From contig CBFDTD010000005.1 of the NCBI GenBank assembly GCA_965612745.1, forward strand, positions 498-64,497: a stretch of 64,000 nt of DNA, in the 5' to 3' direction. Shown in pieces: positions 1 to 64,000 of the stretch (positions within the stretch are counted from its first letter, which is position 1; every line of letters starts with the position of its first letter). This stretch comes from an uncultured bacterium (GTDB lineage: Bacteria > Chloroflexota > Anaerolineae > B4-G1). The notes beneath the pieces were generated by a model. That model saw only the letters and a program-made list of their open reading frames with translations. It was not told the DNA's origin and made no database searches. A program made the translations under genes and the position numbers.

Positions 1-74
1 GGGGCTGCGCCAGATCGCGCCGTTTCGGTATTTGTTGGAGTGATGCACTACACCGAATTGAGAAATCAACGAAT

Positions 75-869
75 ATGCCCACAATCATCCACAAAGAACT
101 CAGCTACATAGTCCGCGGCGTTCTGCTAGACGTTCACAACACCCTGGGTCCCAACCTGCCCGAGCGCTTTTATCGGGACGCAGTAGCGTTTGGCCTGGAG
201 AGACAAGGGATTCGCTGCGATACAGAAAAAGCCTTCGAGGTCTACTATCGCAGCGTGCGCGTTGGGCTCTACTTCGTGGACGTCTGGATTGAGGACGGCA
301 AGATGCTCCTGGAAATCAAAGTCGCACCGGAAATCTTGTCGCTTCACCGGGCGCAGGCCATCTCGTACCTCAAAGTAACCGACGCAGACCTGGCTATCGT
401 GGTCAGCTTTGGGGCCGGGTCGCTGCTGGACGAGCGACTGCCCAACTTCTTGCGCGACAAGGTCGTTAGTTTCGAGTGGGAGAGACCGTCTTTGGCCGAG
501 GGCTTGCTTTGTCCAGAGTTGACGAATCGCCTGTTCGAGATGCTGCACCGGGTGCATTTTGAGTTAGGGCCGGGGTTTCTGCCCCAGGTCTATCGGCGAG
601 CGACGATGGTCGAACTCCAGCACCAGGGGATGTCCTACAGGTACATCAAGCAAGTACCCATTTGCTACGAAGGCCACTATCTGGGACCACAGCCTGCCCG
701 CTTGATTTCTGTGGAGGATAAGGTATTGTTGGCAACCGTGGCCGTCAAGCAAGCAGATGAAGCGATGCAAGAACAACTGAAAGCCAGACTGAGGCATCTA
801 GACTTTCGGCTCGGCTTATTGGTGAACTTTCACGGTACAACGTTGCAGGTGATACCTGTGAGGGTGTAG
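75..869 (+). CDS. GxxExxY family protein with two tandem GxxExxY (PD-(D/E)xK-like) domains
   Basis: Motifs VHNTLGPNLPERFY...VDVWIEDGKMLLEIK and VHFELGPGFLPQVY...GLLVNF repeated in the two halves. Confidence 0.9.
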   Translation: MPTIIHKELSYIVRGVLLDVHNTLGPNLPERFYRDAVAFGLERQGIRCDTEKAFEVYYRSVRVGLYFVDVWIEDGKMLLEIKVAPEILSLHRAQAISYLKVTDADLAIVVSFGAGSLLDERLPNFLRDKVVSFEWERPSLAEGLLCPELTNRLFEMLHRVHFELGPGFLPQVYRRATMVELQHQGMSYRYIKQVPICYEGHYLGPQPARLISVEDKVLLATVAVKQADEAMQEQLKARLRHLDFRLGLLVNFHGTTLQVIPVRV

Positions 870-880
870 GGGGGACACTA

Positions 881-950
881 TTCGTTCCTTTCCTAATTCG
901 TTCCTTTCCTAATTCGTTCCTTTCCTAATTCGCTCCTTTCCTAATTCGTT
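881..950. repeat. Tandem repeat, 16-bp unit TTCGTTCCTTTCCTAA, 4 copies plus a partial copy
   Basis: Units at 881, 897, 913 and 929 (one T>C), partial at 945; no spacers. Confidence 0.95.
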
Positions 951-995
951 GTAGTGCCTCTGGGTAGTGCCTCTGGCGAGGAACCCTTGAGAGCA

Positions 996-3797
996 ATGAA
1001 CCCAGAATCCACAACCCAAGAGCTGAAAAACACCTACACCGATGCCCCTGCCCTACATCCCAACCTGATCCTGGGAGGGCTGCAACTGCTCTTCTGGTTC
1101 TTCTTCCACCCCTCCGCCTGGCGTAACTACGTGACCCGCATTGACCCCAGCCTGCGCCCCGACTTTTGCCTGGCCGAGTTGAGCCGGGCGCAGTGGCGCA
1201 ACCCGACCTTACGACGGCTGCTGGTAGCAGGATACATCCTCTACCCTCTCCTGGTTGGTCTACTGATCAGCCCGGTTCTATGGGTCTTCCGAGCAGATCG
1301 ATCGGTCGCAAGCCTTGCGTATAGCGTGGCACAAGGTGTAACGCGCGCCGTGGCGGGCGGACTGCTGGCCGGTGCGGCGCTCGGCATACCGTTCGGCATG
1401 GCGGCCAGCGTGACGTTTGGCCTGGCGTACCTCGGAGAGTACATAGCAGGCGGAGAGGTGAGTGGCATAGAGCACGGGGTGGCAGTAGGCTTGCTGCTCG
1501 GTGTGATGGTCAGCGTGGCAAGCCGGAGACCGGCCCACTCATTGGACAGGCAGATAGGCAGTATCTTTTCAGGCGTCTTGATCGTCGTCGCGGCCTTCTG
1601 CGCGGTGGCTCTCGTGGCGTATGTCGTGGCGGCCGGCATACCGCCTGGCGCGCGAGAGTTCTTTGAGGCCACCACGCCAGACCCCGTGGCGTACGATGTG
1701 GTGGGGGTGGCGATGGGCAGCGTGATGTTCGGCCTGGCGTTGGGGTGGCGTACGCACCGCTGGCGCCGTGGCATGGTTATTGGCGTGGTGGGCGGCGCGG
1801 TGTACGCTGGGGTGTATGGCGCGGCGCGCATCGCGATGAGCGGCTTGCCGCACGGCCTGGTGCACGAAGGGGCGTGGGGAGTGGCAGACGGCGTGTGGGG
1901 CGGCGCAATGCGCGCTGCCTATTCTACTCTACCTTACGCCCTGGTCGAGCCCATCGCAGGGCCCTGGGCCGGAGCCACGGCCAGTGCGCTGGTGTTTGGG
2001 GGATGGCTGGTCGCACAACAGGTCGTAGAGAAGACCATCCCTTTTGGGCCGGCTGTGTTCTCTTGTCTGATCAGTATTCTATCGGCATTGACCCTGAACT
2101 GGTGGCGGCCTGTGGTGCTCTACCCCCTTACGGCGGCGTGGAACCTCCTGCTCCATCGCGCCGACGAACGGCGCACCGGCCGAGGGCCCACCATGCTGCG
2201 CTACCATTCCGCCTTCTGGGACGAACATCAACCTTTGCCCCTGCTCGGCCTGGAGGAGCACCTCGTCCTGGTGATGGAGCGAGACCCGGTTGAGGGAGAG
2301 GCCGCCATCGAGTACCTGGCTACCGGCCGTCAGCGCTGGGCCGCCCGGGCCGCACAGATCGAACTGGATGCGCGGGGGCTGGAAAGATGCGAAGATGTAG
2401 AGTGCATACGTCGTGCCCATCGCAGCCTGGCCGCGGGCGAGTTGGAAGGCCCTGCCAGCGCGCTACTGCGCAGCCTCAGCCGCATCAGCCAGGACGTGGA
2501 CGCTGCCCTGCGCCAGGAAAGCACCTACAACCGGCGGCTGGCCCTCAGCACAGTCGAAGATCGCCTGGACGGCCTGTTGCGCGAGTTGACCCGCAGCAGC
2601 GAGCGCTATGCCGTCCGTTTCCGCCCCATCGCCACCCGTTGGCGCCGGATAATCGGCGCGCACGTGCGCAAACTGGCCGAAGAAGCCGAAGCCCGTCAGG
2701 AGATCGTCAATCCCTACGTTATCGGCGTGCCGCTCACCGAGCAGCAGGAGATCTTCGTCGGGCGAACCGACATCGGCGCCCGCATCGAGGGACTGCTGCT
2801 GGATCGGAGAGGCCCTCCCCTGCTGCTCTACGGCCAACGGCGCACGGGCAAGACTTCGCTGCTCAACAACCTGGGACGGCTTCTCCCTAGCACCATCGTC
2901 CCCCTCTTCGTGGACCTGCAAGGGCCGGCCACGCAGGCCAGCGACCACGCCGGTTTTCTCTACAACGTCGCCCGGTTCATCGCGGACTCAGCCCGCCGGC
3001 AGCGGGGCCTGGCCCTGCCCAGGTTGCCCCGCGAAGCGCTGGCGAGCGACCCCTTCACCCGCTTCGACGAGTGGCTGGACGAAGTCGAAAAGGGTTTGGG
3101 TCAAAGCACGGCGCTGCTCGCCCTCGATGAGTTCGAGACGCTGGACAGCGCCATCACCAGGGGGCGCTTCGACGAAGAGGCCATCTTAGGCACCCTCCGC
3201 CATTTGATCCAGCACCGCCCGCGCTTCAAAGTGCTGCTATCTGGCTCCCACACCCTGGACGAGTTGCAGCGCTGGGCATCCTACCTGATCAACGCCCAGG
3301 TGGTGCACATCGGTTACTTGAAGGAGCACGAGGCACGCCGCCTCATTGAGCGGCCGGTCAGGGACTTCGCGCTGCGCTACGAGCCCCGTGCCAGCCAACG
3401 GGTGCTGGACCTGACGCGGGGGCATCCCTTCCTGGTGCAACTGCTCTGCGCCGAGATCGTGGCGCTCAAGAACGAGCAACCACCGGCCGTCCGCCGGCTG
3501 GCCCGCCTGAGCGACGTAGAAGCAGCGGTGCCGGAGGCCCTGAGCCGTGGTAGCCTTTTCTTCGCCGACATCGAGCGCAATCAGGTAGACACTGCCGGCC
3601 TGGCCCTGCTGCGCTTCATCGCGGCGCGGGGAGAAGGAGCAGTGGTCGGCCAGGAAGCCCTGGCCCGGCAGTTCCCCGATGAACTGGAGCGGGCACTGGC
3701 CCTGCTTCGCCGGCGTGAGTTGATCGAACCGGTAGACGGAGGCTATCGCTTCCAGGTAGAGTTGATCCGGCGCTGGTTTGGTAGGGGGATCTCGTAG
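996..3797 (+). CDS. Multi-pass membrane protein with C-terminal AAA/STAND-type ATPase and winged helix
   Basis: Gly/Ala/Val-rich TM region; NPYVIG..FVGR; Walker A YGQRRTGKTS; Walker B LALDEFE; LTRGHPFL. ATG at 996 preferred over GTG 954, which lies in the repeat. Confidence 0.85.
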   Translation: MNPESTTQELKNTYTDAPALHPNLILGGLQLLFWFFFHPSAWRNYVTRIDPSLRPDFCLAELSRAQWRNPTLRRLLVAGYILYPLLVGLLISPVLWVFRADRSVASLAYSVAQGVTRAVAGGLLAGAALGIPFGMAASVTFGLAYLGEYIAGGEVSGIEHGVAVGLLLGVMVSVASRRPAHSLDRQIGSIFSGVLIVVAAFCAVALVAYVVAAGIPPGAREFFEATTPDPVAYDVVGVAMGSVMFGLALGWRTHRWRRGMVIGVVGGAVYAGVYGAARIAMSGLPHGLVHEGAWGVADGVWGGAMRAAYSTLPYALVEPIAGPWAGATASALVFGGWLVAQQVVEKTIPFGPAVFSCLISILSALTLNWWRPVVLYPLTAAWNLLLHRADERRTGRGPTMLRYHSAFWDEHQPLPLLGLEEHLVLVMERDPVEGEAAIEYLATGRQRWAARAAQIELDARGLERCEDVECIRRAHRSLAAGELEGPASALLRSLSRISQDVDAALRQESTYNRRLALSTVEDRLDGLLRELTRSSERYAVRFRPIATRWRRIIGAHVRKLAEEAEARQEIVNPYVIGVPLTEQQEIFVGRTDIGARIEGLLLDRRGPPLLLYGQRRTGKTSLLNNLGRLLPSTIVPLFVDLQGPATQASDHAGFLYNVARFIADSARRQRGLALPRLPREALASDPFTRFDEWLDEVEKGLGQSTALLALDEFETLDSAITRGRFDEEAILGTLRHLIQHRPRFKVLLSGSHTLDELQRWASYLINAQVVHIGYLKEHEARRLIERPVRDFALRYEPRASQRVLDLTRGHPFLVQLLCAEIVALKNEQPPAVRRLARLSDVEAAVPEALSRGSLFFADIERNQVDTAGLALLRFIAARGEGAVVGQEALARQFPDELERALALLRRRELIEPVDGGYRFQVELIRRWFGRGIS

Positions 3798-3846
3798 TTG
3801 TATCAATAGTTTAACCCCAAACCCTTTGGCAACTGGAGAGGGAGAA

Positions 3847-6800
3847 ATGAGGGGTGTCGTATCTCAAACCCCAAATCCCAGGTGGCTGATTACGGTCATC
3901 TGTTCATTGTTCATTGTCCATTGCTCATTGGTCATTGCCAGTGCCCAATCCGTCCCCTCCATCGTCATCAACGAATTGCAATACCACCCCCTCTCCAACG
4001 ATCACAGCGAGGAGTACATTGAACTCTACAACGCCGGCATCACCACTGTGGACCTCTCCGGCTGGAAGTTCAGCGACGGTATCCACTACACCTTCCCGGA
4101 CGGCGTCTCCATCCCCCCGGGCGGCTACGTCGTCATCGGTCACGACCCCGCCACGGTAGAGGCCGTCTACGGCATCACTGGCGTCCTCGGCCCCTTCGAG
4201 AGCGGTCGCCTCTCCAACAGCGGCGAGCGAGTGGCGATTGAGGATGCCGAGGGAAACCTGGTGGACGAGGTCACCTACGACGACCACCACCCCTGGCCCG
4301 AGGCGCCCGACGGCGATGGCCCCTCGCTGGAACTGATCAACCCGGCCTTCGATAACGATCGGGCCTGCTCCTGGGGAGCCAGCACCGGTTTGGGCACCCC
4401 CGGCGCGCGGAACAGCGTCTATTCAGCCGACAACATCCCCCCCTGCATCACCGACGTAGCCCACACCCCCGTCTTCCCCACCTCCAGCCAGCCGGTGACC
4501 GTCACGGCGCTGGTGGACGACAACAGCGCCGTTATGACGGTGACACTCCACTACCGCCCCGAACTGACGTCCGACTACGTGACACTGCCGATGACCGCCA
4601 CCGGCGACAGTCTCTACGTCGCCGCCATCCCCGCCCTGGCCGATGGACTGTACGTCGAATTCTACATCACCGCCACCGACGACCAGGGGGCCGAGCGGCT
4701 CGTGCCGGAGGGCGCACCGGGGGGCATCTCCGAGGAGACCGGCAACCCCATCACCGTCAGTTACATCTACCAGGTGGAGGACACTCACCCCACCAGCGAC
4801 CTTCCCATCTACCGGCTGATTATGACGCGGGAGAACTGGGCCGAACTGACCGAGCGGGACCTTTTCTCCAATGTCCTGCTGGACGCGACCTTCGTCTATT
4901 CGGGGGAAGTGTTCTACAACGTCGGCGTGCGCTACCGGGGCGAGAGTTCCCGCGACACCTGGCCCCGCCCCTACCGCATCAAGTTCCGCGACGAGCACGA
5001 GTTCGAGGACCGGGAGCGGATCAACCTGGTGAGCGACGAACTGGGACGGGAGGCATTATCCCACGACCTCTTTCAGCGTGTTGGGCTGCCGGCCCCAAAC
5101 ACTCGCTTCGTGACGCTCTACATCAACGAGAACCGGCAGGACCGTGACTATCTGGACGTCGAGCAAGTGGACAACGATTTCCTGGAGGCTCACTTCCCCG
5201 GCGACGAGGACGGCAACCTCTACCGCGCCTACGACGGGGCCGACTTGAGTTATCGCGGCCCCGACCCTGACGCTTACCGGCCCTACTACGTCAAGAAGAA
5301 CAACGAGGACGCCGACGACTACTCCGACATCATCACCCTCACCGACGCGCTCACCAACAGCCCCGATGAGACCTTCCGCGCCCAGGCGGAGGCGGTGGCC
5401 GACATGCGCCAATGGCTGCGTTGGTTCGCAGTCCAGGCAGTGCTCGATAATCACGAGGGGGCGCTGTGGATCGGGCAGGGCGATGACTACTTCCTGTACC
5501 ATCGCCCCTCCGACGGTCGCTTCGTCCTCATCTCCTGGGATCACGACGGCACTTTCACCGACCCCGATCACTCTATCTGGGAGCCCAACTGGCTAGGCCC
5601 GGAGATCGTGCGGCGCATCCTGAACTACCCCGACTTCACGCGCTGGTACTACCAGGACATCGCCAGCATCGCAGCGAACGAGTTCTCAGTGGAGGAGATG
5701 TACCCGCGCATTGACGCACTGCCCGCTGTGGTGAGCGACGGGGATCGGGACGAACTCAAGCAATACGTCGCCGACCGCATCCCGGCGCTCCTGGCCCAGA
5801 TACCGGATACGACGCTCTCCATCAGCACCAATGGCGGAGCGGACTTCGCCACAACGCAGACGGAGGTGACATTGGAGGGGGAATGCTCCCCCCTGCGCGA
5901 CGTTTACGTCAACGGGAGCGCCGATGGCGTGGAGTATCCGACAGCGACGACCTGGCGCTACACGAGTGCACTTTCAGCGCGGGACAACGTCTTCGTCGTC
6001 AGCGATGGGCTGGACAGTTACACGATCACAGTCTACCTCGACTTCTTCCACGGCGGCACATTGATGGAGGACACCACGCTCCCCACCAGCGGCTATCCGT
6101 ATGCCATCACCGAAGACATCATCGTGCCGGCAGGCGTCACGCTGACCATCGAGCCCGGCGTGACGCTGCAGTTCCAGTCAGATCGCTACCTGCGTGTGAA
6201 TGAGGGAGGGCGGTTGCTGGCGGAAGGCACCGCTGCGCAGCCCATCGTCTTCACGGGGCAGGGAGGCGCTTACTGGGGCGGCATCCTCCTCGACCGCACG
6301 CAGGAGGACAACCGCATCGTCCACGCGGTGATCGAGTACACCCGTGAGGTGATCACCAACCCGCGCACCCATGGTGTCTCGGCCTACGGTGCGCGGGTGA
6401 CCATCGCCGACAGCGTGATCCGGCACACCGACTTCAGCGACGCCGTCCAGACCTATCCCTGGTTCGGTCACGACCCGACGATCTACCTGCTGCGCAACGA
6501 GATCTACGACGTCCAAAGAGATGCCGTGCACGTAACCGGCGGCTACGCCTTCATCCAGGGCAACCATATCCATGACGCCCGGCTTGGTGATTACCAATTT
6601 GAGGGCATCGAGGTCAGCCATATGATCACGCCGGCGGTGCTGCTGGACAATCACATCCACGACGTCTCCGACGACTGCATAGACCTGAACGATTCATCGG
6701 CCATCATCGAGCGCAACGAGTTACACCACTGCGGTGACAAGGGCATCTCCATCGGCGAACCCTCCTCCACGACGCTGGTGAACAACCTGATCTACACCTG

Positions 6801-7344
6801 CCTGGGCAAGGAGGAGGACCCGTACAGTGGCACCGGCATCGCGGTCAAGGATGGAGCGGTCTCGTACATCGTGAACAACACGGTGTCCGATTGCAGGCAC
6901 GGTATCTACCTCTACCACGGGCAGGGAGGCATCGCCACAGTAGTCAACTCCATCCTGTGGGGCAACGGGACGAACCTGGAACTGCGCGACGGGTCTGTCA
7001 TCACCGTTACCTACTCTGACATTGAGGGCGGCTGGCCCGGCGAGGGGAACATCAACGCCGACCCCCTCTTTCGCGCCCCGCAGGACGGCGACTACCGGCT
7101 GCGGGAGGATTCGCCCTGCGTGGACACGGGCACGGCGGATGGCGCGCCGGACGAGGACATCCGGGGGGTTCCTCGGCCCGAGGGGGAAGGATATGACCGA
7201 GGGGCGCACGAGTTCTTCGAGTTCTTCGCCTGCTACCTGCCGTTGATCTTGCGGGAGCAGACCTCGTTGCGTTTAATTCCGGAGAGCCCCGCCAAACTAG
7301 CGGGGCTTTTCACTTGCGGGAATAGGGATTTGATGATAAAATAA
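3847..7344 (+). CDS. Secreted lamin-tail-domain / CotH kinase / right-handed beta-helix protein
   Basis: Signal peptide; IVINELQY..EYIELYN (LTD); GVRYRGESS, YRIKF, ISWDHD (CotH); parallel beta-helix repeats; DRGAHE..YLPLILR tail; RBS GGAGAA before ATG 3847. Confidence 0.88.
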   Translation: MRGVVSQTPNPRWLITVICSLFIVHCSLVIASAQSVPSIVINELQYHPLSNDHSEEYIELYNAGITTVDLSGWKFSDGIHYTFPDGVSIPPGGYVVIGHDPATVEAVYGITGVLGPFESGRLSNSGERVAIEDAEGNLVDEVTYDDHHPWPEAPDGDGPSLELINPAFDNDRACSWGASTGLGTPGARNSVYSADNIPPCITDVAHTPVFPTSSQPVTVTALVDDNSAVMTVTLHYRPELTSDYVTLPMTATGDSLYVAAIPALADGLYVEFYITATDDQGAERLVPEGAPGGISEETGNPITVSYIYQVEDTHPTSDLPIYRLIMTRENWAELTERDLFSNVLLDATFVYSGEVFYNVGVRYRGESSRDTWPRPYRIKFRDEHEFEDRERINLVSDELGREALSHDLFQRVGLPAPNTRFVTLYINENRQDRDYLDVEQVDNDFLEAHFPGDEDGNLYRAYDGADLSYRGPDPDAYRPYYVKKNNEDADDYSDIITLTDALTNSPDETFRAQAEAVADMRQWLRWFAVQAVLDNHEGALWIGQGDDYFLYHRPSDGRFVLISWDHDGTFTDPDHSIWEPNWLGPEIVRRILNYPDFTRWYYQDIASIAANEFSVEEMYPRIDALPAVVSDGDRDELKQYVADRIPALLAQIPDTTLSISTNGGADFATTQTEVTLEGECSPLRDVYVNGSADGVEYPTATTWRYTSALSARDNVFVVSDGLDSYTITVYLDFFHGGTLMEDTTLPTSGYPYAITEDIIVPAGVTLTIEPGVTLQFQSDRYLRVNEGGRLLAEGTAAQPIVFTGQGGAYWGGILLDRTQEDNRIVHAVIEYTREVITNPRTHGVSAYGARVTIADSVIRHTDFSDAVQTYPWFGHDPTIYLLRNEIYDVQRDAVHVTGGYAFIQGNHIHDARLGDYQFEGIEVSHMITPAVLLDNHIHDVSDDCIDLNDSSAIIERNELHHCGDKGISIGEPSSTTLVNNLIYTCLGKEEDPYSGTGIAVKDGAVSYIVNNTVSDCRHGIYLYHGQGGIATVVNSILWGNGTNLELRDGSVITVTYSDIEGGWPGEGNINADPLFRAPQDGDYRLREDSPCVDTGTADGAPDEDIRGVPRPEGEGYDRGAHEFFEFFACYLPLILREQTSLRLIPESPAKLAGLFTCGNRDLMIK
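3901..3937. repeat. Heptamer repeat (TGTTCAT-like x5) inside the signal-peptide coding region
   Basis: tgttcat tgttcat tgtccat tgctcat tggtcat. Confidence 0.8.
7285..7310 (+). terminator. Rho-independent terminator-like hairpin
   Basis: AGCCCCGC-caaacta-GCGGGGCT followed by TTT. Confidence 0.7.
7314..7342 (+). promoter_or_regulatory. Sigma70-type promoter for tRNA-Phe
   Basis: TTGCGG-17 bp-TAAAAT with extended -10 TG, about 27 bp upstream of the tRNA. Confidence 0.65.
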
Positions 7345-7369
7345 TGCCACAATTAAAGTCTTGCTTCGG

Positions 7370-7446
7370 GCCGAGGTAGCTCAGCCTGGTAGAGCACCTG
7401 ACTGAAAATCAGGGAGTCGCCAGTTCAAATCTGGCCCTCGGCACCA
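7370..7446 (+). tRNA. tRNA-Phe (GAA)
   Basis: Acceptor GCCGAGG/CCTCGGC-A-CCA; D arm GCTCAGCCTGGTAGAGC; anticodon arm CCTGA-CTGAAAA-TCAGG; T loop GTTCAAAT. Confidence 0.97.
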
Positions 7447-7976
7447 TAGGGGCTGACCCGCCTGAAAAGGCGGGTCTTTTGTGTGTTCTCGGTTAATGAA
7501 AGTGTCCAAACAATGAGGGAACGGCCATTCCCTGGTTCCTCCCCAAGCACCTCGAAGCCCAAGCAGGCGTAGAAGCCACGTGCCGACAGATCGGCAGGGC
7601 ACTTGAGGAACACCGTCAGTTTTCCCAGCGCCGACGCCTCGGCACACAGCGCGTTGACCAGCGCACGTCCTACCCCCTGCTGGCGGCACTGGGGAATCAC
7701 GGCAATGTGATAGAGTGTGGTCTGCGCGTCGCGGCGGTGGTGATACTCGGCGAAACCGATAAGTCCCTGGTGATTCTCTGCAACCAGCACTTCCCCGCGC
7801 CCGATCGACTCTGCCAGTGCCGGGCGCAAGACAAAGCCCAACTCATGCCGGTGTGCATCGGCAATGGCCTTGATGGCATCCAGGTCGGCAGGGGTGGCTT
7901 TGCGGATGACCAGGGTCTCAGTCGCTCCAAAGGTCAAGACGTTCCTCCTCGACTGGGGCGACGCTGCTGCCACCAT
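7425..7976 (-). CDS. GNAT family N-acetyltransferase (start uncertain, probably near 7915)
   Basis: IRKATPAD start of fold; LYHIAV..CRQQGVGRAL acetyl-CoA motif A; ARGFY..LGF. Confidence 0.85.
   Translation of the reverse strand: MVAAASPQSRRNVLTFGATETLVIRKATPADLDAIKAIADAHRHELGFVLRPALAESIGRGEVLVAENHQGLIGFAEYHHRRDAQTTLYHIAVIPQCRQQGVGRALVNALCAEASALGKLTVFLKCPADLSARGFYACLGFEVLGEEPGNGRSLIVWTLSLTENTQKTRLFRRVSPYGAEGQI
7455..7480 (+). terminator. Rho-independent terminator after tRNA-Phe
   Basis: GACCCGCCT-GAAA-AGGCGGGTC-TTTT. Confidence 0.85.
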
Positions 7977-9126
7977 GACGGCTTCGACGCGGGCGGATGC
8001 TCAGGTGGTGCACTGTCTCGCGCTCGTCGTCCACCAGAATGGCCTCTCCCACTCGCTTCAGCCTCTTTATGAGCGCCTGAAGTTCGCTGCCCATATAATC
8101 CTGGCTGAGCCGGTTGAGGGCGCTGACGTCGTCGCGGGTAGTGAGTTTATGGCTCAGGACCACGTCACATTGAGACAGCACCTCACGGTCAATGGCCGAC
8201 GGCCGCTGGCTGGCAACGATGAGCGAAAGACCAGGTTGGCGTCCCTCTTTGGCCCAGCGCACCAGTTGCTCTTTCGCCAGTGTCGTGCCACCGGCAGGCA
8301 CGAACTGATGGGCCTCGTCAATCGCCAGCCAGATACGCGGCAGCGGCGACGCCAGCCCAAACTCCTCCCGCAACCGGGCATCGGCGCGGGCACGGAAAAG
8401 ATTGCGTGCGATGACAGAGACAGTCAGATTGCGCCGGCCACGCGGCCCGCTCTCCAACCGGCTCAGGTCTACGATGTTGACGACCCCTGGCCGGAAGATG
8501 GCATCCATCGGCATATAACCATTTTCGGCAAAGATACGCCAGGTGCGGGCGGCTTCCAGGCGATTAAGCAGCGCCTCTTGTGTAGTCTCGTTGGCCCGTT
8601 CGTCTGTCCCAACAGCCCGAGCAATGTCGCGCACGGTGAAGTCACGACCCCGTTCAATCAGGGACTGGACAGCACGGAAGAGAACGATCCCCAGCGGCTG
8701 GTTAATATTGGCGCCGAAGAGTTCGCACCAGCCATCAGGAGACAGATCGGCCGCGTTTAACTGCAAGGGGACGACCTCGACCTGACGTTCTCGCAGTGCA
8801 CGCAACACATCGGGATCGTAGAGTGCTTCAGGGTCACCTGGGACCAGCATCCGCACGGGATAGCCGCGTGGGTTCAAAGCCCAGCGGAAAAGGTCGTCGC
8901 GTTGCAGTTCGTTGGGCAGGCTCATCGTGTGGTAGACGCCGATGGGGTCTACAATGATGGGGATGATAGCATCGGCAGCCGCCGTCAGCAATTCTTCGAC
9001 AAAGACCCCTAGGGTGTAAGATTTGCCGCTGCCCCGCTTGCCGCAGATGAGCACAGCGCGCGCACCGCCGGCCTCCAGATAGACCGGCCCGTTGTGAACT
9101 GCGTCCCGACCCAGTAACAACTTCAT
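7918..9126 (-). CDS. HerA-like (DUF87) ATPase/translocase
   Basis: ICGKRGSGKSYTL Walker A; IIVDPIG; LAIDEAHQF Walker B; EGRQPG; SQRP; ATG 9126 overlaps the pglZ-like stop (ATGA). Confidence 0.88.
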   Translation of the reverse strand: MKLLLGRDAVHNGPVYLEAGGARAVLICGKRGSGKSYTLGVFVEELLTAAADAIIPIIVDPIGVYHTMSLPNELQRDDLFRWALNPRGYPVRMLVPGDPEALYDPDVLRALRERQVEVVPLQLNAADLSPDGWCELFGANINQPLGIVLFRAVQSLIERGRDFTVRDIARAVGTDERANETTQEALLNRLEAARTWRIFAENGYMPMDAIFRPGVVNIVDLSRLESGPRGRRNLTVSVIARNLFRARADARLREEFGLASPLPRIWLAIDEAHQFVPAGGTTLAKEQLVRWAKEGRQPGLSLIVASQRPSAIDREVLSQCDVVLSHKLTTRDDVSALNRLSQDYMGSELQALIKRLKRVGEAILVDDERETVHHLSIRPRRSRHGGSSVAPVEEERLDLWSD

Positions 9127-10241
9127 TCTGTTATCTCCCATCTGATGAACGGCACGATGCTCTCCTGGACTGACAGCCCACCGTGTACACCACTATCGTT
9201 GCGACGGATCGCCGCGCCCAGGTAGGGCCAATGATACACGTAGAACGTTCGTTCGCCAAACGTGAAACGTGTAGCGTGCTCTGTGCCGGCAGGCAGGTGA
9301 GTGCCATAGCGCGGATGTACCCGGTCGTTGGTCTCCAGCATCTCGAAGGTGTGTTCGGCTTTCCAGAGAATGCCGTGATCGGCAGTAAGGTAGAGGGCTG
9401 CCGGGCGTGGGCCTTCCCGCAACACGTCGAGCAACGCTAACGCGTCGGCGCGGATGGCCTGCACCGCCTGGCGCACTTCCCCAGGCGTGACCTCGCGCCG
9501 GGCGTGGGCCAGTCCGTCCAGCCCTTCACGCACGACTTGAACGTAGGTGCACTCCAGGTTAGCGCTTCGCAGCGCCGCTACTGCCTCCGAGAATCTGGCC
9601 ACGCGGGTCAGCGGCACTCCCTCAAAGAGATACTCAGATACCGCGTTTGTCTCGCGCGACCAGTAGGAGAAGCCACGTGAGTGCAGTAGACCCACTTCGA
9701 TCAGCCGCCGGGCCAGTCGAGGGGCACCGATGATGCCGGGAAAGCCAACCTCCGGCAGGATGCGCCGGCCTTCTCTCTCTTGATAGTAGGTAATGGATGG
9801 ACCATCCACCAGGCAGGGTTGCACAGGCTCAGGCCAGTCGGCCACGTCGGCGTAGCCCAGTCCATCCACCAGCAGCAAGGCAACGGTGCGGTAACAACGT
9901 TGGGCAGCATCGGCCACGATGCGGTCGGCAACGGTGCGGTGGGTGAGCCAGCGGCGGCGGACGTAGTCGAGTCGCCCTGGCAATGCGCGATTGACAACAT
10001 CAAGCGGTGGCGGTGTTGAGGCATCGGCCTGCAAGAAGCGGTCTGCCATGCGGGGCTGTACATCGGTGAGCCAGATGGGACGGACGGCGTGATGGGCCAG
10101 GTCATCCAGTTCCTCCGCCAGTGCAGCAGCGTCGGCCAATACTTCGGTCTCTGGTGGCAGACAGAGAGCCTGCAGGGGATGCAGCGGCCCCATGACAGGC
10201 GCCTGCATCAGCAGGCGGGCAAGTTCGGCGGGATCGGTCAC
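9123..10241 (-). CDS. pglZ: PglZ-like alkaline-phosphatase-superfamily protein
   Basis: LLLVDGLGY, PSIT, YLTADHG and HGGLSVQESIVP match the PglZ core motifs. Confidence 0.8.
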   Translation of the reverse strand: MTDPAELARLLMQAPVMGPLHPLQALCLPPETEVLADAAALAEELDDLAHHAVRPIWLTDVQPRMADRFLQADASTPPPLDVVNRALPGRLDYVRRRWLTHRTVADRIVADAAQRCYRTVALLLVDGLGYADVADWPEPVQPCLVDGPSITYYQEREGRRILPEVGFPGIIGAPRLARRLIEVGLLHSRGFSYWSRETNAVSEYLFEGVPLTRVARFSEAVAALRSANLECTYVQVVREGLDGLAHARREVTPGEVRQAVQAIRADALALLDVLREGPRPAALYLTADHGILWKAEHTFEMLETNDRVHPRYGTHLPAGTEHATRFTFGERTFYVYHWPYLGAAIRRNDSGVHGGLSVQESIVPFIRWEITE

Positions 10242-10247
10242 AGCCTG

Positions 10248-13200
10248 CTACCCTTCGTCGTAGTGCACAGGACGCACCTGAATCTGCACGCGCTGTTTTT
10301 CCCACAGGCCACGTAACGCCGACCAGAGCGTTTCGTTGTCAGTCCTGCGGGCTTCCGCGCGCAGGCTGGTCAGGTCTGTGAAGCCGTCGGCGGGCGAGAT
10401 CCTCTCCAACGCTTTCCAGACCTGCGTCTCCTCCGGGCTGAGGGCCTGTTTGCGGAGAACGGTGGTGATGGCGTCGAGGCCCTGGCGGGTGTTGTCCAGT
10501 TGTTCGTAGAGCACCTTGAGTTCGGCCAGCAATGTGCGAAAGGCGCCGCTATCTTCCCCGGCGGGGAAATCGCGGATGATGTCCAGATCGGCAGCACGCT
10601 CCAGTGCCTGCACCAGTGCATCTCCAACCTGGCTCAACTGCGTTTCGAGTTCGCGTCCCTGCCGCTCGATGTGCCTCCGCTCACGAGGCGGCAAATCGGC
10701 TAATCGGGGGGTATTGAGCAGGTTGCGCACGCCGGAGAGGTGAGTGGATTGCAGCCGCTGCATACGCTCTACCACATCGGCTAAGGCACCGGCAACGAGG
10801 CCATAGAGTTGCTGATAGATGCCCATTGGATCGAGCGTGCTGTATATGAGCGGTTCCCATAGCCGGTCGCGGGGATAGCCGATGATGCGCACCAGTTCGT
10901 TCCGGTAGCGGTCTTGCAGGTCATTGAACGCCTCCACTGCTTGACCGCGAAGGCGTCGGGCCTGCCCCCGCAGTTCATTGAGCCGTGAGGCATAGGTGGT
11001 TACGTTGGACAGGGCATCGAGGGCATGGGCGCTGATGTCTCCCCGAATGTCCCGGCTCAATCTGTCGAAAGCGTCCAAAAGATCCTGGGCCGGATCGCCC
11101 AGGACTTGCAGATCATCGAAAAGACGTGCACCATCCTCGACCAGGCGGCACCAGTCGGTGAACTGGCGGTACTGCTCGGCCAACGTCTCGCCCGACTTGT
11201 AGATGGCAACAGCGTCTTTATCCAGGTCACGCAGCGCAGCAGCCTGTTTAGCCAGTTCCGACAGAGGCAACTCCTCATCCGCCAGCGTGCGCTCGACAGC
11301 CTCCAGTCTCCGGCGCAGATCATCTACCCGATTGCCAAAGCGCGTATAGGCGCGCAGCAAACGGACGCGCAGGTTATTGACCTGATCGGCGTATTTGACA
11401 CCGGTCACCTGGGTCTCCAGCGTGCTGCGGCGGTGCACGTCCAGACCTGGTAGACGGCCGAGCAGGTTGGTGGCCTTCTGGCGCAACTCGGCCCGACGGC
11501 TCTCCGCGGTTGCCCTGACGTCGCGCAGGCGGGTGGCGACGGTGCGACGCAGACTGACGATGGTCGCTTCCTCCGCTGTGGTGCGCAATTCTTCGACTTT
11601 GGCAACGTACTTTTCTGTCTCCTCAGCCAGCCGCCGGAACTCTTTGGCCTGAGGGAAAGCGGCTTGCAAGTAACTGATGCTGGATTGCAGTTCAGCGACT
11701 GCGTCGGCCACCTCGTCAATGGAGGGCACCTGGCGCAGTGCCTCGCGCAGGTTGCCGCGCCGGTCGCGCTCGATGAGGCCGCGGGCTTCCATCACGTCGA
11801 GCAGGGCGTCCACCTCTTCTTCTTTGTAGCCCAGTTCGGTCGCCTGGGCGTAGACCCGACCGATGGGCAGCCGGTGCAGGGTATATGTCTTGCCTGCACT
11901 CTTCACCTTTGTCGTATCGGGGCTGGCCTGAAGCCAGGCGCGGATCTGGGCCTCCAGAGGGTGAAGCCGAAAGCGCACAGCCCCGGTTGCGCCCTGTTTA
12001 GCCTGACGGCGGGTGGGGAAATCGCGCACCGGCTCGATAAGGTCGGGGAAATTGGCCATGAAACTGTCGAGGCCGGTGTGTGTCAGCGTAAAGAGATCGG
12101 CAATGTCCTCTTTCAGACCCTCGACGTTCATCTGCCCCTGTTTTTCGGGCCACGAGGGCAGGCGGTGCAGTGCGTTGATGTATTTCTGAATGGAACTCTG
12201 CCAGTTGCCGACGGCAATGAGCGTGTGATAGTCATCCCCGTAGCGCGCCTCAAGCAGTTGACCGATCACGACCTCCACCAGGCGCGCCCCTGCAGCGTCG
12301 AAGGCTGCGCCGACCTCGGGCCGTAGCAACTCCATCAGCGCGTTGTCGAGCAAAGCGGGCTGAAACTGATACTGGACGAGTTGGTCGTCGGCTTTGGGGA
12401 TCTGACGGGCACGCCGCTTTTCGTTGATCACCTCGTGCAACGTCAGGAGCAGGAGGGGTGTGAGTTTGAATGGGGAAACGATCTTGCCGATGGCTGTGTC
12501 CAACTCGCGACTGACGCCGACGGTACGGCCCATCAGGTTGAGGGTGAAACGGGCAGTGTGGGCTTCGAGGTCAAGTTCGACCGGCTCGACGTGATGGCGG
12601 CGGGTCTCCTCGTCCCAGTCCAGGTAACGGCGCAAGCGGAACTCGAGAACGATCTCACCCAAGGGGTTGGCGTCCTTGACCGGCTCGTCTTCCACCAGCA
12701 CGCGCACGTGGACCCTGCGCTGAGGGAAGCGGCGGGCTGCGCTGGGAAATGCCCCTTCCAGCACCAGCCCGGCGTTCTGAGTCATTCGCGACCGGAGCCG
12801 TTCCACCACCTTCCACTGGCCCGGTCGGAAGACGTGGCCGGTGAGCAGGTCGAGGAAGCCTTCAACAGCACGTTGGGTGGTCTTTTCGGCGCTTTCGTAG
12901 TAGGTGCGGCTGAACTCGCGCACGGTGAGCGTGAGCCAGTCGGTCTTGACCTCACCTCGCTCCAGTCCCAGCAAGGTGAAACCCGGATTGCGCACGCTGC
13001 CGACACGGATGACCAAATCGCCCGCTCCACTCTGGAACAGGTCGTCGAAGATGGGCCGCAGGTCTACACCAAGGCATCTTCTCTGAATCTCTCTGGTAGC
13101 CCCCTCCTCGGGGAAGGCGGCCGCCAGTTTGACGGCTATCTCGCGGTCGGGATGGCCGTGCACCAGAGTATGGCCCAGGGCGCGGGTGGTGACCTCTTGC

Positions 13201-14315
13201 ACCCGTTTGACGCCGTCGAAGCGGATAGCCCCGCTCAAGAAGTCGTCTACCAGGTCCACAGGCGAATAGGGGCCGGCGTCGGGCTGCTCTAAATAGCGGC
13301 GGGCAATGCGGCGGAAAGCGTTGACGACGGTGCGCGGGCCGTTGGAGAGGTCCTTGCGAACGCTGATCTGACCCAGGGCGGCCAGCGTTTCTGGACGTAC
13401 CATAGCCTCCGTGTGCTCTGCAAACAGGAACTCTTTCGCCAGCCGATCCCACAACCGCGCCGGGAAGGACTGATCGTAGATGGCGTCAAGGTCAAGCGCC
13501 AGCCCGCGCATACGATCCACGAAGTCTCCGCGCTGGTCAATGATGACGGAAAGCTCTTTACGCGGGATGACGAGGATAAGACCAAAGGCCAGGTGGTTGC
13601 GGCGGGTAGCCAGTCCCTGGATGATGTTGAACAGAGGCGCGACAGGGTCTTTGGCGCCAGACTTGACCTCCGGCTCGATGTATTGCTGAATCTCGTCGGC
13701 CAGGACGAGCAGTCCCTCAAAGCCGGCCTGGTGGGCCAATGCCGTCATCTGCTCGAAGAAGTGAATGTAGTCGGGGGCGGTAAGGTCGAGCGTGAGGCGC
13801 CCGTCACGCAACCACCGGCGCAGGGTGTTGAGAGCGGCGCCGCTCTCGTCGGCCATCTGCTGTAGGCTGCGTTCGGCAAAGGTGACGTAGACCGCCTCGG
13901 CCTGGTCGCACAGGCTGGGTCTGGAACGGGAGAGAACGTACTTCATCCAGCCGTAGGTAGCGACGATGAGGCTGGGCAGACGGGTGAGTTGGAAAGGGGG
14001 CACGGCCACCAGGTTGGCCTGTTGAGCCTGATCCCAGAGATAGAGGGCCGTGCTGGTCTTGCCGTAGCCGAAATCGGCGGTGAGATAGCCACGCGGGGCC
14101 AGATTGTCCTTGATCTGGCGGATGAGGCGACGGGAGAATTCTTCGACGCTGAGGCGGCTTTCACCCCGGCCGGCGTGTAGGGGCACATAGGTGCGCACGT
14201 GGGCCTTGTAGGCATCGTCTACCTCACGGGGGCGCTCCAGGAGCGCTTCCGCCGTCTGGGTGGCGACGACCTCTTCTTTGGTTAGTACAACATTCAGACA
14301 TTCCAGGCTGGACAT
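10248..14315 (-). CDS. Large P-loop ATPase with long coiled-coil C-terminus (BrxC/PglY-like)
   Basis: Walker A ADFGYGKTS; Walker B LVLADEIQQY; GPR motif; helical C-terminal half; directly upstream of the PglZ-like gene; RBS GAGAGGG before ATG 14315. Confidence 0.7.
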   Translation of the reverse strand: MSSLECLNVVLTKEEVVATQTAEALLERPREVDDAYKAHVRTYVPLHAGRGESRLSVEEFSRRLIRQIKDNLAPRGYLTADFGYGKTSTALYLWDQAQQANLVAVPPFQLTRLPSLIVATYGWMKYVLSRSRPSLCDQAEAVYVTFAERSLQQMADESGAALNTLRRWLRDGRLTLDLTAPDYIHFFEQMTALAHQAGFEGLLVLADEIQQYIEPEVKSGAKDPVAPLFNIIQGLATRRNHLAFGLILVIPRKELSVIIDQRGDFVDRMRGLALDLDAIYDQSFPARLWDRLAKEFLFAEHTEAMVRPETLAALGQISVRKDLSNGPRTVVNAFRRIARRYLEQPDAGPYSPVDLVDDFLSGAIRFDGVKRVQEVTTRALGHTLVHGHPDREIAVKLAAAFPEEGATREIQRRCLGVDLRPIFDDLFQSGAGDLVIRVGSVRNPGFTLLGLERGEVKTDWLTLTVREFSRTYYESAEKTTQRAVEGFLDLLTGHVFRPGQWKVVERLRSRMTQNAGLVLEGAFPSAARRFPQRRVHVRVLVEDEPVKDANPLGEIVLEFRLRRYLDWDEETRRHHVEPVELDLEAHTARFTLNLMGRTVGVSRELDTAIGKIVSPFKLTPLLLLTLHEVINEKRRARQIPKADDQLVQYQFQPALLDNALMELLRPEVGAAFDAAGARLVEVVIGQLLEARYGDDYHTLIAVGNWQSSIQKYINALHRLPSWPEKQGQMNVEGLKEDIADLFTLTHTGLDSFMANFPDLIEPVRDFPTRRQAKQGATGAVRFRLHPLEAQIRAWLQASPDTTKVKSAGKTYTLHRLPIGRVYAQATELGYKEEEVDALLDVMEARGLIERDRRGNLREALRQVPSIDEVADAVAELQSSISYLQAAFPQAKEFRRLAEETEKYVAKVEELRTTAEEATIVSLRRTVATRLRDVRATAESRRAELRQKATNLLGRLPGLDVHRRSTLETQVTGVKYADQVNNLRVRLLRAYTRFGNRVDDLRRRLEAVERTLADEELPLSELAKQAAALRDLDKDAVAIYKSGETLAEQYRQFTDWCRLVEDGARLFDDLQVLGDPAQDLLDAFDRLSRDIRGDISAHALDALSNVTTYASRLNELRGQARRLRGQAVEAFNDLQDRYRNELVRIIGYPRDRLWEPLIYSTLDPMGIYQQLYGLVAGALADVVERMQRLQSTHLSGVRNLLNTPRLADLPPRERRHIERQGRELETQLSQVGDALVQALERAADLDIIRDFPAGEDSGAFRTLLAELKVLYEQLDNTRQGLDAITTVLRKQALSPEETQVWKALERISPADGFTDLTSLRAEARRTDNETLWSALRGLWEKQRVQIQVRPVHYDEG

Positions 14316-14332
14316 ATTCCCTCTCCACTGTT

Positions 14333-14734
14333 TCAGCACTGCGCCAACTGTTCCTCTACCCAGGACAGCACATCACCTGCTACCTCCAGGGCGGAACGTG
14401 CCTCTTCCTGAGTAACGGGTTCCCAGTCACCTGGATAGCGTGTCTGCACTGCATACTGGGTAAGGATCAAAGCTTCATCCACATTAGCCGGTATCGCCAT
14501 CCCAGATGCCCGAAGTATGTCGAGAAGTGTTTCCAATATATGGGTACGTGGAAACGGTATGCCTCGTCCCAACATCAGCGCTTTCAGAGCCTTCTCCGCA
14601 CACTGTTGGGCATGAAAACAGACGTCTTCCAACAGCACATTGGGCGATCTCACTCCTGCGAACGCCAGAGCCAGGTCGGAGTGGGCTCTCTTCAGCCACG
14701 CTTGGGGAGAATCAGGAGGCGGACGTTCGTTCAT
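14333..14734 (-). CDS. HEPN domain protein (MNT-HEPN pair)
   Basis: WLKRAHSDL, CFHAQQCAEKALKA, PRTH, TRYP. Confidence 0.9.
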   Translation of the reverse strand: MNERPPPDSPQAWLKRAHSDLALAFAGVRSPNVLLEDVCFHAQQCAEKALKALMLGRGIPFPRTHILETLLDILRASGMAIPANVDEALILTQYAVQTRYPGDWEPVTQEEARSALEVAGDVLSWVEEQLAQC

Positions 14735-15050
14735 ATAGCACCTTTCCCTCTCTCAGCGCCGATTCGTAAATCAAACTGGTGGTATGCTGATACCGTCTGA
14801 TCTGTTCTGGCGTGGCAACAATGACGTCTATCGGTACCAACAGCCCTCGCAGGGCACGGCGGATGTATGTGCTCTCTCGTCGTGGATGGGTGATGCCCTT
14901 GATGATGACGAGCAGATCCAGGTCGCTGGCGGGACCGGCGTTGCCCCGCGCGTATGAGCCGAACAGGATGATCTGCTCCGGTTTCGTGATCGTCAATATA
15001 CGGCGCGTGATCTCGTCCAGCAGTCCCTGTATCTCGTCTGCATCTGGCAT
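14712..15050 (-). CDS. Minimal nucleotidyltransferase (MNT)
   Basis: IILFGSYARG..SDLDLLV (GSx10DxD); IDVIV; EGKVLY; RBS GGGGAG before ATG 15050. Confidence 0.9.
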   Translation of the reverse strand: MPDADEIQGLLDEITRRILTITKPEQIILFGSYARGNAGPASDLDLLVIIKGITHPRRESTYIRRALRGLLVPIDVIVATPEQIRRYQHTTSLIYESALREGKVLYERTSAS

Positions 15051-15072
15051 ATCTCCCCCTTTCAGTATTCGC

Positions 15073-15576
15073 TTATAACACAGCACGGATCGCATCCCAC
15101 AGGCTACCTTCACGCACGGGGGGCAGGGCATAGTACTCGAGCAGGCTCAGGTTGTGGTAGACGACGTCAAAGTCGTGCGGTGTGGGAGCGGGCAAGGCTA
15201 TCGCTTGGAAGCCCATTTCGTTATGCCGATGGGTGATGAAAAGCAGAGTATGCGTACCCTTACGTTGAGCCACAGCCAACAGACTCCGTACAGTGCGCTC
15301 GCGGGCACCGGCGTTGTCCACGATGGCCCGGGGCGTTGGACGTTCACTGCGCCTGTCGAAGGCTGCCGGGCCGGGGAAGTAGGGCATCGCCAGCGACCGG
15401 CTGAGTGTCCAGGCTAGGAACGTCTTGCCGCTGCCAACCGGGCCGTACAGATTCACCGTCTCCGGGAAACGCAGCGCGTCACGTATGGCGTCGAAGGCAG
15501 CCCTTTGGCCATCGGTCAGCCAGTTGGGCTTGGCCTGGGTCTTGAGTTGGTTCAGCAAGACCAGCATCCTGCTCAT
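15073..15576 (-). CDS. Small P-loop NTPase
   Basis: VNLYGPVGSGKTFLAW Walker A; AIVDNA Walker B-like. Confidence 0.75.
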   Translation of the reverse strand: MSRMLVLLNQLKTQAKPNWLTDGQRAAFDAIRDALRFPETVNLYGPVGSGKTFLAWTLSRSLAMPYFPGPAAFDRRSERPTPRAIVDNAGARERTVRSLLAVAQRKGTHTLLFITHRHNEMGFQAIALPAPTPHDFDVVYHNLSLLEYYALPPVREGSLWDAIRAVL

Positions 15577-15644
15577 CGGTGCACATTGGGATACCGCAAC
15601 AAGTTAGTCAGTTTCCCCCCGTCCCAGTCCCATGGCAATCTCAC
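15573..15644 (-). pseudogene. N-terminal remnant of a HicA-like toxin
   Basis: GTG start overlaps the preceding stop; VRLPWDWDGGKLTNLLR resembles a HicA N-terminus; stops after 23 codons. Confidence 0.45.
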
Positions 15645-15854
15645 GCCGGTACGGCCTCTTCCCGAATGACGTGCGACCAAGCTATCGCCGGCCGATCATC
15701 CCATCGAAATGGCATCACACAGCATCCTGAACGCCCAGTTTCAATTCATCTCAGTGTCTGCTTTGGTGAAGATCGAGTGCCCCAGTGCCCTGGCCGTGTA
15801 CCCGCCTTCTGGGTCTGGCTCTACAACCAAGATAATCTCACTTACCGTACTCAT
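15641..15854 (-). pseudogene. Decayed HicB-like antitoxin
   Basis: MSTVSEIILVVEPDPEGGYTARALGHSIFTKADT / DELKLGVQDAV*CHFD / DDRPAIAWSHVIREEAVPA: two frameshifts and one internal TGA; not in the ORF track. Confidence 0.7.
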
Positions 15855-16150
15855 CCCGTTTTCCGGCCCTCCAGCGGCACGATCCGCACCTCCAGCCGTG
15901 CCCCTAGTGCCTCCACCACCCGTCGCAGGAAAGAGAGTTTGGGCTCAACCTTTCCGCTTTCCAGCCGGGCAATACTGGGTTGCTTGGTGCCTACCAGTGC
16001 GGCCAACTGCTCCTGTGTCAGTCCGCGCATAATGCGTAGCCGCGCCACCTGGTAGGCCGGTTCCAATTCCTCGGCAGCGGCCCGAAACTCCGGGTCTCTC
16101 ATTTGCTCGGCTTCCCAGTCCTCAAACCGAACGTTGCTACTTGTGCTCAT
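15851..16150 (-). CDS. higA: Xre/HTH_3 antitoxin (HigA-like)
   Basis: DPEFRAAAEEL..RIMRGLTQEQLAALVGTKQPSIARLESG; ATG 16150 overlaps the toxin stop. Confidence 0.85.
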   Translation of the reverse strand: MSTSSNVRFEDWEAEQMRDPEFRAAAEELEPAYQVARLRIMRGLTQEQLAALVGTKQPSIARLESGKVEPKLSFLRRVVEALGARLEVRIVPLEGRKTG

Positions 16151-16503
16151 TTCTCTCCCTCCAGAAACTCGGCCATCCGCCGCTCGGCGGTGGCGATCTC
16201 CCGTCTCGGCGTCTTGCGTCCCTTCTTGCGGAATCCGTGCAGGATGATGAAACGTCGCCTTGTGTGGGCGAAGTAGAACAGCCGTATTGCCCCAGGTCGC
16301 AACTCCCATAGGCTACGGTGTCCTGACACAGGCCGGGCGTAGGGCATTCCCAACAGTATCCCAAACTCGCGCAGTAGGCGCAGGTAGTTGCGCACCTTTG
16401 CCCGTTCCTGCGCCGGCAGCGCGTTGATAAACTCGACTACCGCGCTTCTGCCTCGTGCATCGGTGTAGAATTCGACTACCCACTTGTATTGCTGTGTGTC
16501 CAT
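16147..16503 (-). CDS. higB: RelE/ParE-superfamily toxin (HigB/Gp49-like)
   Basis: WVVEFY..LGMPYARP..LWELR..IILHGFRKK..KTP.REI; toxin-first gene order. Confidence 0.85.
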   Translation of the reverse strand: MDTQQYKWVVEFYTDARGRSAVVEFINALPAQERAKVRNYLRLLREFGILLGMPYARPVSGHRSLWELRPGAIRLFYFAHTRRRFIILHGFRKKGRKTPRREIATAERRMAEFLEGEK

Positions 16504-16516
16504 CGTTGCGCTCTTA

Positions 16517-16544
16517 ATTATAACTCTGTCGTTATAAAGGTCAA
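16517..16544 (-). promoter_or_regulatory. higBA promoter with overlapping palindromic operator
   Basis: Minus strand TTGACC-16 bp-TATAAT; perfect inverted repeat TTATAAC-N6-GTTATAA at 16518-16537. Confidence 0.75.
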
Positions 16545-16566
16545 GCTCCTCCAGCCGAAGACCGAG

Positions 16567-16620
16567 GCCCAGCAACTGAAGTTGCGGGCTACATTTGCAA
16601 AGCCCGCCCTCCGGCGGGCT
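16567..16620. repeat. REP-like palindromic element
   Basis: Minus strand GTAG-CCCGCAACTTCAGTTGCTGGGC hairpin plus a second hairpin AGCCCGCC-ctcc-GGCGGGCT (16601-16620). Confidence 0.5.
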
Positions 16621-16725
16621 GGCAGTCGCCGCAGGGTGGTTTAGCAACTGGCCGTCGGTCAGCCAGTTGGGCTTGGCCTGGGTCTTGAGTTGGTTCAGCA
16701 AGACCAGCATTCTGCTCATCGAGCA

Positions 16726-17538
16726 TTACGTCCCCAGGTCGCTCAACTCTGGCATCTTGCGCAACCGCACGAAGCGACCGTAAGCGCCGGTGCGCGTGCC
16801 GGGTTCGACGACTTCAGGGTATAGGGGCAGCACCCAGTCCAGCGCACGGTCAAGGGCAGTCGGCTCCAGCAGACAGACGCGGCAGAGCATCTCGCGTCGC
16901 TCGGGGGTGAGCAGCAGATCAATGCCGATCTCGGCCCCGGTTTGCCGGGCAACGTAGCCCAACGCCAGCAGCAGCAACTCCGGTGGGCAGAAGTAGCGGC
17001 GAGTGAAGGTATCCCCTTCGATGACGGGGGGACGGAGCGGACGCAACCAATGCAGCACTCCGTTTAGGCTGTCTGTACTGAGCGATACAGCCCCCTTTTT
17101 TGTCGCCGAGGCTAATGCATGGCCAAAATGCGGCGACTCACGAATCGCGCCCAGCAAGTGAGTGACCGTGGCTTCGAGCCACTGATGGGCCAGTTTACAT
17201 TCTCCCTGTGCGACCAGCCAATCGCAGAGTGTTCGGTATGTCCATAAAAAAGTGTGCTCCAACGGAGCGTCCTCGCTCCAGCGACTGTAGTGCAGGTAGT
17301 GCATAAGATCAGGCAACAGTTGGGGCTTGGTATCGGCAACACGCAAGAGATCGTCCGCCAATGGTGTCAATTCAAGCTCAGAGACTGTGCCTGTGACCAA
17401 TCCGAGGGCACGGAGCCGGCCTACCTGCCGCTCGGATTGTATCACGTAGTCAAAACTCTGTCCTCTGGCAATGGCTTGAAGCACCTCTGTGGTGCGCTCC
17501 GGCGTCACCTCATGTCGCACATGAAAATTCAGCGTCAT
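16726..17538 (-). CDS. Hypothetical protein resembling DUF4007/SspB/BrxA-like winged-helix proteins
   Basis: FHVRHE..RLRALGLV..LTPLADDL..LMHYL pattern recalls DUF4007; ATG overlaps the TGT-like stop; family call is tentative. Confidence 0.5.
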   Translation of the reverse strand: MTLNFHVRHEVTPERTTEVLQAIARGQSFDYVIQSERQVGRLRALGLVTGTVSELELTPLADDLLRVADTKPQLLPDLMHYLHYSRWSEDAPLEHTFLWTYRTLCDWLVAQGECKLAHQWLEATVTHLLGAIRESPHFGHALASATKKGAVSLSTDSLNGVLHWLRPLRPPVIEGDTFTRRYFCPPELLLLALGYVARQTGAEIGIDLLLTPERREMLCRVCLLEPTALDRALDWVLPLYPEVVEPGTRTGAYGRFVRLRKMPELSDLGT

Positions 17539-18536
17539 TGCATCACCTCTTCAGCCAATCTGGCGTACTGAGGAGAATACACTTGCAGAAGGGGAAGAAC
17601 TGCATCCGAATCCAATACCTCGAGGGTGTCCAGAATAACAGTGAGGTTGTGCATCATACGCAAATCGCGCTCCCTGACTAACCGGTCGAAGGAACGGCAA
17701 AAATAACACGAGTGACCAGTCGCGGCCTTGAGAATGTTGAAACGCTCCTCGGTCAGACCGCGTGCGGTTGGATCATCATAGGTAATGTTATAGGCTCGCA
17801 CCAGCGGCATATATATTTTGCCAAAACCCGCTGTCTTCATCCAACCCACGGAGTCGAAACTGTACACGCCGACCCTGTCCAATAAATAGATCACCGGCGG
17901 CGTACCGACGCCGAAGGCGTGAACCCGTATGCCTTGCTGTGTGAGTAAATCACTGAGTAACGACAGTGAGGAGAGGGCCTGGGGTGTAAGCGTGTTAACG
18001 CCGTTGCCTTTACCGCCGGTGCCAAAGCTGCCGAACCCAATCTGCTGAATGTCTAGCTCTGTATACACTTCCAAGCAATATTCCACTTGTTCCAACGAGT
18101 GACCGTGCACAACCGGTATGGCACGCTCCCGTAGTGAAATCGGCATTTCGTGATAGAACTGCCAACTGAGTTGCGCGGTCTCCTGCACCTTGAACCAGAC
18201 GGTATCCAGGTCATCGGATGAGGAAGGAACATAGTCCGGTAGAACATACCAGTCTCCCCACTCGTTGGCCCTGTAGAATTGCAGCAACTGCCAGTACATC
18301 TCGTAGTAGTCTATGCGTCCCATTTGGACGAAGTAGCCGCCACTGTCGAAATAGACCTGCTCGATCTGCCCGGCACCCCTCATATCTCGAATTATCGCCA
18401 ATGACCTAGGATGAATGAACAAAGGCGTGATAAGAACGTGGGCAAATGGATTTCGCTTGTCTCCACCCTCAGCCCATAGGCGTAGCAGTTTGCGTATTTT
18501 ATCCGGTTCCCGCGTGATCGAAGCAACGAACCGCAT
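17535..18536 (-). CDS. tRNA-guanine transglycosylase (TGT)-fold protein, probably DNA-directed
   Basis: YFDSGGY, VLPDYVP, IPVVHG, VHAFGVG, SFDSVGW; C-terminal HxCxxC..HN Zn-site-like motif; ATG 18536. Confidence 0.8.
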   Translation of the reverse strand: MRFVASITREPDKIRKLLRLWAEGGDKRNPFAHVLITPLFIHPRSLAIIRDMRGAGQIEQVYFDSGGYFVQMGRIDYYEMYWQLLQFYRANEWGDWYVLPDYVPSSSDDLDTVWFKVQETAQLSWQFYHEMPISLRERAIPVVHGHSLEQVEYCLEVYTELDIQQIGFGSFGTGGKGNGVNTLTPQALSSLSLLSDLLTQQGIRVHAFGVGTPPVIYLLDRVGVYSFDSVGWMKTAGFGKIYMPLVRAYNITYDDPTARGLTEERFNILKAATGHSCYFCRSFDRLVRERDLRMMHNLTVILDTLEVLDSDAVLPLLQVYSPQYARLAEEVMQ

Positions 18537-18544
18537 CGGTGACC

Positions 18545-21151
18545 TCACAAAGCAGCGTCCAACCAGCCGATGTCGGTGCTGGGTGAGATTTCTGCAAGGG
18601 GCGTATCTGAGGTGACAGGAGAGGCTGGGAGTGAATACCTTGCCCGCGCAGCCTCTACCTCTCCGAAATGTGTCAACCGATACCTGGCCCCGGAAATCGA
18701 GGTCACTACCCCCAAGGATCTTAGAATGCGCAGGCGGCTGAGTACTTCGTCTCGTGCAGTGTGGATAGCGTAGACGTCTATGTGGAACTCGCTTGTCAAT
18801 TCGGTCGCAGTGCACGGCTGCCGGGTCGCCAGGAGCACCATAAACTCGGGCATTCGTGCCAGCCGTTCCATCATACAGTTCAGGCAGAAGCGGCGCAAAG
18901 CCTGTAGATCGTCGGTCTCCGGCAAGGTGGAATGCAGGAGCGCGTCGGCAGCACGCCGGTAGACGGTGTACGGTATCAGTCCCACCACGTAGTAGGCGTT
19001 AAGCACGTTCTGGAGGTAGCGATCCGACTTCTCCAACTCGGTGCCCACCCACTTGAGCATTGTCCTGAGGAAGGCTGTTGTAGTGGGTCGCTCGCGCAGC
19101 ACACCACGCGCCACCAGCACCGACTCGAAGAAAGTGTTCCGTTCCCCCCGACGGTCGGGCAGCGGCGGCGGGCAGATGTTCAGTACCGGCTGGGCCTCCT
19201 CCAGCCGCTCGATCTCCCATTCCGTCAAGCCAAAGGTTGCGGGGGCAGCGCGATAGAAACGATCGTCGCTGAAAACTGCGGCGTGCACAGAGGAACGCTC
19301 AACACGCCAGGTCTCCAGCACCCGGTCGGTAATCGCCTCAATGTGCAGTGGATGACCAGCCTCGGTCAGCACCCTGTAGGCGGCGTTGGCCAGGCTGCCA
19401 TCGTCGGGCAACCTCCACTCCCTGAGACCAAAGGTGCCACGCCCCACGCGCACGAAGAGGTCGGTACGGCGGCCTAACTCGGCGTGAACGTTGTGGGGCG
19501 TAGCCTGCAGTTCGGGAGGTAGCAGGGCGTTAATCCGCTCCGCGATGACCGTGTAATGCGTTGGCTCCCCGATGTCCCGCAATGTCCGAACGATTGCAGG
19601 GGTGCGCCTGCGCGACCACTTGACAAGCCTGCACTGCCCACCAGTGACCTCTATCGCCCGATTTGTGCGCAGGCAAGCGCGCAGAAAGTCGTCGGACAAT
19701 GCGGACCGATGCTTTTCATAGAACCGGGAACGCTTGAATTCGGCCAGCAACTCGTCGTCGGTCAGAGAGGTAAACGTAGGCTCCATCAATCTCGCCAGCC
19801 GCCGATTGACATCGGACACGAGGTGCAAAGGAGCATCCACCAGCCCCCACACGGCCTCGCGTTTCAGTTGTTTGACGTCTTTGCGGGTGGCAAGCCACAA
19901 TCGTCCCACCCATTCGGCATCGGTATCGTTCACAGCCACGGCCTTGGCAATTGCCTGCCCCACTTCGGCTTCGGTCATTAACCCACCGGATGCTCTAAAC
20001 GCCTGAAGCAAATGCGCAGTCAACTCACGCACCCGGCGCTGCCCATTGGGGTTGGCAAGACGACTGAGTGCCCTGGTCTGAATCTGTCGCACGCGCTCCC
20101 GGGTCACGTTCAACCGTTGGCCTACCTCCTCCAGCGTCAGCGGCTCGCAGTCCAGGCCATAGCGCCATTCCAGAACCCGGCGCTCTCGATCACTGAGGGG
20201 ACCAAGCCACCGCTCGACCAAGTCGTCCAGCGTCGTCTCAGCAAGCATCAGTCGGTGCATCGGGCTGATGCCTCGCCCGGCAACCTCGTCGGCCCAGGTG
20301 GCCTCGTCTTGCTCGACCAGCCAGGTCAGATAGCGCTCCAGTTGCTTCCCGACCGAGGGGTCTTGATCAACCGCGTCGGCGGGTTGCCGAGCCAATTCAC
20401 CGACCGACTCAATGCCCCGGCGGTGGAATTGGTTACCCCAGCGAGTGGGCAAGGCTAACCGCTCAAGCGAGATGTCGTCTAAAGGAATCTGGGCGGCACG
20501 GGCCAACAGCGCCGGGGCAACTAAAGGTAAGACCGGTTCAGGTTCAACCAGCGCATTTGGTTCGGGTGGCGGCAAGGGGTGCTCAGCCAGATACGCTTCC
20601 AGTTTCTCCTCTATCTCGGCCAGGGATTTCTCACCGATGTTTCTGACATCTAGAATTTGCTCCGACGACATCCGCGCCAGTTGGCCGATAGTGGCAACAC
20701 CACCACGGACCAGGGCGTTATGTGGCCGTGCGGATAATCTCAGAACTCTAATAGGCGTGTCTTTTGGAACAAGACCCCGAGTTACAGGCGATGGCGCAGT
20801 TGAATAAGCGGAGGAGGGCGGCTCAGGTTCGGTTGGTGCGGCCAGTTTGGGTGCCGGTGGCGATTTTGAGGACCGGCCTTGCTCGGGCAGTGGATGGCTG
20901 TCCAGGTAGAGCGTCAATTTCTCGCGGATCTCTGCGAGAGTGAGGACACCCAAGTTGCGGATGCCCAGAAGTTGCTCATCGGCCAACGCAGCGACTTCGG
21001 CAACGGCGCGCAACCCGGCACGTCGGAGGCAATTATAGGCGCGGGTTGATAGGCCAAGGGCATCCAGGGGTGTGTCATCCAGAGATAATGGCTGATCGTT
21101 TGAGTGAGGGTCGCGTTCTTGGCGAGGCTTCCCCGGCATTGCTTTGCCCAA
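18545..21151 (-). CDS. RNA polymerase alpha-CTD repeats + sigma70 region 4 + HARE-type HTH protein
   Basis: LGLSTRAYNCLRRAG..IRNLG and LSARPHNALVRGG..VRNIGEKS (alphaCTD x2); LTLEEVGQRLNVTRERVRQI (sigma region 4); GEPTHY..FVRVGRGTFGL and GHPLH..FYRAAPATFGL (HTH x2). ATG alternative at 21139. Confidence 0.82.
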   Translation of the reverse strand: MGKAMPGKPRQERDPHSNDQPLSLDDTPLDALGLSTRAYNCLRRAGLRAVAEVAALADEQLLGIRNLGVLTLAEIREKLTLYLDSHPLPEQGRSSKSPPAPKLAAPTEPEPPSSAYSTAPSPVTRGLVPKDTPIRVLRLSARPHNALVRGGVATIGQLARMSSEQILDVRNIGEKSLAEIEEKLEAYLAEHPLPPPEPNALVEPEPVLPLVAPALLARAAQIPLDDISLERLALPTRWGNQFHRRGIESVGELARQPADAVDQDPSVGKQLERYLTWLVEQDEATWADEVAGRGISPMHRLMLAETTLDDLVERWLGPLSDRERRVLEWRYGLDCEPLTLEEVGQRLNVTRERVRQIQTRALSRLANPNGQRRVRELTAHLLQAFRASGGLMTEAEVGQAIAKAVAVNDTDAEWVGRLWLATRKDVKQLKREAVWGLVDAPLHLVSDVNRRLARLMEPTFTSLTDDELLAEFKRSRFYEKHRSALSDDFLRACLRTNRAIEVTGGQCRLVKWSRRRTPAIVRTLRDIGEPTHYTVIAERINALLPPELQATPHNVHAELGRRTDLFVRVGRGTFGLREWRLPDDGSLANAAYRVLTEAGHPLHIEAITDRVLETWRVERSSVHAAVFSDDRFYRAAPATFGLTEWEIERLEEAQPVLNICPPPLPDRRGERNTFFESVLVARGVLRERPTTTAFLRTMLKWVGTELEKSDRYLQNVLNAYYVVGLIPYTVYRRAADALLHSTLPETDDLQALRRFCLNCMMERLARMPEFMVLLATRQPCTATELTSEFHIDVYAIHTARDEVLSRLRILRSLGVVTSISGARYRLTHFGEVEAARARYSLPASPVTSDTPLAEISPSTDIGWLDAAL

Positions 21152-21229
21152 ATAAGATTAGGAACGACGATTGCCACCCATTCCGTTGTTCTCATTGTAG
21201 CACAGCCGTGCTGAGGAAGCAAGCCCACC

Positions 21230-23098
21230 TTAACGACCGAACCGCAGCCCGCAGCACGTATCGGCGAAGTCCACCATCGCCTGCTGCTCCGGCGTCCCGC
21301 TGGTATACAGCAGGTCCACACACACGGCCGGCCCGCTGAGCGCGTGGGAGAGCACCCAGTCCACGATAGCCGCCAGCGAGGCCAAAGGGGTCAGTGGCGT
21401 CATAACGATCAATCGGTTGATGCGTGCGCCGACGAATCTGACAGGTGGGACATCCTGGAGGATCAGGCAGTCCACCTTCCCTCTCTCGAAGCGACGCCAT
21501 AGGCTCTCTGCGGTGTCCGCGTCGAACGAGCGCTCGAGCACTTCGACCGTCATCCCTTGTTCGGCCAGCGTCCTACGAAGCACCGCCGTCCAGAGCCGCT
21601 CAAGGTCACATATCAGGCAACGCGCTGGCGAGCCGGCCTCACTCAACAGTCGCACCACTACCTCACACTTGGCTCGGGCCATCTGCGCCAGTTCCTCGCG
21701 CTGCTCCCGCAACGTGAACAGGCTGGCGGCCTGGTGGTCAACGGCTCTTTCGAGGATACGGTGCAGCGATTCCCAGAAGTCCGAAGCCTCGTTCAGTTCT
21801 GGGTAACGGCGGCTGACCTTGTTGTGTACCGTGATGAACCGGTCGTTGACCTCGCGATAGGTCTGAAATTCGTCCTCCTGAAACGTGACAGGATGACGCA
21901 ACACGTCAAAGGGACGCAACCAGCCATCTTCCTCGGCATCGGCAAAAGTATAAGTTGCGACTGTCCGCTGTTCGAAGAACGTAGCCAGCATACGGCCGCC
22001 CACCGCCTGAGCGTGGCCGAGCGGGTGGCGGGTGAAACCGATGAACTGGTCACAGCCGAAAAGGAGCATAGCGATCCAGACCGGATCGAGCAGATCGCAG
22101 CCGTCCACGACGGTCGTGATACGCCGACCCGCTTTAGCAAAACGAGCAGCGTGCTGGTTGAAACGGCTTTCGATCTGAGAATAACAGTAGACAACGACCT
22201 TGGTACCACGAACCCGAGGCAGACCGCGCTCACCGAAGACAAGCACGGCATCGGATTGCAACCGGCATTGCCGGTGCAACTCGCCGGCCCAGTACTCAGC
22301 CTCGGACCGGCCCTCCACAAAAAGGAAAATGACGCGGCTCTTGCGTCGCGTCAGGGTACGGACAACGTGAGCGGTGAGGGCCAGGCGTGCCTCCAGTGGG
22401 GCGACGGACAGGATGGCTCGATGACGTGACGAGCGCACCCGACCATACAGGCTACACACCACTCGCCTCAGCCGTGCCTGTGGATCGGGCCGTGTCTTGG
22501 ATACTGGACGGGCAGGTTTGACCGGATGGGATTGTTTTGCCGCCGCTTCTTCACAGTGAAACAACTGCCACCAGTATATTTGCGTCGCCAATTGTCGCCG
22601 AATAGCCTTCCCTATGGCACCAGTCCCCGGCCTGATAACAGGGACTGCCGGGGAAGCAGAGATAGCGATATTAGCCATCTCCTGATCATTCGTGACAATG
22701 GCGCAGAAGCCTTCAGGAGAAGCCTTCAGATGTGCCTGAGCCAGTGCGATCTGCTGGTGGTCTACACTGGTGGGATCGAGAGGGGGCGGGATGTCCTGGG
22801 GAACTTTAGCGAAGATAAGGCGGCCTGTGGCGTTCAGCAATGGTATCCCCTCGGGTGGTGCGCGCTTCTGCAGGGCATCCAGAACGGAGAGCGTATGTCG
22901 GGCCGCCTCAGCCCTGGCTGTGTTTTCCTTATCCCGCGTCAGGCCACGCAACTCGTCCACCACCGCGTCGAGGGTATAGATGGTGATAGGCTGCTCCACG
23001 CCCCACTTGAACTTGTGTATGGCGGGAAGTGCCATCAGGATGTTGGTATCTACTACGACGGCTGGGTGGGGTTGGTGAAGCTGTGGTCTCTTAGGCAT
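21230..23098 (-). CDS. PIN domain fused to a degenerate SF2 (ResIII-like) helicase
   Basis: VVVDTNIL, VVDEL, VD, VTND (PIN); helicase-like VVDGCD, IGFTRHP, YTFADAEEDGWL without Walker A or DExH. Confidence 0.7.
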   Translation of the reverse strand: MPKRPQLHQPHPAVVVDTNILMALPAIHKFKWGVEQPITIYTLDAVVDELRGLTRDKENTARAEAARHTLSVLDALQKRAPPEGIPLLNATGRLIFAKVPQDIPPPLDPTSVDHQQIALAQAHLKASPEGFCAIVTNDQEMANIAISASPAVPVIRPGTGAIGKAIRRQLATQIYWWQLFHCEEAAAKQSHPVKPARPVSKTRPDPQARLRRVVCSLYGRVRSSRHRAILSVAPLEARLALTAHVVRTLTRRKSRVIFLFVEGRSEAEYWAGELHRQCRLQSDAVLVFGERGLPRVRGTKVVVYCYSQIESRFNQHAARFAKAGRRITTVVDGCDLLDPVWIAMLLFGCDQFIGFTRHPLGHAQAVGGRMLATFFEQRTVATYTFADAEEDGWLRPFDVLRHPVTFQEDEFQTYREVNDRFITVHNKVSRRYPELNEASDFWESLHRILERAVDHQAASLFTLREQREELAQMARAKCEVVVRLLSEAGSPARCLICDLERLWTAVLRRTLAEQGMTVEVLERSFDADTAESLWRRFERGKVDCLILQDVPPVRFVGARINRLIVMTPLTPLASLAAIVDWVLSHALSGPAVCVDLLYTSGTPEQQAMVDFADTCCGLRFGR

Positions 23099-23118
23099 TG
23101 TTGGATCACCCCTTGGTC

Positions 23119-24174
23119 TCAGGCCAGCGCTTGCGCCAGCCCCTCTGGCTCAAAAGCCGGCTCCTCCGGCGAGATGACGAAGAGGTAATCTCCATTTTGC
23201 AATGTGTACGCCCCTTTGGGGTTGACCATGATCTCCCCATCCCGCTCGGCCGCTATAAGGATACAATCCCTTTTTCCACCTATATCGAGAAAAGCTTGGC
23301 GAAAAGTCCTGCCCACATATTGGGATGGCACAGGGATGCGATAGATCTCATCTCCCTCGCCAAAGTTCAGCAACGAGGCGAACAATTTCGATATGCCGTG
23401 GCTGACCGAGGATTGCAGGATGAGATATTCGCCGAACTGATTCAGGCAGATGATCTCATCGGCATCGGCTCGTTCCAGGTGGCATATGTTCTCCGGGTCG
23501 TAGACCTCAACGCTGGTATACACCCTCGGATTCAGCCGCTCAACGGCCAGCGTGATCAGCAAACTGCGCGCATCCGGATTTTCACTTTTATCATCCGCCA
23601 GCACGATTGCCCCGTAGGCTTTCTCGATCCCTGCCTTCCGCAGCGCTTCATCCCTAGTCGGGTCGCCGGAGACGAAATAGACATCTTCCTCCGGGATCGG
23701 ATTCTCAGGCAGGTCCGCCAGCAGAACCAGCGGGCGTTTGCTTCTGATGTCCTCGGATTGAAGTTGGCGGATAATCCGTCTCGCCTTAGGTGTCCACCCG
23801 CAGATAACGATGTGATTCTTCAGGTTTTTCTTGTTCACTCTCTGTCCCCCTCTCAAGTGGAAGGCGGTGACGAAAGCGATGAACATAGAAACGATAACTA
23901 CGCCTTCCAGAATGACCAACATAGCGATGACCCGTCCCACCAGCGTGTTGGGCTGAACGTCCGCCCCACTGAGCAGGAAGACGAGGATGCACCACAGCGC
24001 CTCCAGCGGACTGTCCAGGTTGGGGTTCACTCTTCGCTCGCCAAGCCAGAACAGCACGGACTCCACAGCGATAAGAGCGAGCAAGATCGAGGCAATCTGC
24101 ACTTCGGAGTGCCTAGACCATAATCGTCTAAGTCTGAAGGGCACTGAAGCTACATTCTCGTCACTCACATCCAT
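23119..24174 (-). CDS. Two-TM ion-channel-like protein with TrkA-N/TrkA-C (RCK) domains
   Basis: Two TMs with pore helix LEALW..PNTLVGR; NHIVICGW; GDPT..L.KAGI; NPKG..LQNGD; RBS GGAGGAGG. Confidence 0.85.
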   Translation of the reverse strand: MDVSDENVASVPFRLRRLWSRHSEVQIASILLALIAVESVLFWLGERRVNPNLDSPLEALWCILVFLLSGADVQPNTLVGRVIAMLVILEGVVIVSMFIAFVTAFHLRGGQRVNKKNLKNHIVICGWTPKARRIIRQLQSEDIRSKRPLVLLADLPENPIPEEDVYFVSGDPTRDEALRKAGIEKAYGAIVLADDKSENPDARSLLITLAVERLNPRVYTSVEVYDPENICHLERADADEIICLNQFGEYLILQSSVSHGISKLFASLLNFGEGDEIYRIPVPSQYVGRTFRQAFLDIGGKRDCILIAAERDGEIMVNPKGAYTLQNGDYLFVISPEEPAFEPEGLAQALA

Positions 24175-24235
24175 CCTCCTCCACCGTACTGCCTCTGTAT
24201 CTACGTATAGTGCACCAGCACAAGAGAGCTATTGG

Positions 24236-27034
24236 TCAGGTTACAGTCAGTGCTACGCGAAAGCCCACATCGTCTAGTTCGCCTGGTCGGGCGTCAGGCC
24301 AGCCCGAGGCTCTGGGCCATAGGCGGTGACGGTAACTGCACACTGCTTCCCATATGTTGCCTCGGTACGATCCACCACGCAAGATGCGGTAACCCATTCT
24401 ATTGGTGTCTTCGCGTCCATCATCCGGTCGGTAAGGCGCATCAAATACCTTTACCCTGCGAAAGTGCCCACGACTCATAGATACAGGGGATTGTCGCCCT
24501 ATGTGCCGAGAAATATAACCGCTCGCAGTGAAACTGTAGGACCCCCACAGCGTGCTGCACCATTCCCATACATTGCCCGCCATATCCTGCGCGCCGAACG
24601 GACTGGCACTATCGGGAAAGATTCCAACCGGTGTTGTCGTCCGAAAACCGGCCTCGCGGGTGTTGCAGGATGAGGGACGGAACTCGTTACCCCATGGCCA
24701 ATCTCGCCCATCCGTACCGCGCGCGGCTTTCTCCCACTCTGCTTCCGTGGGCAAGCGGTATGGAAGTCCAGTTCGTTCCGCCAGCCAAGCGCAGTAGGCC
24801 ATTGCGTCGAACCAGTCCACATTGACTACAGGGTGGTTTGCACGGCCCGCAGGATATCTCCGGTCCTGCCAGTGATATGGTGGCTCATGGCCCGTCTCCG
24901 CCACAAACACCTGGTACTCCGATTCCGTAACAGGATATCTGCCAATGGCGAAGCGGGGGACGAAAATGCAGTGCATGCGGGCAAAGGGATCGGCATCGAA
25001 GAAGACAACTCTCTCTCCCATCAGGAATTTCCCTTCTGGCACCTCCACCACTTGCGGATGGAGTGGAGCGATACGTGGATCGCCCAGGTGGCCCAATGTC
25101 TGTCCAGCGGCCCAGCGCACGTTGAGATCAGGATCTTTCTCAACCATCCATGCCAACTTTTCGTGCAAGTCAATGTGCTGTCTTCCCTCTTCCAGAGAAA
25201 TCATGGCACGGGCGGCCACAGCACGCACAGATGCATGCTCTGACTCTAGCAACTCCGACAACAGTGCTATCACCCGCCTCGCCGACTCGAATCCACGGAT
25301 TAATATCAACAGATTCAAGGCGTGCAAGGCCGCTGACTCTGACCCCGCTTCAACTACATTTCGGAGAGATTGCTCGACTTGCACTCTCACCGCAGGCATC
25401 AAGAGCTGCCTTTTCGCAGCCGTATAAGCACATTGCCCGGCAAGCAAGATGTCGTCTGAGGTTACCGATGGCTTCCGAAGCAGAGAGGCCACAACTTCTG
25501 AGGAGCGTTTCCCTGCACCCGCATACAGTAGTGCCACTTCTCTCCACTCCGGATGGAATGCATATTCCCTTAGCAGGCCGAGTTGCCTCCCCTCTTCGGC
25601 AGCGATGGCCCGTGCGGCAAAGAAGTGGCGCAGGGCCGCGTGAGAAAACCTCACTGTGCGTTCCCCGGTTCTGGAGGGACCATACTGGAGTAGTCCACTT
25701 TCCACACACAAGGAGACTAGCTCAGTGTTTGCCTGCTCATCGGAAACCCTTAGAGCCGCGGCCACCACTTTTTTCCCCTCCAACCACTCCAGGTGTGTAG
25801 GGCCTCCCTGCGTCAACTGTTCTTGCATCTGCAGCGCCAGTGCCTCCAGTACTTGTTCCTGCCTTTTCCAATCCGTCCCACGTTGCTCGGCCAGTGCCCT
25901 GGCATATTCCCGGTAAACCAGGTATCTTTGGTCTGGTAATTCCTTGTCGTAAAGATGCAGTAAGAAGAGCAGATCCAGCAGAAGCGGGTTGCCGGCTAGA
26001 TTCTGCATCCCCGGAGCGTGCAACTTATCCCGCAGGTCACATACCGGGTCACGATCGAGTCTCGGCCCTCTCACCGCATCATAACGCCTTTGAACGAACT
26101 CCTCTATTTGCGTTTCCCCAAACGGTTCGATATCTCGTACGGAGAAATCAAATTCGCTCAGTTCACCCTCGTACCCTTCAGGCCGGCATGTAACGACCAT
26201 CAGGTTCGTGCGAGATGATTCTCCCCTGCCCCAAAAACCGATCTGCCGAGCCATATCACGGCGGGTCTGCTTATCAATCAGCACATCGAAGCCATCTAAC
26301 AATATCAGGCAACGCCCTCCGTCAAGTTTTCTCATCAGAAACTGCACGATCTCGTCAACAGAATTCTCTAACTGCCAATCCCGCTTCATGACCTCTGCCG
26401 CTGCCCGCGGAAGTGATCGCTCTTTGATCCAACCGGGCATCCGTACTACATCTTCTAATTGCACCAGAATTGGGAACGGCGGGCGTCCATGCCAGCCCAA
26501 TCGTTCCCACGCCAGCCTCGGCGAGTCGCCGCGCCTCCGACTATTACGTATCGCCCTGGCGCAGGTGATAGCCAGGTAGCGCAGAATCGTGGACTTGCCA
26601 CTCCCGGCCGCACCACGCAGCACCAATCGTCGGGTGCTAAGAAGCGCCTCACCGACCTCACCAATGCGCGGCAAGCATGGTTTGTGCCCGGTCAACCTCT
26701 GCCAAAGGGTCTGCTCAGGTGTGAGTTCCCCAGGAGTTACGGCTGCCTGTGCCCGTGCTTCAGGATTGGGGTCGCTCACAAGGGGTTCGACGTAGACCCG
26801 TTCCAAGTACATCGGTGGGACCCGCGCGCCTATTTCGTGACCCGCAAACTCCGGCGGTCGAAGGGGGAGCCCATTGCAGTGCTGTATCAAAGCGTTCAGA
26901 TATCGTCGCTCAAGACGCCGAGACCTCCGCTGTGTCTTTGCCCACCTCAACAGCGGTTCAAACAGTTTTGACAGAGGATCAAGAAGCCTCGGAAAAATGT
27001 CCGGCGTGAACCCGCTCATTGGGCCGGATGCCAC
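24236..27034 (-). CDS. NACHT NTPase + HEAT + FGE-sulfatase (SUMF1) domain protein
   Basis: LRGAAGSGKST; LLDGFD; VTCRP; NPLLL; FSH..F; GRYPVT..HPVVNV..YRLPTEAEWEKAARG..DMAGNVWEW..GFRV. Confidence 0.9.
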   Translation of the reverse strand: MASGPMSGFTPDIFPRLLDPLSKLFEPLLRWAKTQRRSRRLERRYLNALIQHCNGLPLRPPEFAGHEIGARVPPMYLERVYVEPLVSDPNPEARAQAAVTPGELTPEQTLWQRLTGHKPCLPRIGEVGEALLSTRRLVLRGAAGSGKSTILRYLAITCARAIRNSRRRGDSPRLAWERLGWHGRPPFPILVQLEDVVRMPGWIKERSLPRAAAEVMKRDWQLENSVDEIVQFLMRKLDGGRCLILLDGFDVLIDKQTRRDMARQIGFWGRGESSRTNLMVVTCRPEGYEGELSEFDFSVRDIEPFGETQIEEFVQRRYDAVRGPRLDRDPVCDLRDKLHAPGMQNLAGNPLLLDLLFLLHLYDKELPDQRYLVYREYARALAEQRGTDWKRQEQVLEALALQMQEQLTQGGPTHLEWLEGKKVVAAALRVSDEQANTELVSLCVESGLLQYGPSRTGERTVRFSHAALRHFFAARAIAAEEGRQLGLLREYAFHPEWREVALLYAGAGKRSSEVVASLLRKPSVTSDDILLAGQCAYTAAKRQLLMPAVRVQVEQSLRNVVEAGSESAALHALNLLILIRGFESARRVIALLSELLESEHASVRAVAARAMISLEEGRQHIDLHEKLAWMVEKDPDLNVRWAAGQTLGHLGDPRIAPLHPQVVEVPEGKFLMGERVVFFDADPFARMHCIFVPRFAIGRYPVTESEYQVFVAETGHEPPYHWQDRRYPAGRANHPVVNVDWFDAMAYCAWLAERTGLPYRLPTEAEWEKAARGTDGRDWPWGNEFRPSSCNTREAGFRTTTPVGIFPDSASPFGAQDMAGNVWEWCSTLWGSYSFTASGYISRHIGRQSPVSMSRGHFRRVKVFDAPYRPDDGREDTNRMGYRILRGGSYRGNIWEAVCSYRHRLWPRASGWPDARPGELDDVGFRVALTVT

Positions 27035-27057
27035 TTAAGTACACTTTTGCGCGAAGT

Positions 27058-27858
27058 TCAGGGACGCCGGCGGCGCGTGGGGGGCCGCCGGCGAGAGCGC
27101 GGACGGCGTGAAGGACGCCTTACGGAGACCCTACGGACGGAAGGAGGAGGCCGCAGTAACAAGTACGCGGCCACGGCTCCCGCAGACACGACGACTACGG
27201 CCGTTCCGCCGATCACCCAGGGGTTGCTAAAATCGAACCGTTTGGCCGGCGTCACGACGGCGATTAGCGTGCCCTGTGGGTTGTACCAGGTGGCTCGGCC
27301 ACCGCGTACCTCGTGCGCGTTGCTGGAGACGATGCGGCCCCCGCGCAGATGGAAGGTACTCTGTGCCAGATAATTCAGCCACTCCATCTCACCCGTCGTT
27401 TCCTCCATCTCCAATGAAAAGCGGACCTGGTCATCGCCCAGGTTGACCACGCTGGCGTTCATATTCATCCCGGTCAGAGCCACGTCCTGGAGTTGTGCCC
27501 AACCGGTGCCCTCCAGCCTGATCGTGTAGGCCGTCTCGCCGCCACCGGCCGAGCGTTTGCTCCATGAAGCCTGCACGCCCTGGGCGCGGTACTCGGCGAC
27601 GATCTGGTTGAGACCGGCGTCAAGCATTGTCTCGCTCCAGGCGCCGGTGTCCATGCCGATCTCCAGGCCGATGCCGGGAATGATGTCGCCGCCCACGCCG
27701 ACCTGGGGAAGCAAGGACAGATTGAGGGTCACGGTGTTGACAACGACCCACTCCTCGTCCTCATAAAGCATAACCTCGGTCTCAGTGGAGCAGGCGGTGA
27801 GCAGGAACGCCAGGACGGCCAGGAAGCCGATGGCCATAAAACGAGCCTTGTGGCGCAT
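27058..27858 (-). CDS. Lipoprotein with C-terminal TM anchor and Arg-rich tail (LppM-like)
   Basis: Lipobox LLTAC; C-terminal WVIGGTAVVVVSAGAVAAYLLL followed by an Arg/Pro/Ser tail. Confidence 0.7.
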   Translation of the reverse strand: MRHKARFMAIGFLAVLAFLLTACSTETEVMLYEDEEWVVVNTVTLNLSLLPQVGVGGDIIPGIGLEIGMDTGAWSETMLDAGLNQIVAEYRAQGVQASWSKRSAGGGETAYTIRLEGTGWAQLQDVALTGMNMNASVVNLGDDQVRFSLEMEETTGEMEWLNYLAQSTFHLRGGRIVSSNAHEVRGGRATWYNPQGTLIAVVTPAKRFDFSNPWVIGGTAVVVVSAGAVAAYLLLRPPPSVRRVSVRRPSRRPRSRRRPPTRRRRP

Positions 27859-27864
27859 TGCTCG

Positions 27865-28398
27865 CTACCTGCGCCCAGGAGCCGATAGCAGGCGCTCGTA
27901 GATGATGCCGCCCAATGCTCCCAATCCCGTCCCGGTCACCAGGTCCACGACGACCAGCAGCCACGGCGCGGTGAACCCGACCAGCGTCACCAGTGGGATC
28001 AAAGAGGAGACCGCAGTGGTACCGGCGAAATACATCACGGCTGCCAGGATGGCCAGCAGCAGGCCGGCCAGCGCGCCTTCTTTGATGAACTCCGGCAGGT
28101 TACGCCGCACCCGCTCCCCCCGGTGTCCTACCTGACGCAGATACACGCTGCGCGTGAGATCTGCCTGCCAGCCGGCCAGGATGCCGTTGAGGATGTAGGC
28201 CAGCAACTGAATGGGATAGCAGATGAGCGCGATGGTGAAGCCGGTCATGGCGAAGATGGAGGCCCCCAGGCCGTTGGCGACGAAGATGACGGCCAGGATG
28301 CCGAAACTGATGCATGCGGCGCGCACCCAGGGCGGGATACTGTGCCACATCCCCGGCGGACGCACGCGACGGCGACGGCTACGACTTTGACTGGACAT
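27865..28398 (-). CDS. Four-TM membrane protein
   Basis: RBS GAGGAGG before ATG 28398; Arg-rich N-terminus; four hydrophobic segments. Confidence 0.75.
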   Translation of the reverse strand: MSSQSRSRRRRVRPPGMWHSIPPWVRAACISFGILAVIFVANGLGASIFAMTGFTIALICYPIQLLAYILNGILAGWQADLTRSVYLRQVGHRGERVRRNLPEFIKEGALAGLLLAILAAVMYFAGTTAVSSLIPLVTLVGFTAPWLLVVVDLVTGTGLGALGGIIYERLLSAPGRR

Positions 28399-28399
28399 A

Positions 28400-30301
28400 T
28401 TACTTTCCACCTCCTCGAGAAGCGAACAATACTGCTGTCGAAACCTGAGCAATGGCCCAAGCCAGTCGGAAGATCGCTCCCAGGAACGTCCTGGATGAGG
28501 CATACATAGCGGGGAGAAAAGACGAGAGAATAGGAACGGAAATCTGTAGTGGTTCCACGGGTGTGTGATTTCCCTGCATGGTAATCTGCAGGGGCAAATT
28601 GGACACATATAGACGGTTATGTAAAGGCAAGGTGACTAATGTTAACGATTCACTTGCCTGCGCCTGTGCTGGAACTTTGAAGAATATTTGCCCGTTTGTG
28701 GCATCTTCCTCCCTATCCAGCAAGTACATCACCTCGGCACCGGGGGTCTCCCCAGTGCTGGTTACTGCCAGAGTTACCGTCAGAGCAAGGGTGCTGGTGA
28801 GATGATTGGTGACATTGATGATCACATCTCCCCGATCCTCCGTTGAGAGCCAGGGGGGCGCTGTGATGAATACGGAGAAATCAGGTTTTCTCGTTTCATC
28901 ACTTGCCGGCACCCGATGGGTAATAGGCATAATCTGGAGACGAAACCACAAGAGGTGCACCAGCAAGAGAGATAGAATAACCAGGAGCGTAGGAAATGTC
29001 TCGGCAGGGTGGCGGTGGCAGAATCCCAATAACGCTTCACATATCCTTCGCCAAGGATCAGGGCCTTCATATTTCTTGTCTTTGTCTTCGTCTTTCTCCT
29101 CCCGCTTATTCTGGGAGCCCGCCACTTCTCCAGATGCCGGTACCCTCCTCTTTGCTTGCTGCCTACTTTCGTCAAGCCAATCAAGGGCTTTCCACCACAG
29201 CCGCAAACTCAGGAAAGAACCCGACAACAGACATAACCACCCAGAGATTAGGCCGGGGATTGTATCTGAAATATGGTGTGACAAGAGAAGTATACCAAGG
29301 AAAGGGATGATGAGGAGTAAAAAGCGCAGCCATTCCCAGGGAACCAAACGTTCTAATCCTGAACCATCAGAATAGGTTGCTAAAGGCAATGCGAACAATA
29401 GATATGCCAGAAGTGCACAGAGAGCCGCAATGGTTAAACACCGAGCAGAGAGAGACATCTGCCCGGGAGACAGAAACAACGTGAGCAGGAAAACTGCTGC
29501 TGGGATTGAATAAGCAATGCGACGGACTAACTTCCAGCCGGTTGATACATGATTGTGCTCCACGCTGCGCTCCACGAAGCAGAACCAAATGATCCCAGCT
29601 AATAGAGCAATCACTAGAGCAATCAACACCTCAACAAGATAACGGTAGTCAGCCAGTGTTTTCCGCCACTGGAGTAAGGTGTTCCCCACAGCGGCTATTC
29701 CAAGTATCTCTGGTAACTGTTTCACGCTGACTCCTGAAGCAGCTATGAACAGAACAGGGACGAGCACCCAGCTCAATGCTATGAAGATGCGTGCTTGCCC
29801 TTTTGGAGAGATGGCGCGCTTATGTGCTTCCTCGAGAAGCGAGCTAATCACAACGCGAGGGGCCTCGGTCAACTTCACCCACCACCGCTTGACTCGCCCT
29901 CTGCGTTTGTAGTAGTAGAGCCAGAAGGAAAAAGCACCGATCACACGACCTTCCGTTTTTCCGTTTCTGGTTAACTCTATCAGCAGACGGTTTTCTCTCA
30001 GACTTCTCCATAGGTCTGTATCAGTCTCTTTGATGTAACTTCTGTGACATGCTTGCTCAACCAAATACCTTTGAGCATCTGCGTTCAGACCCCGCCATAG
30101 TTTTTCCCACGTGGGTTGTATGTCCGCACATTCCTCTTCTTTCCACCAGTTCTCCCAACGCTGCAGAAGTTTGCGGAGTTCTTTGATCTTCAATTCACCG
30201 GGTGGCTTCTCGGCTTTGGGAAGGAATTCGCTGTGCCCTTCCCAAAACCGGCGGCATTTGGAATGTGCCCCGCACCATTCTTCTAAACTGCTCATCTGCA
30301 T
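28400..30301 (-). CDS. Multi-pass membrane protein
   Basis: 633-aa ORF coupled to its neighbours; N-terminal winged-helix-like segment, many TMs, C-terminal beta-rich region; lower GC. Confidence 0.7.
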   Translation of the reverse strand: MQMSSLEEWCGAHSKCRRFWEGHSEFLPKAEKPPGELKIKELRKLLQRWENWWKEEECADIQPTWEKLWRGLNADAQRYLVEQACHRSYIKETDTDLWRSLRENRLLIELTRNGKTEGRVIGAFSFWLYYYKRRGRVKRWWVKLTEAPRVVISSLLEEAHKRAISPKGQARIFIALSWVLVPVLFIAASGVSVKQLPEILGIAAVGNTLLQWRKTLADYRYLVEVLIALVIALLAGIIWFCFVERSVEHNHVSTGWKLVRRIAYSIPAAVFLLTLFLSPGQMSLSARCLTIAALCALLAYLLFALPLATYSDGSGLERLVPWEWLRFLLLIIPFLGILLLSHHISDTIPGLISGWLCLLSGSFLSLRLWWKALDWLDESRQQAKRRVPASGEVAGSQNKREEKDEDKDKKYEGPDPWRRICEALLGFCHRHPAETFPTLLVILSLLLVHLLWFRLQIMPITHRVPASDETRKPDFSVFITAPPWLSTEDRGDVIINVTNHLTSTLALTVTLAVTSTGETPGAEVMYLLDREEDATNGQIFFKVPAQAQASESLTLVTLPLHNRLYVSNLPLQITMQGNHTPVEPLQISVPILSSFLPAMYASSRTFLGAIFRLAWAIAQVSTAVLFASRGGGK

Positions 30302-31713
30302 CCCTCATCAATGGCCTTCGCGATCCACGGGCTTAGCCAGGCACATTCAGCCTGATCCCTGTCTATCAGAATCCCTCTTTTCTGAAGCGAGAGTGCCTCA
30401 TCGGAGGACGATCTCCTCCTGGCACATTTTAGTCTTAGTCTCTTTAGCAATAACGGGCATGCTTTGCATTTCTTTACATCTTCGCAAATCCATCCTCGCA
30501 ATGATCCTTTTCTCGCGAGCAGGTCACTTTGATAACGCCCCCAGAGAAGTCGGGCAGTCTCTTGCACCGCTTCCTCAAATCCTGCAAAGTTCAACAATGC
30601 CGACCAGAGACTGTTCAATACAACCGGGATATCTTCTCCGTCATAGTGATATAGTTTCTTCATATGGCAAAGAAGCGCATTGAGCAACGCAGGGTGCCCA
30701 CCTGTCAAATCGTGCAAGCGGGAGGTAATTGCTTCTGCATCATCTCTTTGAAGCGCTTTCTTGAGCGCAGAGAGAGCAAGACGTGGGGGAGAAGGCGCAT
30801 CTAAAATGTACCTTTTGACTTCCTCCTTCCCAAATAGTTCTACAGGTATCTCGGGAACTTTTCGTTGAGGCCACTGCGCATCCATATTGTTTTCGTTTCC
30901 CCGAATCTCGAATGGCAGCACATCCACAATTATCCACTTGAATTTGAGTGGTCGAGTCCATACATCTTTTGATATCTGGTATAGCGTCAACAGTAGGTCT
31001 CGGAGCACTGCGGGCCCACCTGTGCGTCCGAATGCTTCTTGGAATTGATCTAGTATCAATATTGCGTCCGTGTCAAACCTTTCATTAAGGCATTTGGTCC
31101 ACTTTTTGATAACTCTCCACATCGCTTCCTCGGCTGGTCGGCTTCTCCCAGATGACGGCGCGTATTCGTCAGAATGGCAATCGTCTGGTAGCTGATCGCG
31201 TACCAATCGAAATACCAGATTGCATAAAGTTTCATCTTCCCGCCAGTCTGCCAGGCTTATGTATACAGACCTGGGATGACTCTCTCTCCATTCGCGAATT
31301 GCCATTGTTTTCCCGACCTGGGGCAGTCCCCACATCCATATCATACCTGACCTCATACTCTCTACACTCTTGTTAAGCCGCTCCTTAACTTTAGGGCGTT
31401 TGAAGATATACGGAGAAACACCCCGCTCATGACAGAAAGGGCTTATCACTTCAACATTGAGCGATTCTACCCTGTAAGGATGCAGGCCGGCACGGTGACC
31501 AACCCTTAGTGTCACCTCTCCCACGCGATCAAACTCGACCTCAAAAGAAACCCGACGTGTACTCGTACTGATGGATCGTTCGGCCGGGCCAATAACCCGA
31601 TAGCCCTCTCCATTTTCAAGTCCGATAGAACCCGAGCGGCTATTTTCTATCTCTAACTTTATTTTATTTTTTCTACTGAGCCACACAGATCGATCTTTCA
31701 GTCTTATTATCAT
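30292..31713 (-). CDS. AAA/STAND-type ATPase
   Basis: WGLPQVGKT Walker A; ILILDQFQE Walker B; LTGGHPALL. Confidence 0.78.
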   Translation of the reverse strand: MIIRLKDRSVWLSRKNKIKLEIENSRSGSIGLENGEGYRVIGPAERSISTSTRRVSFEVEFDRVGEVTLRVGHRAGLHPYRVESLNVEVISPFCHERGVSPYIFKRPKVKERLNKSVESMRSGMIWMWGLPQVGKTMAIREWRESHPRSVYISLADWREDETLCNLVFRLVRDQLPDDCHSDEYAPSSGRSRPAEEAMWRVIKKWTKCLNERFDTDAILILDQFQEAFGRTGGPAVLRDLLLTLYQISKDVWTRPLKFKWIIVDVLPFEIRGNENNMDAQWPQRKVPEIPVELFGKEEVKRYILDAPSPPRLALSALKKALQRDDAEAITSRLHDLTGGHPALLNALLCHMKKLYHYDGEDIPVVLNSLWSALLNFAGFEEAVQETARLLWGRYQSDLLARKGSLRGWICEDVKKCKACPLLLKRLRLKCARRRSSSDEALSLQKRGILIDRDQAECAWLSPWIAKAIDEGCR

Positions 31714-31718
31714 TGCCG

Positions 31719-34208
31719 TTACGCTCCTCCTCTCAGCTTTTTGCAGACTATCTGCAATAAAGGACGAGTGTCAAGTTCACTGATCGATCCACACTGCTTT
31801 TCATCATTCATCATATCATTCAGCAATGTGCTCAAATTCTCATTTGCTGCCCTTTTCTTCAGATACCCCAGAGCCTTCCTTGCTCTTTCTACATCCCTCC
31901 GGTCTGGATCATCCTTCTGGCATAATCTAACCAAGTCACTATATCTTTTCCAGATGCTCAGCTTTCGCTTTTCTTGAGACTGCTTTATTGCCTTTCCATA
32001 CTTTCCTTCAACAAAATTGAGTACTTCAAGGAAAATGGCTTGGCCGGTTGCCTTGCCTAAACTTTCTCCGATGCAAGAAGGTCTCTCAGGGCGTAGAATA
32101 TCACTTCCCTCATCCGTTCCCTCCAGAGCCTCAAAAGGGGATATTGAATTTGGCAGAGGGCGCCTATCTCTTTGACTCCAATCCCAAGCCAACTCTGTGC
32201 TGGCTGCTATACCGCCGTAAATCAACACGGCCAAGGCTCTCTCGTCCCATTCCCCAAGATGAGAACTGAGCTCTACCCAATTTTTGGCTTCGTCTTGAGC
32301 AAAGATCGCAAGAAGTGCATTTTCCCTGTAGTTCCCCTTCCTATTTAGTTCCTGCCTCATCTTGCGCCAATCTTCGGCCAATCGCCCACCTAACTCTTCT
32401 ATGATGGGCCAACTATTTTCTATAGAAAACCTTCTCCATCTCCGCCAGAGCTCCGGGGCGCCAGGTTTTTCCTTAAAACCACGTCTAATGTCCTCCATCT
32501 CTCTCTTGCGCTGCCACCATCGCCACACAAGAATCGTGAGAGCCATAAGAAGTATCAGTGTCAGTGCCGAAAGCACGGGCATAGCCATCTCAACCCGCGG
32601 ATGGGAGAGAGGTTCAACCAGATGGACGACGTAATCGTAGGGCACTCTTTGCTCCCCAAAGACCTGAACCACAAGTGCAGATGGTTGCAGAGTATTATCA
32701 GTGGAGGTCAACGTCACTAAATAGGTTCCGCTACTTTGCGTGTGTGGCTGGATTTCTGAAACCATCCCATTAGGATGGAGCAAATGCATTGTTACCTCGT
32801 ATTCCGGTCTCCAATTCCCCACCGTCACCGTCACATACACCGACTGCCCCGGTCGGATCGGGCCGGTCGGCGTCACGGTCATCGCCAGCGTCGGGAGTGC
32901 TATCATCTCGAATCGCCGCCCCACAGGCTCCACTTCCACCCCGGGAACGCTGCTCTCCGCCGCCAGCGCCACGGTGTACACACCGCTCTCGAACCAGGCC
33001 GAGGGTACGGTGGTCGCGAACAGACCGACCCTCTCATCCGGCTTCAGCACCAGGGGGCCGGTGACACCTGCCGTACCGCTGATTGTGGCCGTGACCGTGA
33101 AGAGCGTCAGGTCGGTCACAGGTGCACCACCGGCCGTGAGCCCGGCACGCACCGCCACCTCCCCTCCCACGGCCAGGGACTCCTCCGGGGCACGGACATA
33201 CAGCGCAAGGTCCGCGACGCCCTCACCGACCTGTCGGTAGTAGGCCAATCCACTGCCTTGCAGTCGCACGTGCCATTCCCCGGCCAATGGCCGGAAGAAC
33301 GTGTACTCGGTGCCCGCAACGACCGGCGTCACCGTCCGGCCCGCGTGGAGAAACGTCACCGTCATTGGAGAGTCCGGCAGAATCCGGTAGCGCGTCCAGG
33401 TGCGGAAGGGAGGAATGGTCAGGGCAATGGTCTGCTCGCCGTCCACTTCCACAGGTGTCAGGCCGGCCAGCAGCGCCTCGGCGCCCAGGTCACGGAGCAT
33501 AGTGCCGTACACCCGACCGGGAGAAGCCAAGACCACGTTCGGCCGGTAGGTGGAGATGAGAGTATCTGTCAGGAGTTCCTGCCACACGTCTTGATAGTAC
33601 GCCGCAAATGTCAGTAGATGCACCGATACCCCGCGTGAGCGCAAATCCCGCAAGGCGGCTTCCGCCGCCGGACGGTCCCGTGCGATGTTGTCGAAAAATC
33701 CGTCGCTTATCACAACGATGTCGCAACGGCGGACGTCCGGCGAGCAATCAGGGGCATCGGGTGGAAACAGCATCTCCGAGGCGGCATCCAAGGCGGCGGC
33801 GAAATCCGTCCCGCTCCCCTGGTCTATCTCACGGACCGCGGCGAAATCCGCCTTCGACCAATCCCGAACCGGCGTCAATGGCATCAGCATTTGTGTGGAG
33901 CGGGCAAAACCGATCGCCCCCACACGCCGGTTACCGCCGGCCGGATCCGATCCGAACACGTTGACCACAAAACGGGTCAGGCGCAAGCGCATATCCTGCT
34001 CATCCGGTGTGATATCGGGTATGCCATTGCCGGTCGTATCACCGATGCGCACCGAGGGGCTGTTGTCAATCAGGAAGACTATATCATGGGGCACCGGCGG
34101 TTCCGCCCTAACCGGAGATACTGCAATCAGCAACGATACCGTCAAGGCTACACCAAGCCCTATGGCAACCGCGAGGCGGTGATATTCAGACATTGGTGAA
34201 AGTTTCAT
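31719..34208 (-). CDS. Secreted, membrane-anchored vWA domain protein with cytoplasmic tail
   Basis: Signal peptide; DIVFLIDNSPS MIDAS; GTDF; VVISDG; TM near residue 560; RBS GGAG before ATG 34208. Confidence 0.82.
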   Translation of the reverse strand: MKLSPMSEYHRLAVAIGLGVALTVSLLIAVSPVRAEPPVPHDIVFLIDNSPSVRIGDTTGNGIPDITPDEQDMRLRLTRFVVNVFGSDPAGGNRRVGAIGFARSTQMLMPLTPVRDWSKADFAAVREIDQGSGTDFAAALDAASEMLFPPDAPDCSPDVRRCDIVVISDGFFDNIARDRPAAEAALRDLRSRGVSVHLLTFAAYYQDVWQELLTDTLISTYRPNVVLASPGRVYGTMLRDLGAEALLAGLTPVEVDGEQTIALTIPPFRTWTRYRILPDSPMTVTFLHAGRTVTPVVAGTEYTFFRPLAGEWHVRLQGSGLAYYRQVGEGVADLALYVRAPEESLAVGGEVAVRAGLTAGGAPVTDLTLFTVTATISGTAGVTGPLVLKPDERVGLFATTVPSAWFESGVYTVALAAESSVPGVEVEPVGRRFEMIALPTLAMTVTPTGPIRPGQSVYVTVTVGNWRPEYEVTMHLLHPNGMVSEIQPHTQSSGTYLVTLTSTDNTLQPSALVVQVFGEQRVPYDYVVHLVEPLSHPRVEMAMPVLSALTLILLMALTILVWRWWQRKREMEDIRRGFKEKPGAPELWRRWRRFSIENSWPIIEELGGRLAEDWRKMRQELNRKGNYRENALLAIFAQDEAKNWVELSSHLGEWDERALAVLIYGGIAASTELAWDWSQRDRRPLPNSISPFEALEGTDEGSDILRPERPSCIGESLGKATGQAIFLEVLNFVEGKYGKAIKQSQEKRKLSIWKRYSDLVRLCQKDDPDRRDVERARKALGYLKKRAANENLSTLLNDMMNDEKQCGSISELDTRPLLQIVCKKLRGGA

Positions 34209-34237
34209 ATTCTTGCTCCGTTGAGAAATGCGAAGGG

Positions 34238-34762
34238 CTATGGCGCCGGGCACTGCACCTTCCCGGCCTGGATGTAGGCAGGTTCAACATAGCCGGCCAG
34301 GAGATACCACACCCCCTCCTCGCTCTGCACCTCGCCAATCACGCCGACCCGCGCACCGGCCGCCAGCAACTCCAGACCGATGGTATCCTCGGTCGGCCGA
34401 TTGCGCACCCAGGTCTGCTCCACCACCAGGCAGATTTCCGGTATCGGTGTGGCAGTGGGCGTAGCAGCCGGGGTGAGTGTCCGTGGTGCAGGCATGCCGG
34501 TTGCCGTGGGCTCCTCGGTGGGCGTTTCGGTCACCGGCGTCTGTTCCACCGGCGTTGGGGAGGGCATCTCGGTAGCCTCTATTGACGAGCCTCCACCACG
34601 CGAAAGGAGCAGCAGCGTGACGACGATGCCAACGACCACTACCGCCGCTACCACGATAGCAATCACGGGCCAATTCGGCCTTTTCCGGTCGCGGGGGGAG
34701 CGGAACTTACGACTCCTGATAGATTTGACGCGACGTCGCGGAGGTTCAGCACGGCGTGGCAT
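34238..34762 (-). CDS. Single-TM protein with Pro/Thr linker and SH3-like domain
   Basis: Arg-rich N-terminus, TM, PT linker, WVRNRP..VGVIG..GVWY. Confidence 0.72.
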   Translation of the reverse strand: MPRRAEPPRRRVKSIRSRKFRSPRDRKRPNWPVIAIVVAAVVVVGIVVTLLLLSRGGGSSIEATEMPSPTPVEQTPVTETPTEEPTATGMPAPRTLTPAATPTATPIPEICLVVEQTWVRNRPTEDTIGLELLAAGARVGVIGEVQSEEGVWYLLAGYVEPAYIQAGKVQCPAP

Positions 34763-34766
34763 TTTC

Positions 34767-35657
34767 CTATTCCGCCTTTCTCAAACGCTCTACTAACACG
34801 TCAATGGAAATCCTATTGTCTTCCTCTTTCTCGCCTGGGAACTGGGATTGTATCTCGCGCAGTTTTTCGATGGTCCTCTCCACATCGTACTCCAGCCTAT
34901 GGAAGTAGACTTGCGACTCATCGGTATCGTAAATCGCGTAGCAGGCGCGAGGTGGTGCGCCGTCGCGCGGCTGCCCCACGCTGCCCGGATTGACCAGCAA
35001 GGGGCGGTCGTCCACCTGAACCGGCTCCCTCGGTTTGGAGATTTTCTCCGTGTTGTCGTACTTCCGGGTCTCGACGACGCGGCGGAAGACGGTGGCGCGA
35101 TGAGTGTGGCCGAAGAAGCAGAGCGGCCGATCGTCCGGGAGGCTCAACCACGCTTCCTCCGCATCGGGTGTATCATGCAAGTAGTTCCCCTCCGTCCCGG
35201 TCGGCTCGCAGGGGCTGGCGTGCACCATCATCACGCCCTCTAAAGGATACTGGGCACTCGTCGGCAATTGAGCCAGCCAGGCCCGTTGATCGTCGGAGAG
35301 TTGTTCCAATGTCCACCGGTGGCTCAGGTCGGTCGCCGTGACGTACCTCTTTAACTCTGCCACCCGTGGGTCTTTAAGATCCACAATACCCGCCTGCACA
35401 CCCCAATCGCCGATCAACTGCTCCGGCTCCTGCGCTCCCGCGATCGCCAAGTCGTTGTTGCCGGATATAGCCACGTGGGGCCAACGATCGAACGCCTCCC
35501 GCAGGCGTTCCACACAGGCAGCCGGGTCGGGGCCGTAGACGACCACATCGCCCAGGAACCACAAACCGTCAATTCCCTGCTGCTCCGCGTGGGAAAGCAC
35601 AGCCTCCAATGCCTCCAGATTCCCATGAATGTCGGATAGAATAGCATAACGTGGCAT
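34767..35657 (-). CDS. Calcineurin-like metallophosphoesterase
   Basis: ILSDIHGN, LGDVVVYGP, GNND, HASP, FGHTH, NPGSVGQPRDG. Confidence 0.92.
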   Translation of the reverse strand: MPRYAILSDIHGNLEALEAVLSHAEQQGIDGLWFLGDVVVYGPDPAACVERLREAFDRWPHVAISGNNDLAIAGAQEPEQLIGDWGVQAGIVDLKDPRVAELKRYVTATDLSHRWTLEQLSDDQRAWLAQLPTSAQYPLEGVMMVHASPCEPTGTEGNYLHDTPDAEEAWLSLPDDRPLCFFGHTHRATVFRRVVETRKYDNTEKISKPREPVQVDDRPLLVNPGSVGQPRDGAPPRACYAIYDTDESQVYFHRLEYDVERTIEKLREIQSQFPGEKEEDNRISIDVLVERLRKAE

Positions 35658-35674
35658 CGCATTATCTCCTCAAT

Positions 35675-38600
35675 TTACGGCGCGGTAGGACACTCTACGT
35701 TTTCTACGCGGGTGTAGCCCTCTGGGACGAATCCGGCCAGCCGATACCAGCGCCCTTCAGGGGTATCCACGAAGTCTATCACGTTTACCTGCTGGCCGGC
35801 CTTGAGCAGGGCCAATCCGATGCCCCCGTCGCTGGGCCTGTCGCGCACCCAGCCGTTGTAGCGCATGGTACACACCACAGGCGTGGGCGTTGGTCTAGGG
35901 GTGGCAGTCGGCGTTGCCGTGGGAGTGGGGGTGGACGTCGGCGTTGCAGTCGGTGGTGATGGAGTGGGTGTGCGTGTGGGAGGCTGTGTCACCAGCACTT
36001 GCGTCGGAGTGAGCGTAGGCTCAACACCAGCCCCCGGTGCACCCGGGCCAAAGCCAAAAAACCAGATCAAGAAACCGATCAGCGCAACGCCCAGAGCGCC
36101 CAGGACATAGTACGGCCAGCGCGGTGGTGTGGATTCTTCCTCACGGATTTCTCTCTCGCAATCCAGTTTTCCTTTCCTGGCCTGTGGGTCACTGGGATTG
36201 AGCGCAAGAATCTCCTCATATCGCTCCTTCGCTGTGTGGAAATCCCAATCACGGTACAGTTGACGGGCCTCTTGGCGCAATTGGCGTATTCTATCCAAAT
36301 CGCTTTGTCTCCGCCGCGCATTCTCCTCGGCCCGAGCACGTCGTTCTCTTGCCCGTTGCTCGACCTCCCTAGCATCCTCCACCAGGACGCGAGCACGCGA
36401 TGTCTGCGGCGGCGTGGAGGTCGCGACTTGAAGGCGCTCAAGAGCAATGTCGTAACTGTGCACTGCCTCTTCCCACAGCCGGATGGCCCGCTCGTAATCC
36501 TCCTCGGTCTCCCGCTGCTCGTAAACCTGCAACGCTTCTTCCGCCTTCTTATCGGCCGCGGCGCAACCGGCCAGGCCATCAAGCAACGCATCGCCGATCG
36601 TATCCAGATTCGTCAGGTAGCCCTGCAACTGCCGCTGCTCCTCCAATAGCGGATCTTCCTGTGAGGGATCCATCCAGTCCCGCAAGCGATACAGGTTGTC
36701 GGCATCCAACCGCTTCAGTTCCCGGTTGGTCGCCAGGGTCGCCTCCAGCGCTTTCTTTCCCTCGGCGATAAACTGCCCGACCGTCACCTGGCTATCGCCA
36801 CTGAGCGGTGGGACCTCCTGGCGAATCTCCTGCCAGAGTTCACCGTATCTCCGCATCTTCTCCTGTACCAGGGCACGGGTACGCTTGTGCGTCTCCAGGC
36901 TGTTGCGCAGGTCAATCACCTCTCGGTTCTGGCCGAATATCGGATTGACCACGACCGCCTGCTCAAGTTCACCCGCCACCCGGCCATACTGACCATTCAA
37001 GTGCGCCTCTTCCAGCCAGCGCCTGGCATTGGCAAGACGCCTCCTCAAGTCCAGAATGTTCTGCCGATAGGACTCCAGGGCACGCAGGTGCTCCTTTGAG
37101 GTCAGTTGGCGTTCGGCTTCGGGAATCTTGCTCAGTTCATCAATCAGGAGTTCGCACTTCGAGGTTTCCAGATCCGGATTGTCGAGGGCGCGGGAGGCCC
37201 TGTACGTGAGTTCCTTCACCTGCTTGGCCAATTCACGGCGCACAGTGGCCAGACTTGTCCGCCGGGCAGGGGCGATCTTCTCCAGGATCTCGTAGATCTC
37301 CTTGGCCGTCCACAGATCACCAGCCTCCTCGGCAGCCTGTCCCTGTTTCAGCAATTGTTGAACGAGTTCCTCCCGCATCGCCTCGGCCGGCGCGAATCCG
37401 GGTTGGCGTTGCAACACAGCGTCCAACTCGGCTATAGCCTCAGCGATCTTATGACGACGGCGCAGTTCTGCCACCGACTCCATCTTGGTGCGGATTTCCT
37501 GAAGGCGATTGATGCGTTCGGTTACGCGCTCATCCTCTTCTGGAACCTCGCTCAGCACACCGATTACTGTGTCCAGATCAACTTCCTGTTCCTGTAACAA
37601 GCAGTCCGCTTCCGCCAGGGCCAGTTCCACCTGTAGCCGCTTCAGGTGCGCAGCAGTCTGCGGATCGGGCTTCAGCCTCACCGCCTCCTCCAGCGCCGTG
37701 ACCGCCTGGCCTAAGTGTTTGGAGCGTTCCCTACCCCGCGCCCAGCGAGCCAGCCGCTCCTCCTTCTGTGCCTGCCGGAGCAATTGCCGACAGCGTGCCT
37801 CAGCATACAGCCCGCGGACCTCAGCATCTCCCCACTCTTCCTGCAGTTTCTCCAGATCGCGGACGGCCTGCTCCAGTTGATCGGGAAGAGACACTTCCAA
37901 AAGTGTTTGAGTTCGCTTCAGACGCGAAATCCAATCCAGTCTTGTGCCGAGTTCCCGCACGTCGGGGTCGTCAATTTCATGAACCCGCAGTGTCTGCAAG
38001 ATCGTTCTGGCCTGCCGTAGATCACCCTCTTCCCGCCTGCTCAGGGCCTCCTGCGCCTCCTGCTTCAACTCCCGCACGGCATCGCGAAAGACCTCTCCCG
38101 CCTCCGCATGGTCGGGCTTTCTTTCGCGAACCTGGTTGGCCTTCATCAGCGCAATGATCCAATCGCCCTTCTCGACGGCCTCCCGCATATCCCGTAACAG
38201 GTCGTTGATTCTGGCCTGCTTGCCGGCTTGGCTGTTGGCCTCCCGTGCCAACTTCTGGTGGTGTTTCGAGGTCTGTTCGACACCCGGTAGGAGGCGAGCC
38301 CGTTCCAGTCTCCGCAGTGCCTCCTGGTAATCACCCTTGGACAGCAGGTCAGCAGCCTCACGTTCAAATGCCACGCCTTGCTCAGCCTTACCGCGGATGC
38401 TCTCGGCGATCGGATCGCCGGGACGACCGGCCAATACTTCCCCGGCTAGCCGCAGTGCCTCCTCAAACTCTCCATGCCTGAATGCTTCCTGGGCCTGAGA
38501 ACGGGTCTGATTGATCCGTTGGATGCCGGCCTCTCCCTCCTGCACCGATTGCAGCACCCGGCTCGCGCGCTCGGGGAATGCGTTCCTGGCATCATCGGCC

Positions 38601-40978
38601 AACTGGCGAATGCGCTCGAAGTCGGGTTCCGGGAGATTCAACAATCGTTCCGCTTCCTCGATCCATAATCGTGCCTCGCGCCGCTGCCTCAGCGCCGGCA
38701 GCAGTTCCTCTTTTCGTACTTTGACCCAGGTACTCTGGGGAATGATCTTCTCAATCTCGAGTAGGGTCTCCCATTCCTCCTCGATCCTCCCCTCGCCTTG
38801 TGCCCGACTGTGGCGTTCGAATAAAGGCTCCAGTTTCCTGACCCGCTCCAGCCCGGCTTTGGCCCGTTGATTATCCGGCTCGCTTGCTAATACTTCCCCG
38901 AAAGCGTCTCTCGCCCGGGGCAGGTCTCCACCGTTGAGGCTTTCGTCTGCACTGTCCAGTAGATCGCGCAGACGCACGGCGGCCGCGATCCGGTCACCCA
39001 GCGGGGTGAAGGATTCCCACCAGGGAGGTGTGGTCCAGCCGGCAGTCTGCTCGGGCGGCACAAACCGATCGTGCAGGTCCTTGAACTCTCGAAGGCGATC
39101 CGCGATGGGAATGGCCTGCCGCACAACCAGGTCGTAAGCCTCGTCCACCCTACCGGCCTTGAAGGCAGCCTCGGCCTGACGGTGCCACTCGGCCAATTGG
39201 GCATCCTGGGCACGCGCATAACGGCGCGTTGCCGCAGCGAGGTCTTCGTGAAGTCGGCGCAGGATGCCCACAACCTGACCGTTCCCCGGGCTATCCTGCC
39301 GGTCGCCCAACATATAGCGCACGTTGGGCGATAGGACGGAGAATTCGTCAAGCACCTGCCGATATCCCTGAACCGCGATCTCGTACTGTCCTGCTTCCAA
39401 GGATTGTTCGGCCTGCTGTATGCGTGGCTCCAGCGATATGTACTTATCCCTGGCCGTCCTGACGTCCTTAAGTTGCTCGTTTACAACTTCCAGCCGGTTA
39501 TGGAGCGCGGGAATGTCAAATCCCGACTTTCTCTCATCTGCTAGATAGGCAGTCCACTGAGTAAGAGCGTGGTCAAGAATGTGAATAGCCTGTTCGAAGT
39601 GTCCCCCTTGTACGTACTCATCAGCCTCTCCAATATGGTCCCGCAATTTGGTCGCGGCTTGACTGCGGAAAATCCTTTCTACGGCCCCGACTATGCTTTC
39701 ACCCGCAGGAAGAGCATAGAGACGAGGCAAATTAGCTCTCAGTTCCCCGGGTGTCTTATAGGGCAGGGCCTGAAGTCTGACTGTTGTAAGGACGGTTTCA
39801 GCTTCTTCCTGGTGTTCTTCTATATTGCTGATTGAGGCCATGAGGTCGGCATCATCGGGACTAAGTTCCAGAGCCCGCCTGAGTTTTTTCAAGGCCTTCT
39901 CGTAGTCCCCGGATATCAAGTCGGCCTTCGCCGTCTGCTTCAGCCGCTCGATCTCGCTCTGCACTTCCAGTTGGCGTCGGGCCTGGCTCAGCAGTCCCTG
40001 GGCGCGCTCATTAGAAGGGTCTAACCGGACAGCCTGCTCAAGGGCAGCAGCGGCGCCTGCCCAGTCTTTTTCCTCCAGTGCATCCTCGCCTTGCTTTACC
40101 AGAGCGGTGGCACGCTCTGCGCGTTCTTTAACAGCGGCAGCGGCTTGTTCCTGCCCCGTGGCGGCATCTTCGGCGAGGGCGGTGAGGCGGAGCGCCTCGG
40201 CCAGGTGATAGGCCTCAGTATACAGGTTCTTCGCCTCCTCTGGCCTGTCCCCTTCCAAAGCCTCTGCGGCATCCCTCAGAAGCACGCTCACTCGCTGTTG
40301 GTCTTGCTCACATCGTTCTATATCCTGCACCAATGCCGTGATTTCCTCATCTGCCGGCCACAGTTTCCGTGCCTGTCGGGCAAGATGCAACGCCTCTTCG
40401 TAGTCCGCTGCCTCCATTCGGGCGCGGGCCTGTTGAACGTAGCCAAGAGCATCGGCCCGACGCGCCGCCGATTCGTTCAGGCGGCGGGCGTGCTCGTTAA
40501 CCTCGGCCGTTGCTTCTTCGCTCTTGCCCGCGACATCCTCGGCCTCGTTGAGCAAGCGTTGTGCCTCGTCCAGGTCACCCCGTTGCAGCGCCTCATCGCT
40601 TTGCAGCAACAGTCCCCTCACCTGTGTGTCGGCCCGCTCCGCCCGTCTACTTCTCAGGCGTTCCTGTAATTCCCTCAGAGATCTGCCCTGCAGATCAAAC
40701 TCCAGGTCCAGGCTGAGTGCTTCTTGCACAAGCGGTAGCAGTGTTTCAATATCATCTTCATCCGTCTTGCCAATATCAATCAACAACTGAAAAGCCGGAG
40801 CCTCGTCTGAGGTGCCCAAGTGTCGCAGATAGCGGCTTGCTTCGCGATAGGCGTCGGAGCGCGGGGAGGCTGTGTCCTGAACCAGGCCAAATAGTCTGCG
40901 CGCTTCGGCGTATCTGCCGGCAGTAAAGGCTTCTTTGGCTTCCAGAATCATCTGAGGGATGTCCAGTTCCTCTGACAT
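35675..40978 (-). CDS. Giant TPR/helical protein with C-terminal TM, Pro/Thr linker and SH3-like domain
   Basis: Many TPR-like repeats (e.g. ALKKLRRALELSPDD); TM YYVLGALGVALIGFLIWFF; PT repeats; WVRDRP..GRWY. Confidence 0.82.
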   Translation of the reverse strand: MSEELDIPQMILEAKEAFTAGRYAEARRLFGLVQDTASPRSDAYREASRYLRHLGTSDEAPAFQLLIDIGKTDEDDIETLLPLVQEALSLDLEFDLQGRSLRELQERLRSRRAERADTQVRGLLLQSDEALQRGDLDEAQRLLNEAEDVAGKSEEATAEVNEHARRLNESAARRADALGYVQQARARMEAADYEEALHLARQARKLWPADEEITALVQDIERCEQDQQRVSVLLRDAAEALEGDRPEEAKNLYTEAYHLAEALRLTALAEDAATGQEQAAAAVKERAERATALVKQGEDALEEKDWAGAAAALEQAVRLDPSNERAQGLLSQARRQLEVQSEIERLKQTAKADLISGDYEKALKKLRRALELSPDDADLMASISNIEEHQEEAETVLTTVRLQALPYKTPGELRANLPRLYALPAGESIVGAVERIFRSQAATKLRDHIGEADEYVQGGHFEQAIHILDHALTQWTAYLADERKSGFDIPALHNRLEVVNEQLKDVRTARDKYISLEPRIQQAEQSLEAGQYEIAVQGYRQVLDEFSVLSPNVRYMLGDRQDSPGNGQVVGILRRLHEDLAAATRRYARAQDAQLAEWHRQAEAAFKAGRVDEAYDLVVRQAIPIADRLREFKDLHDRFVPPEQTAGWTTPPWWESFTPLGDRIAAAVRLRDLLDSADESLNGGDLPRARDAFGEVLASEPDNQRAKAGLERVRKLEPLFERHSRAQGEGRIEEEWETLLEIEKIIPQSTWVKVRKEELLPALRQRREARLWIEEAERLLNLPEPDFERIRQLADDARNAFPERASRVLQSVQEGEAGIQRINQTRSQAQEAFRHGEFEEALRLAGEVLAGRPGDPIAESIRGKAEQGVAFEREAADLLSKGDYQEALRRLERARLLPGVEQTSKHHQKLAREANSQAGKQARINDLLRDMREAVEKGDWIIALMKANQVRERKPDHAEAGEVFRDAVRELKQEAQEALSRREEGDLRQARTILQTLRVHEIDDPDVRELGTRLDWISRLKRTQTLLEVSLPDQLEQAVRDLEKLQEEWGDAEVRGLYAEARCRQLLRQAQKEERLARWARGRERSKHLGQAVTALEEAVRLKPDPQTAAHLKRLQVELALAEADCLLQEQEVDLDTVIGVLSEVPEEDERVTERINRLQEIRTKMESVAELRRRHKIAEAIAELDAVLQRQPGFAPAEAMREELVQQLLKQGQAAEEAGDLWTAKEIYEILEKIAPARRTSLATVRRELAKQVKELTYRASRALDNPDLETSKCELLIDELSKIPEAERQLTSKEHLRALESYRQNILDLRRRLANARRWLEEAHLNGQYGRVAGELEQAVVVNPIFGQNREVIDLRNSLETHKRTRALVQEKMRRYGELWQEIRQEVPPLSGDSQVTVGQFIAEGKKALEATLATNRELKRLDADNLYRLRDWMDPSQEDPLLEEQRQLQGYLTNLDTIGDALLDGLAGCAAADKKAEEALQVYEQRETEEDYERAIRLWEEAVHSYDIALERLQVATSTPPQTSRARVLVEDAREVEQRARERRARAEENARRRQSDLDRIRQLRQEARQLYRDWDFHTAKERYEEILALNPSDPQARKGKLDCEREIREEESTPPRWPYYVLGALGVALIGFLIWFFGFGPGAPGAGVEPTLTPTQVLVTQPPTRTPTPSPPTATPTSTPTPTATPTATPRPTPTPVVCTMRYNGWVRDRPSDGGIGLALLKAGQQVNVIDFVDTPEGRWYRLAGFVPEGYTRVENVECPTAP

Positions 40979-40988
40979 GACACATCTC

Positions 40989-43900
40989 CTATGGGAATTC
41001 AGTCACTTCGACGTGTTCGGTAACCGCTTTGCCTTTGCCATCCTGTGGCCTCAGGATCAGGTCAAACGTCACAGGTGGTTCCAGTAACCATCTTTCCCCC
41101 TCTTTTCGGGGTGCCACAGGGTAGTACGCCCATATCTCAAGATGGACGACCGGGCAATCCGGAGCGGACGGGTCCGGACACGGAGCCAGGGGATACTCTC
41201 TGGGGAACAGAGGCACGGGGCCGGTGGTTTCTGTGAGTTCAAGGGTATACGTCAATCCCGTTCCGGGTGACATAACGGTAAGAGAGAGGCGTTCCGTATT
41301 CGTGATGGGCTCAAATTCCACGCTGAACCGATCCGAAATCTCGCCCGTATTTCTGATTTCGTATCGCAGCCCAACGGCCTGGACATTCTTGGCAGGGTCA
41401 AAGAGATAAGTTATGGGCCTGGTCACCGTCAGGCCATAGTGTGGCTCGCGGACTACAAAGGGGTGCTCGTAAGGAAATCCGTCGAATGGTCGGGACTGGT
41501 CCGGTTCCCGTCCCCCCTGCTCGTCGGTGCGTAGCGGAAACACCGCTACGTGCCACTCTCCTGGAGCGCCTTCGTTCAGCGAACACGTAAACACCCCACG
41601 TCCACCGGCATTAACGGTTAATGTCGTACAGTCACCACGTCGTTTTCCATCGCCATCGTAGCAGGCTATACCGTATTGCCCTGTGATAGAGGGAGTAAAT
41701 GCTCCGCTGGCCTGCAAATGCACTTGTCGCACGTACTCCTCCTCGGCCCGATCCAGACTCCAACCCGTGATTTCCAGCTGCTCGGGTGGTGGAGTGACCT
41801 CTACTCTAACGATGGGATTATCCTGCCCTTCCACAACAAGCCTAAGCCAGACGCTCCGGTGTTCGGGCTCAGAAGCCGGCGGCTGATGTGGGACGACCAG
41901 CCGGAAGGTCCTGAGTTCCCTCGGGGCCAAAGTCACCCGGGGCCATCCCTCAAGCGGAGATGAGTTATCCCTCATCCAGAACACACCCCTGGGTATGTCC
42001 GACGTCGGGTGTATCTCAAAGGTTGCCGTCACCTCGCCTGTGTTTTCAATGCTGACCTGGTACCACACCACTGTGCCGGCCTCACGCAACTCGCCCTCAC
42101 CGACGGTCAGTTCACCTTGCGGGAACGGTGGCGGGGTCGGCGTTACGGTCGAGGGGGCGAATCGAACGGCAACCGCTTTTCGGACGTCAGGCGATACGGC
42201 GTAGACAACCGCGCTTCCCACAAACACAAATAGCAGAATCAATGTTGCAATGGAGGCAACAACCCCGCGGACGGCGGTCCGGCGCACCTGTTTCCAATCA
42301 TGCTCTGTGTTATAACCGCTGAACTCCTCTGCGGCGCGGCGTGCCGGTCTCAGCACTTTTCCGATATGGCCCTTCAACACGAGCAAAGTCTGCCTCACGA
42401 AACCCTTATCGGTGAACCTGCTCACCAGTCTGAGGAACTTGGTCTTGATCACACCTTCTAGAGCCTGCCGTAGTTCCTTCCACTGCGCCACAGGTACGCG
42501 GGCTAATTTCCGGGCGAATGTCTTTTTGTCACCTTCATCCAGGGCCTGGAAGGCCTGGTTTGCCACTTTCCTTAACTCAGTCGGTGCAGGCTCAGCAGCC
42601 GCATGATATCGTTTGTCCAGTTGTGCCAGAGCGGCATCCAGGCCCAGTGCATCCACCTGCTTTTCTGCCGCTGCCCCATCCCGAATAATCAGCGCGTCTT
42701 CCAGCACTTGTGCCAGCGGTTGCCCTTCCTTAAGACGGTCGAAAACCCGCTCCCAATACATCACCATTTGCTCAACCACGGCCCGTCCCAGTTCGCTGCG
42801 CCGGTCTTTCTCAGCCTCAAACCGATCGGCCAAGTCAGCTAGCCTCAGAGCATCCTTATATCGTTGCTGCTTCACCAACTTGGCTGCGTGTGCGTACGTG
42901 CACAGCCTCCGCTGACAATCCGTAAGGCCACAAGGTGCCAACAGCGAGATGAAACGCTTCCGATTCTCCAGCCCCGCTTCAAGCAGCAGGCCAAAAGCCT
43001 CTTCCGCCTGCGCGGGATCGAGATGTTCCAGATATTGATCGCTCAGCCAGGCCAAATCACGGACGGAGTTTTCAGCAGTTTCATGGACGAGCCACAACCC
43101 GGCCGAGACCTCCCCGGTTTTTTCGACTTGCTTATATGCGGCGACCCACAGGTGCTGAAGCAGGTGCCGGATCTCGTCACGCAATCCGGCCTGCGCCGGG
43201 CGATCGTTGGGCCAGGGCCCGGCGTACTCCCCCTTTTCCGCTGCCTCAGCCGCCCGGCGTGCATTTTTGTACCGCGCTGGAATCAGATCTTCGCGCCCCC
43301 GCCACAGATCCATCTCCGCCCGTAGAAGATGCGCTTGAGCGAGCGCCAGGTTGTATAGCGTGCGCACGCGGCGGCCCCATTCATTCAGCACTTGTTCGGA
43401 CTGCACACGGTTTTGTGGGAGCGATGGATCAACCCAGCGCTCCATCTCGACGGCAGGTCGTTCCACTTGCTCAACCGGTAGGATCTTATTCAGGCGAGCA
43501 AAGGTCTCCTGGTAATCCAACGCAGCATCGGCCTGAGCAATGTTTTGAAGCCATCCTCTCAGAGACTCGTTCAACACCATGTGGCTTCTGCGACGTTGCT
43601 CGTCCACGCTCCGATCCAACTTCCGGTGCAACTCAATCAACCGGGTGTCTCTCCACTTCTCCGGCACGGTATGGTCCCATCGCTCAAGTCTGGCGTCCAG
43701 ATCGTCGCACATGCGGATCGTCCGGGCAACGTCCTCCGGTGAGGCCGTCTCAGGGTCAGGCAGCCCGGCCAGTGCGGCCCCTATCTCTGCGAGAGCCGTG
43801 TAGGGGCGTACAGTCATCTTAAGTTCATCCCATACCCAGGCGGCCGCCCGGTTGAGTTCAGCCGTTGCTATGCCATAATCCGGCTCGGGATGGAGTAATG

Positions 43901-46280
43901 CACTCCGACCATGCCGGAAAGCATGGACTCCTTCTAAAACCTCACTATGACGCGGGTCATACCGGCAAGCCTCTTCCAATGCCATAGCGGCACGAGTCAG
44001 AGCCTCGTTAAGACCCAGATCCGTTCTTCGCATCCATTCAACGGCCTGGTCTAGCAAGTCACTTGCAACCTGTTCCCGTTTCTGATCGATTGGGTGGAAT
44101 TCCCTGCGTGTCTTCTCCTCCAGTCCTTCCTGCTCCTCCTGGGAGAGGCCGAACTTGCGCAGTTCCTTTAACGTATCATCGGCTGTCTTTATCGCTTTCG
44201 CGTAGAGGCCGTCGTCGGCCTGCTGTTTAACCAACGTGATACGACACTCCAACCATAAATCCGCGAGAGGGACACCGTCCGGAGTGTACCGGAACCGCTC
44301 GCGCAGCAGCGTGGATAGCACACCGGCCTGTTCCACAAGGTCGTTCGCTTGCCGAGCGGATTGTAGTGTCTCCAAGAGTTCCTCATATCTCTTAGCCTGG
44401 TTATTATACTGTTCAAGATGCTCCTTGGCCTCTGAATCGTCCCGGCAATGCTCAACTACTTGCTCAAGCAACTCAATGGCTGCTGAGAAGCGGTTTTGTT
44501 CTGCCAAACGCTGGCTGCGCTGTTTGAGTCGCTCGATAGCCACACTCCTAAGCACTCTCGAGACCTTGGTCTCGGTCACAGCGGCCAACAGTTCCAGCGC
44601 CCTCTCTGCCCTCTCTGCTTCGATGAACTCGGCAGCCTGCAACCATATCTCAAGCCCTTCGTCGCCCGATCTTTCGGCTTGCAGGTCACGGAGGAGTTTG
44701 ATAATGTCAGCAAGGCTACCCGTCTGGAGTGCCGGTTGCAATGCCTCTGAGAGTTGTTTTCTCAACCGCTCGACGTGCTCCGCCCGCCGTCGGTACCCAT
44801 CCACTTGTCGCTCCAAAGCCCCCATCCATTGCGTACCGTATGAGGCGGCGAGACTCGTCCCATCCTCCTGGCTATGCCAAAGATTCCTCAACCCTGCGAA
44901 TCCACCCCTAATAGCCTCGGCCTGCTTCACACTTGGCCGTTGGTCACCTGCACTCAACTGAGCCAATACATCTACCTCTGCCGCCAGGGCCCTCAGTTCT
45001 ATTACACGGGGATAGTCCTGCAGCACTTCTCTCAGTAGCGCCTGAGTCTGCTGATAATCCCCGCCTCGCAACGCTGTCAGGGCAGGTTCCATCCGTCGCC
45101 ACAACCCTGGTTTCCTCACGGCTGCACGGTGGGCCAGCCACGCCCAGCGGACTTCGGGATCCTCTTGATACTTGCGTCTGGCCCAGTTGAGAAAGGCAAG
45201 TGCCGCGTCGTGCTGACCGGCCTGGTACGTCCAGAGCACCTGGTGAACGGCCTGGTCGTACCGTTGCTGATCTTCGTCAGTCAAACCCGCTCCCAGTCCC
45301 CAAGCAAGATCGTAGCAGTTCAGACAGATGTCCGCTGTCTCCGTACGAGCGCGGGCCAGGAGTGATGAGACCGGTGCTCCCCACAGATCTATCTGCTCCT
45401 TGATACGATCGAAGACTTCAGATGCCAGTGCCATTGGGCGAGCGTCCGGCACATTACGCAGCAGAAAGGCGGTGATCAACGCACGTGTGCCATACGTCAA
45501 TCCGTCCCAGTGCGTAGCCACTCTATCGTCACCAATGCTTGAGCCATCCACGTCGAAAGAAGTGCCCTGAAACTCGATCAACGCGCCCGTGAACAAGCGG
45601 TAGAGCGTCTGTCCCAAGATGGGCACTGTCTGATTTCGGAAGTCCTCTGGGCGTTCCCCCACGGTATTCCAGTCTATGAGAATCAATGAACCAGTTCGGG
45701 CGTCGTAGAATATGCTATCCGATTTGACAGTATCTGTCAGGATGGTCTTGCGCAGTACCACTGCCCTTTTTATGAAGTCTGCCAGTTGGAGTCCGACGGT
45801 AAGCCCCTGTAGTTCATCATCAAAAGGCGGCACATTGGTCAGTTGAACTCCTGGCGCCCACTCCAGGATCAGGATCGGTAGCATCTCTACCTGCTCAGGG
45901 CCAGCGATTACTCCAACGGCCTGCACTCTCTCTCGTTCGCGAATCGAAAGGCCGCTCAACTTGCGCAGCTGCTCCGCTTCGCGAAGGATCTCCTGACCAT
46001 ACTGCGGTACTTTCGGCACTTTGATAGCCACCCATCGTCCGCCTGCGGGTTCTCCGGGTAGAGAGGCCGGGATCAGGGGGCTATCCCATTCGCTGCTCAG
46101 CAAGTCAAGATACTCCTCGGGGGGGCGACTGACCACTCCGACCTCCGGTCTCAAGGGTTCTCCTGTTGGCCACTGAAATGCCTTCCAGACGACCGACTTC
46201 ACACCCGTTGTTATCTTCTGAAAGAGCAAGTAGTAGTGGCCAACCAGGAAGATGGCACGTAGGCGTTGCTCTGTGGGCAT
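40989..46280 (-). CDS. Ser/Thr kinase-like domain + TPR/helical region + TM + extracellular Ig-like domains
   Basis: ITTGVKSVVWKA, WVAIKVP, REAEQL, ILEWAPG, LTDTVKSDS, LIDWN; TM GVVASIATLILLFVFVG; NTGE Ig-like motifs. Confidence 0.75.
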   Translation of the reverse strand: MPTEQRLRAIFLVGHYYLLFQKITTGVKSVVWKAFQWPTGEPLRPEVGVVSRPPEEYLDLLSSEWDSPLIPASLPGEPAGGRWVAIKVPKVPQYGQEILREAEQLRKLSGLSIRERERVQAVGVIAGPEQVEMLPILILEWAPGVQLTNVPPFDDELQGLTVGLQLADFIKRAVVLRKTILTDTVKSDSIFYDARTGSLILIDWNTVGERPEDFRNQTVPILGQTLYRLFTGALIEFQGTSFDVDGSSIGDDRVATHWDGLTYGTRALITAFLLRNVPDARPMALASEVFDRIKEQIDLWGAPVSSLLARARTETADICLNCYDLAWGLGAGLTDEDQQRYDQAVHQVLWTYQAGQHDAALAFLNWARRKYQEDPEVRWAWLAHRAAVRKPGLWRRMEPALTALRGGDYQQTQALLREVLQDYPRVIELRALAAEVDVLAQLSAGDQRPSVKQAEAIRGGFAGLRNLWHSQEDGTSLAASYGTQWMGALERQVDGYRRRAEHVERLRKQLSEALQPALQTGSLADIIKLLRDLQAERSGDEGLEIWLQAAEFIEAERAERALELLAAVTETKVSRVLRSVAIERLKQRSQRLAEQNRFSAAIELLEQVVEHCRDDSEAKEHLEQYNNQAKRYEELLETLQSARQANDLVEQAGVLSTLLRERFRYTPDGVPLADLWLECRITLVKQQADDGLYAKAIKTADDTLKELRKFGLSQEEQEGLEEKTRREFHPIDQKREQVASDLLDQAVEWMRRTDLGLNEALTRAAMALEEACRYDPRHSEVLEGVHAFRHGRSALLHPEPDYGIATAELNRAAAWVWDELKMTVRPYTALAEIGAALAGLPDPETASPEDVARTIRMCDDLDARLERWDHTVPEKWRDTRLIELHRKLDRSVDEQRRRSHMVLNESLRGWLQNIAQADAALDYQETFARLNKILPVEQVERPAVEMERWVDPSLPQNRVQSEQVLNEWGRRVRTLYNLALAQAHLLRAEMDLWRGREDLIPARYKNARRAAEAAEKGEYAGPWPNDRPAQAGLRDEIRHLLQHLWVAAYKQVEKTGEVSAGLWLVHETAENSVRDLAWLSDQYLEHLDPAQAEEAFGLLLEAGLENRKRFISLLAPCGLTDCQRRLCTYAHAAKLVKQQRYKDALRLADLADRFEAEKDRRSELGRAVVEQMVMYWERVFDRLKEGQPLAQVLEDALIIRDGAAAEKQVDALGLDAALAQLDKRYHAAAEPAPTELRKVANQAFQALDEGDKKTFARKLARVPVAQWKELRQALEGVIKTKFLRLVSRFTDKGFVRQTLLVLKGHIGKVLRPARRAAEEFSGYNTEHDWKQVRRTAVRGVVASIATLILLFVFVGSAVVYAVSPDVRKAVAVRFAPSTVTPTPPPFPQGELTVGEGELREAGTVVWYQVSIENTGEVTATFEIHPTSDIPRGVFWMRDNSSPLEGWPRVTLAPRELRTFRLVVPHQPPASEPEHRSVWLRLVVEGQDNPIVRVEVTPPPEQLEITGWSLDRAEEEYVRQVHLQASGAFTPSITGQYGIACYDGDGKRRGDCTTLTVNAGGRGVFTCSLNEGAPGEWHVAVFPLRTDEQGGREPDQSRPFDGFPYEHPFVVREPHYGLTVTRPITYLFDPAKNVQAVGLRYEIRNTGEISDRFSVEFEPITNTERLSLTVMSPGTGLTYTLELTETTGPVPLFPREYPLAPCPDPSAPDCPVVHLEIWAYYPVAPRKEGERWLLEPPVTFDLILRPQDGKGKAVTEHVEVTEFP

Positions 46281-46299
46281 ATGTCCTTACCTCCGAATA

Positions 46300-49200
46300 T
46301 CATCCCAGAAACGCTGGCTGCCCCTCAAGGCGGCGCAGCGCATCTTCGACAACCAGATGCATCACGATCCCCAGTTCCTGTTTTCGGGTGTCACGGTTTT
46401 CCTGGAGTGCTCTGGCCCGCTCCAGCGCCTGCCCTAACGTGACCATCGCCGCACGTCGTGCCTCACCGTTCGACGATCCTATACCTTTACCTTCCAGCGC
46501 CGCCTCCACCGTTTCTGCAAGGTCACCCTGTTCGGCAAGCACAAAGGTAACCGCCGCCTCCCATAACGATGGAGGCTCATCCCGTGCTTCGGTCAGCGGC
46601 GCCGGTTCCATCTCTGGCAGAGCCAGCACCATCTGCAGCAAGGGAGCACGACCGCCGCGCTCCACGCTGTTCACTCTGACCCACCCATAGGCATAAGCCA
46701 GCCAGAAGGCTCGGGCGCGTCGCTCGTCCTCCAGCGTCAGGCAGGTATATGGCGAAAAGAAGCGCAGCGCCAAACCGATCTCGGATAGCAGTCCCTCGTA
46801 GAGGACCGCGTTCGTCTCCGCCGGAAAGACTTGAAGGGCGGCTCGTTTCTGGCTTCTTATTTCACGATACGCCTCCCGCGCCTGAGACCAGGAAGGCAAC
46901 CCCCTTGTGCGCAATAGATCCAGCGAGGCCAGCGCGACACAGCGATGGGGATGCTGAATATGTGCCAGTTGCTCGCTGTGCACCTGCGCTACCGGAGCGC
47001 GGAGGTGTTGCAGAACCTGCTCGAAATGAGCGGACTGCCCGCCACCGGCAATGCCGACGAACCGATGGGCTTCACTGATCGGTTGCTCATAGGGCACTGT
47101 ACGGATCAACGGTGCCGAACCGGGCCCACACTCCTCCGCTATGGCCTGCGGTGCACACAGTTCGGCCAATACATCTGCTATCTGTAAGGAGCGCAACACA
47201 CTGCCATACGCCCTGCCTATGTCGAGCATCGCAGCCTCGGCCATTTCCGCGTCCGCATAATCTACCTCCCAGGGTTGGCTCCCGTACAGGGATAAACGCC
47301 ACGTGTTGTCATCGGCGTAGCGCCAGACGAACCGAGTACGCAGGTCTTCCTTCAACAGCGGCGCAATGTAGCGCCGATAGAGTGCTTCCTCAATCTCTAT
47401 ATCGTCCAGGTATTTTCGCACACAGATTGCCCGTCGGGCTTGGCGCCGCTCGGCCAGGGCCGCAGCACGCTCCTCAGCACGCACCTTGATCTGGGCCAAC
47501 ACGTCTTGCCAGCGTGCCAATGGCTCTCTCGTCCGCTGGACGATTTGTGACCACTCCTCGACGATCCGTGACCAGGCGGTGCACAAGCGCACCTCAATCT
47601 CGGCCCTCAAGCGTGACTGTTCGGCTATCAGGTATTCTGCCTGCAAGCGAACCAATTGTGGCTTTCTGAAAAGCGCTCGCCAGGAGAGCCACGCGCCCCC
47701 GGCTACGGCCAACGCCGCTACCCCGCCCAACAAGGTAGACAGAGTGGGCAAAGCCAAGCCGGCCAACCCCAGGCCGACAACAACTGCGCCGGCGGGGATC
47801 AAGCCAGATAGCAGGGCCCGCCGCAGTCGAGGGTGTCGCAGCCGGCTGCCCTCTGCCGCCTTCTGCAGCGCCTCGCGCACCTTCTGGGCCTGTGCTTCTT
47901 CCTCGCGCAGCGCTGCCTCTCGCCCCTGCACCACCGCGTTCACAAGGTCCTGATACGCAGCCACAACCTCCTCAAGAACTTGTAAGAAATCACAGCCAAC
48001 AACAGGGCCATACTCCTTCGGACTTTCATGCGTTGGATTTGGATTGAGCAACTGTGTCAGATGCTCTACCAACAGACGCTGGAAGATCACCCGCTGGCCT
48101 TCGGCGCAGGCCTGAAGATACGGTTCCAGTGCTGACAGACGCTCACGGACTTGTCCAACTTCATCGAATATTCTGGCCACGTCCTTCCCATAGTCCCCGG
48201 CACGTGCTTCTATGCTGGTTTGCACTGCCTCGAGCAGCCCGGTGCTCGCCAGCCCGCGCAGGACCGTGAGTGTCTCCTGCGTCGTTTCTTCTCCTGGGAA
48301 CGGAGACAGAAGCGCGGCCAGTTCGACGCTCATTGCGTTGGCCTGTGATATGGCCTGCTCGGGCGGCATCTCGACCCGTTGTGCCAGGTCACGGATCAGC
48401 GCCGTATTCGGAACTCCGCTCGGTGAGGCGGACTGGGACAGGAACGCGATGACCTGAGCGCGCGCCTCGGAGAGACCACCCTCCTGTTGCCCATCGAGCA
48501 TCTGCCCGACCAGGCGCAAAGCAACGGTTTCCACCAGATCCTTCACCGGAAGTATGTACGTGAAGACACCGAGGCTCTCATACAACGCCTCCTGCCGTTC
48601 ATACTGCCGCCGGTTCAGGCGCTCGCTCACCGCTTGTGCGACCACCTCCCATGCATTATGAAACGTTGGGTCTGCCAGCGCGACGATTACGTCCGCGATG
48701 GCAGGATACAGGCCCCACTCAAGCGGTATGCCACCCAGGCTCGGTTTGCCTTCCCGGTCGGTGCTGAAGAGGTAGCAGCGCTCAAACAACTTCCCCTTGC
48801 GCCAGGTGACCTCCTTGCCGTAAGAGATGGGATAGGCATGTTCGAACACCAACTGGAAGCGATCCAGTTCACGCCACGCGGCGGCGGCTGTACGCTGCAA
48901 TTTCACCATGGCGGCCAGGTCTATGCCCATAGAATGTGCTTCCGGCAAGACCAGTAGCCCGTGTACCACAAACGATGGGACCTCTAACGCCTGTGCTTGC
49001 CGCCGCACCAAATGCGCGATGTCGGCCAGTAAGCCGCTCCCTGTTGCACCGGCCAGCGAAGCGACGATATAAATCGTCAGTCGGTCATCAGGCTTCAGGC
49101 AGAACGCCTTCAACTCCGCCGCCAGACGTTCCTCCACCTTATGCCGATGGGCCACGAGTGCCAGGCGGCACAGCATCCGACGAAGCCCTCCGTCCTGCTG

Positions 49201-50832
49201 GCTATGGGAGTTAGGGAAACCCTCATCTGCCTGACCGAGCTGCGCAAACAAGCGGTGCACTGAAGCGTCAACAGGCAGGGATAGTGAATCGGCGGGCTCG
49301 GGATAGAGTGCTGCGGGCTCCGTATCTATCGCGAGCAGCCGCACAGTAGGTGGTAACTCGTCGCCGTACGCTTCGCGCAGCGTCTCGCGAAGTGTTTGTA
49401 AAACCCCTGCTCCTGTTCCCCCAAGACCGATCACCAGCGTGGGATTAAGCCGTGCGTCGAACTTGAAGCACGCAAGAGGAAGAGTAGGAGGAACCGATGG
49501 TTGCGGAATCGGCGCCCACCGGCCGGTATCCAGACCCGGTGCTGAGATCGCTCCGATCTGCGGGTGACGCCAGGCCTTGCGTGCCTGCTCTCTACGTCGC
49601 CACAACACCCACAGCAAGAGAGCCAAAAGCGGTAAGAGTAGCAGCAGCAAGCACACCCACCACGGCAATCCCAGCACTGTGCAGGGCCACGTGAGCCCTC
49701 CCAGACACAGCAGGCTGGAGATACAATCGTTGCTCAGCGGTTCGTCCGCACAGGGCGAAACAGTCGGCACCGGTATGGGCGTAGCGACAACCACATCAGT
49801 GACGATGAGGGTCGGACCGGGGCCGTGGGCGAGGCTGTACTGCTGGTCTCCACACAGGATGTAACTGACATCGGTTGACAGTGTGGATGGGAACTCACCG
49901 GCCCGTGTGGTGCGCACGCGAAAACTGAGAGTCTGCTGCTGTCCCGGAGCCAGCACGTCCAGTGTCCAGGTAATGTGATTTCCACTCACGATGCCCATGG
50001 GTGAGAGACTGTCGCTCACGAGTTCGAGCATCGCGTCATCGTAGATTGTGTGGAGTATAACGTTCGAAGCCTTCGCAGCCTCGATCTGTACCCGGATCGT
50101 TTCGTAAATTTCAACCAAATCCGCCGCTGTCGGCGCGTGATAGTAACACAGAGATGAGGACGCCAGGTTCTGCATCAACACCTGATCGGCATCGCTTCCC
50201 AGGCTGATCGTGTAGATGGCAATCCCTTGCTCCTTCGCCTGCTCCGCGCTTTGTTGGGCAGGCGTCCAGTCGCTTTGTCCATCGGACAGAAGCACGATGT
50301 TAGCCGTTGCCGACGGTCGCCGCGCCCCCCCACTCAGTACTCGCACGGCTTCCGAAAGCCCCGCTGCAATGTCGGTTCCATCTATCGTGGAAAGGCTCTC
50401 GATAGCCCGGCGAGCGACCTCCGCACGCTGTGTAAGCCCTTGCACAGTGAAGGCCGTGTCGGAGAACGCCACCACTGCCACCTGATCGGTGCTCAGGTCT
50501 ACATTGGCTATGAATTGCAGGGCAGCCCGCTGCGCAGCCGCCAGCTTGTCCTCGTCATCCATGCTGGTGGAGACGTCCATCACTAAGACGATATCGGCCT
50601 GTTGAGGCTCCGTCCCCATGCACGTTCCGGCCTCCTGCCCCGTCAGTGTGAACGTGATCCACGCTTCCTCCCCAACCTTCAATTCCGTCGGAGAGGCCGA
50701 CTGAGCGAGGACAACGGCCTCACCGGCCTCCTGAGCCGCACCATAGGCAACCGGCAGGCACAGGCTAAAAATGACAAGTAAGAAGACGCTGGCATACTGC
50801 CTCATATGACATATGGTGATCGGCATACACAT
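46300..50832 (-). CDS. vWA (extracellular) - TM - tubulin/FtsZ-like (Tubulin_2) fusion protein
   Basis: Signal peptide; DIVLVMDVSTSM MIDAS; LLSDG; TM; LVIGLGGTG, LLAIDT, ASLAGATGSG, RELD. Start may be 50805. Confidence 0.85.
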   Translation of the reverse strand: MCMPITICHMRQYASVFLLVIFSLCLPVAYGAAQEAGEAVVLAQSASPTELKVGEEAWITFTLTGQEAGTCMGTEPQQADIVLVMDVSTSMDDEDKLAAAQRAALQFIANVDLSTDQVAVVAFSDTAFTVQGLTQRAEVARRAIESLSTIDGTDIAAGLSEAVRVLSGGARRPSATANIVLLSDGQSDWTPAQQSAEQAKEQGIAIYTISLGSDADQVLMQNLASSSLCYYHAPTAADLVEIYETIRVQIEAAKASNVILHTIYDDAMLELVSDSLSPMGIVSGNHITWTLDVLAPGQQQTLSFRVRTTRAGEFPSTLSTDVSYILCGDQQYSLAHGPGPTLIVTDVVVATPIPVPTVSPCADEPLSNDCISSLLCLGGLTWPCTVLGLPWWVCLLLLLLPLLALLLWVLWRRREQARKAWRHPQIGAISAPGLDTGRWAPIPQPSVPPTLPLACFKFDARLNPTLVIGLGGTGAGVLQTLRETLREAYGDELPPTVRLLAIDTEPAALYPEPADSLSLPVDASVHRLFAQLGQADEGFPNSHSQQDGGLRRMLCRLALVAHRHKVEERLAAELKAFCLKPDDRLTIYIVASLAGATGSGLLADIAHLVRRQAQALEVPSFVVHGLLVLPEAHSMGIDLAAMVKLQRTAAAAWRELDRFQLVFEHAYPISYGKEVTWRKGKLFERCYLFSTDREGKPSLGGIPLEWGLYPAIADVIVALADPTFHNAWEVVAQAVSERLNRRQYERQEALYESLGVFTYILPVKDLVETVALRLVGQMLDGQQEGGLSEARAQVIAFLSQSASPSGVPNTALIRDLAQRVEMPPEQAISQANAMSVELAALLSPFPGEETTQETLTVLRGLASTGLLEAVQTSIEARAGDYGKDVARIFDEVGQVRERLSALEPYLQACAEGQRVIFQRLLVEHLTQLLNPNPTHESPKEYGPVVGCDFLQVLEEVVAAYQDLVNAVVQGREAALREEEAQAQKVREALQKAAEGSRLRHPRLRRALLSGLIPAGAVVVGLGLAGLALPTLSTLLGGVAALAVAGGAWLSWRALFRKPQLVRLQAEYLIAEQSRLRAEIEVRLCTAWSRIVEEWSQIVQRTREPLARWQDVLAQIKVRAEERAAALAERRQARRAICVRKYLDDIEIEEALYRRYIAPLLKEDLRTRFVWRYADDNTWRLSLYGSQPWEVDYADAEMAEAAMLDIGRAYGSVLRSLQIADVLAELCAPQAIAEECGPGSAPLIRTVPYEQPISEAHRFVGIAGGGQSAHFEQVLQHLRAPVAQVHSEQLAHIQHPHRCVALASLDLLRTRGLPSWSQAREAYREIRSQKRAALQVFPAETNAVLYEGLLSEIGLALRFFSPYTCLTLEDERRARAFWLAYAYGWVRVNSVERGGRAPLLQMVLALPEMEPAPLTEARDEPPSLWEAAVTFVLAEQGDLAETVEAALEGKGIGSSNGEARRAAMVTLGQALERARALQENRDTRKQELGIVMHLVVEDALRRLEGQPAFLG

Positions 50833-50863
50833 ATCACTTCACAGAAAACTGCTGCATGCCCTA

Positions 50864-50901
50864 GGATGGGCTGGCAAGTATGAGCACCTGCCAGCCCATC
50901 C
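50864..50901. other. Strong intergenic hairpin between the two tubulin-like genes
   Basis: GGATGGGCTGGCA-12 nt-TGCCAGCCCATCC, perfect 13-bp stem, no U-tract. Confidence 0.7.
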
Positions 50902-50911
50902 GAGAGGCCGA

Positions 50912-53900
50912 CTATACGGCAATCTCTTCCAATCGCTCGATCTCGTCCCAGAGAATCAGATGCATCACGGAGTAGAGATCCCGCGTAAGTTGGTCAGGGC
51001 GTTTGTCCTCATCCATCTGCTCGATGAAATCCAGACGGTGGTATGGCTCGATCTTGCTGCGAATATAACGTTCTAACCGTCGTACCAGTTGGCGATGCCC
51101 TCCTGCCTGGATACGATCGCCGGCGAATTCTCTCAGAACCTCCAGAATCTTTTCGGACAACTCGGCACGATATTGTTCGATGTAGCAGTCCTCGTTGTCA
51201 TCTAAGAATCGCTCCAGCCGCTCTCGGAGCACATCTTCGTCACCCCGCTTGACCCAGCGCTCGTTCTCGGCCACAAAGCGGCGGAAAGCGCCCGGCAGCA
51301 CCGCGTCACCTATTGAAGTCAGGATATCACTCCAGCCTTTCATGCGCTCCTTAAATTCGTCCACCACGGCCTCCCGTCCGCTGGTGATCGAATCCCGGCG
51401 TAGCAGAAGTGCACGGTCTACTCGCTCCGGTTCCACCCGGATATCCACTCCCGGTGTGACATCCGCAATCCGTTTGCGCCCCGTCTCTTGGTCAATGCGC
51501 GGATAGACAAACGTCGTCATGGCATCCAACAACCGAGTGTTGCCGGGTTCCGTCAGACGTATTACGAACGTCGGATCGTGCCGCCGGGTGCGATCCAGGC
51601 GCAATACATATTGATTCTTTCCGGGAGCGCTTGGCGCCTCTTCGATGCGCACCAGATCATAGAACATCGCGAGGGTGAAACGACGCGCCATCTCCTTGTC
51701 CTCCAGCAATGCAACGAGCGCGGGTGAGAGCAACCGCTGTGTTTGATGCAACGGGTACTTTTTCAAACGTTGCTCGTACCAACTGGCGTTGACCTCGGCG
51801 GGAAAGCAGTGCAGCAACCGCCGGTCACCGGTGTATTCGCTGTATGCCCTGGCGGCGATCTGATATGGAGTCGTCTTGTTGCCGGCCAGCACATCGGTGG
51901 TGGACAGCACGATGCAACGATGTTTGTTGCTGAGACCAATGATCTGGTTTTCTCTCGCATTTGGGGCGCTGGCTGCTAGTTCTGCCCCCAACGCGTTGAA
52001 ATACGGCACGTGCACACCTTGATTCACGCACACGAAGTTACGCTGTCCGGCCCGTCCCTGCTCACGCGGGTCGTAGGAGATCAACGCGCCTGAGTTGTCG
52101 AGCATCTCCTTGGCCGCGCGCGCAGGGGTCTTGAGATCCTCCAGGCGACCGGCCACGGTCTCATTCTGGATATCCATAAAGTAGGGGCGCATCCTGTTAA
52201 CCAGGAAACGCGCGTTGATGGCGGTTGCGGGCTCCTCCCGTGAGGGCTGAACCGCCAGTGCCTCGTTGCCGTACAGCAAATCTAACCGGAAGCCATCCTC
52301 GCCACTGCTCAGCGTCCAGCGGAACCGGCGCAGAATCTCTTTCCACTTGTCTTCATCCAGATACTTCCGGTACAACTCGTCCTCATATTTGTCGTCGGTC
52401 AGGTACTCATAGACCTTGATGCGGCGCTGTTCCTCGCGACGACGCTGTAACTGCTCCTGCTCTTCAACCAGCCGCCGGTACACCCCTTGCTCTCCACTGC
52501 CCACCGGCCCACCTAACGCCAGGATACCGATCCAATGGTCAACCTGTGCCTTTGCATTTTGTGTAACCGCTTTGAAGGACTCGGCCAGGTCAATTACTGC
52601 CCGTAGCAGCACCTCCTGACGCTCCAGATCAAGCAGATAGTTCTCGGCGGCAATGTACTCATCTTGAGAACGTACTGCCGTGTGGCGTAGCCGGTCAAGC
52701 AACCCGGTGGCATCACGGTTGTCGAGCATGACCTGCTTTGTCACCGCCACGTCATCGCGGGCCAGGGCCACTTCGTTATCGGCCGTCCAGACCTTGACCA
52801 CTTCGCGCATGAAACTCGCGAACTCGTCGAAACTCTGAATGACCCATCCCAGCCATTCCTGCACGTAGGGCAACTTCCCCTGTTTGGCGATCAGCGGATC
52901 GTCAGTGACGCCATTGAGCAGATCGGTCATTCTCTCTGCCAGTAGGTTGCGGAAACGTTGCACGTTGCGGTTCTTGTAGGTTTCCAATCCCTTCTGAAGT
53001 TCACCGGGCACTTTGCGTCCGCCGGCTTCCTCCCGGCCAAGCAGTCGTTCGCGGACTCTCTGCACGTCCCGAGCGATCCGATCGGCGGCGGAGTGGAAAT
53101 CATCTCGATAGACTTTGCTGTTCTGCACTTCGGCGATCATTGAGATTTCCATTGCCTTCTGGATGTCATTGGCCGTCTGGGCGATGACATCGTCTTGCTC
53201 GACCGGCAGCACCCAGTTGATTAACTCAACTCCCAGTGCTGCAATGTCGCGTACATATTCAGGGTCTCGAGTGCGGCCGGAGCCCAGCACCTCTACAACC
53301 TGCTGGTTAAAGTGCAGGTTCAACGTGCCGGCCCGGGACTTGTTCATTGAAAGAAAATCAATTGCCTCCTCGCGTGGCGGGTTACGGTTCTCACGGTTTC
53401 CCGCGCTACTGACGCTCAAAGCACCGGCGGCATCCTCCTCGATGGTGAGCAGCCGGTCTCGCAGAAATTCCAGTGCGAGTTTGTATGTGTTGCGTTCGAT
53501 AATATCCACCACCGGCAGGATAAAGGTATAGGTACCCAGGCTGCTGTACAGGGCCGTCCCTGCTTCCTGAGGAGATCTGGCGATCTCCTGCTGCGCCTTT
53601 GCAATCTCGTTGGCTACGTTCTTGTAATGCTGTGCGAAGGCATCACCGGTTGCCGGGTCCAGCAGCGCCGTCATACACTCTGCTACGGCCGGAAAGACCC
53701 CGAATTTGGGAGTCACCCCTTTCAAGCTCAACCTGGGGCGCACAGAGTCGATCAAGTAGCAACTGTCAAACAGTTTGCTGGTGTGGATGCTATGGTACAC
53801 GGCTAAAGGCTCCCTGTGCTCCTCCGTGTAGTAGATAGGGTACTCACGATCGAAGACCAACGAGAAACGGTCCAGTTCCCGCATAGCAGCGAAGGCGTTG

Positions 53901-54604
53901 GGCATAATGTCCTGGATGTCAATCACTGGCTCAAACGTGTTCTGAAGCACGATGAAGCCCCGGATGGCAAAGTGGATTCCGGCGCGTTCGGCCAGTTTGC
54001 GGGCAATGTGCGCGATGTCAATGAACATGCCGGAGCCGGTACCACCGGCAATTGAGCACGTGATGTAAATCTCAACCGGCTGCTGCCTTCCCGTGGCATT
54101 GAGCACCTCGGTGATGGCCGTTTCAATCTTACCCAGAATCTTGGGGGTTCCGGTGGCAAGATCGTAGAACACCGCCATCCGGCCAAACGGCCGGCGTTGG
54201 CCAGCACCCTTGGAGATTTCATACGCATCGTCGGGGTAATAATCCTGGTAGATATCACCCTGTAGCCACGAACCGATGTGTGGGAAGGTGATGCGCTTGC
54301 CGGTCTGGGGATCTGTCAGTTTACCTGCAATACCCTGGCAGATCTTTTTTATGTTACCTCCCAGATAGACGAATTCACCCGTACTCAAGGTCACGTTGCC
54401 GACCTGGGCCCGTTCCTCCTCCAATTTACTCCCCGCTTCAACGGCGGCCTCCGTCTTCTCACCAGTCGTGTCGAAGGCGAGTAGCCTGACCATGGGGGGA
54501 ACCTCGCCGTAGGTGTCCAGCAGGTTCTTCTTGAGATAAGTGAGCACCCACTGCCCGGTGCCTCCCAGGCCGATCACAACAGCAGGATTTGCAACTGCAG
54601 CCAT
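50912..54604 (-). CDS. Tubulin/FtsZ-like (Tubulin_2 family) protein with long helical C-terminus
   Basis: VVIGLGGTG, LLAFDT, GAGQRRPFGR, CSIAGGTGSGMFID, NAFAAMRELD; RBS GGAGGAGG. Confidence 0.9.
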   Translation of the reverse strand: MAAVANPAVVIGLGGTGQWVLTYLKKNLLDTYGEVPPMVRLLAFDTTGEKTEAAVEAGSKLEEERAQVGNVTLSTGEFVYLGGNIKKICQGIAGKLTDPQTGKRITFPHIGSWLQGDIYQDYYPDDAYEISKGAGQRRPFGRMAVFYDLATGTPKILGKIETAITEVLNATGRQQPVEIYITCSIAGGTGSGMFIDIAHIARKLAERAGIHFAIRGFIVLQNTFEPVIDIQDIMPNAFAAMRELDRFSLVFDREYPIYYTEEHREPLAVYHSIHTSKLFDSCYLIDSVRPRLSLKGVTPKFGVFPAVAECMTALLDPATGDAFAQHYKNVANEIAKAQQEIARSPQEAGTALYSSLGTYTFILPVVDIIERNTYKLALEFLRDRLLTIEEDAAGALSVSSAGNRENRNPPREEAIDFLSMNKSRAGTLNLHFNQQVVEVLGSGRTRDPEYVRDIAALGVELINWVLPVEQDDVIAQTANDIQKAMEISMIAEVQNSKVYRDDFHSAADRIARDVQRVRERLLGREEAGGRKVPGELQKGLETYKNRNVQRFRNLLAERMTDLLNGVTDDPLIAKQGKLPYVQEWLGWVIQSFDEFASFMREVVKVWTADNEVALARDDVAVTKQVMLDNRDATGLLDRLRHTAVRSQDEYIAAENYLLDLERQEVLLRAVIDLAESFKAVTQNAKAQVDHWIGILALGGPVGSGEQGVYRRLVEEQEQLQRRREEQRRIKVYEYLTDDKYEDELYRKYLDEDKWKEILRRFRWTLSSGEDGFRLDLLYGNEALAVQPSREEPATAINARFLVNRMRPYFMDIQNETVAGRLEDLKTPARAAKEMLDNSGALISYDPREQGRAGQRNFVCVNQGVHVPYFNALGAELAASAPNARENQIIGLSNKHRCIVLSTTDVLAGNKTTPYQIAARAYSEYTGDRRLLHCFPAEVNASWYEQRLKKYPLHQTQRLLSPALVALLEDKEMARRFTLAMFYDLVRIEEAPSAPGKNQYVLRLDRTRRHDPTFVIRLTEPGNTRLLDAMTTFVYPRIDQETGRKRIADVTPGVDIRVEPERVDRALLLRRDSITSGREAVVDEFKERMKGWSDILTSIGDAVLPGAFRRFVAENERWVKRGDEDVLRERLERFLDDNEDCYIEQYRAELSEKILEVLREFAGDRIQAGGHRQLVRRLERYIRSKIEPYHRLDFIEQMDEDKRPDQLTRDLYSVMHLILWDEIERLEEIAV

Positions 54605-54614
54605 TTTCCTCCTC

Positions 54615-57542
54615 CTATATTTCGTATCGGAATTGGTAGCGTTCGTCTTCGTTCGTGCGTTGTCCTTTGACTATCAATATATTCTGCCCTCTTTTTGCAT
54701 ACATTGTACCGTGGGCAACCTCCTTCCCCTTTAGATTATAGGCCCAAATCTCCACACCTTCGATAAGTTGATCGCCACGCCTTCCTTTCTTGGCCACACG
54801 CCGAACCTTGATGCGCCTCAATTGCAGCGAGGCGCCGATCTGCTTTCCTTTCAATACCATCCAATGACGGCGCTTTGTCCTGCTCAGCAAGTCATCATCA
54901 ATGACTCTACCGCCGATCACTTCTGCGATCAGTTTACCTTTAACCGCCGGCAGGCGCCAATTCAGGATTGTACGCCCGATCGGGTACGCTATCGAGAGCG
55001 CTACGACCGCGATTCCGAACCACCACAGGATGGGATACAGGAGGGGGTCATTGCGCTGAAACACTACTGTGCGTGGTGGCCATGCACCCTCGGTAGGCAC
55101 ACCGCCGCGAATCGCCCCATCAAGGCGCACGGTGGCTGTGTACTGCCCCGGCTCGACCAGGTCGGGTACATCGGCCCCAAACACCTGCCCTTTTCCAGAT
55201 ACATCTTGCAGGTTAACGTGCCATGCCTGCCCGTCTGGACCTTCGATCTCTAAGGTGAATAGCTGATCAGGGGGAGTGATGAAGAATTCCTCTGCACGGG
55301 CAGGTTGGTTTCCGTGCCGCAGCTCGACACGTACGGGCATAGGCTGTCTCGCAAAGGGCAGGAGTGGCGGCAAATACCAGTAATGAAGTGGGTAGGTCGG
55401 CTCAGGCTCTTCCTCATCGGGTGACAGTACAAAGAAGTAGGGCAAGTTAGGGCTGACATTGATCTCTCGATGGGCTACAAAGGCCGCCTGAACCGGTTCG
55501 CCCGCTCTTAAGTTCGTATACCCGATAATCTCCAGCGAGTGTGGTGACGGATCCTCGAGCACCCAGTTTACTGTGGAAAAGTAGCGGCCTGGTTGCTGAG
55601 CAGGTGAGAGCGCTGCTTCTTCAACAGAACCATCAGGACGTATCAACCTGACCACTATATCCAGCGGATAGTTCGGATCAACTTCCACAGGCTCATCGTT
55701 GGAGTCGCGAAGTTCCAACTCCACCATACGCAACGGAGCCAGAGCCGGATAGTTGGGCCCTGGTGAGTAGACGTACACGTTCTCGGTTGTCTCGAAAACC
55801 GTCTGATACTCGAACAACTCTGCGTCAGCATCATCCCGCAACGCCACAGTGAGAGAATACGGTCCCGTTTCACCGAGGAAGAACGGTTCGTCAACCCGGT
55901 AGTTACCGCTATCCCACTGTGGAGATGGCAGCTCCGCTATCTCCCCTGAGGGGGTCTGTGCGCTTAGATCCACAGACCAAGGTGTGTCTTCCGGCACACC
56001 AATCGGATTCCCATCAGGATCAACAAACCCTAAAACCAACTCTGTGACGGGGCCATAACGCAGGTATGGCTGACCAGGAGCAAGGATTTCCACCTGCGGC
56101 GCATATACCGGAATCTGAAAGTTACTTTCGAACAGAGGGAGCACAAGTGAATCCTGAGTGAATGTGAGACAACGTCGTAATTCGGGAGTAGGTGTCAGGA
56201 CTGTAGAGACCTGCACCCTTAGAGTATAGGGACCAGGAATCAACGGCAACACGGGGATGACCGAGATATACTCGCCTATACCCGTCTGCTGAAAGTCAAT
56301 CCTCTGATGAGAACCATCGGGCATGGTTAAATGTCCTTTCATCACAATAGGATATCCGGGCAGCTCATCTATTGGCTTCCCGTTCGAGTCCAGCAATCCG
56401 AGTTCGAAGCGCATAGGAAGATTTTCAGGATGTGGGCCCGAGGGATTCTTTATCCACAGCTGATTGAAAATGGGCTGCACAAAAACATCCACCTGCCCTG
56501 TTCCCTCACGAGCACTCTGCCAGCAACCGGGGTCAGGGTTGGAAATCTCGTACATCTCATCCCGCGTGTTCCCCTCAGGTGTCTCTGTGCAAGTGACGTT
56601 GATTACATCTGCATCCCATTTCCTTTTATCGTAACAGTCAACATTGACCAGAGTAGCATCGGGGCGACGTAGGGTTATCCGTGCTTCTGGGTTATACTTG
56701 AAGAAACTAAAGGAAACAGAGCGTGCATACGGTTGGATAAAATGATAACCCAGTACCGAGACCTGGCAATAGTCCGCAGGCTTATCAGGATTCAGAAACG
56801 GGCACACCAGCCGTACTATCTCTCGATTCATCTCCTCCACAGAAGAAACGCGCACGGCGTGGCCCGGACCAGCGACGTCCTCCCAGCGGCTTTTGACCTG
56901 AGGCCAGTACCGGTTAGCATCGTCAATGCCTATTATGTACAGGGTGAAGAGTGAAAGTTCTGCATCACAATAGTCTGTCAGCTCCTCGAAGTAGTCGGCA
57001 TAAGTGTAGGGATTCTCTACTCGCTCAGCTCTTGCGTCGTAGGGACCTCCGTCGGTAATTAGCACAATCAAGCGCTGGCGAGTATCGCTTTCGAGTTCCG
57101 CATCAGTCGCAGCCGGAAACACCTGGCGGACGAGTTCTAAGGCGGATATGAAACTTGTGTTCCCCAGATTCTCGGCGACAATGGCATTCTTGGCATCCGA
57201 AATAATATCCGCATCCTCGAGTGAGGTTAGAGGTACTAATATATGTGTTTTGCCTGGAGAGCCGAAGCCGACGACGACAACTCGATTGGTGCGTTCAGGG
57301 TGGACAGAATTTCCATCGAACGCCATGTAGTCTATGAGATACTGAGCGGTTTGGACACGCCGCTCCGTAGGATCAGTAGCCCTATATCCGGCCGATCCAC
57401 TCATGCTGCCCGATTGGTCCAAAAGGATGATCAGGTCAACACCTGGAGATGGCGGAGCCTGGGCTCCTGCAATTGGTAGGCCCGCCGTGGAGAAGGTCAC
57501 GAGAGCCAGCACGAACAGGAATGCTAATGATTTGAAGCGCAT
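54615..57542 (-). CDS. Secreted vWA domain protein with Ig-like repeats, TM and basic cytoplasmic tail
   Basis: Signal peptide MRFKSLAF..; DLIILLDQSGSM MIDAS; TDP..R; LITDG; TM YPILWWFGIAVVALSIA; RBS GGGAGG. Confidence 0.85.
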   Translation of the reverse strand: MRFKSLAFLFVLALVTFSTAGLPIAGAQAPPSPGVDLIILLDQSGSMSGSAGYRATDPTERRVQTAQYLIDYMAFDGNSVHPERTNRVVVVGFGSPGKTHILVPLTSLEDADIISDAKNAIVAENLGNTSFISALELVRQVFPAATDAELESDTRQRLIVLITDGGPYDARAERVENPYTYADYFEELTDYCDAELSLFTLYIIGIDDANRYWPQVKSRWEDVAGPGHAVRVSSVEEMNREIVRLVCPFLNPDKPADYCQVSVLGYHFIQPYARSVSFSFFKYNPEARITLRRPDATLVNVDCYDKRKWDADVINVTCTETPEGNTRDEMYEISNPDPGCWQSAREGTGQVDVFVQPIFNQLWIKNPSGPHPENLPMRFELGLLDSNGKPIDELPGYPIVMKGHLTMPDGSHQRIDFQQTGIGEYISVIPVLPLIPGPYTLRVQVSTVLTPTPELRRCLTFTQDSLVLPLFESNFQIPVYAPQVEILAPGQPYLRYGPVTELVLGFVDPDGNPIGVPEDTPWSVDLSAQTPSGEIAELPSPQWDSGNYRVDEPFFLGETGPYSLTVALRDDADAELFEYQTVFETTENVYVYSPGPNYPALAPLRMVELELRDSNDEPVEVDPNYPLDIVVRLIRPDGSVEEAALSPAQQPGRYFSTVNWVLEDPSPHSLEIIGYTNLRAGEPVQAAFVAHREINVSPNLPYFFVLSPDEEEPEPTYPLHYWYLPPLLPFARQPMPVRVELRHGNQPARAEEFFITPPDQLFTLEIEGPDGQAWHVNLQDVSGKGQVFGADVPDLVEPGQYTATVRLDGAIRGGVPTEGAWPPRTVVFQRNDPLLYPILWWFGIAVVALSIAYPIGRTILNWRLPAVKGKLIAEVIGGRVIDDDLLSRTKRRHWMVLKGKQIGASLQLRRIKVRRVAKKGRRGDQLIEGVEIWAYNLKGKEVAHGTMYAKRGQNILIVKGQRTNEDERYQFRYEI

Positions 57543-57689
57543 GTTCAAGACCTCCCTACGGAGAGTGTATTGCAACGCCTTGTGAAACTGGGCATATTGG
57601 AAGAAACGCGGGTTCGCTCTGGGCTTCGCACTGTATCAGTACAAAGGGATGCTCCATACAAAGAGATGCTCCATTGAAACGCGAGTGGT

Positions 57690-57914
57690 TCAAGGCTCAG
57701 TATGGGGGGCAGCCGGGTCTGCTTCAACCAGTCGCTGCATAGACTCATCTCGCAGCCACTCATCTATTAATTGTCTCTTAAACCGCCACGCCCGCCCCAC
57801 CTTTACCGCCGGTATCTCCCCAGCCTGCGCTAGTTTGTATACCGTGGCCTCGGCCAACCGGAGATACTGGGCCACCTCCTGCACGGTCATAATCTCACTC
57901 TCTGTCGCTTCCAT
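57690..57914 (-). CDS. Excisionase-like HTH_17 DNA-binding protein
   Basis: IMTVQEVAQYLRL..TVYKLAQAGEIPAVKVGRAWRF; RBS GAGGAGG. Confidence 0.9.
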   Translation of the reverse strand: MEATESEIMTVQEVAQYLRLAEATVYKLAQAGEIPAVKVGRAWRFKRQLIDEWLRDESMQRLVEADPAAPHTEP

Positions 57915-58105
57915 CTTGATAACCTCCTCGCCCGCCCTGCCCCCACCGCGGGGAAAAAAGTGAGAGGACGGTAGAGTAACGATCCACAGATGAACATTCT
58001 TGAGCGGTTGTGCCTCTTCTCATAAACAAAGCATCACATCCCCCTATATATAATAATGCAAAATGACCCCCATTTCTTTCATGAAAAAAGCCGAGTTTTG
58101 TCGAT

Positions 58106-58134
58106 TTGACCAAAATTTTAAGATTTGGTATCAT
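58106..58134 (+). promoter_or_regulatory. Sigma70-type promoter for the sigma factor operon
   Basis: TTGACC-17 bp-TATCAT with extended -10 TG, within the AT-rich divergent intergenic region; ACCAAA..TTTGGT dyad overlaps it. Confidence 0.65.
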
Positions 58135-58171
58135 TAGACAAACCTTATCCATCTATAATGGAGTTGAGATT

Positions 58172-59014
58172 ATGTCTCTATCACCGTTTGACCACTCTGA
58201 ACTTGTTCTCCTGGGTGCCCGGGCTCTGGAGTGGGTGTGGGACGGTGATGGCATCCGTCCCCCGAAACAGGAGCGGGAGATACACATTGAGACCCTCGCC
58301 GACATCCTCCAGACCAACCTCTCCAATGGGCGCTGGCGCCACGCCGCGAGAGTGGATGGGGCGGCGCGGCCCAATAGCCCCGAACTGCAACGCTACGCCG
58401 TGCGAGTGGCCACACACTATTGGGCCGAGCGCGAACGAATGGCAAGGCTCGCTGCCAGGGATTGGGATTTGTGGGAAGAGCTGCACGGCCAACTGCTGAA
58501 GAGTGCCTACCACGTGCTCCGCGATCACTTCGGGTTGTCGCACCCTGTGGCTTATGAGCGGGCGAATGATTATGCCCAGGAGTCATGTGAACTGATCTTC
58601 CGCGGTCGCTACCCTTTTGACGTCCCCTTCCATGCCTGGGCTACCCGCGTGCTGCTCAACTGCATCCACGCCGGAGAGGGACGCTCAACTGACCTGCTGG
58701 ATCGCGGCACGTTCGTCGAGCCGGCCCCGGCGGATGCGCAGGAGTTCGAACTGATTGACGAGATGTGCTGGTTCGAGAGCGAGCAAAGTCTATGGCGCTG
58801 GGAGGTCCGGGAAGTGTTGTGGGATGCTATCCAGCAACTGGCCAGCCCGGCACAACAGCAGGTGATCATCCAGGATTTCTGGTACGGGCAGTCCAGCACT
58901 GAGATCGCGCAGGAACTGGGCAAGACTCCCCAGGCCGTATATAATCTCCGCCACCAGGCGCTGGCCTCGCTCAAGGCAATCCTGGAGCCACAGCGATACC
59001 TGTTTGCTCCTTGA
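58172..59014 (+). CDS. Sigma-70 family (ECF-like) sigma factor
   Basis: DYAQES..FHAWATRVLLN (region 2); QQQVI..GQSSTEIAQELGKTPQAVYNLRHQAL (region 4); GGAG before ATG 58172. Confidence 0.85.
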   Translation: MSLSPFDHSELVLLGARALEWVWDGDGIRPPKQEREIHIETLADILQTNLSNGRWRHAARVDGAARPNSPELQRYAVRVATHYWAERERMARLAARDWDLWEELHGQLLKSAYHVLRDHFGLSHPVAYERANDYAQESCELIFRGRYPFDVPFHAWATRVLLNCIHAGEGRSTDLLDRGTFVEPAPADAQEFELIDEMCWFESEQSLWRWEVREVLWDAIQQLASPAQQQVIIQDFWYGQSSTEIAQELGKTPQAVYNLRHQALASLKAILEPQRYLFAP

Positions 59015-59037
59015 GGGGCGGGACCGGATGGCGTAGT

Positions 59038-59733
59038 ATGGAACCACAATCGTTGAAATGTGCTGAGGTCAACGACTTGCTCGATATGGTCGTCACCGAT
59101 GAACTGGCCGGTGTGGACGTGGGGGTGCGGTATCCGGCGGTGATGGCGCACCTCCAACATTGTGACCGTTGCCGTACTATCTACACCTTGCTGCGCGACA
59201 CGCTCCAGCCGAGAGAGGAAACGCCGTTGCCTCCCTCTGCTCCCGTCCCCCCGCCCAACCTCTCTTTCCTCGACACCGAAGAGGAGAGCCCCTGGCGCCG
59301 AATCGTCCAGGACCCATCCTTGCTTTTCCCCCTCACCTTTGAAATCGCCCGCAACTTCATCCGGCGGGCCTTGTGTGGCCCAAGACTGGCATCGGTGCGC
59401 GGTGGACTCGAAGCCTACGGCGAGCGGCGGACGCTGTTGCTCGCCGATTGGGTCACCACCGAACAGGGCGATTGGATCGTCGAGGTCACCGCCCACCGGC
59501 GGGCCGATCGGCCGGAGGTGCTGGAACTGGAGGCACGGCTGGTGAGCGACGAGCCGCTGCCGCCCGGCCTGCACGTGGCCCTCTCCTGGGCTGACCAGCA
59601 CCTGTCGGCCCCAGTGGATAATGAGGGGGCCGCGCGCTTCCACGACCTGCCCCTCTCTCACCTGATCGAGCCCCAGTCCGGCGCGATCAAGGATGACCTG
59701 ACCATCACCTTTCAACCTATTGCGAAAGCGTAA
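59038..59733 (+). CDS. Soluble zinc-finger (ZAS) anti-sigma-like protein
   Basis: C..HLQHCDRC motif (HxxxCxxC); no TM; directly after the sigma gene. Confidence 0.72.
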   Translation: MEPQSLKCAEVNDLLDMVVTDELAGVDVGVRYPAVMAHLQHCDRCRTIYTLLRDTLQPREETPLPPSAPVPPPNLSFLDTEEESPWRRIVQDPSLLFPLTFEIARNFIRRALCGPRLASVRGGLEAYGERRTLLLADWVTTEQGDWIVEVTAHRRADRPEVLELEARLVSDEPLPPGLHVALSWADQHLSAPVDNEGAARFHDLPLSHLIEPQSGAIKDDLTITFQPIAKA

Positions 59734-59796
59734 TCCCATCTCACGTTTCACGTTTGACGTTTCACATTTCACGTCTCACATCTCGCGCATCACATT
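59734..59796. repeat. Heptamer repeat array (TCACGTT-like x9)
   Basis: tcccatc tcacgtt tcacgtt tgacgtt tcacatt tcacgtc tcacatc tcgcgca tcacatt. Confidence 0.85.
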
Positions 59797-62700
59797 CTGC
59801 GCCTTATTCCTGTGCTTGTCTCGACGTGTCACACCACGCCGTCTCACCGGAATTCATCGCCTCCTGCCGCTCGGCGCTGGAACGGATCACCGCCGGCCGT
59901 ATCCCCCTGGACGAAGCCGAAGCCGCCCTCACGCGCGCAGCGGAAGAAGATGACTTCGTAGCCTCGCTGTCACGCCAAGGGGTACAACTGGCCGAGCGAG
60001 CGCCACGACAGGGCTGGGCGCTGGCAGCGCTGGCGCATCAGGTGGCTCAACAGCAAGGAGCCCCGCTCCGGCAGGCGCGGGCGGCCTATGCTCTGGGCGT
60101 TACCCTCAACCGCTGCGAGCACTTCGACGAGGCCCTGACGACACTAGAGCAGGCCCGTGTGCTTTTTGAGAAGCAGGCGTGCGCGCTGGACGTGGTGCGC
60201 TGTGACTGGCAGAGAGGTGTCGCATTGCGCTTCGTCGGTCGTCCGGCCGAAGCGGTGAATTTGCTGGAACGGACGGTGGCTGCCTTACACGAAGCAGGGC
60301 AAGAGGCCGAGACTGCCCGCGCCGAACGCGACCTGGCCATCGCCTACAACCTCCTTGAGCGTTTCGACGACGCCGACACTCTGATCGTCGCTGCCCGCGC
60401 CTTCTTCGAGCGCGCCTCCCAACCCGTAGAAGTCGCCCTGTGCGACCTGGTGATCGGATCGCGGCTGCGCCAACTCACCCGCTACCAGGACGCGCTCCAT
60501 GTCCTGAACAACGCCATCCAGGTGTTCCAGTCTGTCGGGCGGCCCATCGAGCAGGCGAAAGCCCTGTTTATGGTAGCCCTGATACACATTGCGTGCCAGA
60601 CGTACGAAGAGGCCCTGACTTGTTTGCAGAAGGCCAAGCGCCTATTTCGATCTGCTGATCTGTCGCTGCGGATCGCCCGCTGTAACCTGGCACAAGGCAG
60701 AGTCCTCTGGCGTCTGGGGAAACTGCGCGAGGCTCGGGCGCAGATGGAGAAAGCGCGGGCCTGGTTCGTACAGAGTAGTATGCTCCGTGATGTGGCCGAC
60801 TGTCTGTTGAATTTGGGCAACGTGGCCTACGTTGAAGGAAACTACAACCTTGCGGAGGCCCAGTACAAGCAGGCACGCTGCTACTATGACCAGGTAGGAC
60901 TTGGCGCCCACGTAGCCCTGTGTGATCGTAACTTGGGCTTGATTCACTGCCAACGGGGTCAATTCAGTGCCGCTCTGGACCTGCTGCACCGTGCAGCGGA
61001 CAGTCTGGAGAAACAGGGACTGCACGTCTGGGTTGCCGACTGTCATCGTGATCTGGCAGAACTTTACCTCGACCTGCGTCAGCCGGAGACGGCCCTGCTT
61101 CACCTCGAGCGAGCCAAAGGGGCCTACCATCAAGAGGGCCTCCCCCTCGGAGAGGCGCTGTGTGAGGTATGGAAAGCACACCTCGCAAGCCGGAGAGGCG
61201 ATTTCGTCCGGGCACGGCAGGCGTTGGAGCAGGCGCGCCAGGTAGCCGCAGCAACCGGCTCGGCCAGGTATGTTGCTCTGTGCGATCGGTTGAGCGGTAA
61301 CCTGCTGCTAGAACAGGGACAGGTGTCGGAAGCCAGGCAACGCTACCAGGCAGCGCGGGATCACTTCGCTGCAGCGGGCGCGACGGCCGATGAAGCCACC
61401 TGCAGATTGGGACTGGGGCGAACCCACGTCCGGTGTGGAGAACTCGATCGCGCAGAGGCCATGCTGCAAGCGGTGCTGCACACCACCGGCGGCTCCCTCC
61501 CTGAACTGGATTGGCAGGCTTACGCCGAACTCGGACACATTGCCCGCAGCCAGGGACACCGTCGGCGGGCACTGACATACTACCAAAGCGCAATCGAAGC
61601 CCTTCGCACAGTCCGGCTGACACTGCCAGAGGCCAGGCTTGGGGGCGGCTTCGTCGCCTCGCGTGGGTTGGTGTATGATGCAGGTGTGCGTCTGGCGCTG
61701 GAGTTGGAGGACTTCGCACGGGCATTGGAGATTGCCGAGGAAAGCAGGGCCCAGGTGCTGGCGCGGACGTTGCGCTCAACGGTCTGGCCTGAAGCCGAAG
61801 ACCCCTATGTAGACGAACTGCGGAGCCAGGAGGCGGAACTCCGCGCTGCCATCCAAATGCTGCGCCAACGGTTGATAGCCTCCTCTGAGGACCACGTAAG
61901 GCCACTATCGAAGTCCGTTAAAGACGTGGCGGCCCTCCTGACCCGGCTGCGGGCGCACCTGTTGGAGCACCAGAGAGTATTGCAGCAACTTCACACTGCT
62001 GCCGGTGGGTGGCTTGAAGCCATCGAGCCTTTTAGATGGGAGCGATTCCGCACTATAGCGGGGGAGAGACTGCCAGCGGGCTGGTCGGCCTTGATCTACC
62101 ACTGGCTGGATGGACAGTTGGTCATCTTCCACATAGATAACCAAGGTGTCCGGACCTGGGTACGGGAGCCTGGCCGTGTGGAGCGAGCCGCACTGGCGAT
62201 GTGCACCTCGCCTGCGCCCGAACGACGGGCGCTGATATTCCAGGGCAGGCTCTATGGGAGGGCTCTCCCGTCCCCAATTGGACTGAGGTATCGGCGACTC
62301 CTGTACAGACTGCTCATCCCCGAGGCGATAGCAGCGAACCTGTCACCGGACCAACTACTGCTCATTGTGCCACACGGCTGCCTCCATCACCTCCCCTTCC
62401 AGGCCCTGGAGAGCGAGAGAGGTTTCCTGGCGCAGCAGGCCGTCGTCGGTTACATCCCCTCGCTAGGGAGCCTGGAGAGGCTGCTGTTGCGCTGCGGGAG
62501 TGATTGCCGCAAGCAGCGCGAGCACAACGCCCGTGCTCTCCTCGTCGGTATTGACATCTTCAGACAACCTAAGCCCCCACTGCGCTGGGCACTTATAGAA
62601 GTGGACCGGGTGGCCAGGATTTACGGGGAGCAGAGCGACCGTCTGAGGAACGAGGAAGCCACCACGGAAATCCTCCGCTCCTGGGCTGAAAGCGGCCTAT

Positions 62701-63119
62701 TGAACCACTACGCTACACTCCATCTGGTCAGTCATGCCTATCTGGATGCGGCGTCCGGTGCGCTGTCCGGCATCGCGCTGTGGGATGATGATCTGACATT
62801 CGTGGAGATTGGCCGCCTGCGGTTGGAACCGGCAGTGGTCGTCCTCTCCGCCTGCCAAAGCGGGTTGGGTGAGATCAATCCGGGCGATGAGATTGTGAGC
62901 CTGCCCTACGCCTTCCTCACGGCCGGTGCTCAAACTGTCATCGCCAGCCTGTGGCACGTGGATGACGAAAGCACGGCGGATTTGATGGCCGCACTTCATT
63001 TTCATCTCCACGCGGGAAGGTCACCTGCCGTTGCTCTGGCCCGGACTCAGCGTCAGGCTATCCAGCGCGGCTATACTCCTTATGAATGGGGGGCTTTCGT
63101 CGCCACAGGAGTTCCATAG
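59754..63119 (+). CDS. TPR-CHAT (caspase-like) protease; start uncertain (GTG 59826 possible)
   Basis: TPR array; AEESRAQ; LIVPHG.LHHLPF; LHLVSHA (His) and VVLSACQSG (Cys); SLWHVDD; WGAF. Confidence 0.9.
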   Translation: MTFHISRLTSRASHSAPYSCACLDVSHHAVSPEFIASCRSALERITAGRIPLDEAEAALTRAAEEDDFVASLSRQGVQLAERAPRQGWALAALAHQVAQQQGAPLRQARAAYALGVTLNRCEHFDEALTTLEQARVLFEKQACALDVVRCDWQRGVALRFVGRPAEAVNLLERTVAALHEAGQEAETARAERDLAIAYNLLERFDDADTLIVAARAFFERASQPVEVALCDLVIGSRLRQLTRYQDALHVLNNAIQVFQSVGRPIEQAKALFMVALIHIACQTYEEALTCLQKAKRLFRSADLSLRIARCNLAQGRVLWRLGKLREARAQMEKARAWFVQSSMLRDVADCLLNLGNVAYVEGNYNLAEAQYKQARCYYDQVGLGAHVALCDRNLGLIHCQRGQFSAALDLLHRAADSLEKQGLHVWVADCHRDLAELYLDLRQPETALLHLERAKGAYHQEGLPLGEALCEVWKAHLASRRGDFVRARQALEQARQVAAATGSARYVALCDRLSGNLLLEQGQVSEARQRYQAARDHFAAAGATADEATCRLGLGRTHVRCGELDRAEAMLQAVLHTTGGSLPELDWQAYAELGHIARSQGHRRRALTYYQSAIEALRTVRLTLPEARLGGGFVASRGLVYDAGVRLALELEDFARALEIAEESRAQVLARTLRSTVWPEAEDPYVDELRSQEAELRAAIQMLRQRLIASSEDHVRPLSKSVKDVAALLTRLRAHLLEHQRVLQQLHTAAGGWLEAIEPFRWERFRTIAGERLPAGWSALIYHWLDGQLVIFHIDNQGVRTWVREPGRVERAALAMCTSPAPERRALIFQGRLYGRALPSPIGLRYRRLLYRLLIPEAIAANLSPDQLLLIVPHGCLHHLPFQALESERGFLAQQAVVGYIPSLGSLERLLLRCGSDCRKQREHNARALLVGIDIFRQPKPPLRWALIEVDRVARIYGEQSDRLRNEEATTEILRSWAESGLLNHYATLHLVSHAYLDAASGALSGIALWDDDLTFVEIGRLRLEPAVVVLSACQSGLGEINPGDEIVSLPYAFLTAGAQTVIASLWHVDDESTADLMAALHFHLHAGRSPAVALARTQRQAIQRGYTPYEWGAFVATGVP

Positions 63120-63124
63120 CAGCA

Positions 63125-63152
63125 AGGCGGACAAGCCCGGGCTTGCCCGCCT
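63125..63152. terminator. Hairpin between convergent genes
   Basis: AGGCGGACAAG-CCCGGG-CTTGCCCGCCT. Confidence 0.5.
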
Positions 63153-63184
63153 GCGTCCTCGTGGTCGCTCCGTCGCCAGCCGGG

Positions 63185-63355
63185 TTATCCACCGCCTCCA
63201 TCACCTTGACTGCCGCCGGGGTCTCCCGGTGCGACATGGTAGACGGGATTGGGGACGATGTGGACAGTGGTGGTCGGTGCCACCGCGCCGAGGACCAACA
63301 CGGAAAGCATCACGGCCACGGCGACAGCAACCAGAAACATGTGCACCTTGCGCAT
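63185..63355 (-). CDS. Small secreted or membrane peptide, 56 aa (not in the ORF track)
   Basis: RBS GGGAGGAGGTGA; MRKVHMFLVAVAVAVMLSVLVLGAVAPTTTVHIVPNPVYHVAPGDPGGSQGDGGGG*. Confidence 0.75.
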   Translation of the reverse strand: MRKVHMFLVAVAVAVMLSVLVLGAVAPTTTVHIVPNPVYHVAPGDPGGSQGDGGGG

Positions 63356-63566
63356 CCTTTCTCACCTCCTCCCTGTGTAAGTATTGTGAGGCCTCTAATC
63401 TACATGAGGCAAAAGGCCCGAAAACATTACAACGGGAGGAGGGGAATCATTGGGAAGGAATCGCTGGTAGTTTAATTTAAGGTGGGGAGAAAAGACCGGA
63501 GGCCCCGCTTCAGCGAGGATTTTCCGGCTGAAGCCGGACGCCCCACTGATTTTAGCCACACCCTTT

Positions 63567-64000
63567 TCATTTGAGGATGACGGGGAGGAAAATTGTATGT
63601 GACCACATCCACGACCCAGGTGAGGCCAGGAGAGCATAGGTGCCCAGCGTTGTCACCGGGGCCACCATCGCTCTCCACTCCTCGTCCAGGCTGGCCGGAA
63701 CCGCCTGCCACGTTCCACCGTTGGGGTCCCAACGGTAGAGGCCTAGCCCCTCCGGCGCCAACGCCGACCGGACCAGTCCCCCGTCGTAGTGGAGTTTCAG
63801 CAGCGCCGGCCTCTCTAATTCTACCAGTGCACCGGAGGCGGTGATGTCGTAGGGGTCGCCGATGAGTACCAATCCCTCGGGCAACGGGCCGGGCACCGCC
63901 CCCGGCGGCATCACCACCAGGTAGGCCCCCTCCCCCGGCAGGCTCCCCGCATCCAAGCGCAGGCTCAGGTTGCCGTCGTTGGAGTAGACGTCGTGGCCGC
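63567..64000 (-). CDS. C-terminal part of a secreted protein (runs off the window)
   Basis: Frame open to the window edge; LYRWDP..W..V..LGTYAL and terminal IFLPVILK motif. Confidence 0.75.
   Translation of the reverse strand, partial: GHDVYSNDGNLSLRLDAGSLPGEGAYLVVMPPGAVPGPLPEGLVLIGDPYDITASGALVELERPALLKLHYDGGLVRSALAPEGLGLYRWDPNGGTWQAVPASLDEEWRAMVAPVTTLGTYALLASPGSWMWSHTIFLPVILK

Follow-up and report, generated by a model that had tools for sequence, protein, structure and literature searches.

The window, that is, the whole 64,000-nucleotide stretch of DNA analysed, carries a run of seven genes on the minus strand, encoding a TGT-like protein, a DUF4007-like protein, a small P-loop NTPase, a 1363-aa BrxC-like ATPase, a PglZ-like enzyme, a HerA ATPase and a GNAT. 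Two toxin-antitoxin cassettes interrupt this run; when they are disregarded, neighbouring genes overlap by 4 nt or are 6-8 nt apart. All seven genes lie where the first-pass annotation had placed them, and the tight coupling and the inserts that it described are real, the latter being identified by Pfam as a Gp49/HigB-like plus HTH cassette and a HEPN plus MNT cassette. Its gene list omitted, on the other hand, a tightly coupled upstream gene at 18545-21151. From the upstream end, the features are:

18545..21151, minus strand: accessory protein of 868 aa with two RNA polymerase alpha-CTD domains, sigma-70 region 4 and HARE-HTH (Pfam)
17535..18536, minus strand: TGT-fold transglycosylase of 333 aa, DpdA-like paralogue, presumed DNA guanine-exchange enzyme (Pfam, AlphaFold, Foldseek, hhalign)
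16726..17538, minus strand: multi-winged-helix protein of 270 aa, DUF4007-like or DpdG-like, presumed DNA-recognition subunit (AlphaFold, ESM Atlas)
16147..16719, minus strand: inserted Gp49/HigB-like toxin ORF, fused in frame to 24 duplicated codons (Pfam Gp49, 4.4e-23)
15851..16309, minus strand: inserted HTH (XRE-type) antitoxin (Pfam HTH_3, 1.3e-12)
15506-15578 and 16649-16721, no strand: 73-nt direct repeat flanking the first (Gp49/HTH) cassette (97% identity, spacing 1143)
15073..15576, minus strand: P-loop NTPase of 167 aa (weak AAA_25, AAA_16 and AAA matches)
14712..15131, minus strand: inserted MNT-type nucleotidyltransferase, HEPN-MNT antitoxin (Pfam NTP_transf_2, 4.9e-11)
14333..14734, minus strand: inserted HEPN protein, HEPN-MNT toxin (Pfam HEPN, 2e-27)
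10248..14339, minus strand: BrxC/PglY-like (DUF6079-type) AAA+ ATPase of 1363 aa with a long coiled-coil C-terminal half (Walker motifs, Pfam on orthologues)
9123..10241, minus strand: PglZ-like enzyme of the alkaline phosphatase superfamily, 372 aa, presumed nuclease/phosphodiesterase effector (Pfam/PADLOC, conserved residues)
7918..9141, minus strand: HerA/FtsK-type ATPase of 407 aa, presumed DNA translocase (Pfam DUF87, 4.2e-12)
7425..7976, minus strand: GNAT N-acetyltransferase of 183 aa, partner of the TGT (Pfam Acetyltransf_7, 3.9e-14)

A census anchored on the TGT found relatives in 107 species genomes, and 80 loci were kept. The carriers available in culture are Oscillatoria nigro-viridis PCC 7112 and Chloroflexus islandicus isl-2. 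Both toxin-antitoxin cassettes are later insertions at gene junctions, outside the system proper; inserts of 380-960 nt occupy the same junctions in other loci, and no relative of the Gp49/HigB-like toxin was found across the 80 loci. The upstream copy of the repeat (16649-16721) holds a second version of the NTPase gene's first 24 codons, and this duplication gives the gene back a complete start. The insertions could disturb expression of the copy in the window.

The TGT-like protein matches Pfam TGT at 5.3e-5, which is under the cut-off. The best Foldseek matches of its AlphaFold model (pLDDT 91.2) are TGT 2ash (8e-9) and DpdA 7ui4 (4e-8), the latter being a DNA preQ0 insertase and the nearest DNA-acting relative of the operon enzyme by fold. 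The motifs DSGG, HAFG and FDS noticed in the first-pass annotation are present in the translation as FDSGG, HAFGV and SFDS, and contain residues invariant in 35 homologues: D64 (FDSGG), H206/G209 (HAFGV) and D228 (SFDS), to which H275/C277/C280/H296 are added. In an hhalign alignment with the host's own Tgt, SFDS coincides with the nucleophile motif MFDC, and the zinc site is matched by the Cys/His cluster. Judged by its residues and its model, the operon TGT looks catalytically competent. It is distinct from the tRNA enzyme, being a separate paralogue: the canonical tgt also present in the host genome scores 526 bits against Pfam TGT, compared with 22.9 bits for the operon protein, and a canonical Tgt occurs in 50 of 50 carrier genomes. 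Some members of the family match DpdA weakly (Pfam PF23859, 6.1e-7; PADLOC PDLC02807, 5.8e-10, L043).

For the 270-aa protein, predicted by AlphaFold with a pLDDT of 96, comparison with the PDB gave local winged-helix matches only, and the ESM Atlas gave a structural TM of 0.70 to a DUF4007 cluster and a feature score of 0.90 to DpdG-like clusters; Pfam DUF4007 matched none of 40 orthologues. Its relatives are present in 68 of the 80 loci with the window protein as query and in 77 with a query from class B (Druantia-linked loci). The small NTPase has relatives in 37 loci by tblastn and in 41 by blastp on ORFs. In the 1363-aa ATPase, which has a relative in 73/80 loci, the Walker A motif reads GYGKTS; its residues G91/G93/K94/T95, together with D215/E216, are invariant in 34 orthologues (1340-1366 aa in length). 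Nine of these 34 match Pfam BrxC_BrxD, the window protein itself does not, and an SMC-like coiled coil is detected in it at 4.3e-6. The PglZ-like protein of the window has only faint PADLOC PglZ matches (3.1e-4), while 10 of 32 orthologues match Pfam PglZ and 10 of 32 match Phosphodiest; D126, T151, D242, H246, D288/H289 and H353 are invariant, and profile matches in the PDB include PorX (8ted, 0.015) and PglZ (9zn5_B, 0.16). By sequence, the PglZ, BrxC and DUF4007 assignments are weak, and draw on structure or the published analysis of the related system discussed below. HerA is the best conserved component, class A orthologues being 50-90% identical to the window protein, and it matches PADLOC HerA at 2.2e-27 and mad8 at 3.5e-25. 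Relatives of the PglZ-like protein, and likewise of HerA, occur in 43 of the 80 loci. The proteins that accompany the TGT and the GNAT (HerA, BrxC-like ATPase, PglZ, winged-helix proteins) are DNA machines.

The upstream 868-aa protein (RNA_pol_A_CTD 5.8e-38, Sigma70_r4 7.7e-18, HARE-HTH 2.3e-11) resembles the middle region of PglW (1.8e-18) and MzaA (5.3e-8) in PADLOC, and its gene ends 8 nt before the start of the TGT gene. In 35/80 loci, none of them Druantia-linked, a relative sits immediately upstream in the same orientation. From its domains, it is likely to be a DNA- or RNA polymerase-binding sensor or regulator.

The GNAT contains the acetyl-CoA motif RQQGVGRAL, and the best 60 of its 148 profile matches in the PDB are to small-molecule and N-terminal amine acetyltransferases. 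A relative was found in 67 of the 80 loci by tblastn; among the 65 loci in which blastp on ORFs located it, it is fused to the TGT in a single frame in 30, lies directly upstream of it in 14, at the end of the operon in 20 and elsewhere in one. A lone GNAT and TGT pair, 44% and 40% identical to the window proteins, is carried by a Thermocrinis virus within its replication module, the kind of place where phages keep DNA-modification genes. The fusions, the adjacency in 14 further loci and the lone viral pair indicate that GNAT and TGT work together.

The arrangement of the seven genes is far beyond chance, since the same order recurs in 41 of the 80 related loci, in Chloroflexota, Latescibacterota, Poribacteria, Gemmatimonadota, Vulcanimicrobiota and Methanosarcina. 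A Pfam scan of window ORFs of at least 180 aa found no methyltransferase, no PAPS reductase, no DpdB (ParB-like), DpdC (DUF328) or DpdD/E/F/K, and no Que genes, preQ0 synthesis genes included, in agreement with what the first-pass annotation had reported for methyltransferase, PAPS reductase, dpdB and que. Its reading of the locus as a BREX-like chassis with a TGT-fold marking enzyme, to which GNAT and HerA are added, fits all our findings. The suggestion that such a system might be undescribed fails, because the cluster matches one already named: this type of system is in print (2025-2026, from genome comparisons) as BREX-Related Capture, BRC (Nucleic Acids Res 2026;54(3):gkag035; PMC12839542; bioRxiv 10.1101/2025.10.09.681413), as an in silico prediction. 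According to that paper, BRC comprises PglZ, a BrxC-like DUF6079 ATPase, a small active NTPase (a STAND NTPase homologous to BrxB), DUF4007, HerA/FtsK, GNAT and TGT, as does the window; like the window, it has neither DpdB/DpdC nor a methylase, and its spread is wide and sparse, archaea included. The paper describes a survey anchored on PglZ, with 45 taxa, HerA in all and GNAT/TGT in a subset, whereas in our TGT-anchored census GNAT, TGT, the DUF4007-like and the BrxC-like proteins are constant and PglZ/HerA are present in only 43 of 80 loci. Some of our loci may already figure in its supplementary tables. The upstream RpoA-CTD/sigma-r4/HARE-HTH gene and the two toxin-antitoxin inserts are what the window adds outside the seven components.

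Several other systems share parts of this inventory. The Dpd system (DpdA-K) likewise employs a TGT-fold DNA transglycosylase as its marking enzyme; the ESM Atlas score provides a lead to a DpdG-like protein in the window, and DpdH/I are described as BrxC-like in bioRxiv 10.1101/2025.09.15.676423, so that BrxC-like ATPases would be common to both. However, the operon TGT reaches the cut-off of neither Pfam DpdA nor Pfam TGT, and the GNAT, an obligate partner here, is no Dpd gene. BREX types 1-6, which mark their own DNA and restrict the rest, have a BrxC/PglY-like ATPase and PglZ, and SspB/BREX type 4 has a DUF4007-type protein; in contrast to these systems, the window lacks PglX methyltransferase, PAPS-reductase-like BrxP/SspD and BrxL, its PglZ is short (372 aa), and HerA, GNAT and TGT are added. 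The likeness to MADS, which marks DNA by m6A methylation (PMC13662399), consists in the full-length mad8 match of HerA, but PADLOC mad1-7 match none of the other operon proteins.

We consider it fairly probable that the locus belongs to the BRC family and works against phages in the manner of restriction-modification, with the self-marking mechanism proposed here; membership is based on the seven BRC components, which the window combines as published, and on their order, kept in the 41 loci. The operon probably marks the cell's DNA by exchanging guanine for another base. In the proposed mechanism, the TGT-fold enzyme would flip guanine out at specific sites of the cell's own DNA and, through a covalent Asp-deoxyribose intermediate, put a different base in its place, most likely one of the 7-deazaguanines. 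For the GNAT, which would act on the same substrate, our preferred guess is that it N-acylates the aminomethyl group of preQ1, either before this base is inserted or afterwards. The DUF4007/DpdG-like multi-winged-helix protein and the BrxC-like ATPase might then recognise this site and sense whether it carries the mark, thereby telling self from non-self, and the small NTPase, the PglZ-like phosphodiesterase and the HerA translocase would capture and damage unmarked DNA, from which protection against phages may result. The folds, the conservation of catalytic residues and of synteny, and the GNAT-TGT fusions are observed, whereas a DNA substrate, the base itself, the part played by the GNAT, self/non-self discrimination and defence are inferred. 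The BRC paper is purely computational and reports no modified base, motif or phage phenotype for any member, and our literature search found no follow-up to it.

The identity of the base is where an alternative within the same system arises, namely that the TGT inserts preQ0 (giving dPreQ0), the small NTPase replaces DpdB, and the GNAT acetylates some other target, which could be a protein, or has an accessory role. The closest DNA-acting enzyme in fold, DpdA, inserts preQ0, some members of the family match DpdA weakly as given above, and 30 of 50 carrier genomes have QueC. This chemistry is also the published proposal (PMC12839542). The host genome, however, contains tgt and queA, and no full-length QueC, no QueD and no QueF was found in it, which is not proof of absence since the assembly is 95.9% complete. 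QueC is likewise missing from 20 of 50 carriers, including the isolate Chloroflexus islandicus and complete chromosomes (L016, L035, L043); therefore, preQ0 cannot be made in these genomes or in the host. In genomes devoid of QueC, imported preQ1 is the only 7-deazaguanine to be expected from the queuosine pathway. QueA is kept in 18 of the 20 QueC-less carriers and QueF is missing in 19; overall, QueF occurs in 27/50, and four genomes, including Methanosarcina, have QueC without QueF. Insertion of preQ0 would moreover leave the GNAT-TGT fusions and the lone viral pair unexplained, and we regard it as unlikely. Retention of queA and tgt, the missing QueC, QueD and QueF, and the amine N-acetyltransferases matched by the GNAT make preQ1 our preferred guess, although the base may vary by host or be no 7-deazaguanine, since there is no Que-pathway base that every host can make.

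It seems quite improbable that TGT and GNAT are effectors, removing guanine from invading DNA in the manner of a restriction glycosylase, with covalent adducts or abasic sites processed by PglZ and HerA and the GNAT protecting or regulating. The catalytic Asp residues are conserved, many hosts lack a Que-pathway base supply, and enzymes of the PglZ family, being phosphodiesterases, could cleave at sites of damage; a GNAT and TGT pair in a viral replication module is nevertheless hard to square with a DNA-damaging effector. Furthermore, the class B pair occupies the place that the methylase DruM has in Druantia type II (PMC8565338), and all other BrxC/PglZ systems are paired with a self-marking enzyme according to PMC12839542.

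Action of GNAT and TGT on tRNA, by which host or phage tRNA would be altered or disabled while the BREX-like proteins only sense infection, appears very doubtful. The TGT superfamily has tRNA as its ancestral substrate, in line with the best Foldseek matches, and small GNATs of similar size include tRNA-acetylating toxins, but such toxins are not among the best 60 of 148 GNAT profile matches, every one of the 50 carriers already has a canonical Tgt, HerA, the BrxC-like ATPase, the winged-helix protein and the DruE helicase are DNA machines, and the tRNA-binding C-terminal domains of archaeosine TGT are missing because the operon TGT has only 333 aa. Finally, the two insertions within the operon, together with the 73-nt copy of the NTPase gene start that accompanies one of them, might suggest an inactive remnant, which is highly improbable given seven intact frames with catalytic residues kept and lengths matching the orthologues (e.g. 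1363 versus 1340-1366 aa), the NTPase start regained through the duplication, and the 380-960 nt inserts at the same junctions elsewhere.

Returning to the self-marking system as proposed, the constant core of the TGT-anchored loci is GNAT, TGT, the DUF4007-like and the BrxC-like protein, accompanied by PglZ-HerA in 41 of the 80 loci and, in place of PglZ/HerA, by Druantia IV DruF/DruL/DruE in 21 (DruE4 1570 bits, DruF 1.1e-24, DruL 1.1e-12). The window itself has no Dru genes, and the likeness to Druantia type IV (DruE/DruF/DruL), which as defined in the PADLOC paper (PMC8565338) includes no modification enzyme, concerns these 21 relatives. Druantia is mentioned nowhere in gkag035, and a link of Druantia IV to GNAT-TGT was not found in literature searches. 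In one such locus (L080), the core and the Dru genes lie on one strand with junctions ranging from overlaps to a 3-nt gap, DruE following at 10253; in class B relatives, this YprA-family helicase takes the position of DpdJ of the Dpd system. Between the window and another locus (L011), the effector halves are near-identical, and the TGT and DUF4007-like genes are only 42-48% identical. The locus thus behaves like a modification module combined with exchangeable restriction modules.

The gene cluster studied here is a member of the BREX-Related Capture (BRC) family, a predicted system that has already been named (Nucleic Acids Res 2026;54(3):gkag035). The hope of the first-pass annotation that the cluster might be undescribed was thus not borne out; its reading of the locus was right in substance. 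The seven-gene run which it reported is present in the window as described, with family matches and coordinates in agreement. The genes between 7425 and 21151 of the minus strand form a single co-directional run:

18545-21151, minus strand, 868-aa protein with two RNA polymerase alpha-CTD domains, sigma-70 region 4 and HARE-HTH (first in transcription order)
17535-18536, minus strand, TGT-like protein, 333 aa
16726-17538, minus strand, 270-aa DUF4007-like protein, without a Pfam match
16147-16719, minus strand, Gp49/HigB-like toxin (first toxin-antitoxin insert)
15851-16309, minus strand, HTH antitoxin (first toxin-antitoxin insert)
15073-15576, minus strand, P-loop NTPase, 167 aa
14712-15131, minus strand, MNT (second toxin-antitoxin insert)
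14333-14734, minus strand, HEPN protein (second toxin-antitoxin insert)
10248-14339, minus strand, BrxC-like ATPase, 1363 aa
9123-10241, minus strand, PglZ-like protein, 372 aa
7918-9141, minus strand, HerA, 407 aa
7425-7976, minus strand, GNAT, 183 aa

As far as the available text of its description goes, BRC consists of seven components, namely PglZ, a DUF6079/BrxC-like ATPase, an active STAND NTPase (a BrxB homologue), DUF4007 (BrxA-like), HerA/FtsK, GNAT and TGT (PMC12839542; bioRxiv 10.1101/2025.10.09.681413). It was reported there from 45 taxa, with DpdB and DpdC absent, by a purely computational study which started from PglZ and found HerA to be universal and GNAT and TGT to occur in a subset; the DUF4007 protein was described as tripartite and DNA-binding (PMC12839542). 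HerA/FtsK, GNAT, TGT and the conserved co-directional seven-gene neighbourhood are all found in the window. No follow-up to this paper was found in the literature searched.

BREX types 1-6 were rejected, because no PglX methyltransferase, BrxP PAPS reductase, BrxL or other type-specific gene was found in the operon or in the other window ORFs scanned. MADS was likewise rejected, as mad6, mad7 and mad8 are mandatory in the model of its authors and only mad8 was matched. The window does not carry a Dpd system, since it has neither DpdB nor DpdC nor any further Dpd gene; no ParB or DUF328 match was present in the scanned window ORFs, and PADLOC gave no Dpd match for the window proteins.

The partner proteins differ in how clearly their families can be recognised. 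HerA/FtsK is matched by Pfam DUF87 (4.2e-12), PADLOC HerA (2.2e-27) and the NCBIfam anti-phage HerA model (1.1e-17), the GNAT is recognised by Pfam, and the TGT fold by a Foldseek comparison of the AlphaFold model. The assignments to PglZ, BrxC and DUF4007 are weak at the level of sequence. The PglZ-like protein of the window has faint PADLOC and NCBIfam PglZ matches (3e-4 to 7e-3), the Pfam PglZ and Phosphodiest families each match 10 of 32 orthologues, and a profile search of the PDB returned PorX (0.015) and PglZ (0.16); the metal-site residues are invariant. In the BrxC-like ATPase the P-loop and Walker B are invariant, and Pfam BrxC_BrxD matches 9 of 34 orthologues (best E 8.9e-5) and not the window protein; no DUF6079 match was listed for it. 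The small NTPase has the P-loop GPVGSGKT and weak generic AAA matches. Pfam DUF4007 matched none of 40 orthologues of the 270-aa protein, whose ESM Atlas model aligns to a DUF4007 cluster (TM 0.70 over 236 residues); its AlphaFold model (pLDDT 96) gave only local winged-helix matches in the PDB, with no whole-protein match by PDB profile search or by Foldseek of the model. PADLOC found no BrxC, DpdG or Dru match among the proteins of the window or among the core proteins of the Druantia-linked (class B) loci described below.

The 'TA inserts' of the first-pass annotation correspond to two toxin-antitoxin cassettes, Gp49/HTH and HEPN-MNT. The former lies between the copies of a 73-nt direct repeat (15506-15578 and 16649-16721, 97% identity); the repeat amounts to a duplication of the opening 24 codons of the NTPase gene. 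The related loci L005 and L010 are free of toxin-antitoxin inserts. In metagenome contigs depth was elevated over the Gp49/HTH cassette (15608-16386) and ends were loose at 16579-16636, which would fit its presence at other places too. Position 14282 was joined to 15072 in one contig each of two runs from two studies, the intervening sequence not being known; such a join would leave out 14283-15071 and with it the HEPN-MNT cassette, which other contigs of these two runs carried through. Presence/absence variation of the cassette is thereby weakly hinted at. The metagenome cover consists of short contigs from four runs, in which the uncovered parts and the joints with 30-letter sides (7520-15608, 16386-19366) are uninterpretable. 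Inserts of about 380-1570 nt also occur at the DUF4007-like/NTPase or NTPase/BrxC-like junctions of seven related loci from other genomes (L001, L002, L011, L013, L022, L044 and L066), and none of these is related to the toxin-antitoxin genes of the window.

Seventy-eight nt upstream of the operon lies a gene for a 622-aa protein (21230-23098). A PIN domain (1.1e-6) occupies its N-terminus, and its C-terminal part bears a faint resemblance to PbeA or Dnd restriction helicases (PADLOC PbeA 1.5e-9). It was rejected as a component of the system, having no relative in the 80 related loci (best 80 of 107). The remaining surroundings (954-7344 and 24236-63119) encode an nSTAND1 NTPase, a CotH/lamin-tail/beta-helix protein, a NACHT-HEAT-FGE-sulfatase protein and a TPR-CHAT protein, and also very large VWA and Tubulin_2 proteins (986-1767 aa) whose genes stand in a row. 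The window looks like a conflict island.

A scan of one genome per species gave 107 stretches with a relative of the TGT-like protein, of which the best 80 were retained. Among these 80, tblastn with the window proteins detected the BrxC-like ATPase in 73, the 270-aa protein in 68 (77 with a class B query), GNAT in 67, PglZ-like and HerA in 43 each, the 868-aa protein in 38 and the small NTPase in 37. The conserved synteny sought in the first-pass annotation does exist: TGT, the 270-aa protein, BrxC-like, PglZ and HerA occur together in the window order in 40 of these best 80 of 107 loci besides the window itself, in Chloroflexota, Latescibacterota, Poribacteria, Gemmatimonadota, Vulcanimicrobiota and a Methanosarcina. 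GNAT consistently accompanies TGT. A blastp search on ORFs found it in 65 of the 80 loci (best 80 of 107), fused in one frame with TGT in 30, directly upstream of it in 14, at the operon end in 20 and elsewhere in one. The 15 loci of the 80 (best 80 of 107) in which blastp did not find it include 12 that end at a contig end, and two (L046 and L076) in which tblastn revealed a GNAT stretch.

Pairwise comparison of these loci shows that the operon is a mosaic, its modules having been exchanged between loci. When window 9123-18536 is aligned with the related locus L011 (2869-12134), NTPase, BrxC-like, PglZ and HerA are 84-90% identical, TGT 42% and the 270-aa protein 48%, and the break coincides with the site of a toxin-antitoxin insert of the window. 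Five further locus pairs show the same mosaic pattern. In Poribacteria the situation is opposite, with TGT 76-82% and BrxC-like 45-49% identical.

The back-end of the operon is not constant. In 21 of the 80 loci (best 80 of 107) PglZ, HerA and the small NTPase are absent, and a core composed of GNAT-TGT, a 270-300-aa DUF4007-like relative and a shorter BrxC-like ATPase adjoins three Dru genes, identified by PADLOC as DruF (1.1e-24), DruL (1.1e-12) and DruE (DruE4, 1570 bits). These class B loci include L043:645-9422, L080:7211-12496, L015, L023, L033, L039, L047, L054, L059, L060, L063, L067-L070, L072, L073 and L075. In L080 (7211-12496) the four ORFs listed for core and Dru genes all run in one direction, their junctions ranging from overlap to a 3-nt gap, and DruE comes next at 10253; L063 and L068 have the same co-directional order, and in Chloroflexota loci the Dru genes are divergent neighbours. 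In a tree of 81 TGT sequences, built by a quick method and midpoint-rooted for drawing only, 20 of the 21 Druantia-linked sequences fall into one clade (SH-aLRT 98), and two changes between the PglZ/HerA and Druantia contexts suffice. The window itself was rejected as Druantia type IV, as no Dru match was found in the window proteins scanned; DruE, DruF and DruL occur only beside related cores in 21 of the 80 other loci (best 80 of 107). Five further loci (L008, L014, L016, L027 and L037) have the core without PglZ/HerA or a Druantia back-end and carry other large upstream genes, those of L008, L016 and L027 having no family match. In six loci (L023, L033, L034, L039, L043 and L054) a single GNAT-TGT is followed by two tandem or nearby DUF4007-like plus BrxC-like pairs, of which one is short-type and the other long-type.

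A class B locus is also found on the conjugative plasmid pOSC7112.01 of the cultured cyanobacterium Oscillatoria nigro-viridis PCC 7112 (L086:13551-28601). It comprises a GNAT-TGT fusion whose annotation names GNAT only, proteins of 277 and 1301 aa, and DruE and DruL on the opposite strand. A plasmid of Haloplanus sp. HW8-1 has a TGT relative as well. The only locus from IMG/VR, L088, was rejected as viral, since it looks like a cellular class B locus.

According to the available text of its description, Druantia type IV comprises DruE, DruF and DruL without the methylase DruM (PMC8565338). The word Druantia does not occur in the available text of the BRC paper (PMC12839542), and no paper making the link between Druantia and GNAT-TGT was found in the literature searched. 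By ESM Atlas features the 270-aa protein lies near DpdG-like clusters (0.90), which we take as a lead only, and the accessible part of a recent preprint calls DpdH/I BrxC-like and lists DpdG beside them (bioRxiv 10.1101/2025.09.15.676423). On account of this placement and naming, a trio of TGT, DpdG/DUF4007-like and BrxC-like proteins would be common to Dpd, BRC and the Druantia-linked form, whereas the place of Dpd's YprA helicase DpdJ is occupied in the latter by DruE.

GNAT and TGT also occur without the rest of the core. In the Thermocrinis Great Boiling Spring virus (BK013347.1, 36079-37256; our locus L085:3953-5130) the pair is found alone, as an acetyltransferase gene next to a shortened TGT gene, in a replication module with genes for a sliding clamp, helicase, nuclease and DNA polymerase. 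The two encoded proteins show 44% and 40% identity to those of the window. No Que gene is annotated in the 41-kb virus genome, and the available text of the paper on this virus does not mention the pair.

We consider it probable that the operon encodes a restriction-modification-like system. GNAT and TGT would mark host DNA with a base, finding and reading this mark would fall to the winged-helix protein and the BrxC-like ATPase, and NTPase, PglZ and HerA would act on DNA that is unmarked. A separate problem is which base serves as the mark. The BRC paper, in its available text, suggests that TGT inserts dPreQ0 (PMC12839542). The window's genome is 95.9% complete and has canonical tgt and queA; no full-length QueC was found in it, with only two N-terminal PP-loop fragments matched, and no QueD/PTPS, QueF or YhhQ-type transporter. 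In a census of 50 of the 80 carrier genomes, chosen for the longest flanks of their loci, canonical Tgt was present in all 50, QueA in 46, full-length QueC in 30 and QueF in 27. The 20 genomes devoid of QueC are all from Chloroflexota and include complete chromosomes (carrying L016, L035 and L043) and the isolate Chloroflexus islandicus; 18 of them retain QueA and 19 are without QueF. Four genomes, including Methanosarcina, have QueC without QueF. Because of these two kinds of genomes, no single base of the queuosine pathway could be made in all hosts. From what is established about the queuosine pathway, cells that possess QueA and are devoid of QueC and QueF must import preQ1, and preQ0 is neither made by them nor usable for their tRNA. 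The idea that absence of QueC means absence of any deazaguanine was rejected, as the prevalence of Tgt and QueA among carriers indicates a salvage economy. The distribution of Que genes argues against the published preQ0 proposal and points to preQ1 or another base, GNAT probably providing the second step, and we regard the same system with dPreQ0 as its mark as unlikely. Our preferred reading is that the enzyme inserts preQ1 where available and that the aminomethyl group of preQ1 is acylated by GNAT, whose profile is nearest to acetyltransferases of small-molecule and N-terminal amines (best 60 of 148 matches). The base may also come from outside the queuosine pathway.

Two other roles of the TGT-like protein, as a DNA-damaging effector or as an enzyme acting on tRNA, appear improbable to us, the second slightly more so.

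The Pfam TGT match of the TGT-like protein (5.3e-5, 22.9 bits) lies below the cut-off of 26.3, and a PDB search with its sequence alone gave nothing relevant; the relation to TGT emerges only from a profile search of the PDB (E about 0.04) and from fold comparison. With the AlphaFold model (pLDDT 91.2), Foldseek retrieved bacterial TGT (2ash, 8e-9) and the DNA preQ0 insertase DpdA (7ui4, 4e-8) about equally well. In an hhalign comparison with the host Tgt, SFDS falls over the nucleophile motif MFDC, HAFGVGTPP over YLMGVGTPE, and the Cys/His cluster over the zinc site. D64 (FDSGG), D228 (SFDS), H206 and G209 (HAFGV), H275, C277, C280 and H296 are invariant in a 35-member alignment, and the family comprises 423 clusters at E <= 0.001 among 1940 candidates. 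Canonical Tgt identity was rejected, the protein being below the cut-off and not the only copy in the genome. It is a divergent additional paralogue rather than the tRNA enzyme, since the host genome carries its canonical tgt (526 bits) separately, on a different contig (C89). The grouping with canonical tRNA-modifying Tgt, which the first-pass annotation had named as speaking against its proposal, was therefore not found. The predicted complex of TGT with the DUF4007-like protein scored 0.20 against a mark of 0.32, which speaks neither for nor against binding. That the operon is a dead copy is very improbable, all genes of the system being intact and equal in length to their orthologues.

A broader reading, which we put forward tentatively, would join these observations. 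GNAT and TGT may constitute a self-contained, portable cassette writing a DNA base not yet described, either N-acylated 7-aminomethyl-7-deazaguanine, with salvaged preQ1 as its source, or one unconnected with the queuosine pathway; the mark would be read by the pair of DUF4007/DpdG-like and BrxC-like proteins. At least two restriction back-ends that are unrelated to each other, PglZ-HerA-NTPase in BRC and DruF-DruL-DruE in Druantia IV, would have been combined with this core, and a hyperthermophilic virus would have taken the writer pair as counter-defence. In the literature searched, no printed account was found of the link to Druantia IV, of the GNAT-TGT pair in a virus, of the exchange of modules or of the Que-gene census.

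Among BREX-like systems, only the BRC-like family is predicted to use base exchange for marking DNA, and not methylation or phosphorothioation. As its carriers include cultured strains, namely Oscillatoria nigro-viridis PCC 7112 (on plasmid pOSC7112.01), Chloroflexus islandicus isl-2 and Aggregatilineales SYSU G02658, the predicted mark can be tested for directly, and a new acylated deazaguanine, if found in DNA, would join the short list of natural DNA hypermodifications. Linked both to Druantia IV and to a virus, the core would represent a general marking module. If this is true, Druantia IV, so far without a self-marking enzyme, would gain a marking module in these genomes, which could explain how self and non-self are distinguished in a Druantia type that has no methylase.

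Follow-up and report, generated by a model that had tools for sequence, protein, structure and literature searches.

Two adjacent genes in the 64,000-nt stretch of Chloroflexota DNA analysed here (the window) encode paralogous proteins of the FtsZl1 (Tubulin_2) family, TubA and TubB. The reading that we favour, held with middling confidence, is that they form an ancient division-of-labour pair within FtsZl1, in which TubB acts as a pseudo-GTPase receptor, anchor or regulator that recruits TubA. The case rests on computation, which covers homology, the state of the motifs, synteny, and predictions of topology and fold; TubA–TubB binding, polymerisation, the direction of signalling and the biological role are what we infer from it.

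A paralogous pair within a six-gene cassette

TubA and TubB belong to a tightly packed cassette of six genes, in the order vWA986–TubA–TubB–p1763–TPR1767–PPase296:

54615..57575, minus strand: vWA986, surface receptor-like protein; likely true start M12
50912..54604, minus strand: TubA (1230 aa), soluble FtsZl1/Tubulin_2 protein with intact predicted GTP loops
46300..50832, minus strand: TubB (1510 aa), receptor-like paralog of TubA
40989..46280, minus strand: p1763, giant membrane protein with an N-terminal protein-kinase-like domain (~75–230)
35675..40978, minus strand: TPR1767, giant TPR/helical protein with one TM (~1621–1647) and a ~120-aa ectodomain
34767..35657, minus strand: PPase296, calcineurin-like metallophosphoesterase (Metallophos_2, E 5.7e-21), the last cassette gene

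A survey for the paired architecture, proposed in the preliminary description of this DNA, found TubA and TubB side by side in all eight related loci with both positions on the contig. The vWA986 gene, which ends 10 nt before TubA, lies upstream of it in all seven related loci reaching that position, and a p1763-like gene follows TubB in all seven that extend far enough. PPase296 is followed by a 513-nt gap. In genome G401 a 54%-identical ortholog of PPase296 directly follows the TPR giant, and the genes beyond the phosphatase are not conserved, so that the wider neighbourhood is a weak clue to function. Genes of conflict type (nSTAND1, NACHT-FGE-sulfatase, TPR-CHAT and PIN) abound in the window as a whole.

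The product of vWA986 comprises an N-terminal signal/TM segment, a MIDAS-containing vWA domain (DQSGS, residue 53; VWA_2, E 1.4e-10), a ~650-aa beta-rich ectodomain and a TM at ~844–871, followed by a 115-aa cytoplasmic tail conserved in seven orthologs. In vWA844 the MIDAS motif is DNSPS, at residue 63. The kinase-like motifs of p1763 are VAIK (Lys87), Glu101, LTDTVK (Asp183) and IDWN; beyond them lie a long helical region, a TM at ~1334–1366 (hydropathy) and an ectodomain of ~400 aa. Pfam alone gave sub-threshold ABC1 and APH matches for this protein, but a profile of nine orthologs matched CK2 alpha from beta3 (VAIK) to the DWG region (E 1.2e-8), and atlas features link it to Pkinase clusters at 0.95. 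K87, E101 and D183 are invariant and the DFG-type Asp is present in seven of the nine orthologs; since the catalytic-loop Asn is variable and missing in most of them, the domain could be a pseudokinase. The assignment of TPR1767 is based on TPR families in Pfam and on hydropathy, and orthologs occur at L003, L006, L007, L008 and L009.

The existence of two neighbouring tubulin/FtsZ-like paralogs, the central claim of the preliminary description, is borne out: both open reading frames are present as described and both exceed the curated PF13809 (Tubulin_2) cut-off of 27 bits, TubA with 143.2 bits (E 1.6e-41, residues 9–381) and TubB with 100 bits (E 2.1e-28, residues 466–779). These are the only PF13809 matches in the genome. 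The paralogy spans ~930 residues in three collinear BLASTP matches that lie far above chance: TubB 463–504 with TubA 6–46 (62% identity, E 2e-10), TubB 587–1004 with TubA 179–645 (28%, E 6e-38) and TubB 1061–1387 with TubA 644–987 (29%, E 4e-25). The shared motifs quoted earlier, YSSLGTYTFILPV/YESLGVFTYILPV, HRCIVLS/HRCVALA and FPAEVNA/FPAETNA, are all found, and the core motifs YSSLG..ILPV, HRC and FPAExNAxxYE, with invariant Glu residues, are common to both families.

Nucleotide-binding loops, predicted fold and membrane topology

As had been noted, the 1230-aa copy carries GGTGSG and GAGQRRPFGR, and the 1510-aa copy has GATGSG and lacks GAGQ. The TubA loops read GLGGTGQW (T1), GAGQRRPFGRM (T3-like) and AGGTGSG (T4). 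Residues G12/G14/G15/G17, G133/R138/G141/R142 and S184/G187/G188/T189/G190/G192 are invariant among 106 aligned homologs, and motif comparison showed loops of this type in 34 of 34 homologs. TubB reads GLGGTGAG at T1 and AGATGSG at T4 and has lost the T3 motif. Thus, of the T1 and T4 (GGTGSG-type) loops by which FtsZl1 is recognised, TubA has both and the TubB clade does not, which makes TubB a degenerate rather than a typical member of the family.

Calling TubA 'canonical' is right within FtsZl1 but not in the wider sense. Against PF00091 (Tubulin/FtsZ, cut-off 33 bits) the pair scores 16.9 (TubA) and 17.3 bits, and in an hhalign comparison of the TubA family with 27 FtsZ sequences the G-box alone aligned (27 columns, probability 7.8%). 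The only FtsZ_C match of the genome lies on contig C36 in a separate, true FtsZ. TubA and TubB are thereby ruled out as the canonical cell-division protein.

AF2 models of both proteins are confident, with a pLDDT of 91.4 for TubA (model m7dd14752834e) and of 90.1 for TubB, where 30 of the 47 alignment rows are not TubB-type orthologs; pLDDT falls below 50 in the TubB model only at 96–107, roughly the expected position of T3. Based on these models, the domains of TubA are:

residues 1–386 (53447..54604, minus strand): nucleotide-binding domain, core helix and first strand of the second tubulin domain (AF2 secondary structure, Foldseek)
residues ~387–852 (52049..53446, minus strand): long, mostly helical stalk within the tubulin fold (DSSP of the AF2 model; boundaries approximate)
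residues ~853–962 (51719..52048, minus strand): beta-alpha segment with HRCIVLS and FPAEVNA (AF2 strands and helices)

The best Foldseek matches of the TubA model are tubulin, FtsZ, CetZ and TubZ (probability 1.00, E about 2e-3). It aligns with CetZ at Z 23.6 (314 of 342 residues, rmsd 4.0), and the TubB model with CetZ 3zid_B at Z 26.2 (326 residues, rmsd 7.4) and CetZ1 4b46 at Z 24.5 (306 residues, rmsd 3.9); both reach Z 21–24 with beta/gamma-tubulins. Across structural matches 306–350 residues align, with 8–19% identity to CetZ and tubulins, and no relative in the PDB was found by sequence. VIA-align ranges run from residue 5 to 953 or 962–963 in TubA (308–350 aligned), reaching residues up to 354 of the CetZ and 417–432 of the tubulin chains, and from 23 to 923 in the TubB model. 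Long helices occupy ~400–850 of TubA and 350–700 of the TubB model, a long helical region being a further hallmark of FtsZl1. Judged from the predicted models and the first and last aligned residues only, these results suggest that each protein has a complete two-domain tubulin fold split by a stalk of ~470 residues. The strands at 853–860, 886–890 and 896–907 of TubA, together with their helices, would complete the second (C-terminal) tubulin domain. A T7-type conserved acidic catalytic residue was not located in TubA or TubB; in TubA, none is present at 344–351, where the putative core helix gives way to the next strand, among either 34 or 106 homologs. H932, E937 and E944 of TubA are invariant in the 106 homologs, and E937 and E944 of FPAExNAxxYE are candidates for this residue. 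GTP hydrolysis within a filament is accordingly putative even for TubA.

A Kyte–Doolittle scan, which is not a dedicated predictor and which underlies all TM, hairpin and N-terminus calls here, detected no hydrophobic segment in TubA. TubB consists of a signal peptide, a vWA domain, a DUF11-like beta domain, a Cys-rich juxtamembrane stretch, a TM and a cytoplasmic tubulin-like domain with degenerate GTP loops, after which a stalk with a membrane hairpin and a second tubulin domain are predicted:

residues 80–243 (50104..50595, minus strand): vWA domain (PF00092, E 3.7e-21), MIDAS DVSTS at residue 86
residues ~388–414, hydrophobic from ~380 (49591..49671, minus strand): TM helix, hydropathy peak 2.89, followed by WRRREQARK
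residues ~463–785 (48478..49446, minus strand): tubulin-like domain of nucleotide-binding type (PF13809, motif comparison)
residues ~1003–1055 (47668..47826, minus strand): hydrophobic helical hairpin (hydropathy) at the stalk tip, between two long stalk helices
residues ~1254–1362 (46747..47073, minus strand): segment with HRCVALA and FPAETNA, strands and helices at model 815–913; putative second tubulin domain

The vWA domain is predicted to be extracellular because it sits between a signal-peptide-like N-terminus and the TM, whose region, LPWWVCLLLLLL, is conserved in orthologs. In the AF2 model the hairpin is formed by helices 564–588 and 590–616, between helices 504–555 and 620–695; it is kept in 7 of 7 aligned orthologs and has no counterpart in TubA, in which the neighbouring BLASTP matches meet directly at residues 645 and 644. 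The basic stretch after the TM and the basic flanks of the hairpin (RLRHPRLRR ... WRALFRKP) place the tubulin-like domain of TubB in the cytoplasm and not outside the cell, where it would have spoken against the preliminary description. Its other architectural claims agree with these data: a vWA–TM fusion in TubB, an extra hydrophobic hairpin (two adjacent helices at ~1005–1049) absent from TubA, and a soluble paralog with intact GTP loops next to a receptor-like membrane protein.

Degeneration of TubB and recurrence of the pair

Neither GGTG[SA]G nor a GAGxxR T3 motif occurs in any of 20 TubB-type representatives (50% clustering) or in the window TubB (21 sequences), nor in any of 13 TubB orthologs; variants in the clade include AEGYASG, PGEAEAA and SDPFASG. 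Since these motifs are missing across the clade, TubB is probably a pseudo-GTPase that serves as anchor, template or regulator, and less likely to join a co-polymer as an equal GTPase. The window TubB, with GLGGTG and AGATGSG, is the least degenerate of its clade and may retain residual nucleotide binding. TubB also evolves faster, with 32–50% identity between orthologs compared with 48–73% for TubA from the same loci. Intact TubB-type ORFs nevertheless form at least 21 clusters at 50% identity, 17 of them at 1462–1573 aa, and many residues outside the GTP loops are invariant among orthologs, with the hairpin and a juxtamembrane Cys motif conserved. The ectodomain can be swapped, being a vWA in 12 and a PD40 propeller in 5 of 17 representatives.

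Other Chloroflexota loci repeat the arrangement, with an active FtsZl1 protein and, after it, a degenerate paralog inserted in the membrane. In 34 other FtsZl1 loci of this phylum the downstream gene encodes a large protein with at least one TM in 15 and with a mid-protein hydrophobic hairpin in 12. A profile of 13 such partners matched both the profile of the GGTGSG proteins encoded upstream of them (hhalign probability 96.75%, E 3e-10, 286 columns) and the TubB clade, the latter through the hairpin region (96.8%, 585 columns). The distribution is patchy (41 of 401 genomes in the phylum sample).

Known systems and competing explanations

The closest structural matches of both models are CetZ, alpha/beta/gamma-tubulin and BtubA/B (Z 21–26), from which TubA and TubB differ by a huge helical insertion and TubB also by its membrane anchor and ectodomain. 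Alpha/beta-tubulin is a paralog pair with unequal nucleotide sites and gamma-tubulin a non-polymerising, templating paralog; as a functional analogy, the logic of TubA and TubB may resemble either. In integrins, a single-pass receptor bears a MIDAS-containing vWA/I-type ectodomain that is coupled to a cytoskeleton-type protein inside the cell. The layout of TubB is analogous, except that the cytoskeleton-type domain is within the receptor polypeptide. Bacterial dynamin-like proteins carry a hydrophobic 'paddle' at the tip of the helical stalk of a GTPase-family protein, to which the TubB hairpin may likewise be compared by analogy; across integrins and dynamin-like proteins, homology to TubB is not known to extend beyond the vWA domain.

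At the operon level, the sections on FtsZl1 in Makarova & Koonin (2010; PMC2875224) describe long proteins with a helical C-terminal region that coexist with a normal FtsZ, with a vWA membrane protein gene immediately upstream and a protein-kinase-type gene in the operon. The association with vWA, kinase-like and phosphatase genes that the preliminary description had mentioned holds in this cassette, and its view of the family as largely uncharacterised agrees with the searchable literature; we found no report in print of interaction or polymerisation by any FtsZl1 protein. In the tables of PMC2875224 the gene after FtsZl1 is labelled B1, B7, B8, 'coiled-coil' or similar and not as a paralog, whereas here it is a degenerate paralog fused via a TM to an extracellular vWA domain. 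Those sections also give no counterpart of T6–H7 or of the tubulin C-terminal domain in FtsZl1, while our models suggest that the second domain is present and displaced by the stalk. Another parallel is provided by the tubulin-containing GAP1-N2 DO-GTPase systems of Firmicutes (Kaur, Burroughs, Iyer & Aravind 2020; PMC7159879), which, like the present locus, have two tubulin-domain genes and two vWA domains, one of them extracellular; their tubulins have C-terminal coiled coils, and regulated membrane-proximal assembly was proposed. The passages on these systems describe them as enriched in multicellular bacteria and name Chloroflexi among the phyla with GAP1-N2 neighbourhoods, but restrict the tubulin theme to Firmicutes and Actinobacteria. 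The present cassette differs in that the degenerate tubulin paralog carries one of the vWA domains in its own chain, and in having a kinase-like giant, a TPR giant and a metallophosphatase as partners.

The co-polymer idea of the preliminary description corresponds to a first alternative, an obligate heterodimer of alpha/beta-tubulin type that would assemble 1:1 into a membrane-attached co-polymer with TubB as a non-exchanging or nucleotide-free subunit. Alpha/beta-tubulin and BtubA/B are established heterodimeric tubulins in which one of the sites is less active, and besides this precedent the strict adjacency of two full-length paralogs that share a predicted two-domain fold and core motifs speaks for such a heterodimer. 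We nonetheless regard it as rather improbable: the T1, T3 and T4 loops of TubB drift freely among orthologs, whereas alpha-tubulin keeps its GTP site, and the two-point membrane attachment of TubB would suit an anchoring or nucleating role better than a place at every other position along a filament. A TubB that is a duplicate in decay, unconnected in role with TubA and paired with it by historical accident, would agree with its degenerate nucleotide motifs and faster evolution, but is very hard to reconcile with the intact ORFs of the clade, the invariant residues outside the GTP loops, the confident fold prediction, the conserved hairpin, Cys motif and gene order, and the active-plus-degenerate arrangement in distant lineages; we consider it extremely improbable.

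A further alternative, to which we also give a low probability, is a non-polymerising switch in which TubA would have a GTP-dependent signalling or chaperone-like role, with TubB, the vWA receptor and the giants as membrane effectors or regulators. Such a switch would have an analogue in the NTP-thresholded conflict systems known from multicellular bacteria, with a kinase and a phosphatase as controls. In its favour are the missing T7-type residue, the fusion of close TubA homologs (P0008, P0020 and P0040) to nSTAND1 NTPase domains, the conflict-type genes of the window and the patchy distribution; Kaur et al. (PMC7159879) place gene sets with tubulin and vWA in such systems, and Makarova & Koonin (PMC2875224), who were unable to identify T6–H7 elements, leave it open whether FtsZl1 forms filaments. 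However, the authors' reply in the latter paper notes that all characterised superfamily members form filaments, and both tubulin domains appear to be held in the predicted fold. Moreover, synteny with the cassette in G401 does not extend to the conflict-type neighbours, PADLOC gave no matches, and none of the 24 window proteins scanned with Pfam had a DO-GTPase, GAP1 or FNIII-repeat match, although the Pfam set may lack the models and the giants are partly unassigned.

Under the division-of-labour reading that we prefer, TubA would be the soluble, predicted GTP-competent subunit. TubB would be a single-pass receptor-like protein with an outward-facing ectodomain, which is a MIDAS vWA in the window protein and a PD40 beta-propeller in some orthologs, and its cytoplasmic part, a full-length copy of TubA minus the GTP-binding loops, would be pinned twice to the membrane, by the N-terminal TM and by the hairpin at the stalk tip. 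Presumably, TubB is a template, anchor or regulator at the membrane that recruits TubA and controls its GTP-dependent self-assembly at the inner membrane face, triggered by the ligands, of whatever kind, of the surface vWA domains in TubB and in the separate receptor vWA986, with the kinase-like giant p1763 and the metallophosphatase tuning the response. The six genes of the cassette would then constitute one self-contained membrane-spanning module, distinct from the FtsZ of cell division, which could serve in envelope-linked conflict or containment, or in membrane remodelling.

A tubulin-like pair in a six-gene cassette

Two neighbouring genes in a series of large minus-strand ORFs encode proteins of the FtsZl1/Tubulin_2 group, the soluble TubA and its receptor-like counterpart TubB. 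They belong to a cassette of six tightly packed genes, separated by gaps of 10, 79, 19, 10 and 17 nt and followed by a gap of 513 nt.

Genes of the cassette, in cassette order
vWA986, first gene, minus strand: signal/TM, MIDAS vWA domain, beta-rich ectodomain, TM, conserved 115-aa tail
TubA, 50912-54604, minus strand: 1230 aa; PF13809 (Tubulin_2), 143 bits, residues 9-381
TubB, 46300-50832, minus strand: 1510 aa; PF13809 (Tubulin_2), 100 bits, residues 466-779
p1763, 40989-46280, minus strand: 1763 aa; kinase-like N-terminal domain, long helical region, one TM, ~400-aa ectodomain
TPR1767, fifth gene, minus strand: TPR/helical region, one TM near the C-terminus, small ectodomain
PPase296, last gene, minus strand: calcineurin-like metallophosphoesterase

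Both Tubulin_2 scores lie far above the Pfam cut-off of 27 bits, and both proteins stay below that of PF00091 (Tubulin/FtsZ; ~17 bits vs 33). BLASTP aligns TubB with TubA in three collinear matches of ~930 residues in total: 463-504 with 6-46 (62% identity), 587-1004 with 179-645 (28% identity, E 6e-38) and 1061-1387 with 644-987 (29% identity, E 4e-25). The pair of paralogous tubulin/FtsZ-like proteins proposed in the preliminary description is borne out by these results, and all the motifs quoted there are found in the two sequences. No further PF13809 genes were detected in the host genome assembly (3.76 Mb, 235 contigs), which has a normal FtsZ on a different contig. NCBIfam gave no match for TubA and only sub-cut-off vWA matches for TubB, PADLOC matched none of the cassette proteins, and a profile of 34 TubA homologs found no sequence relatives in the PDB below E 0.1.

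TubB starts with a signal-peptide-like segment (MRQYASVFLLVIFSLCLPVAYG/AAQ), followed by a vWA domain (residues 80-243, E 3.7e-21) with an intact MIDAS motif (DVSTS), a weak DUF11-like beta domain (Pfam, E 1e-3) and a conserved juxtamembrane stretch rich in Cys. After a strongly hydrophobic helix (~388-414) and the sequence WRRREQARK comes the tubulin-like region, which contains two adjacent hydrophobic helices (~1003-1055; hereafter the hairpin) with basic residues on both sides. The hydropathy scan found no hydrophobic segments in TubA. Based on the basic residues after the TM and around the hairpin, the scan and the positive-inside rule, used here rather than a dedicated predictor, place the vWA domain of TubB outside and its tubulin-like part in the cytoplasm, in agreement with the membrane-anchored arrangement suggested earlier; the hairpin is predicted to enter the membrane from the cytoplasmic face. 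The vWA-TM-tubulin fusion provides a Rosetta-stone link, with a vWA domain outside and a tubulin-like domain inside joined in one polypeptide, and, on the topology predicted by hydropathy, settles the question of FtsZl1 topology debated in the review of the 2010 paper on this family (Makarova and Koonin 2010, PMC2875224).

Judging by the hydropathy and domain layout of each protein, all components of the cassette except TubA and the phosphatase are predicted to span the membrane. The giant p1763 has no match in Pfam; a protein-language-model look-up placed it with Pkinase clusters (0.95), and a profile of nine orthologs matches CK2 alpha (E 1.2e-8) from the VAIK lysine through the LTDxLK catalytic loop to a DWG-like IDWN, with Lys87, Glu101 and Asp183 invariant in all nine. 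BLASTP detects no paralogy between p1763 and TPR1767. At two related loci (L004 and L008) the kinase-like domain of the p1763 type is internal, and two such giants follow TubB. An FHA-like assignment of the vWA986 tail was rejected, as the tail has no Pfam match and no FHA signature residues are conserved among 7 orthologs. Promoter and terminator scans at both ends of the cassette were uninformative.

Nine related loci were found, in one Thermoflexales MAG, one Ca. Aquidulcis MAG and seven metagenome contigs, and share the gene order vWA986-TubA-TubB-p1763-like-(TPR giant). TubA adjoins TubB in all eight loci with both positions on the contig, vWA986 lies upstream of TubA in 7/7 and a p1763-like gene downstream of TubB in 7/7. 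In the Thermoflexales genome (G401), the gene right after the TPR giant encodes the phosphatase (54% identity). Beyond the 513-nt gap, the window carries a second vWA-centred set (27058-34253, minus strand), and GC falls to 0.48 at 30001-32000.

Genes of the second set, all within 27058-34253
vWA844, minus strand: MIDAS DNSPS, two TMs
AAA473, minus strand: 473 aa, AAA_22/AAA_16-like
p633, minus strand: 633 aa, about 8 hydrophobic segments
p266, minus strand: 266 aa, two TMs

Since none of these four is present after the phosphatase in G401, they were rejected as core members.

Seventeen TubB-type representatives have lengths of 1462-1573 aa. Fourteen of them align as one stretch that starts after ~410-465 residues, and in the other three the Tubulin_2 match begins at 461-480. 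The ectodomain contains vWA in 12 of the 17 and a PD40 beta-propeller instead in five; a cytoplasmic body that stays constant while its ectodomain is exchanged is as expected for a sensor or receptor. DNA near-identical to 46300-54604 (at least half of sampled words) occurs in runs of several studies that are labelled as metagenomes of marine sediment, sediment or hydrothermal vents; among the runs listed for these 8.3 kb, none is of RNA. The TubA-TubB feature is real and conserved, and is a variant of the uncharacterised FtsZl1 kind.

Nucleotide sites and the pairing in other Chloroflexota

The residues of the GTP-binding loops T1 (GLGGTGQW), T3 (T3-like GAGQxRxFGRM) and T4 (AGGTG[SA]G) are invariant in 106 TubA homologs with identities down to 28%. 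In 13 TubB orthologs, T1 has drifted to GQMG, GEMG or GTAG, T3 is lost, and T4 reads AEGYASG, ADATESG, AGMTGSA, PGEAEAA or SDPFASG. Among 1.84 billion cluster representatives, searched exhaustively, 1276 relatives reach E 0.001 or lower, and the best 21 of them (E up to 5e-117) are TubB-type; neither GGTG[SA]G nor GAGxxR occurs in any of 20 TubB-type representatives examined. The window copy is the least degenerate TubB of its clade (GLGGTG, AGATGSG). Within the same loci, identity to the window proteins is 32-50% for TubB vs 48-73% for TubA, which points to faster evolution of TubB. Because its T1, T3 and T4 motifs are degenerate across the clade and it evolves faster, we read TubB as a pseudo-GTPase or, at best, a weak nucleotide binder.

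Neighbourhoods of FtsZl1 with vWA, kinase, GTPase and OmpA genes have been described (PMC2875224), and the supplementary tables of that paper assign the genes downstream of FtsZl1 to B1, B7, B8 or 'coiled-coil', not to paralogs. Its table also lists loci of cultivable organisms that carry this triad, for example the alr2042-2044-type locus of Anabaena/Nostoc and Cagg_1315-1317 of Chloroflexus aggregans. In a later study, the Tubulin_2 group is set aside as divergent (Santana-Molina et al. 2023, PMC9871819). Firmicute GAP1-N2 DO-GTPase systems are described as combining two tubulin-coiled-coil genes with two vWA genes (Kaur et al. 2020, PMC7159879); a Pfam scan of 24 window proteins gave neither DO-GTPase nor GAP1. 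In the full-text literature outside subscription-only papers we found neither an experimental or structural study of FtsZl1/Tubulin_2 nor a description of a vWA-TM-tubulin fusion or a degenerate partner.

Of 401 genomes sampled from the phylum, 41 have PF13809 matches, some of them weak cross-matches to FtsZ, and 34 loci of this sample were surveyed for the paired architecture. In 12, a soluble GGTGSG-bearing FtsZl1 is followed by an 838-1190-aa protein with two adjacent mid-protein hydrophobic segments; 15 have at least one hydrophobic segment in the protein after FtsZl1, and about 15 have a two-TM receptor-like protein upstream, with vWA in those checked. Within-locus phmmer linked none of the degenerate partners to their neighbours, even with filters off, and a full-length HMM missed most of them; phmmer being too insensitive, profile-profile comparison was adopted. 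When a profile of 13 partners was compared by hhalign with one of the 13 FtsZl1 proteins upstream of them, 286 columns aligned (probability 96.75%, E 3e-10), the G-box falling opposite a degenerate stretch; against the TubB clade, 585 columns aligned, including those of the hairpin (probability 96.8%). The link between the distant hairpin partners and the window TubA family is weak (probability 18%, E 0.0013). The pairing of an active FtsZl1 with a degenerate membrane-inserted paralog is thus both old and recurrent; in the window clade the partner has also gained an ectodomain and a TM. That a GTP-competent subunit is strictly paired with a membrane-inserted paralog lacking the motifs, across Chloroflexota lineages, points to divided tasks like those of tubulin paralogs.

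A third arrangement (loci L041-L049) has one ~1220-1400-aa FtsZl1 with intact GGTGAG and its own mid-protein hairpin, and no separate degenerate partner was seen there. Six of the loci have a two-TM protein of ~870-900 aa directly after FtsZl1; vWA matches, two of them sub-threshold, were obtained for all three downstream proteins scanned. Fusions with nSTAND1 (PF20703) or AAA_22 domains occur in three close TubA homologs of 1654-1791 aa (P0008, P0020, P0040; 45-66% identity), a possible link of FtsZl1 to STAND-type signalling, and other homologs carry PF09851 or zinc-ribbon (PF13240) domains. Many relatives are 1700-2360 aa long with the tubulin-like domain starting at residue 770-1665 (P0166, P0171, P0183, P0188, P0194, P0250 and others), so large N-terminal fusions appear common in FtsZl1.

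Predicted fold and the helical stalk

Structure models were obtained for TubA 1-1190 (pLDDT 91.4, pTM 0.81; alignment of 106 rows) and TubB 440-1510 (pLDDT 90.1, pTM 0.80; 47 rows, including 30 that are not from TubB-type orthologs). The sole stretch of the TubB model with pLDDT <50 sits about where T3 is expected. In the PDB, Foldseek matches the TubA model best to tubulins, FtsZ, CetZ and TubZ (probability 1.00, E about 2e-3). With VIA-align, TubA matches CetZ (Z 23.6, 314/342 residues aligned, rmsd 4.0) and beta/gamma-tubulins (Z about 21, 340-350 residues) over model ranges 5..953-963, and TubB matches CetZ (Z 26.2, 3zid_B, rmsd 7.4; Z 24.5, 4b46, rmsd 3.9) and tubulins (Z 23-24) over 23..888-945.

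Only ~55 residues separate the putative core helix from the long helical region, and the alignments cover nearly the whole CetZ and tubulin chains, which suggests that the second tubulin domain is completed by a beta-alpha segment at TubA 853-962 (TubB about 1254-1362), bearing the HRC[IV] and FPAE[VT]NA motifs. This view derives from the predicted models and the first and last aligned residues; Pfam reports nothing relevant for TubA 840-1000 or TubB 1240-1400, and hhalign of the TubA family with 27 FtsZ sequences aligns the G-box alone. The 'long C-terminal similarity' noted in the preliminary description appears to be the remainder of the tubulin fold, beyond a ~470-residue helical stalk. 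In TubB, the hairpin corresponds to model helices 564-588 and 590-616, at the tip between the very long helices 504-555 and 620-695. No conserved acidic residue of the T7 type, which activates hydrolysis in the neighbouring subunit, stands at the expected place in the aligned TubA homologs and TubB orthologs; E937 and E944 of FPAExNAxxYE (TubA numbering), invariant and common to TubB, are candidates. H932 and D904 are likewise invariant. A complex prediction restricted to TubA 1-400 and TubB 454-839, both entered as alignments and short of the full discontinuous domains, gave an uninformative score of 0.00.

FtsZl1 would thus be a complete two-domain tubulin fold interrupted by the stalk. The authors of the 2010 paper were unable to identify T6-H7 or the C-terminal domain in FtsZl1 (PMC2875224), whereas both models suggest a second domain beyond the stalk. 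If true, the complete split fold would answer the question, raised in 2010, of how FtsZl1 could polymerise; a second tubulin domain displaced rather than missing, as the models suggest, bears on its capability to form protofilaments.

Possible roles of the cassette

The cassette region is flanked by genes for a NACHT-HEAT-FGE-sulfatase protein (24236-27034, minus strand) and a TPR-CHAT protein (59754-63119, plus strand), architectures typical for conflict systems of multicellular bacteria. An 868-aa ORF (18545-21151, minus strand) oddly combines sigma-70 region 4 and HARE-HTH with two stretches of RNA polymerase alpha C-terminal domain; its neighbours are an ORF with weak TGT similarity (17535-18815) and one with a PIN domain (21230-23098). 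The stretch 75-14339, which includes a PDDEXK_3 nuclease, resembles a gene island of accessory or conflict type:
954-3797: nSTAND1/AAA_22 NTPase
3778-7344: lamin-tail/CotH-kinase/beta-helix protein
7918-9141: HerA/FtsK-like ATPase, then proteins of 372 and 1363 aa without assignment

In the best-supported reading, whose chances we judge to be about even, TubB serves as a receptor or scaffold, anchored at two points and degenerate at its nucleotide site, which would recruit or template GTP-competent TubA at the inner membrane face, under the control of surface vWA domains, the kinase-like protein and the phosphatase. Alternatively, TubA and TubB might form a stoichiometric alpha/beta-like co-polymer, or TubA might not polymerise but act as a GTP switch of the kind found in conflict systems. 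That TubB is a meaningless decaying duplicate is disfavoured, as its conservation counts against it. A role in conflict is possible: the distribution is patchy (41/401 genomes), ectodomains are swapped among TubB-type proteins, close TubA homologs are fused to nSTAND1 NTPases and the window is rich in conflict-type genes. However, the NACHT-HEAT-FGE-sulfatase and TPR-CHAT genes are not syntenic with the cassette in G401, the one genome checked, and PADLOC is silent.

A bolder and rather unlikely extension of the receptor/scaffold reading makes the cassette, by analogy, a prokaryotic outside-in connection from cell surface to cytoskeleton-type polymer, integrin-like but with a dead-tubulin tail. 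A ligand bound to the ectodomain, an exchangeable MIDAS vWA or PD40 propeller, would make TubB cluster or change its orientation in the membrane; the nucleotide-free tubulin body of TubB would lie flat on the bilayer via the TM and the stalk-tip hairpin. TubB would then template GTP-dependent TubA assembly, as in gamma-tubulin nucleation, with the giant membrane kinase and the phosphatase gating it.

If confirmed, the cassette would represent a bacterial receptor-to-cytoskeleton coupling device, possibly serving conflict or containment in filamentous bacteria. Within the tubulin/FtsZ superfamily, FtsZl1 ranks with the branches that have diverged furthest; the fusion, the pairing and the putative split fold render it more testable.
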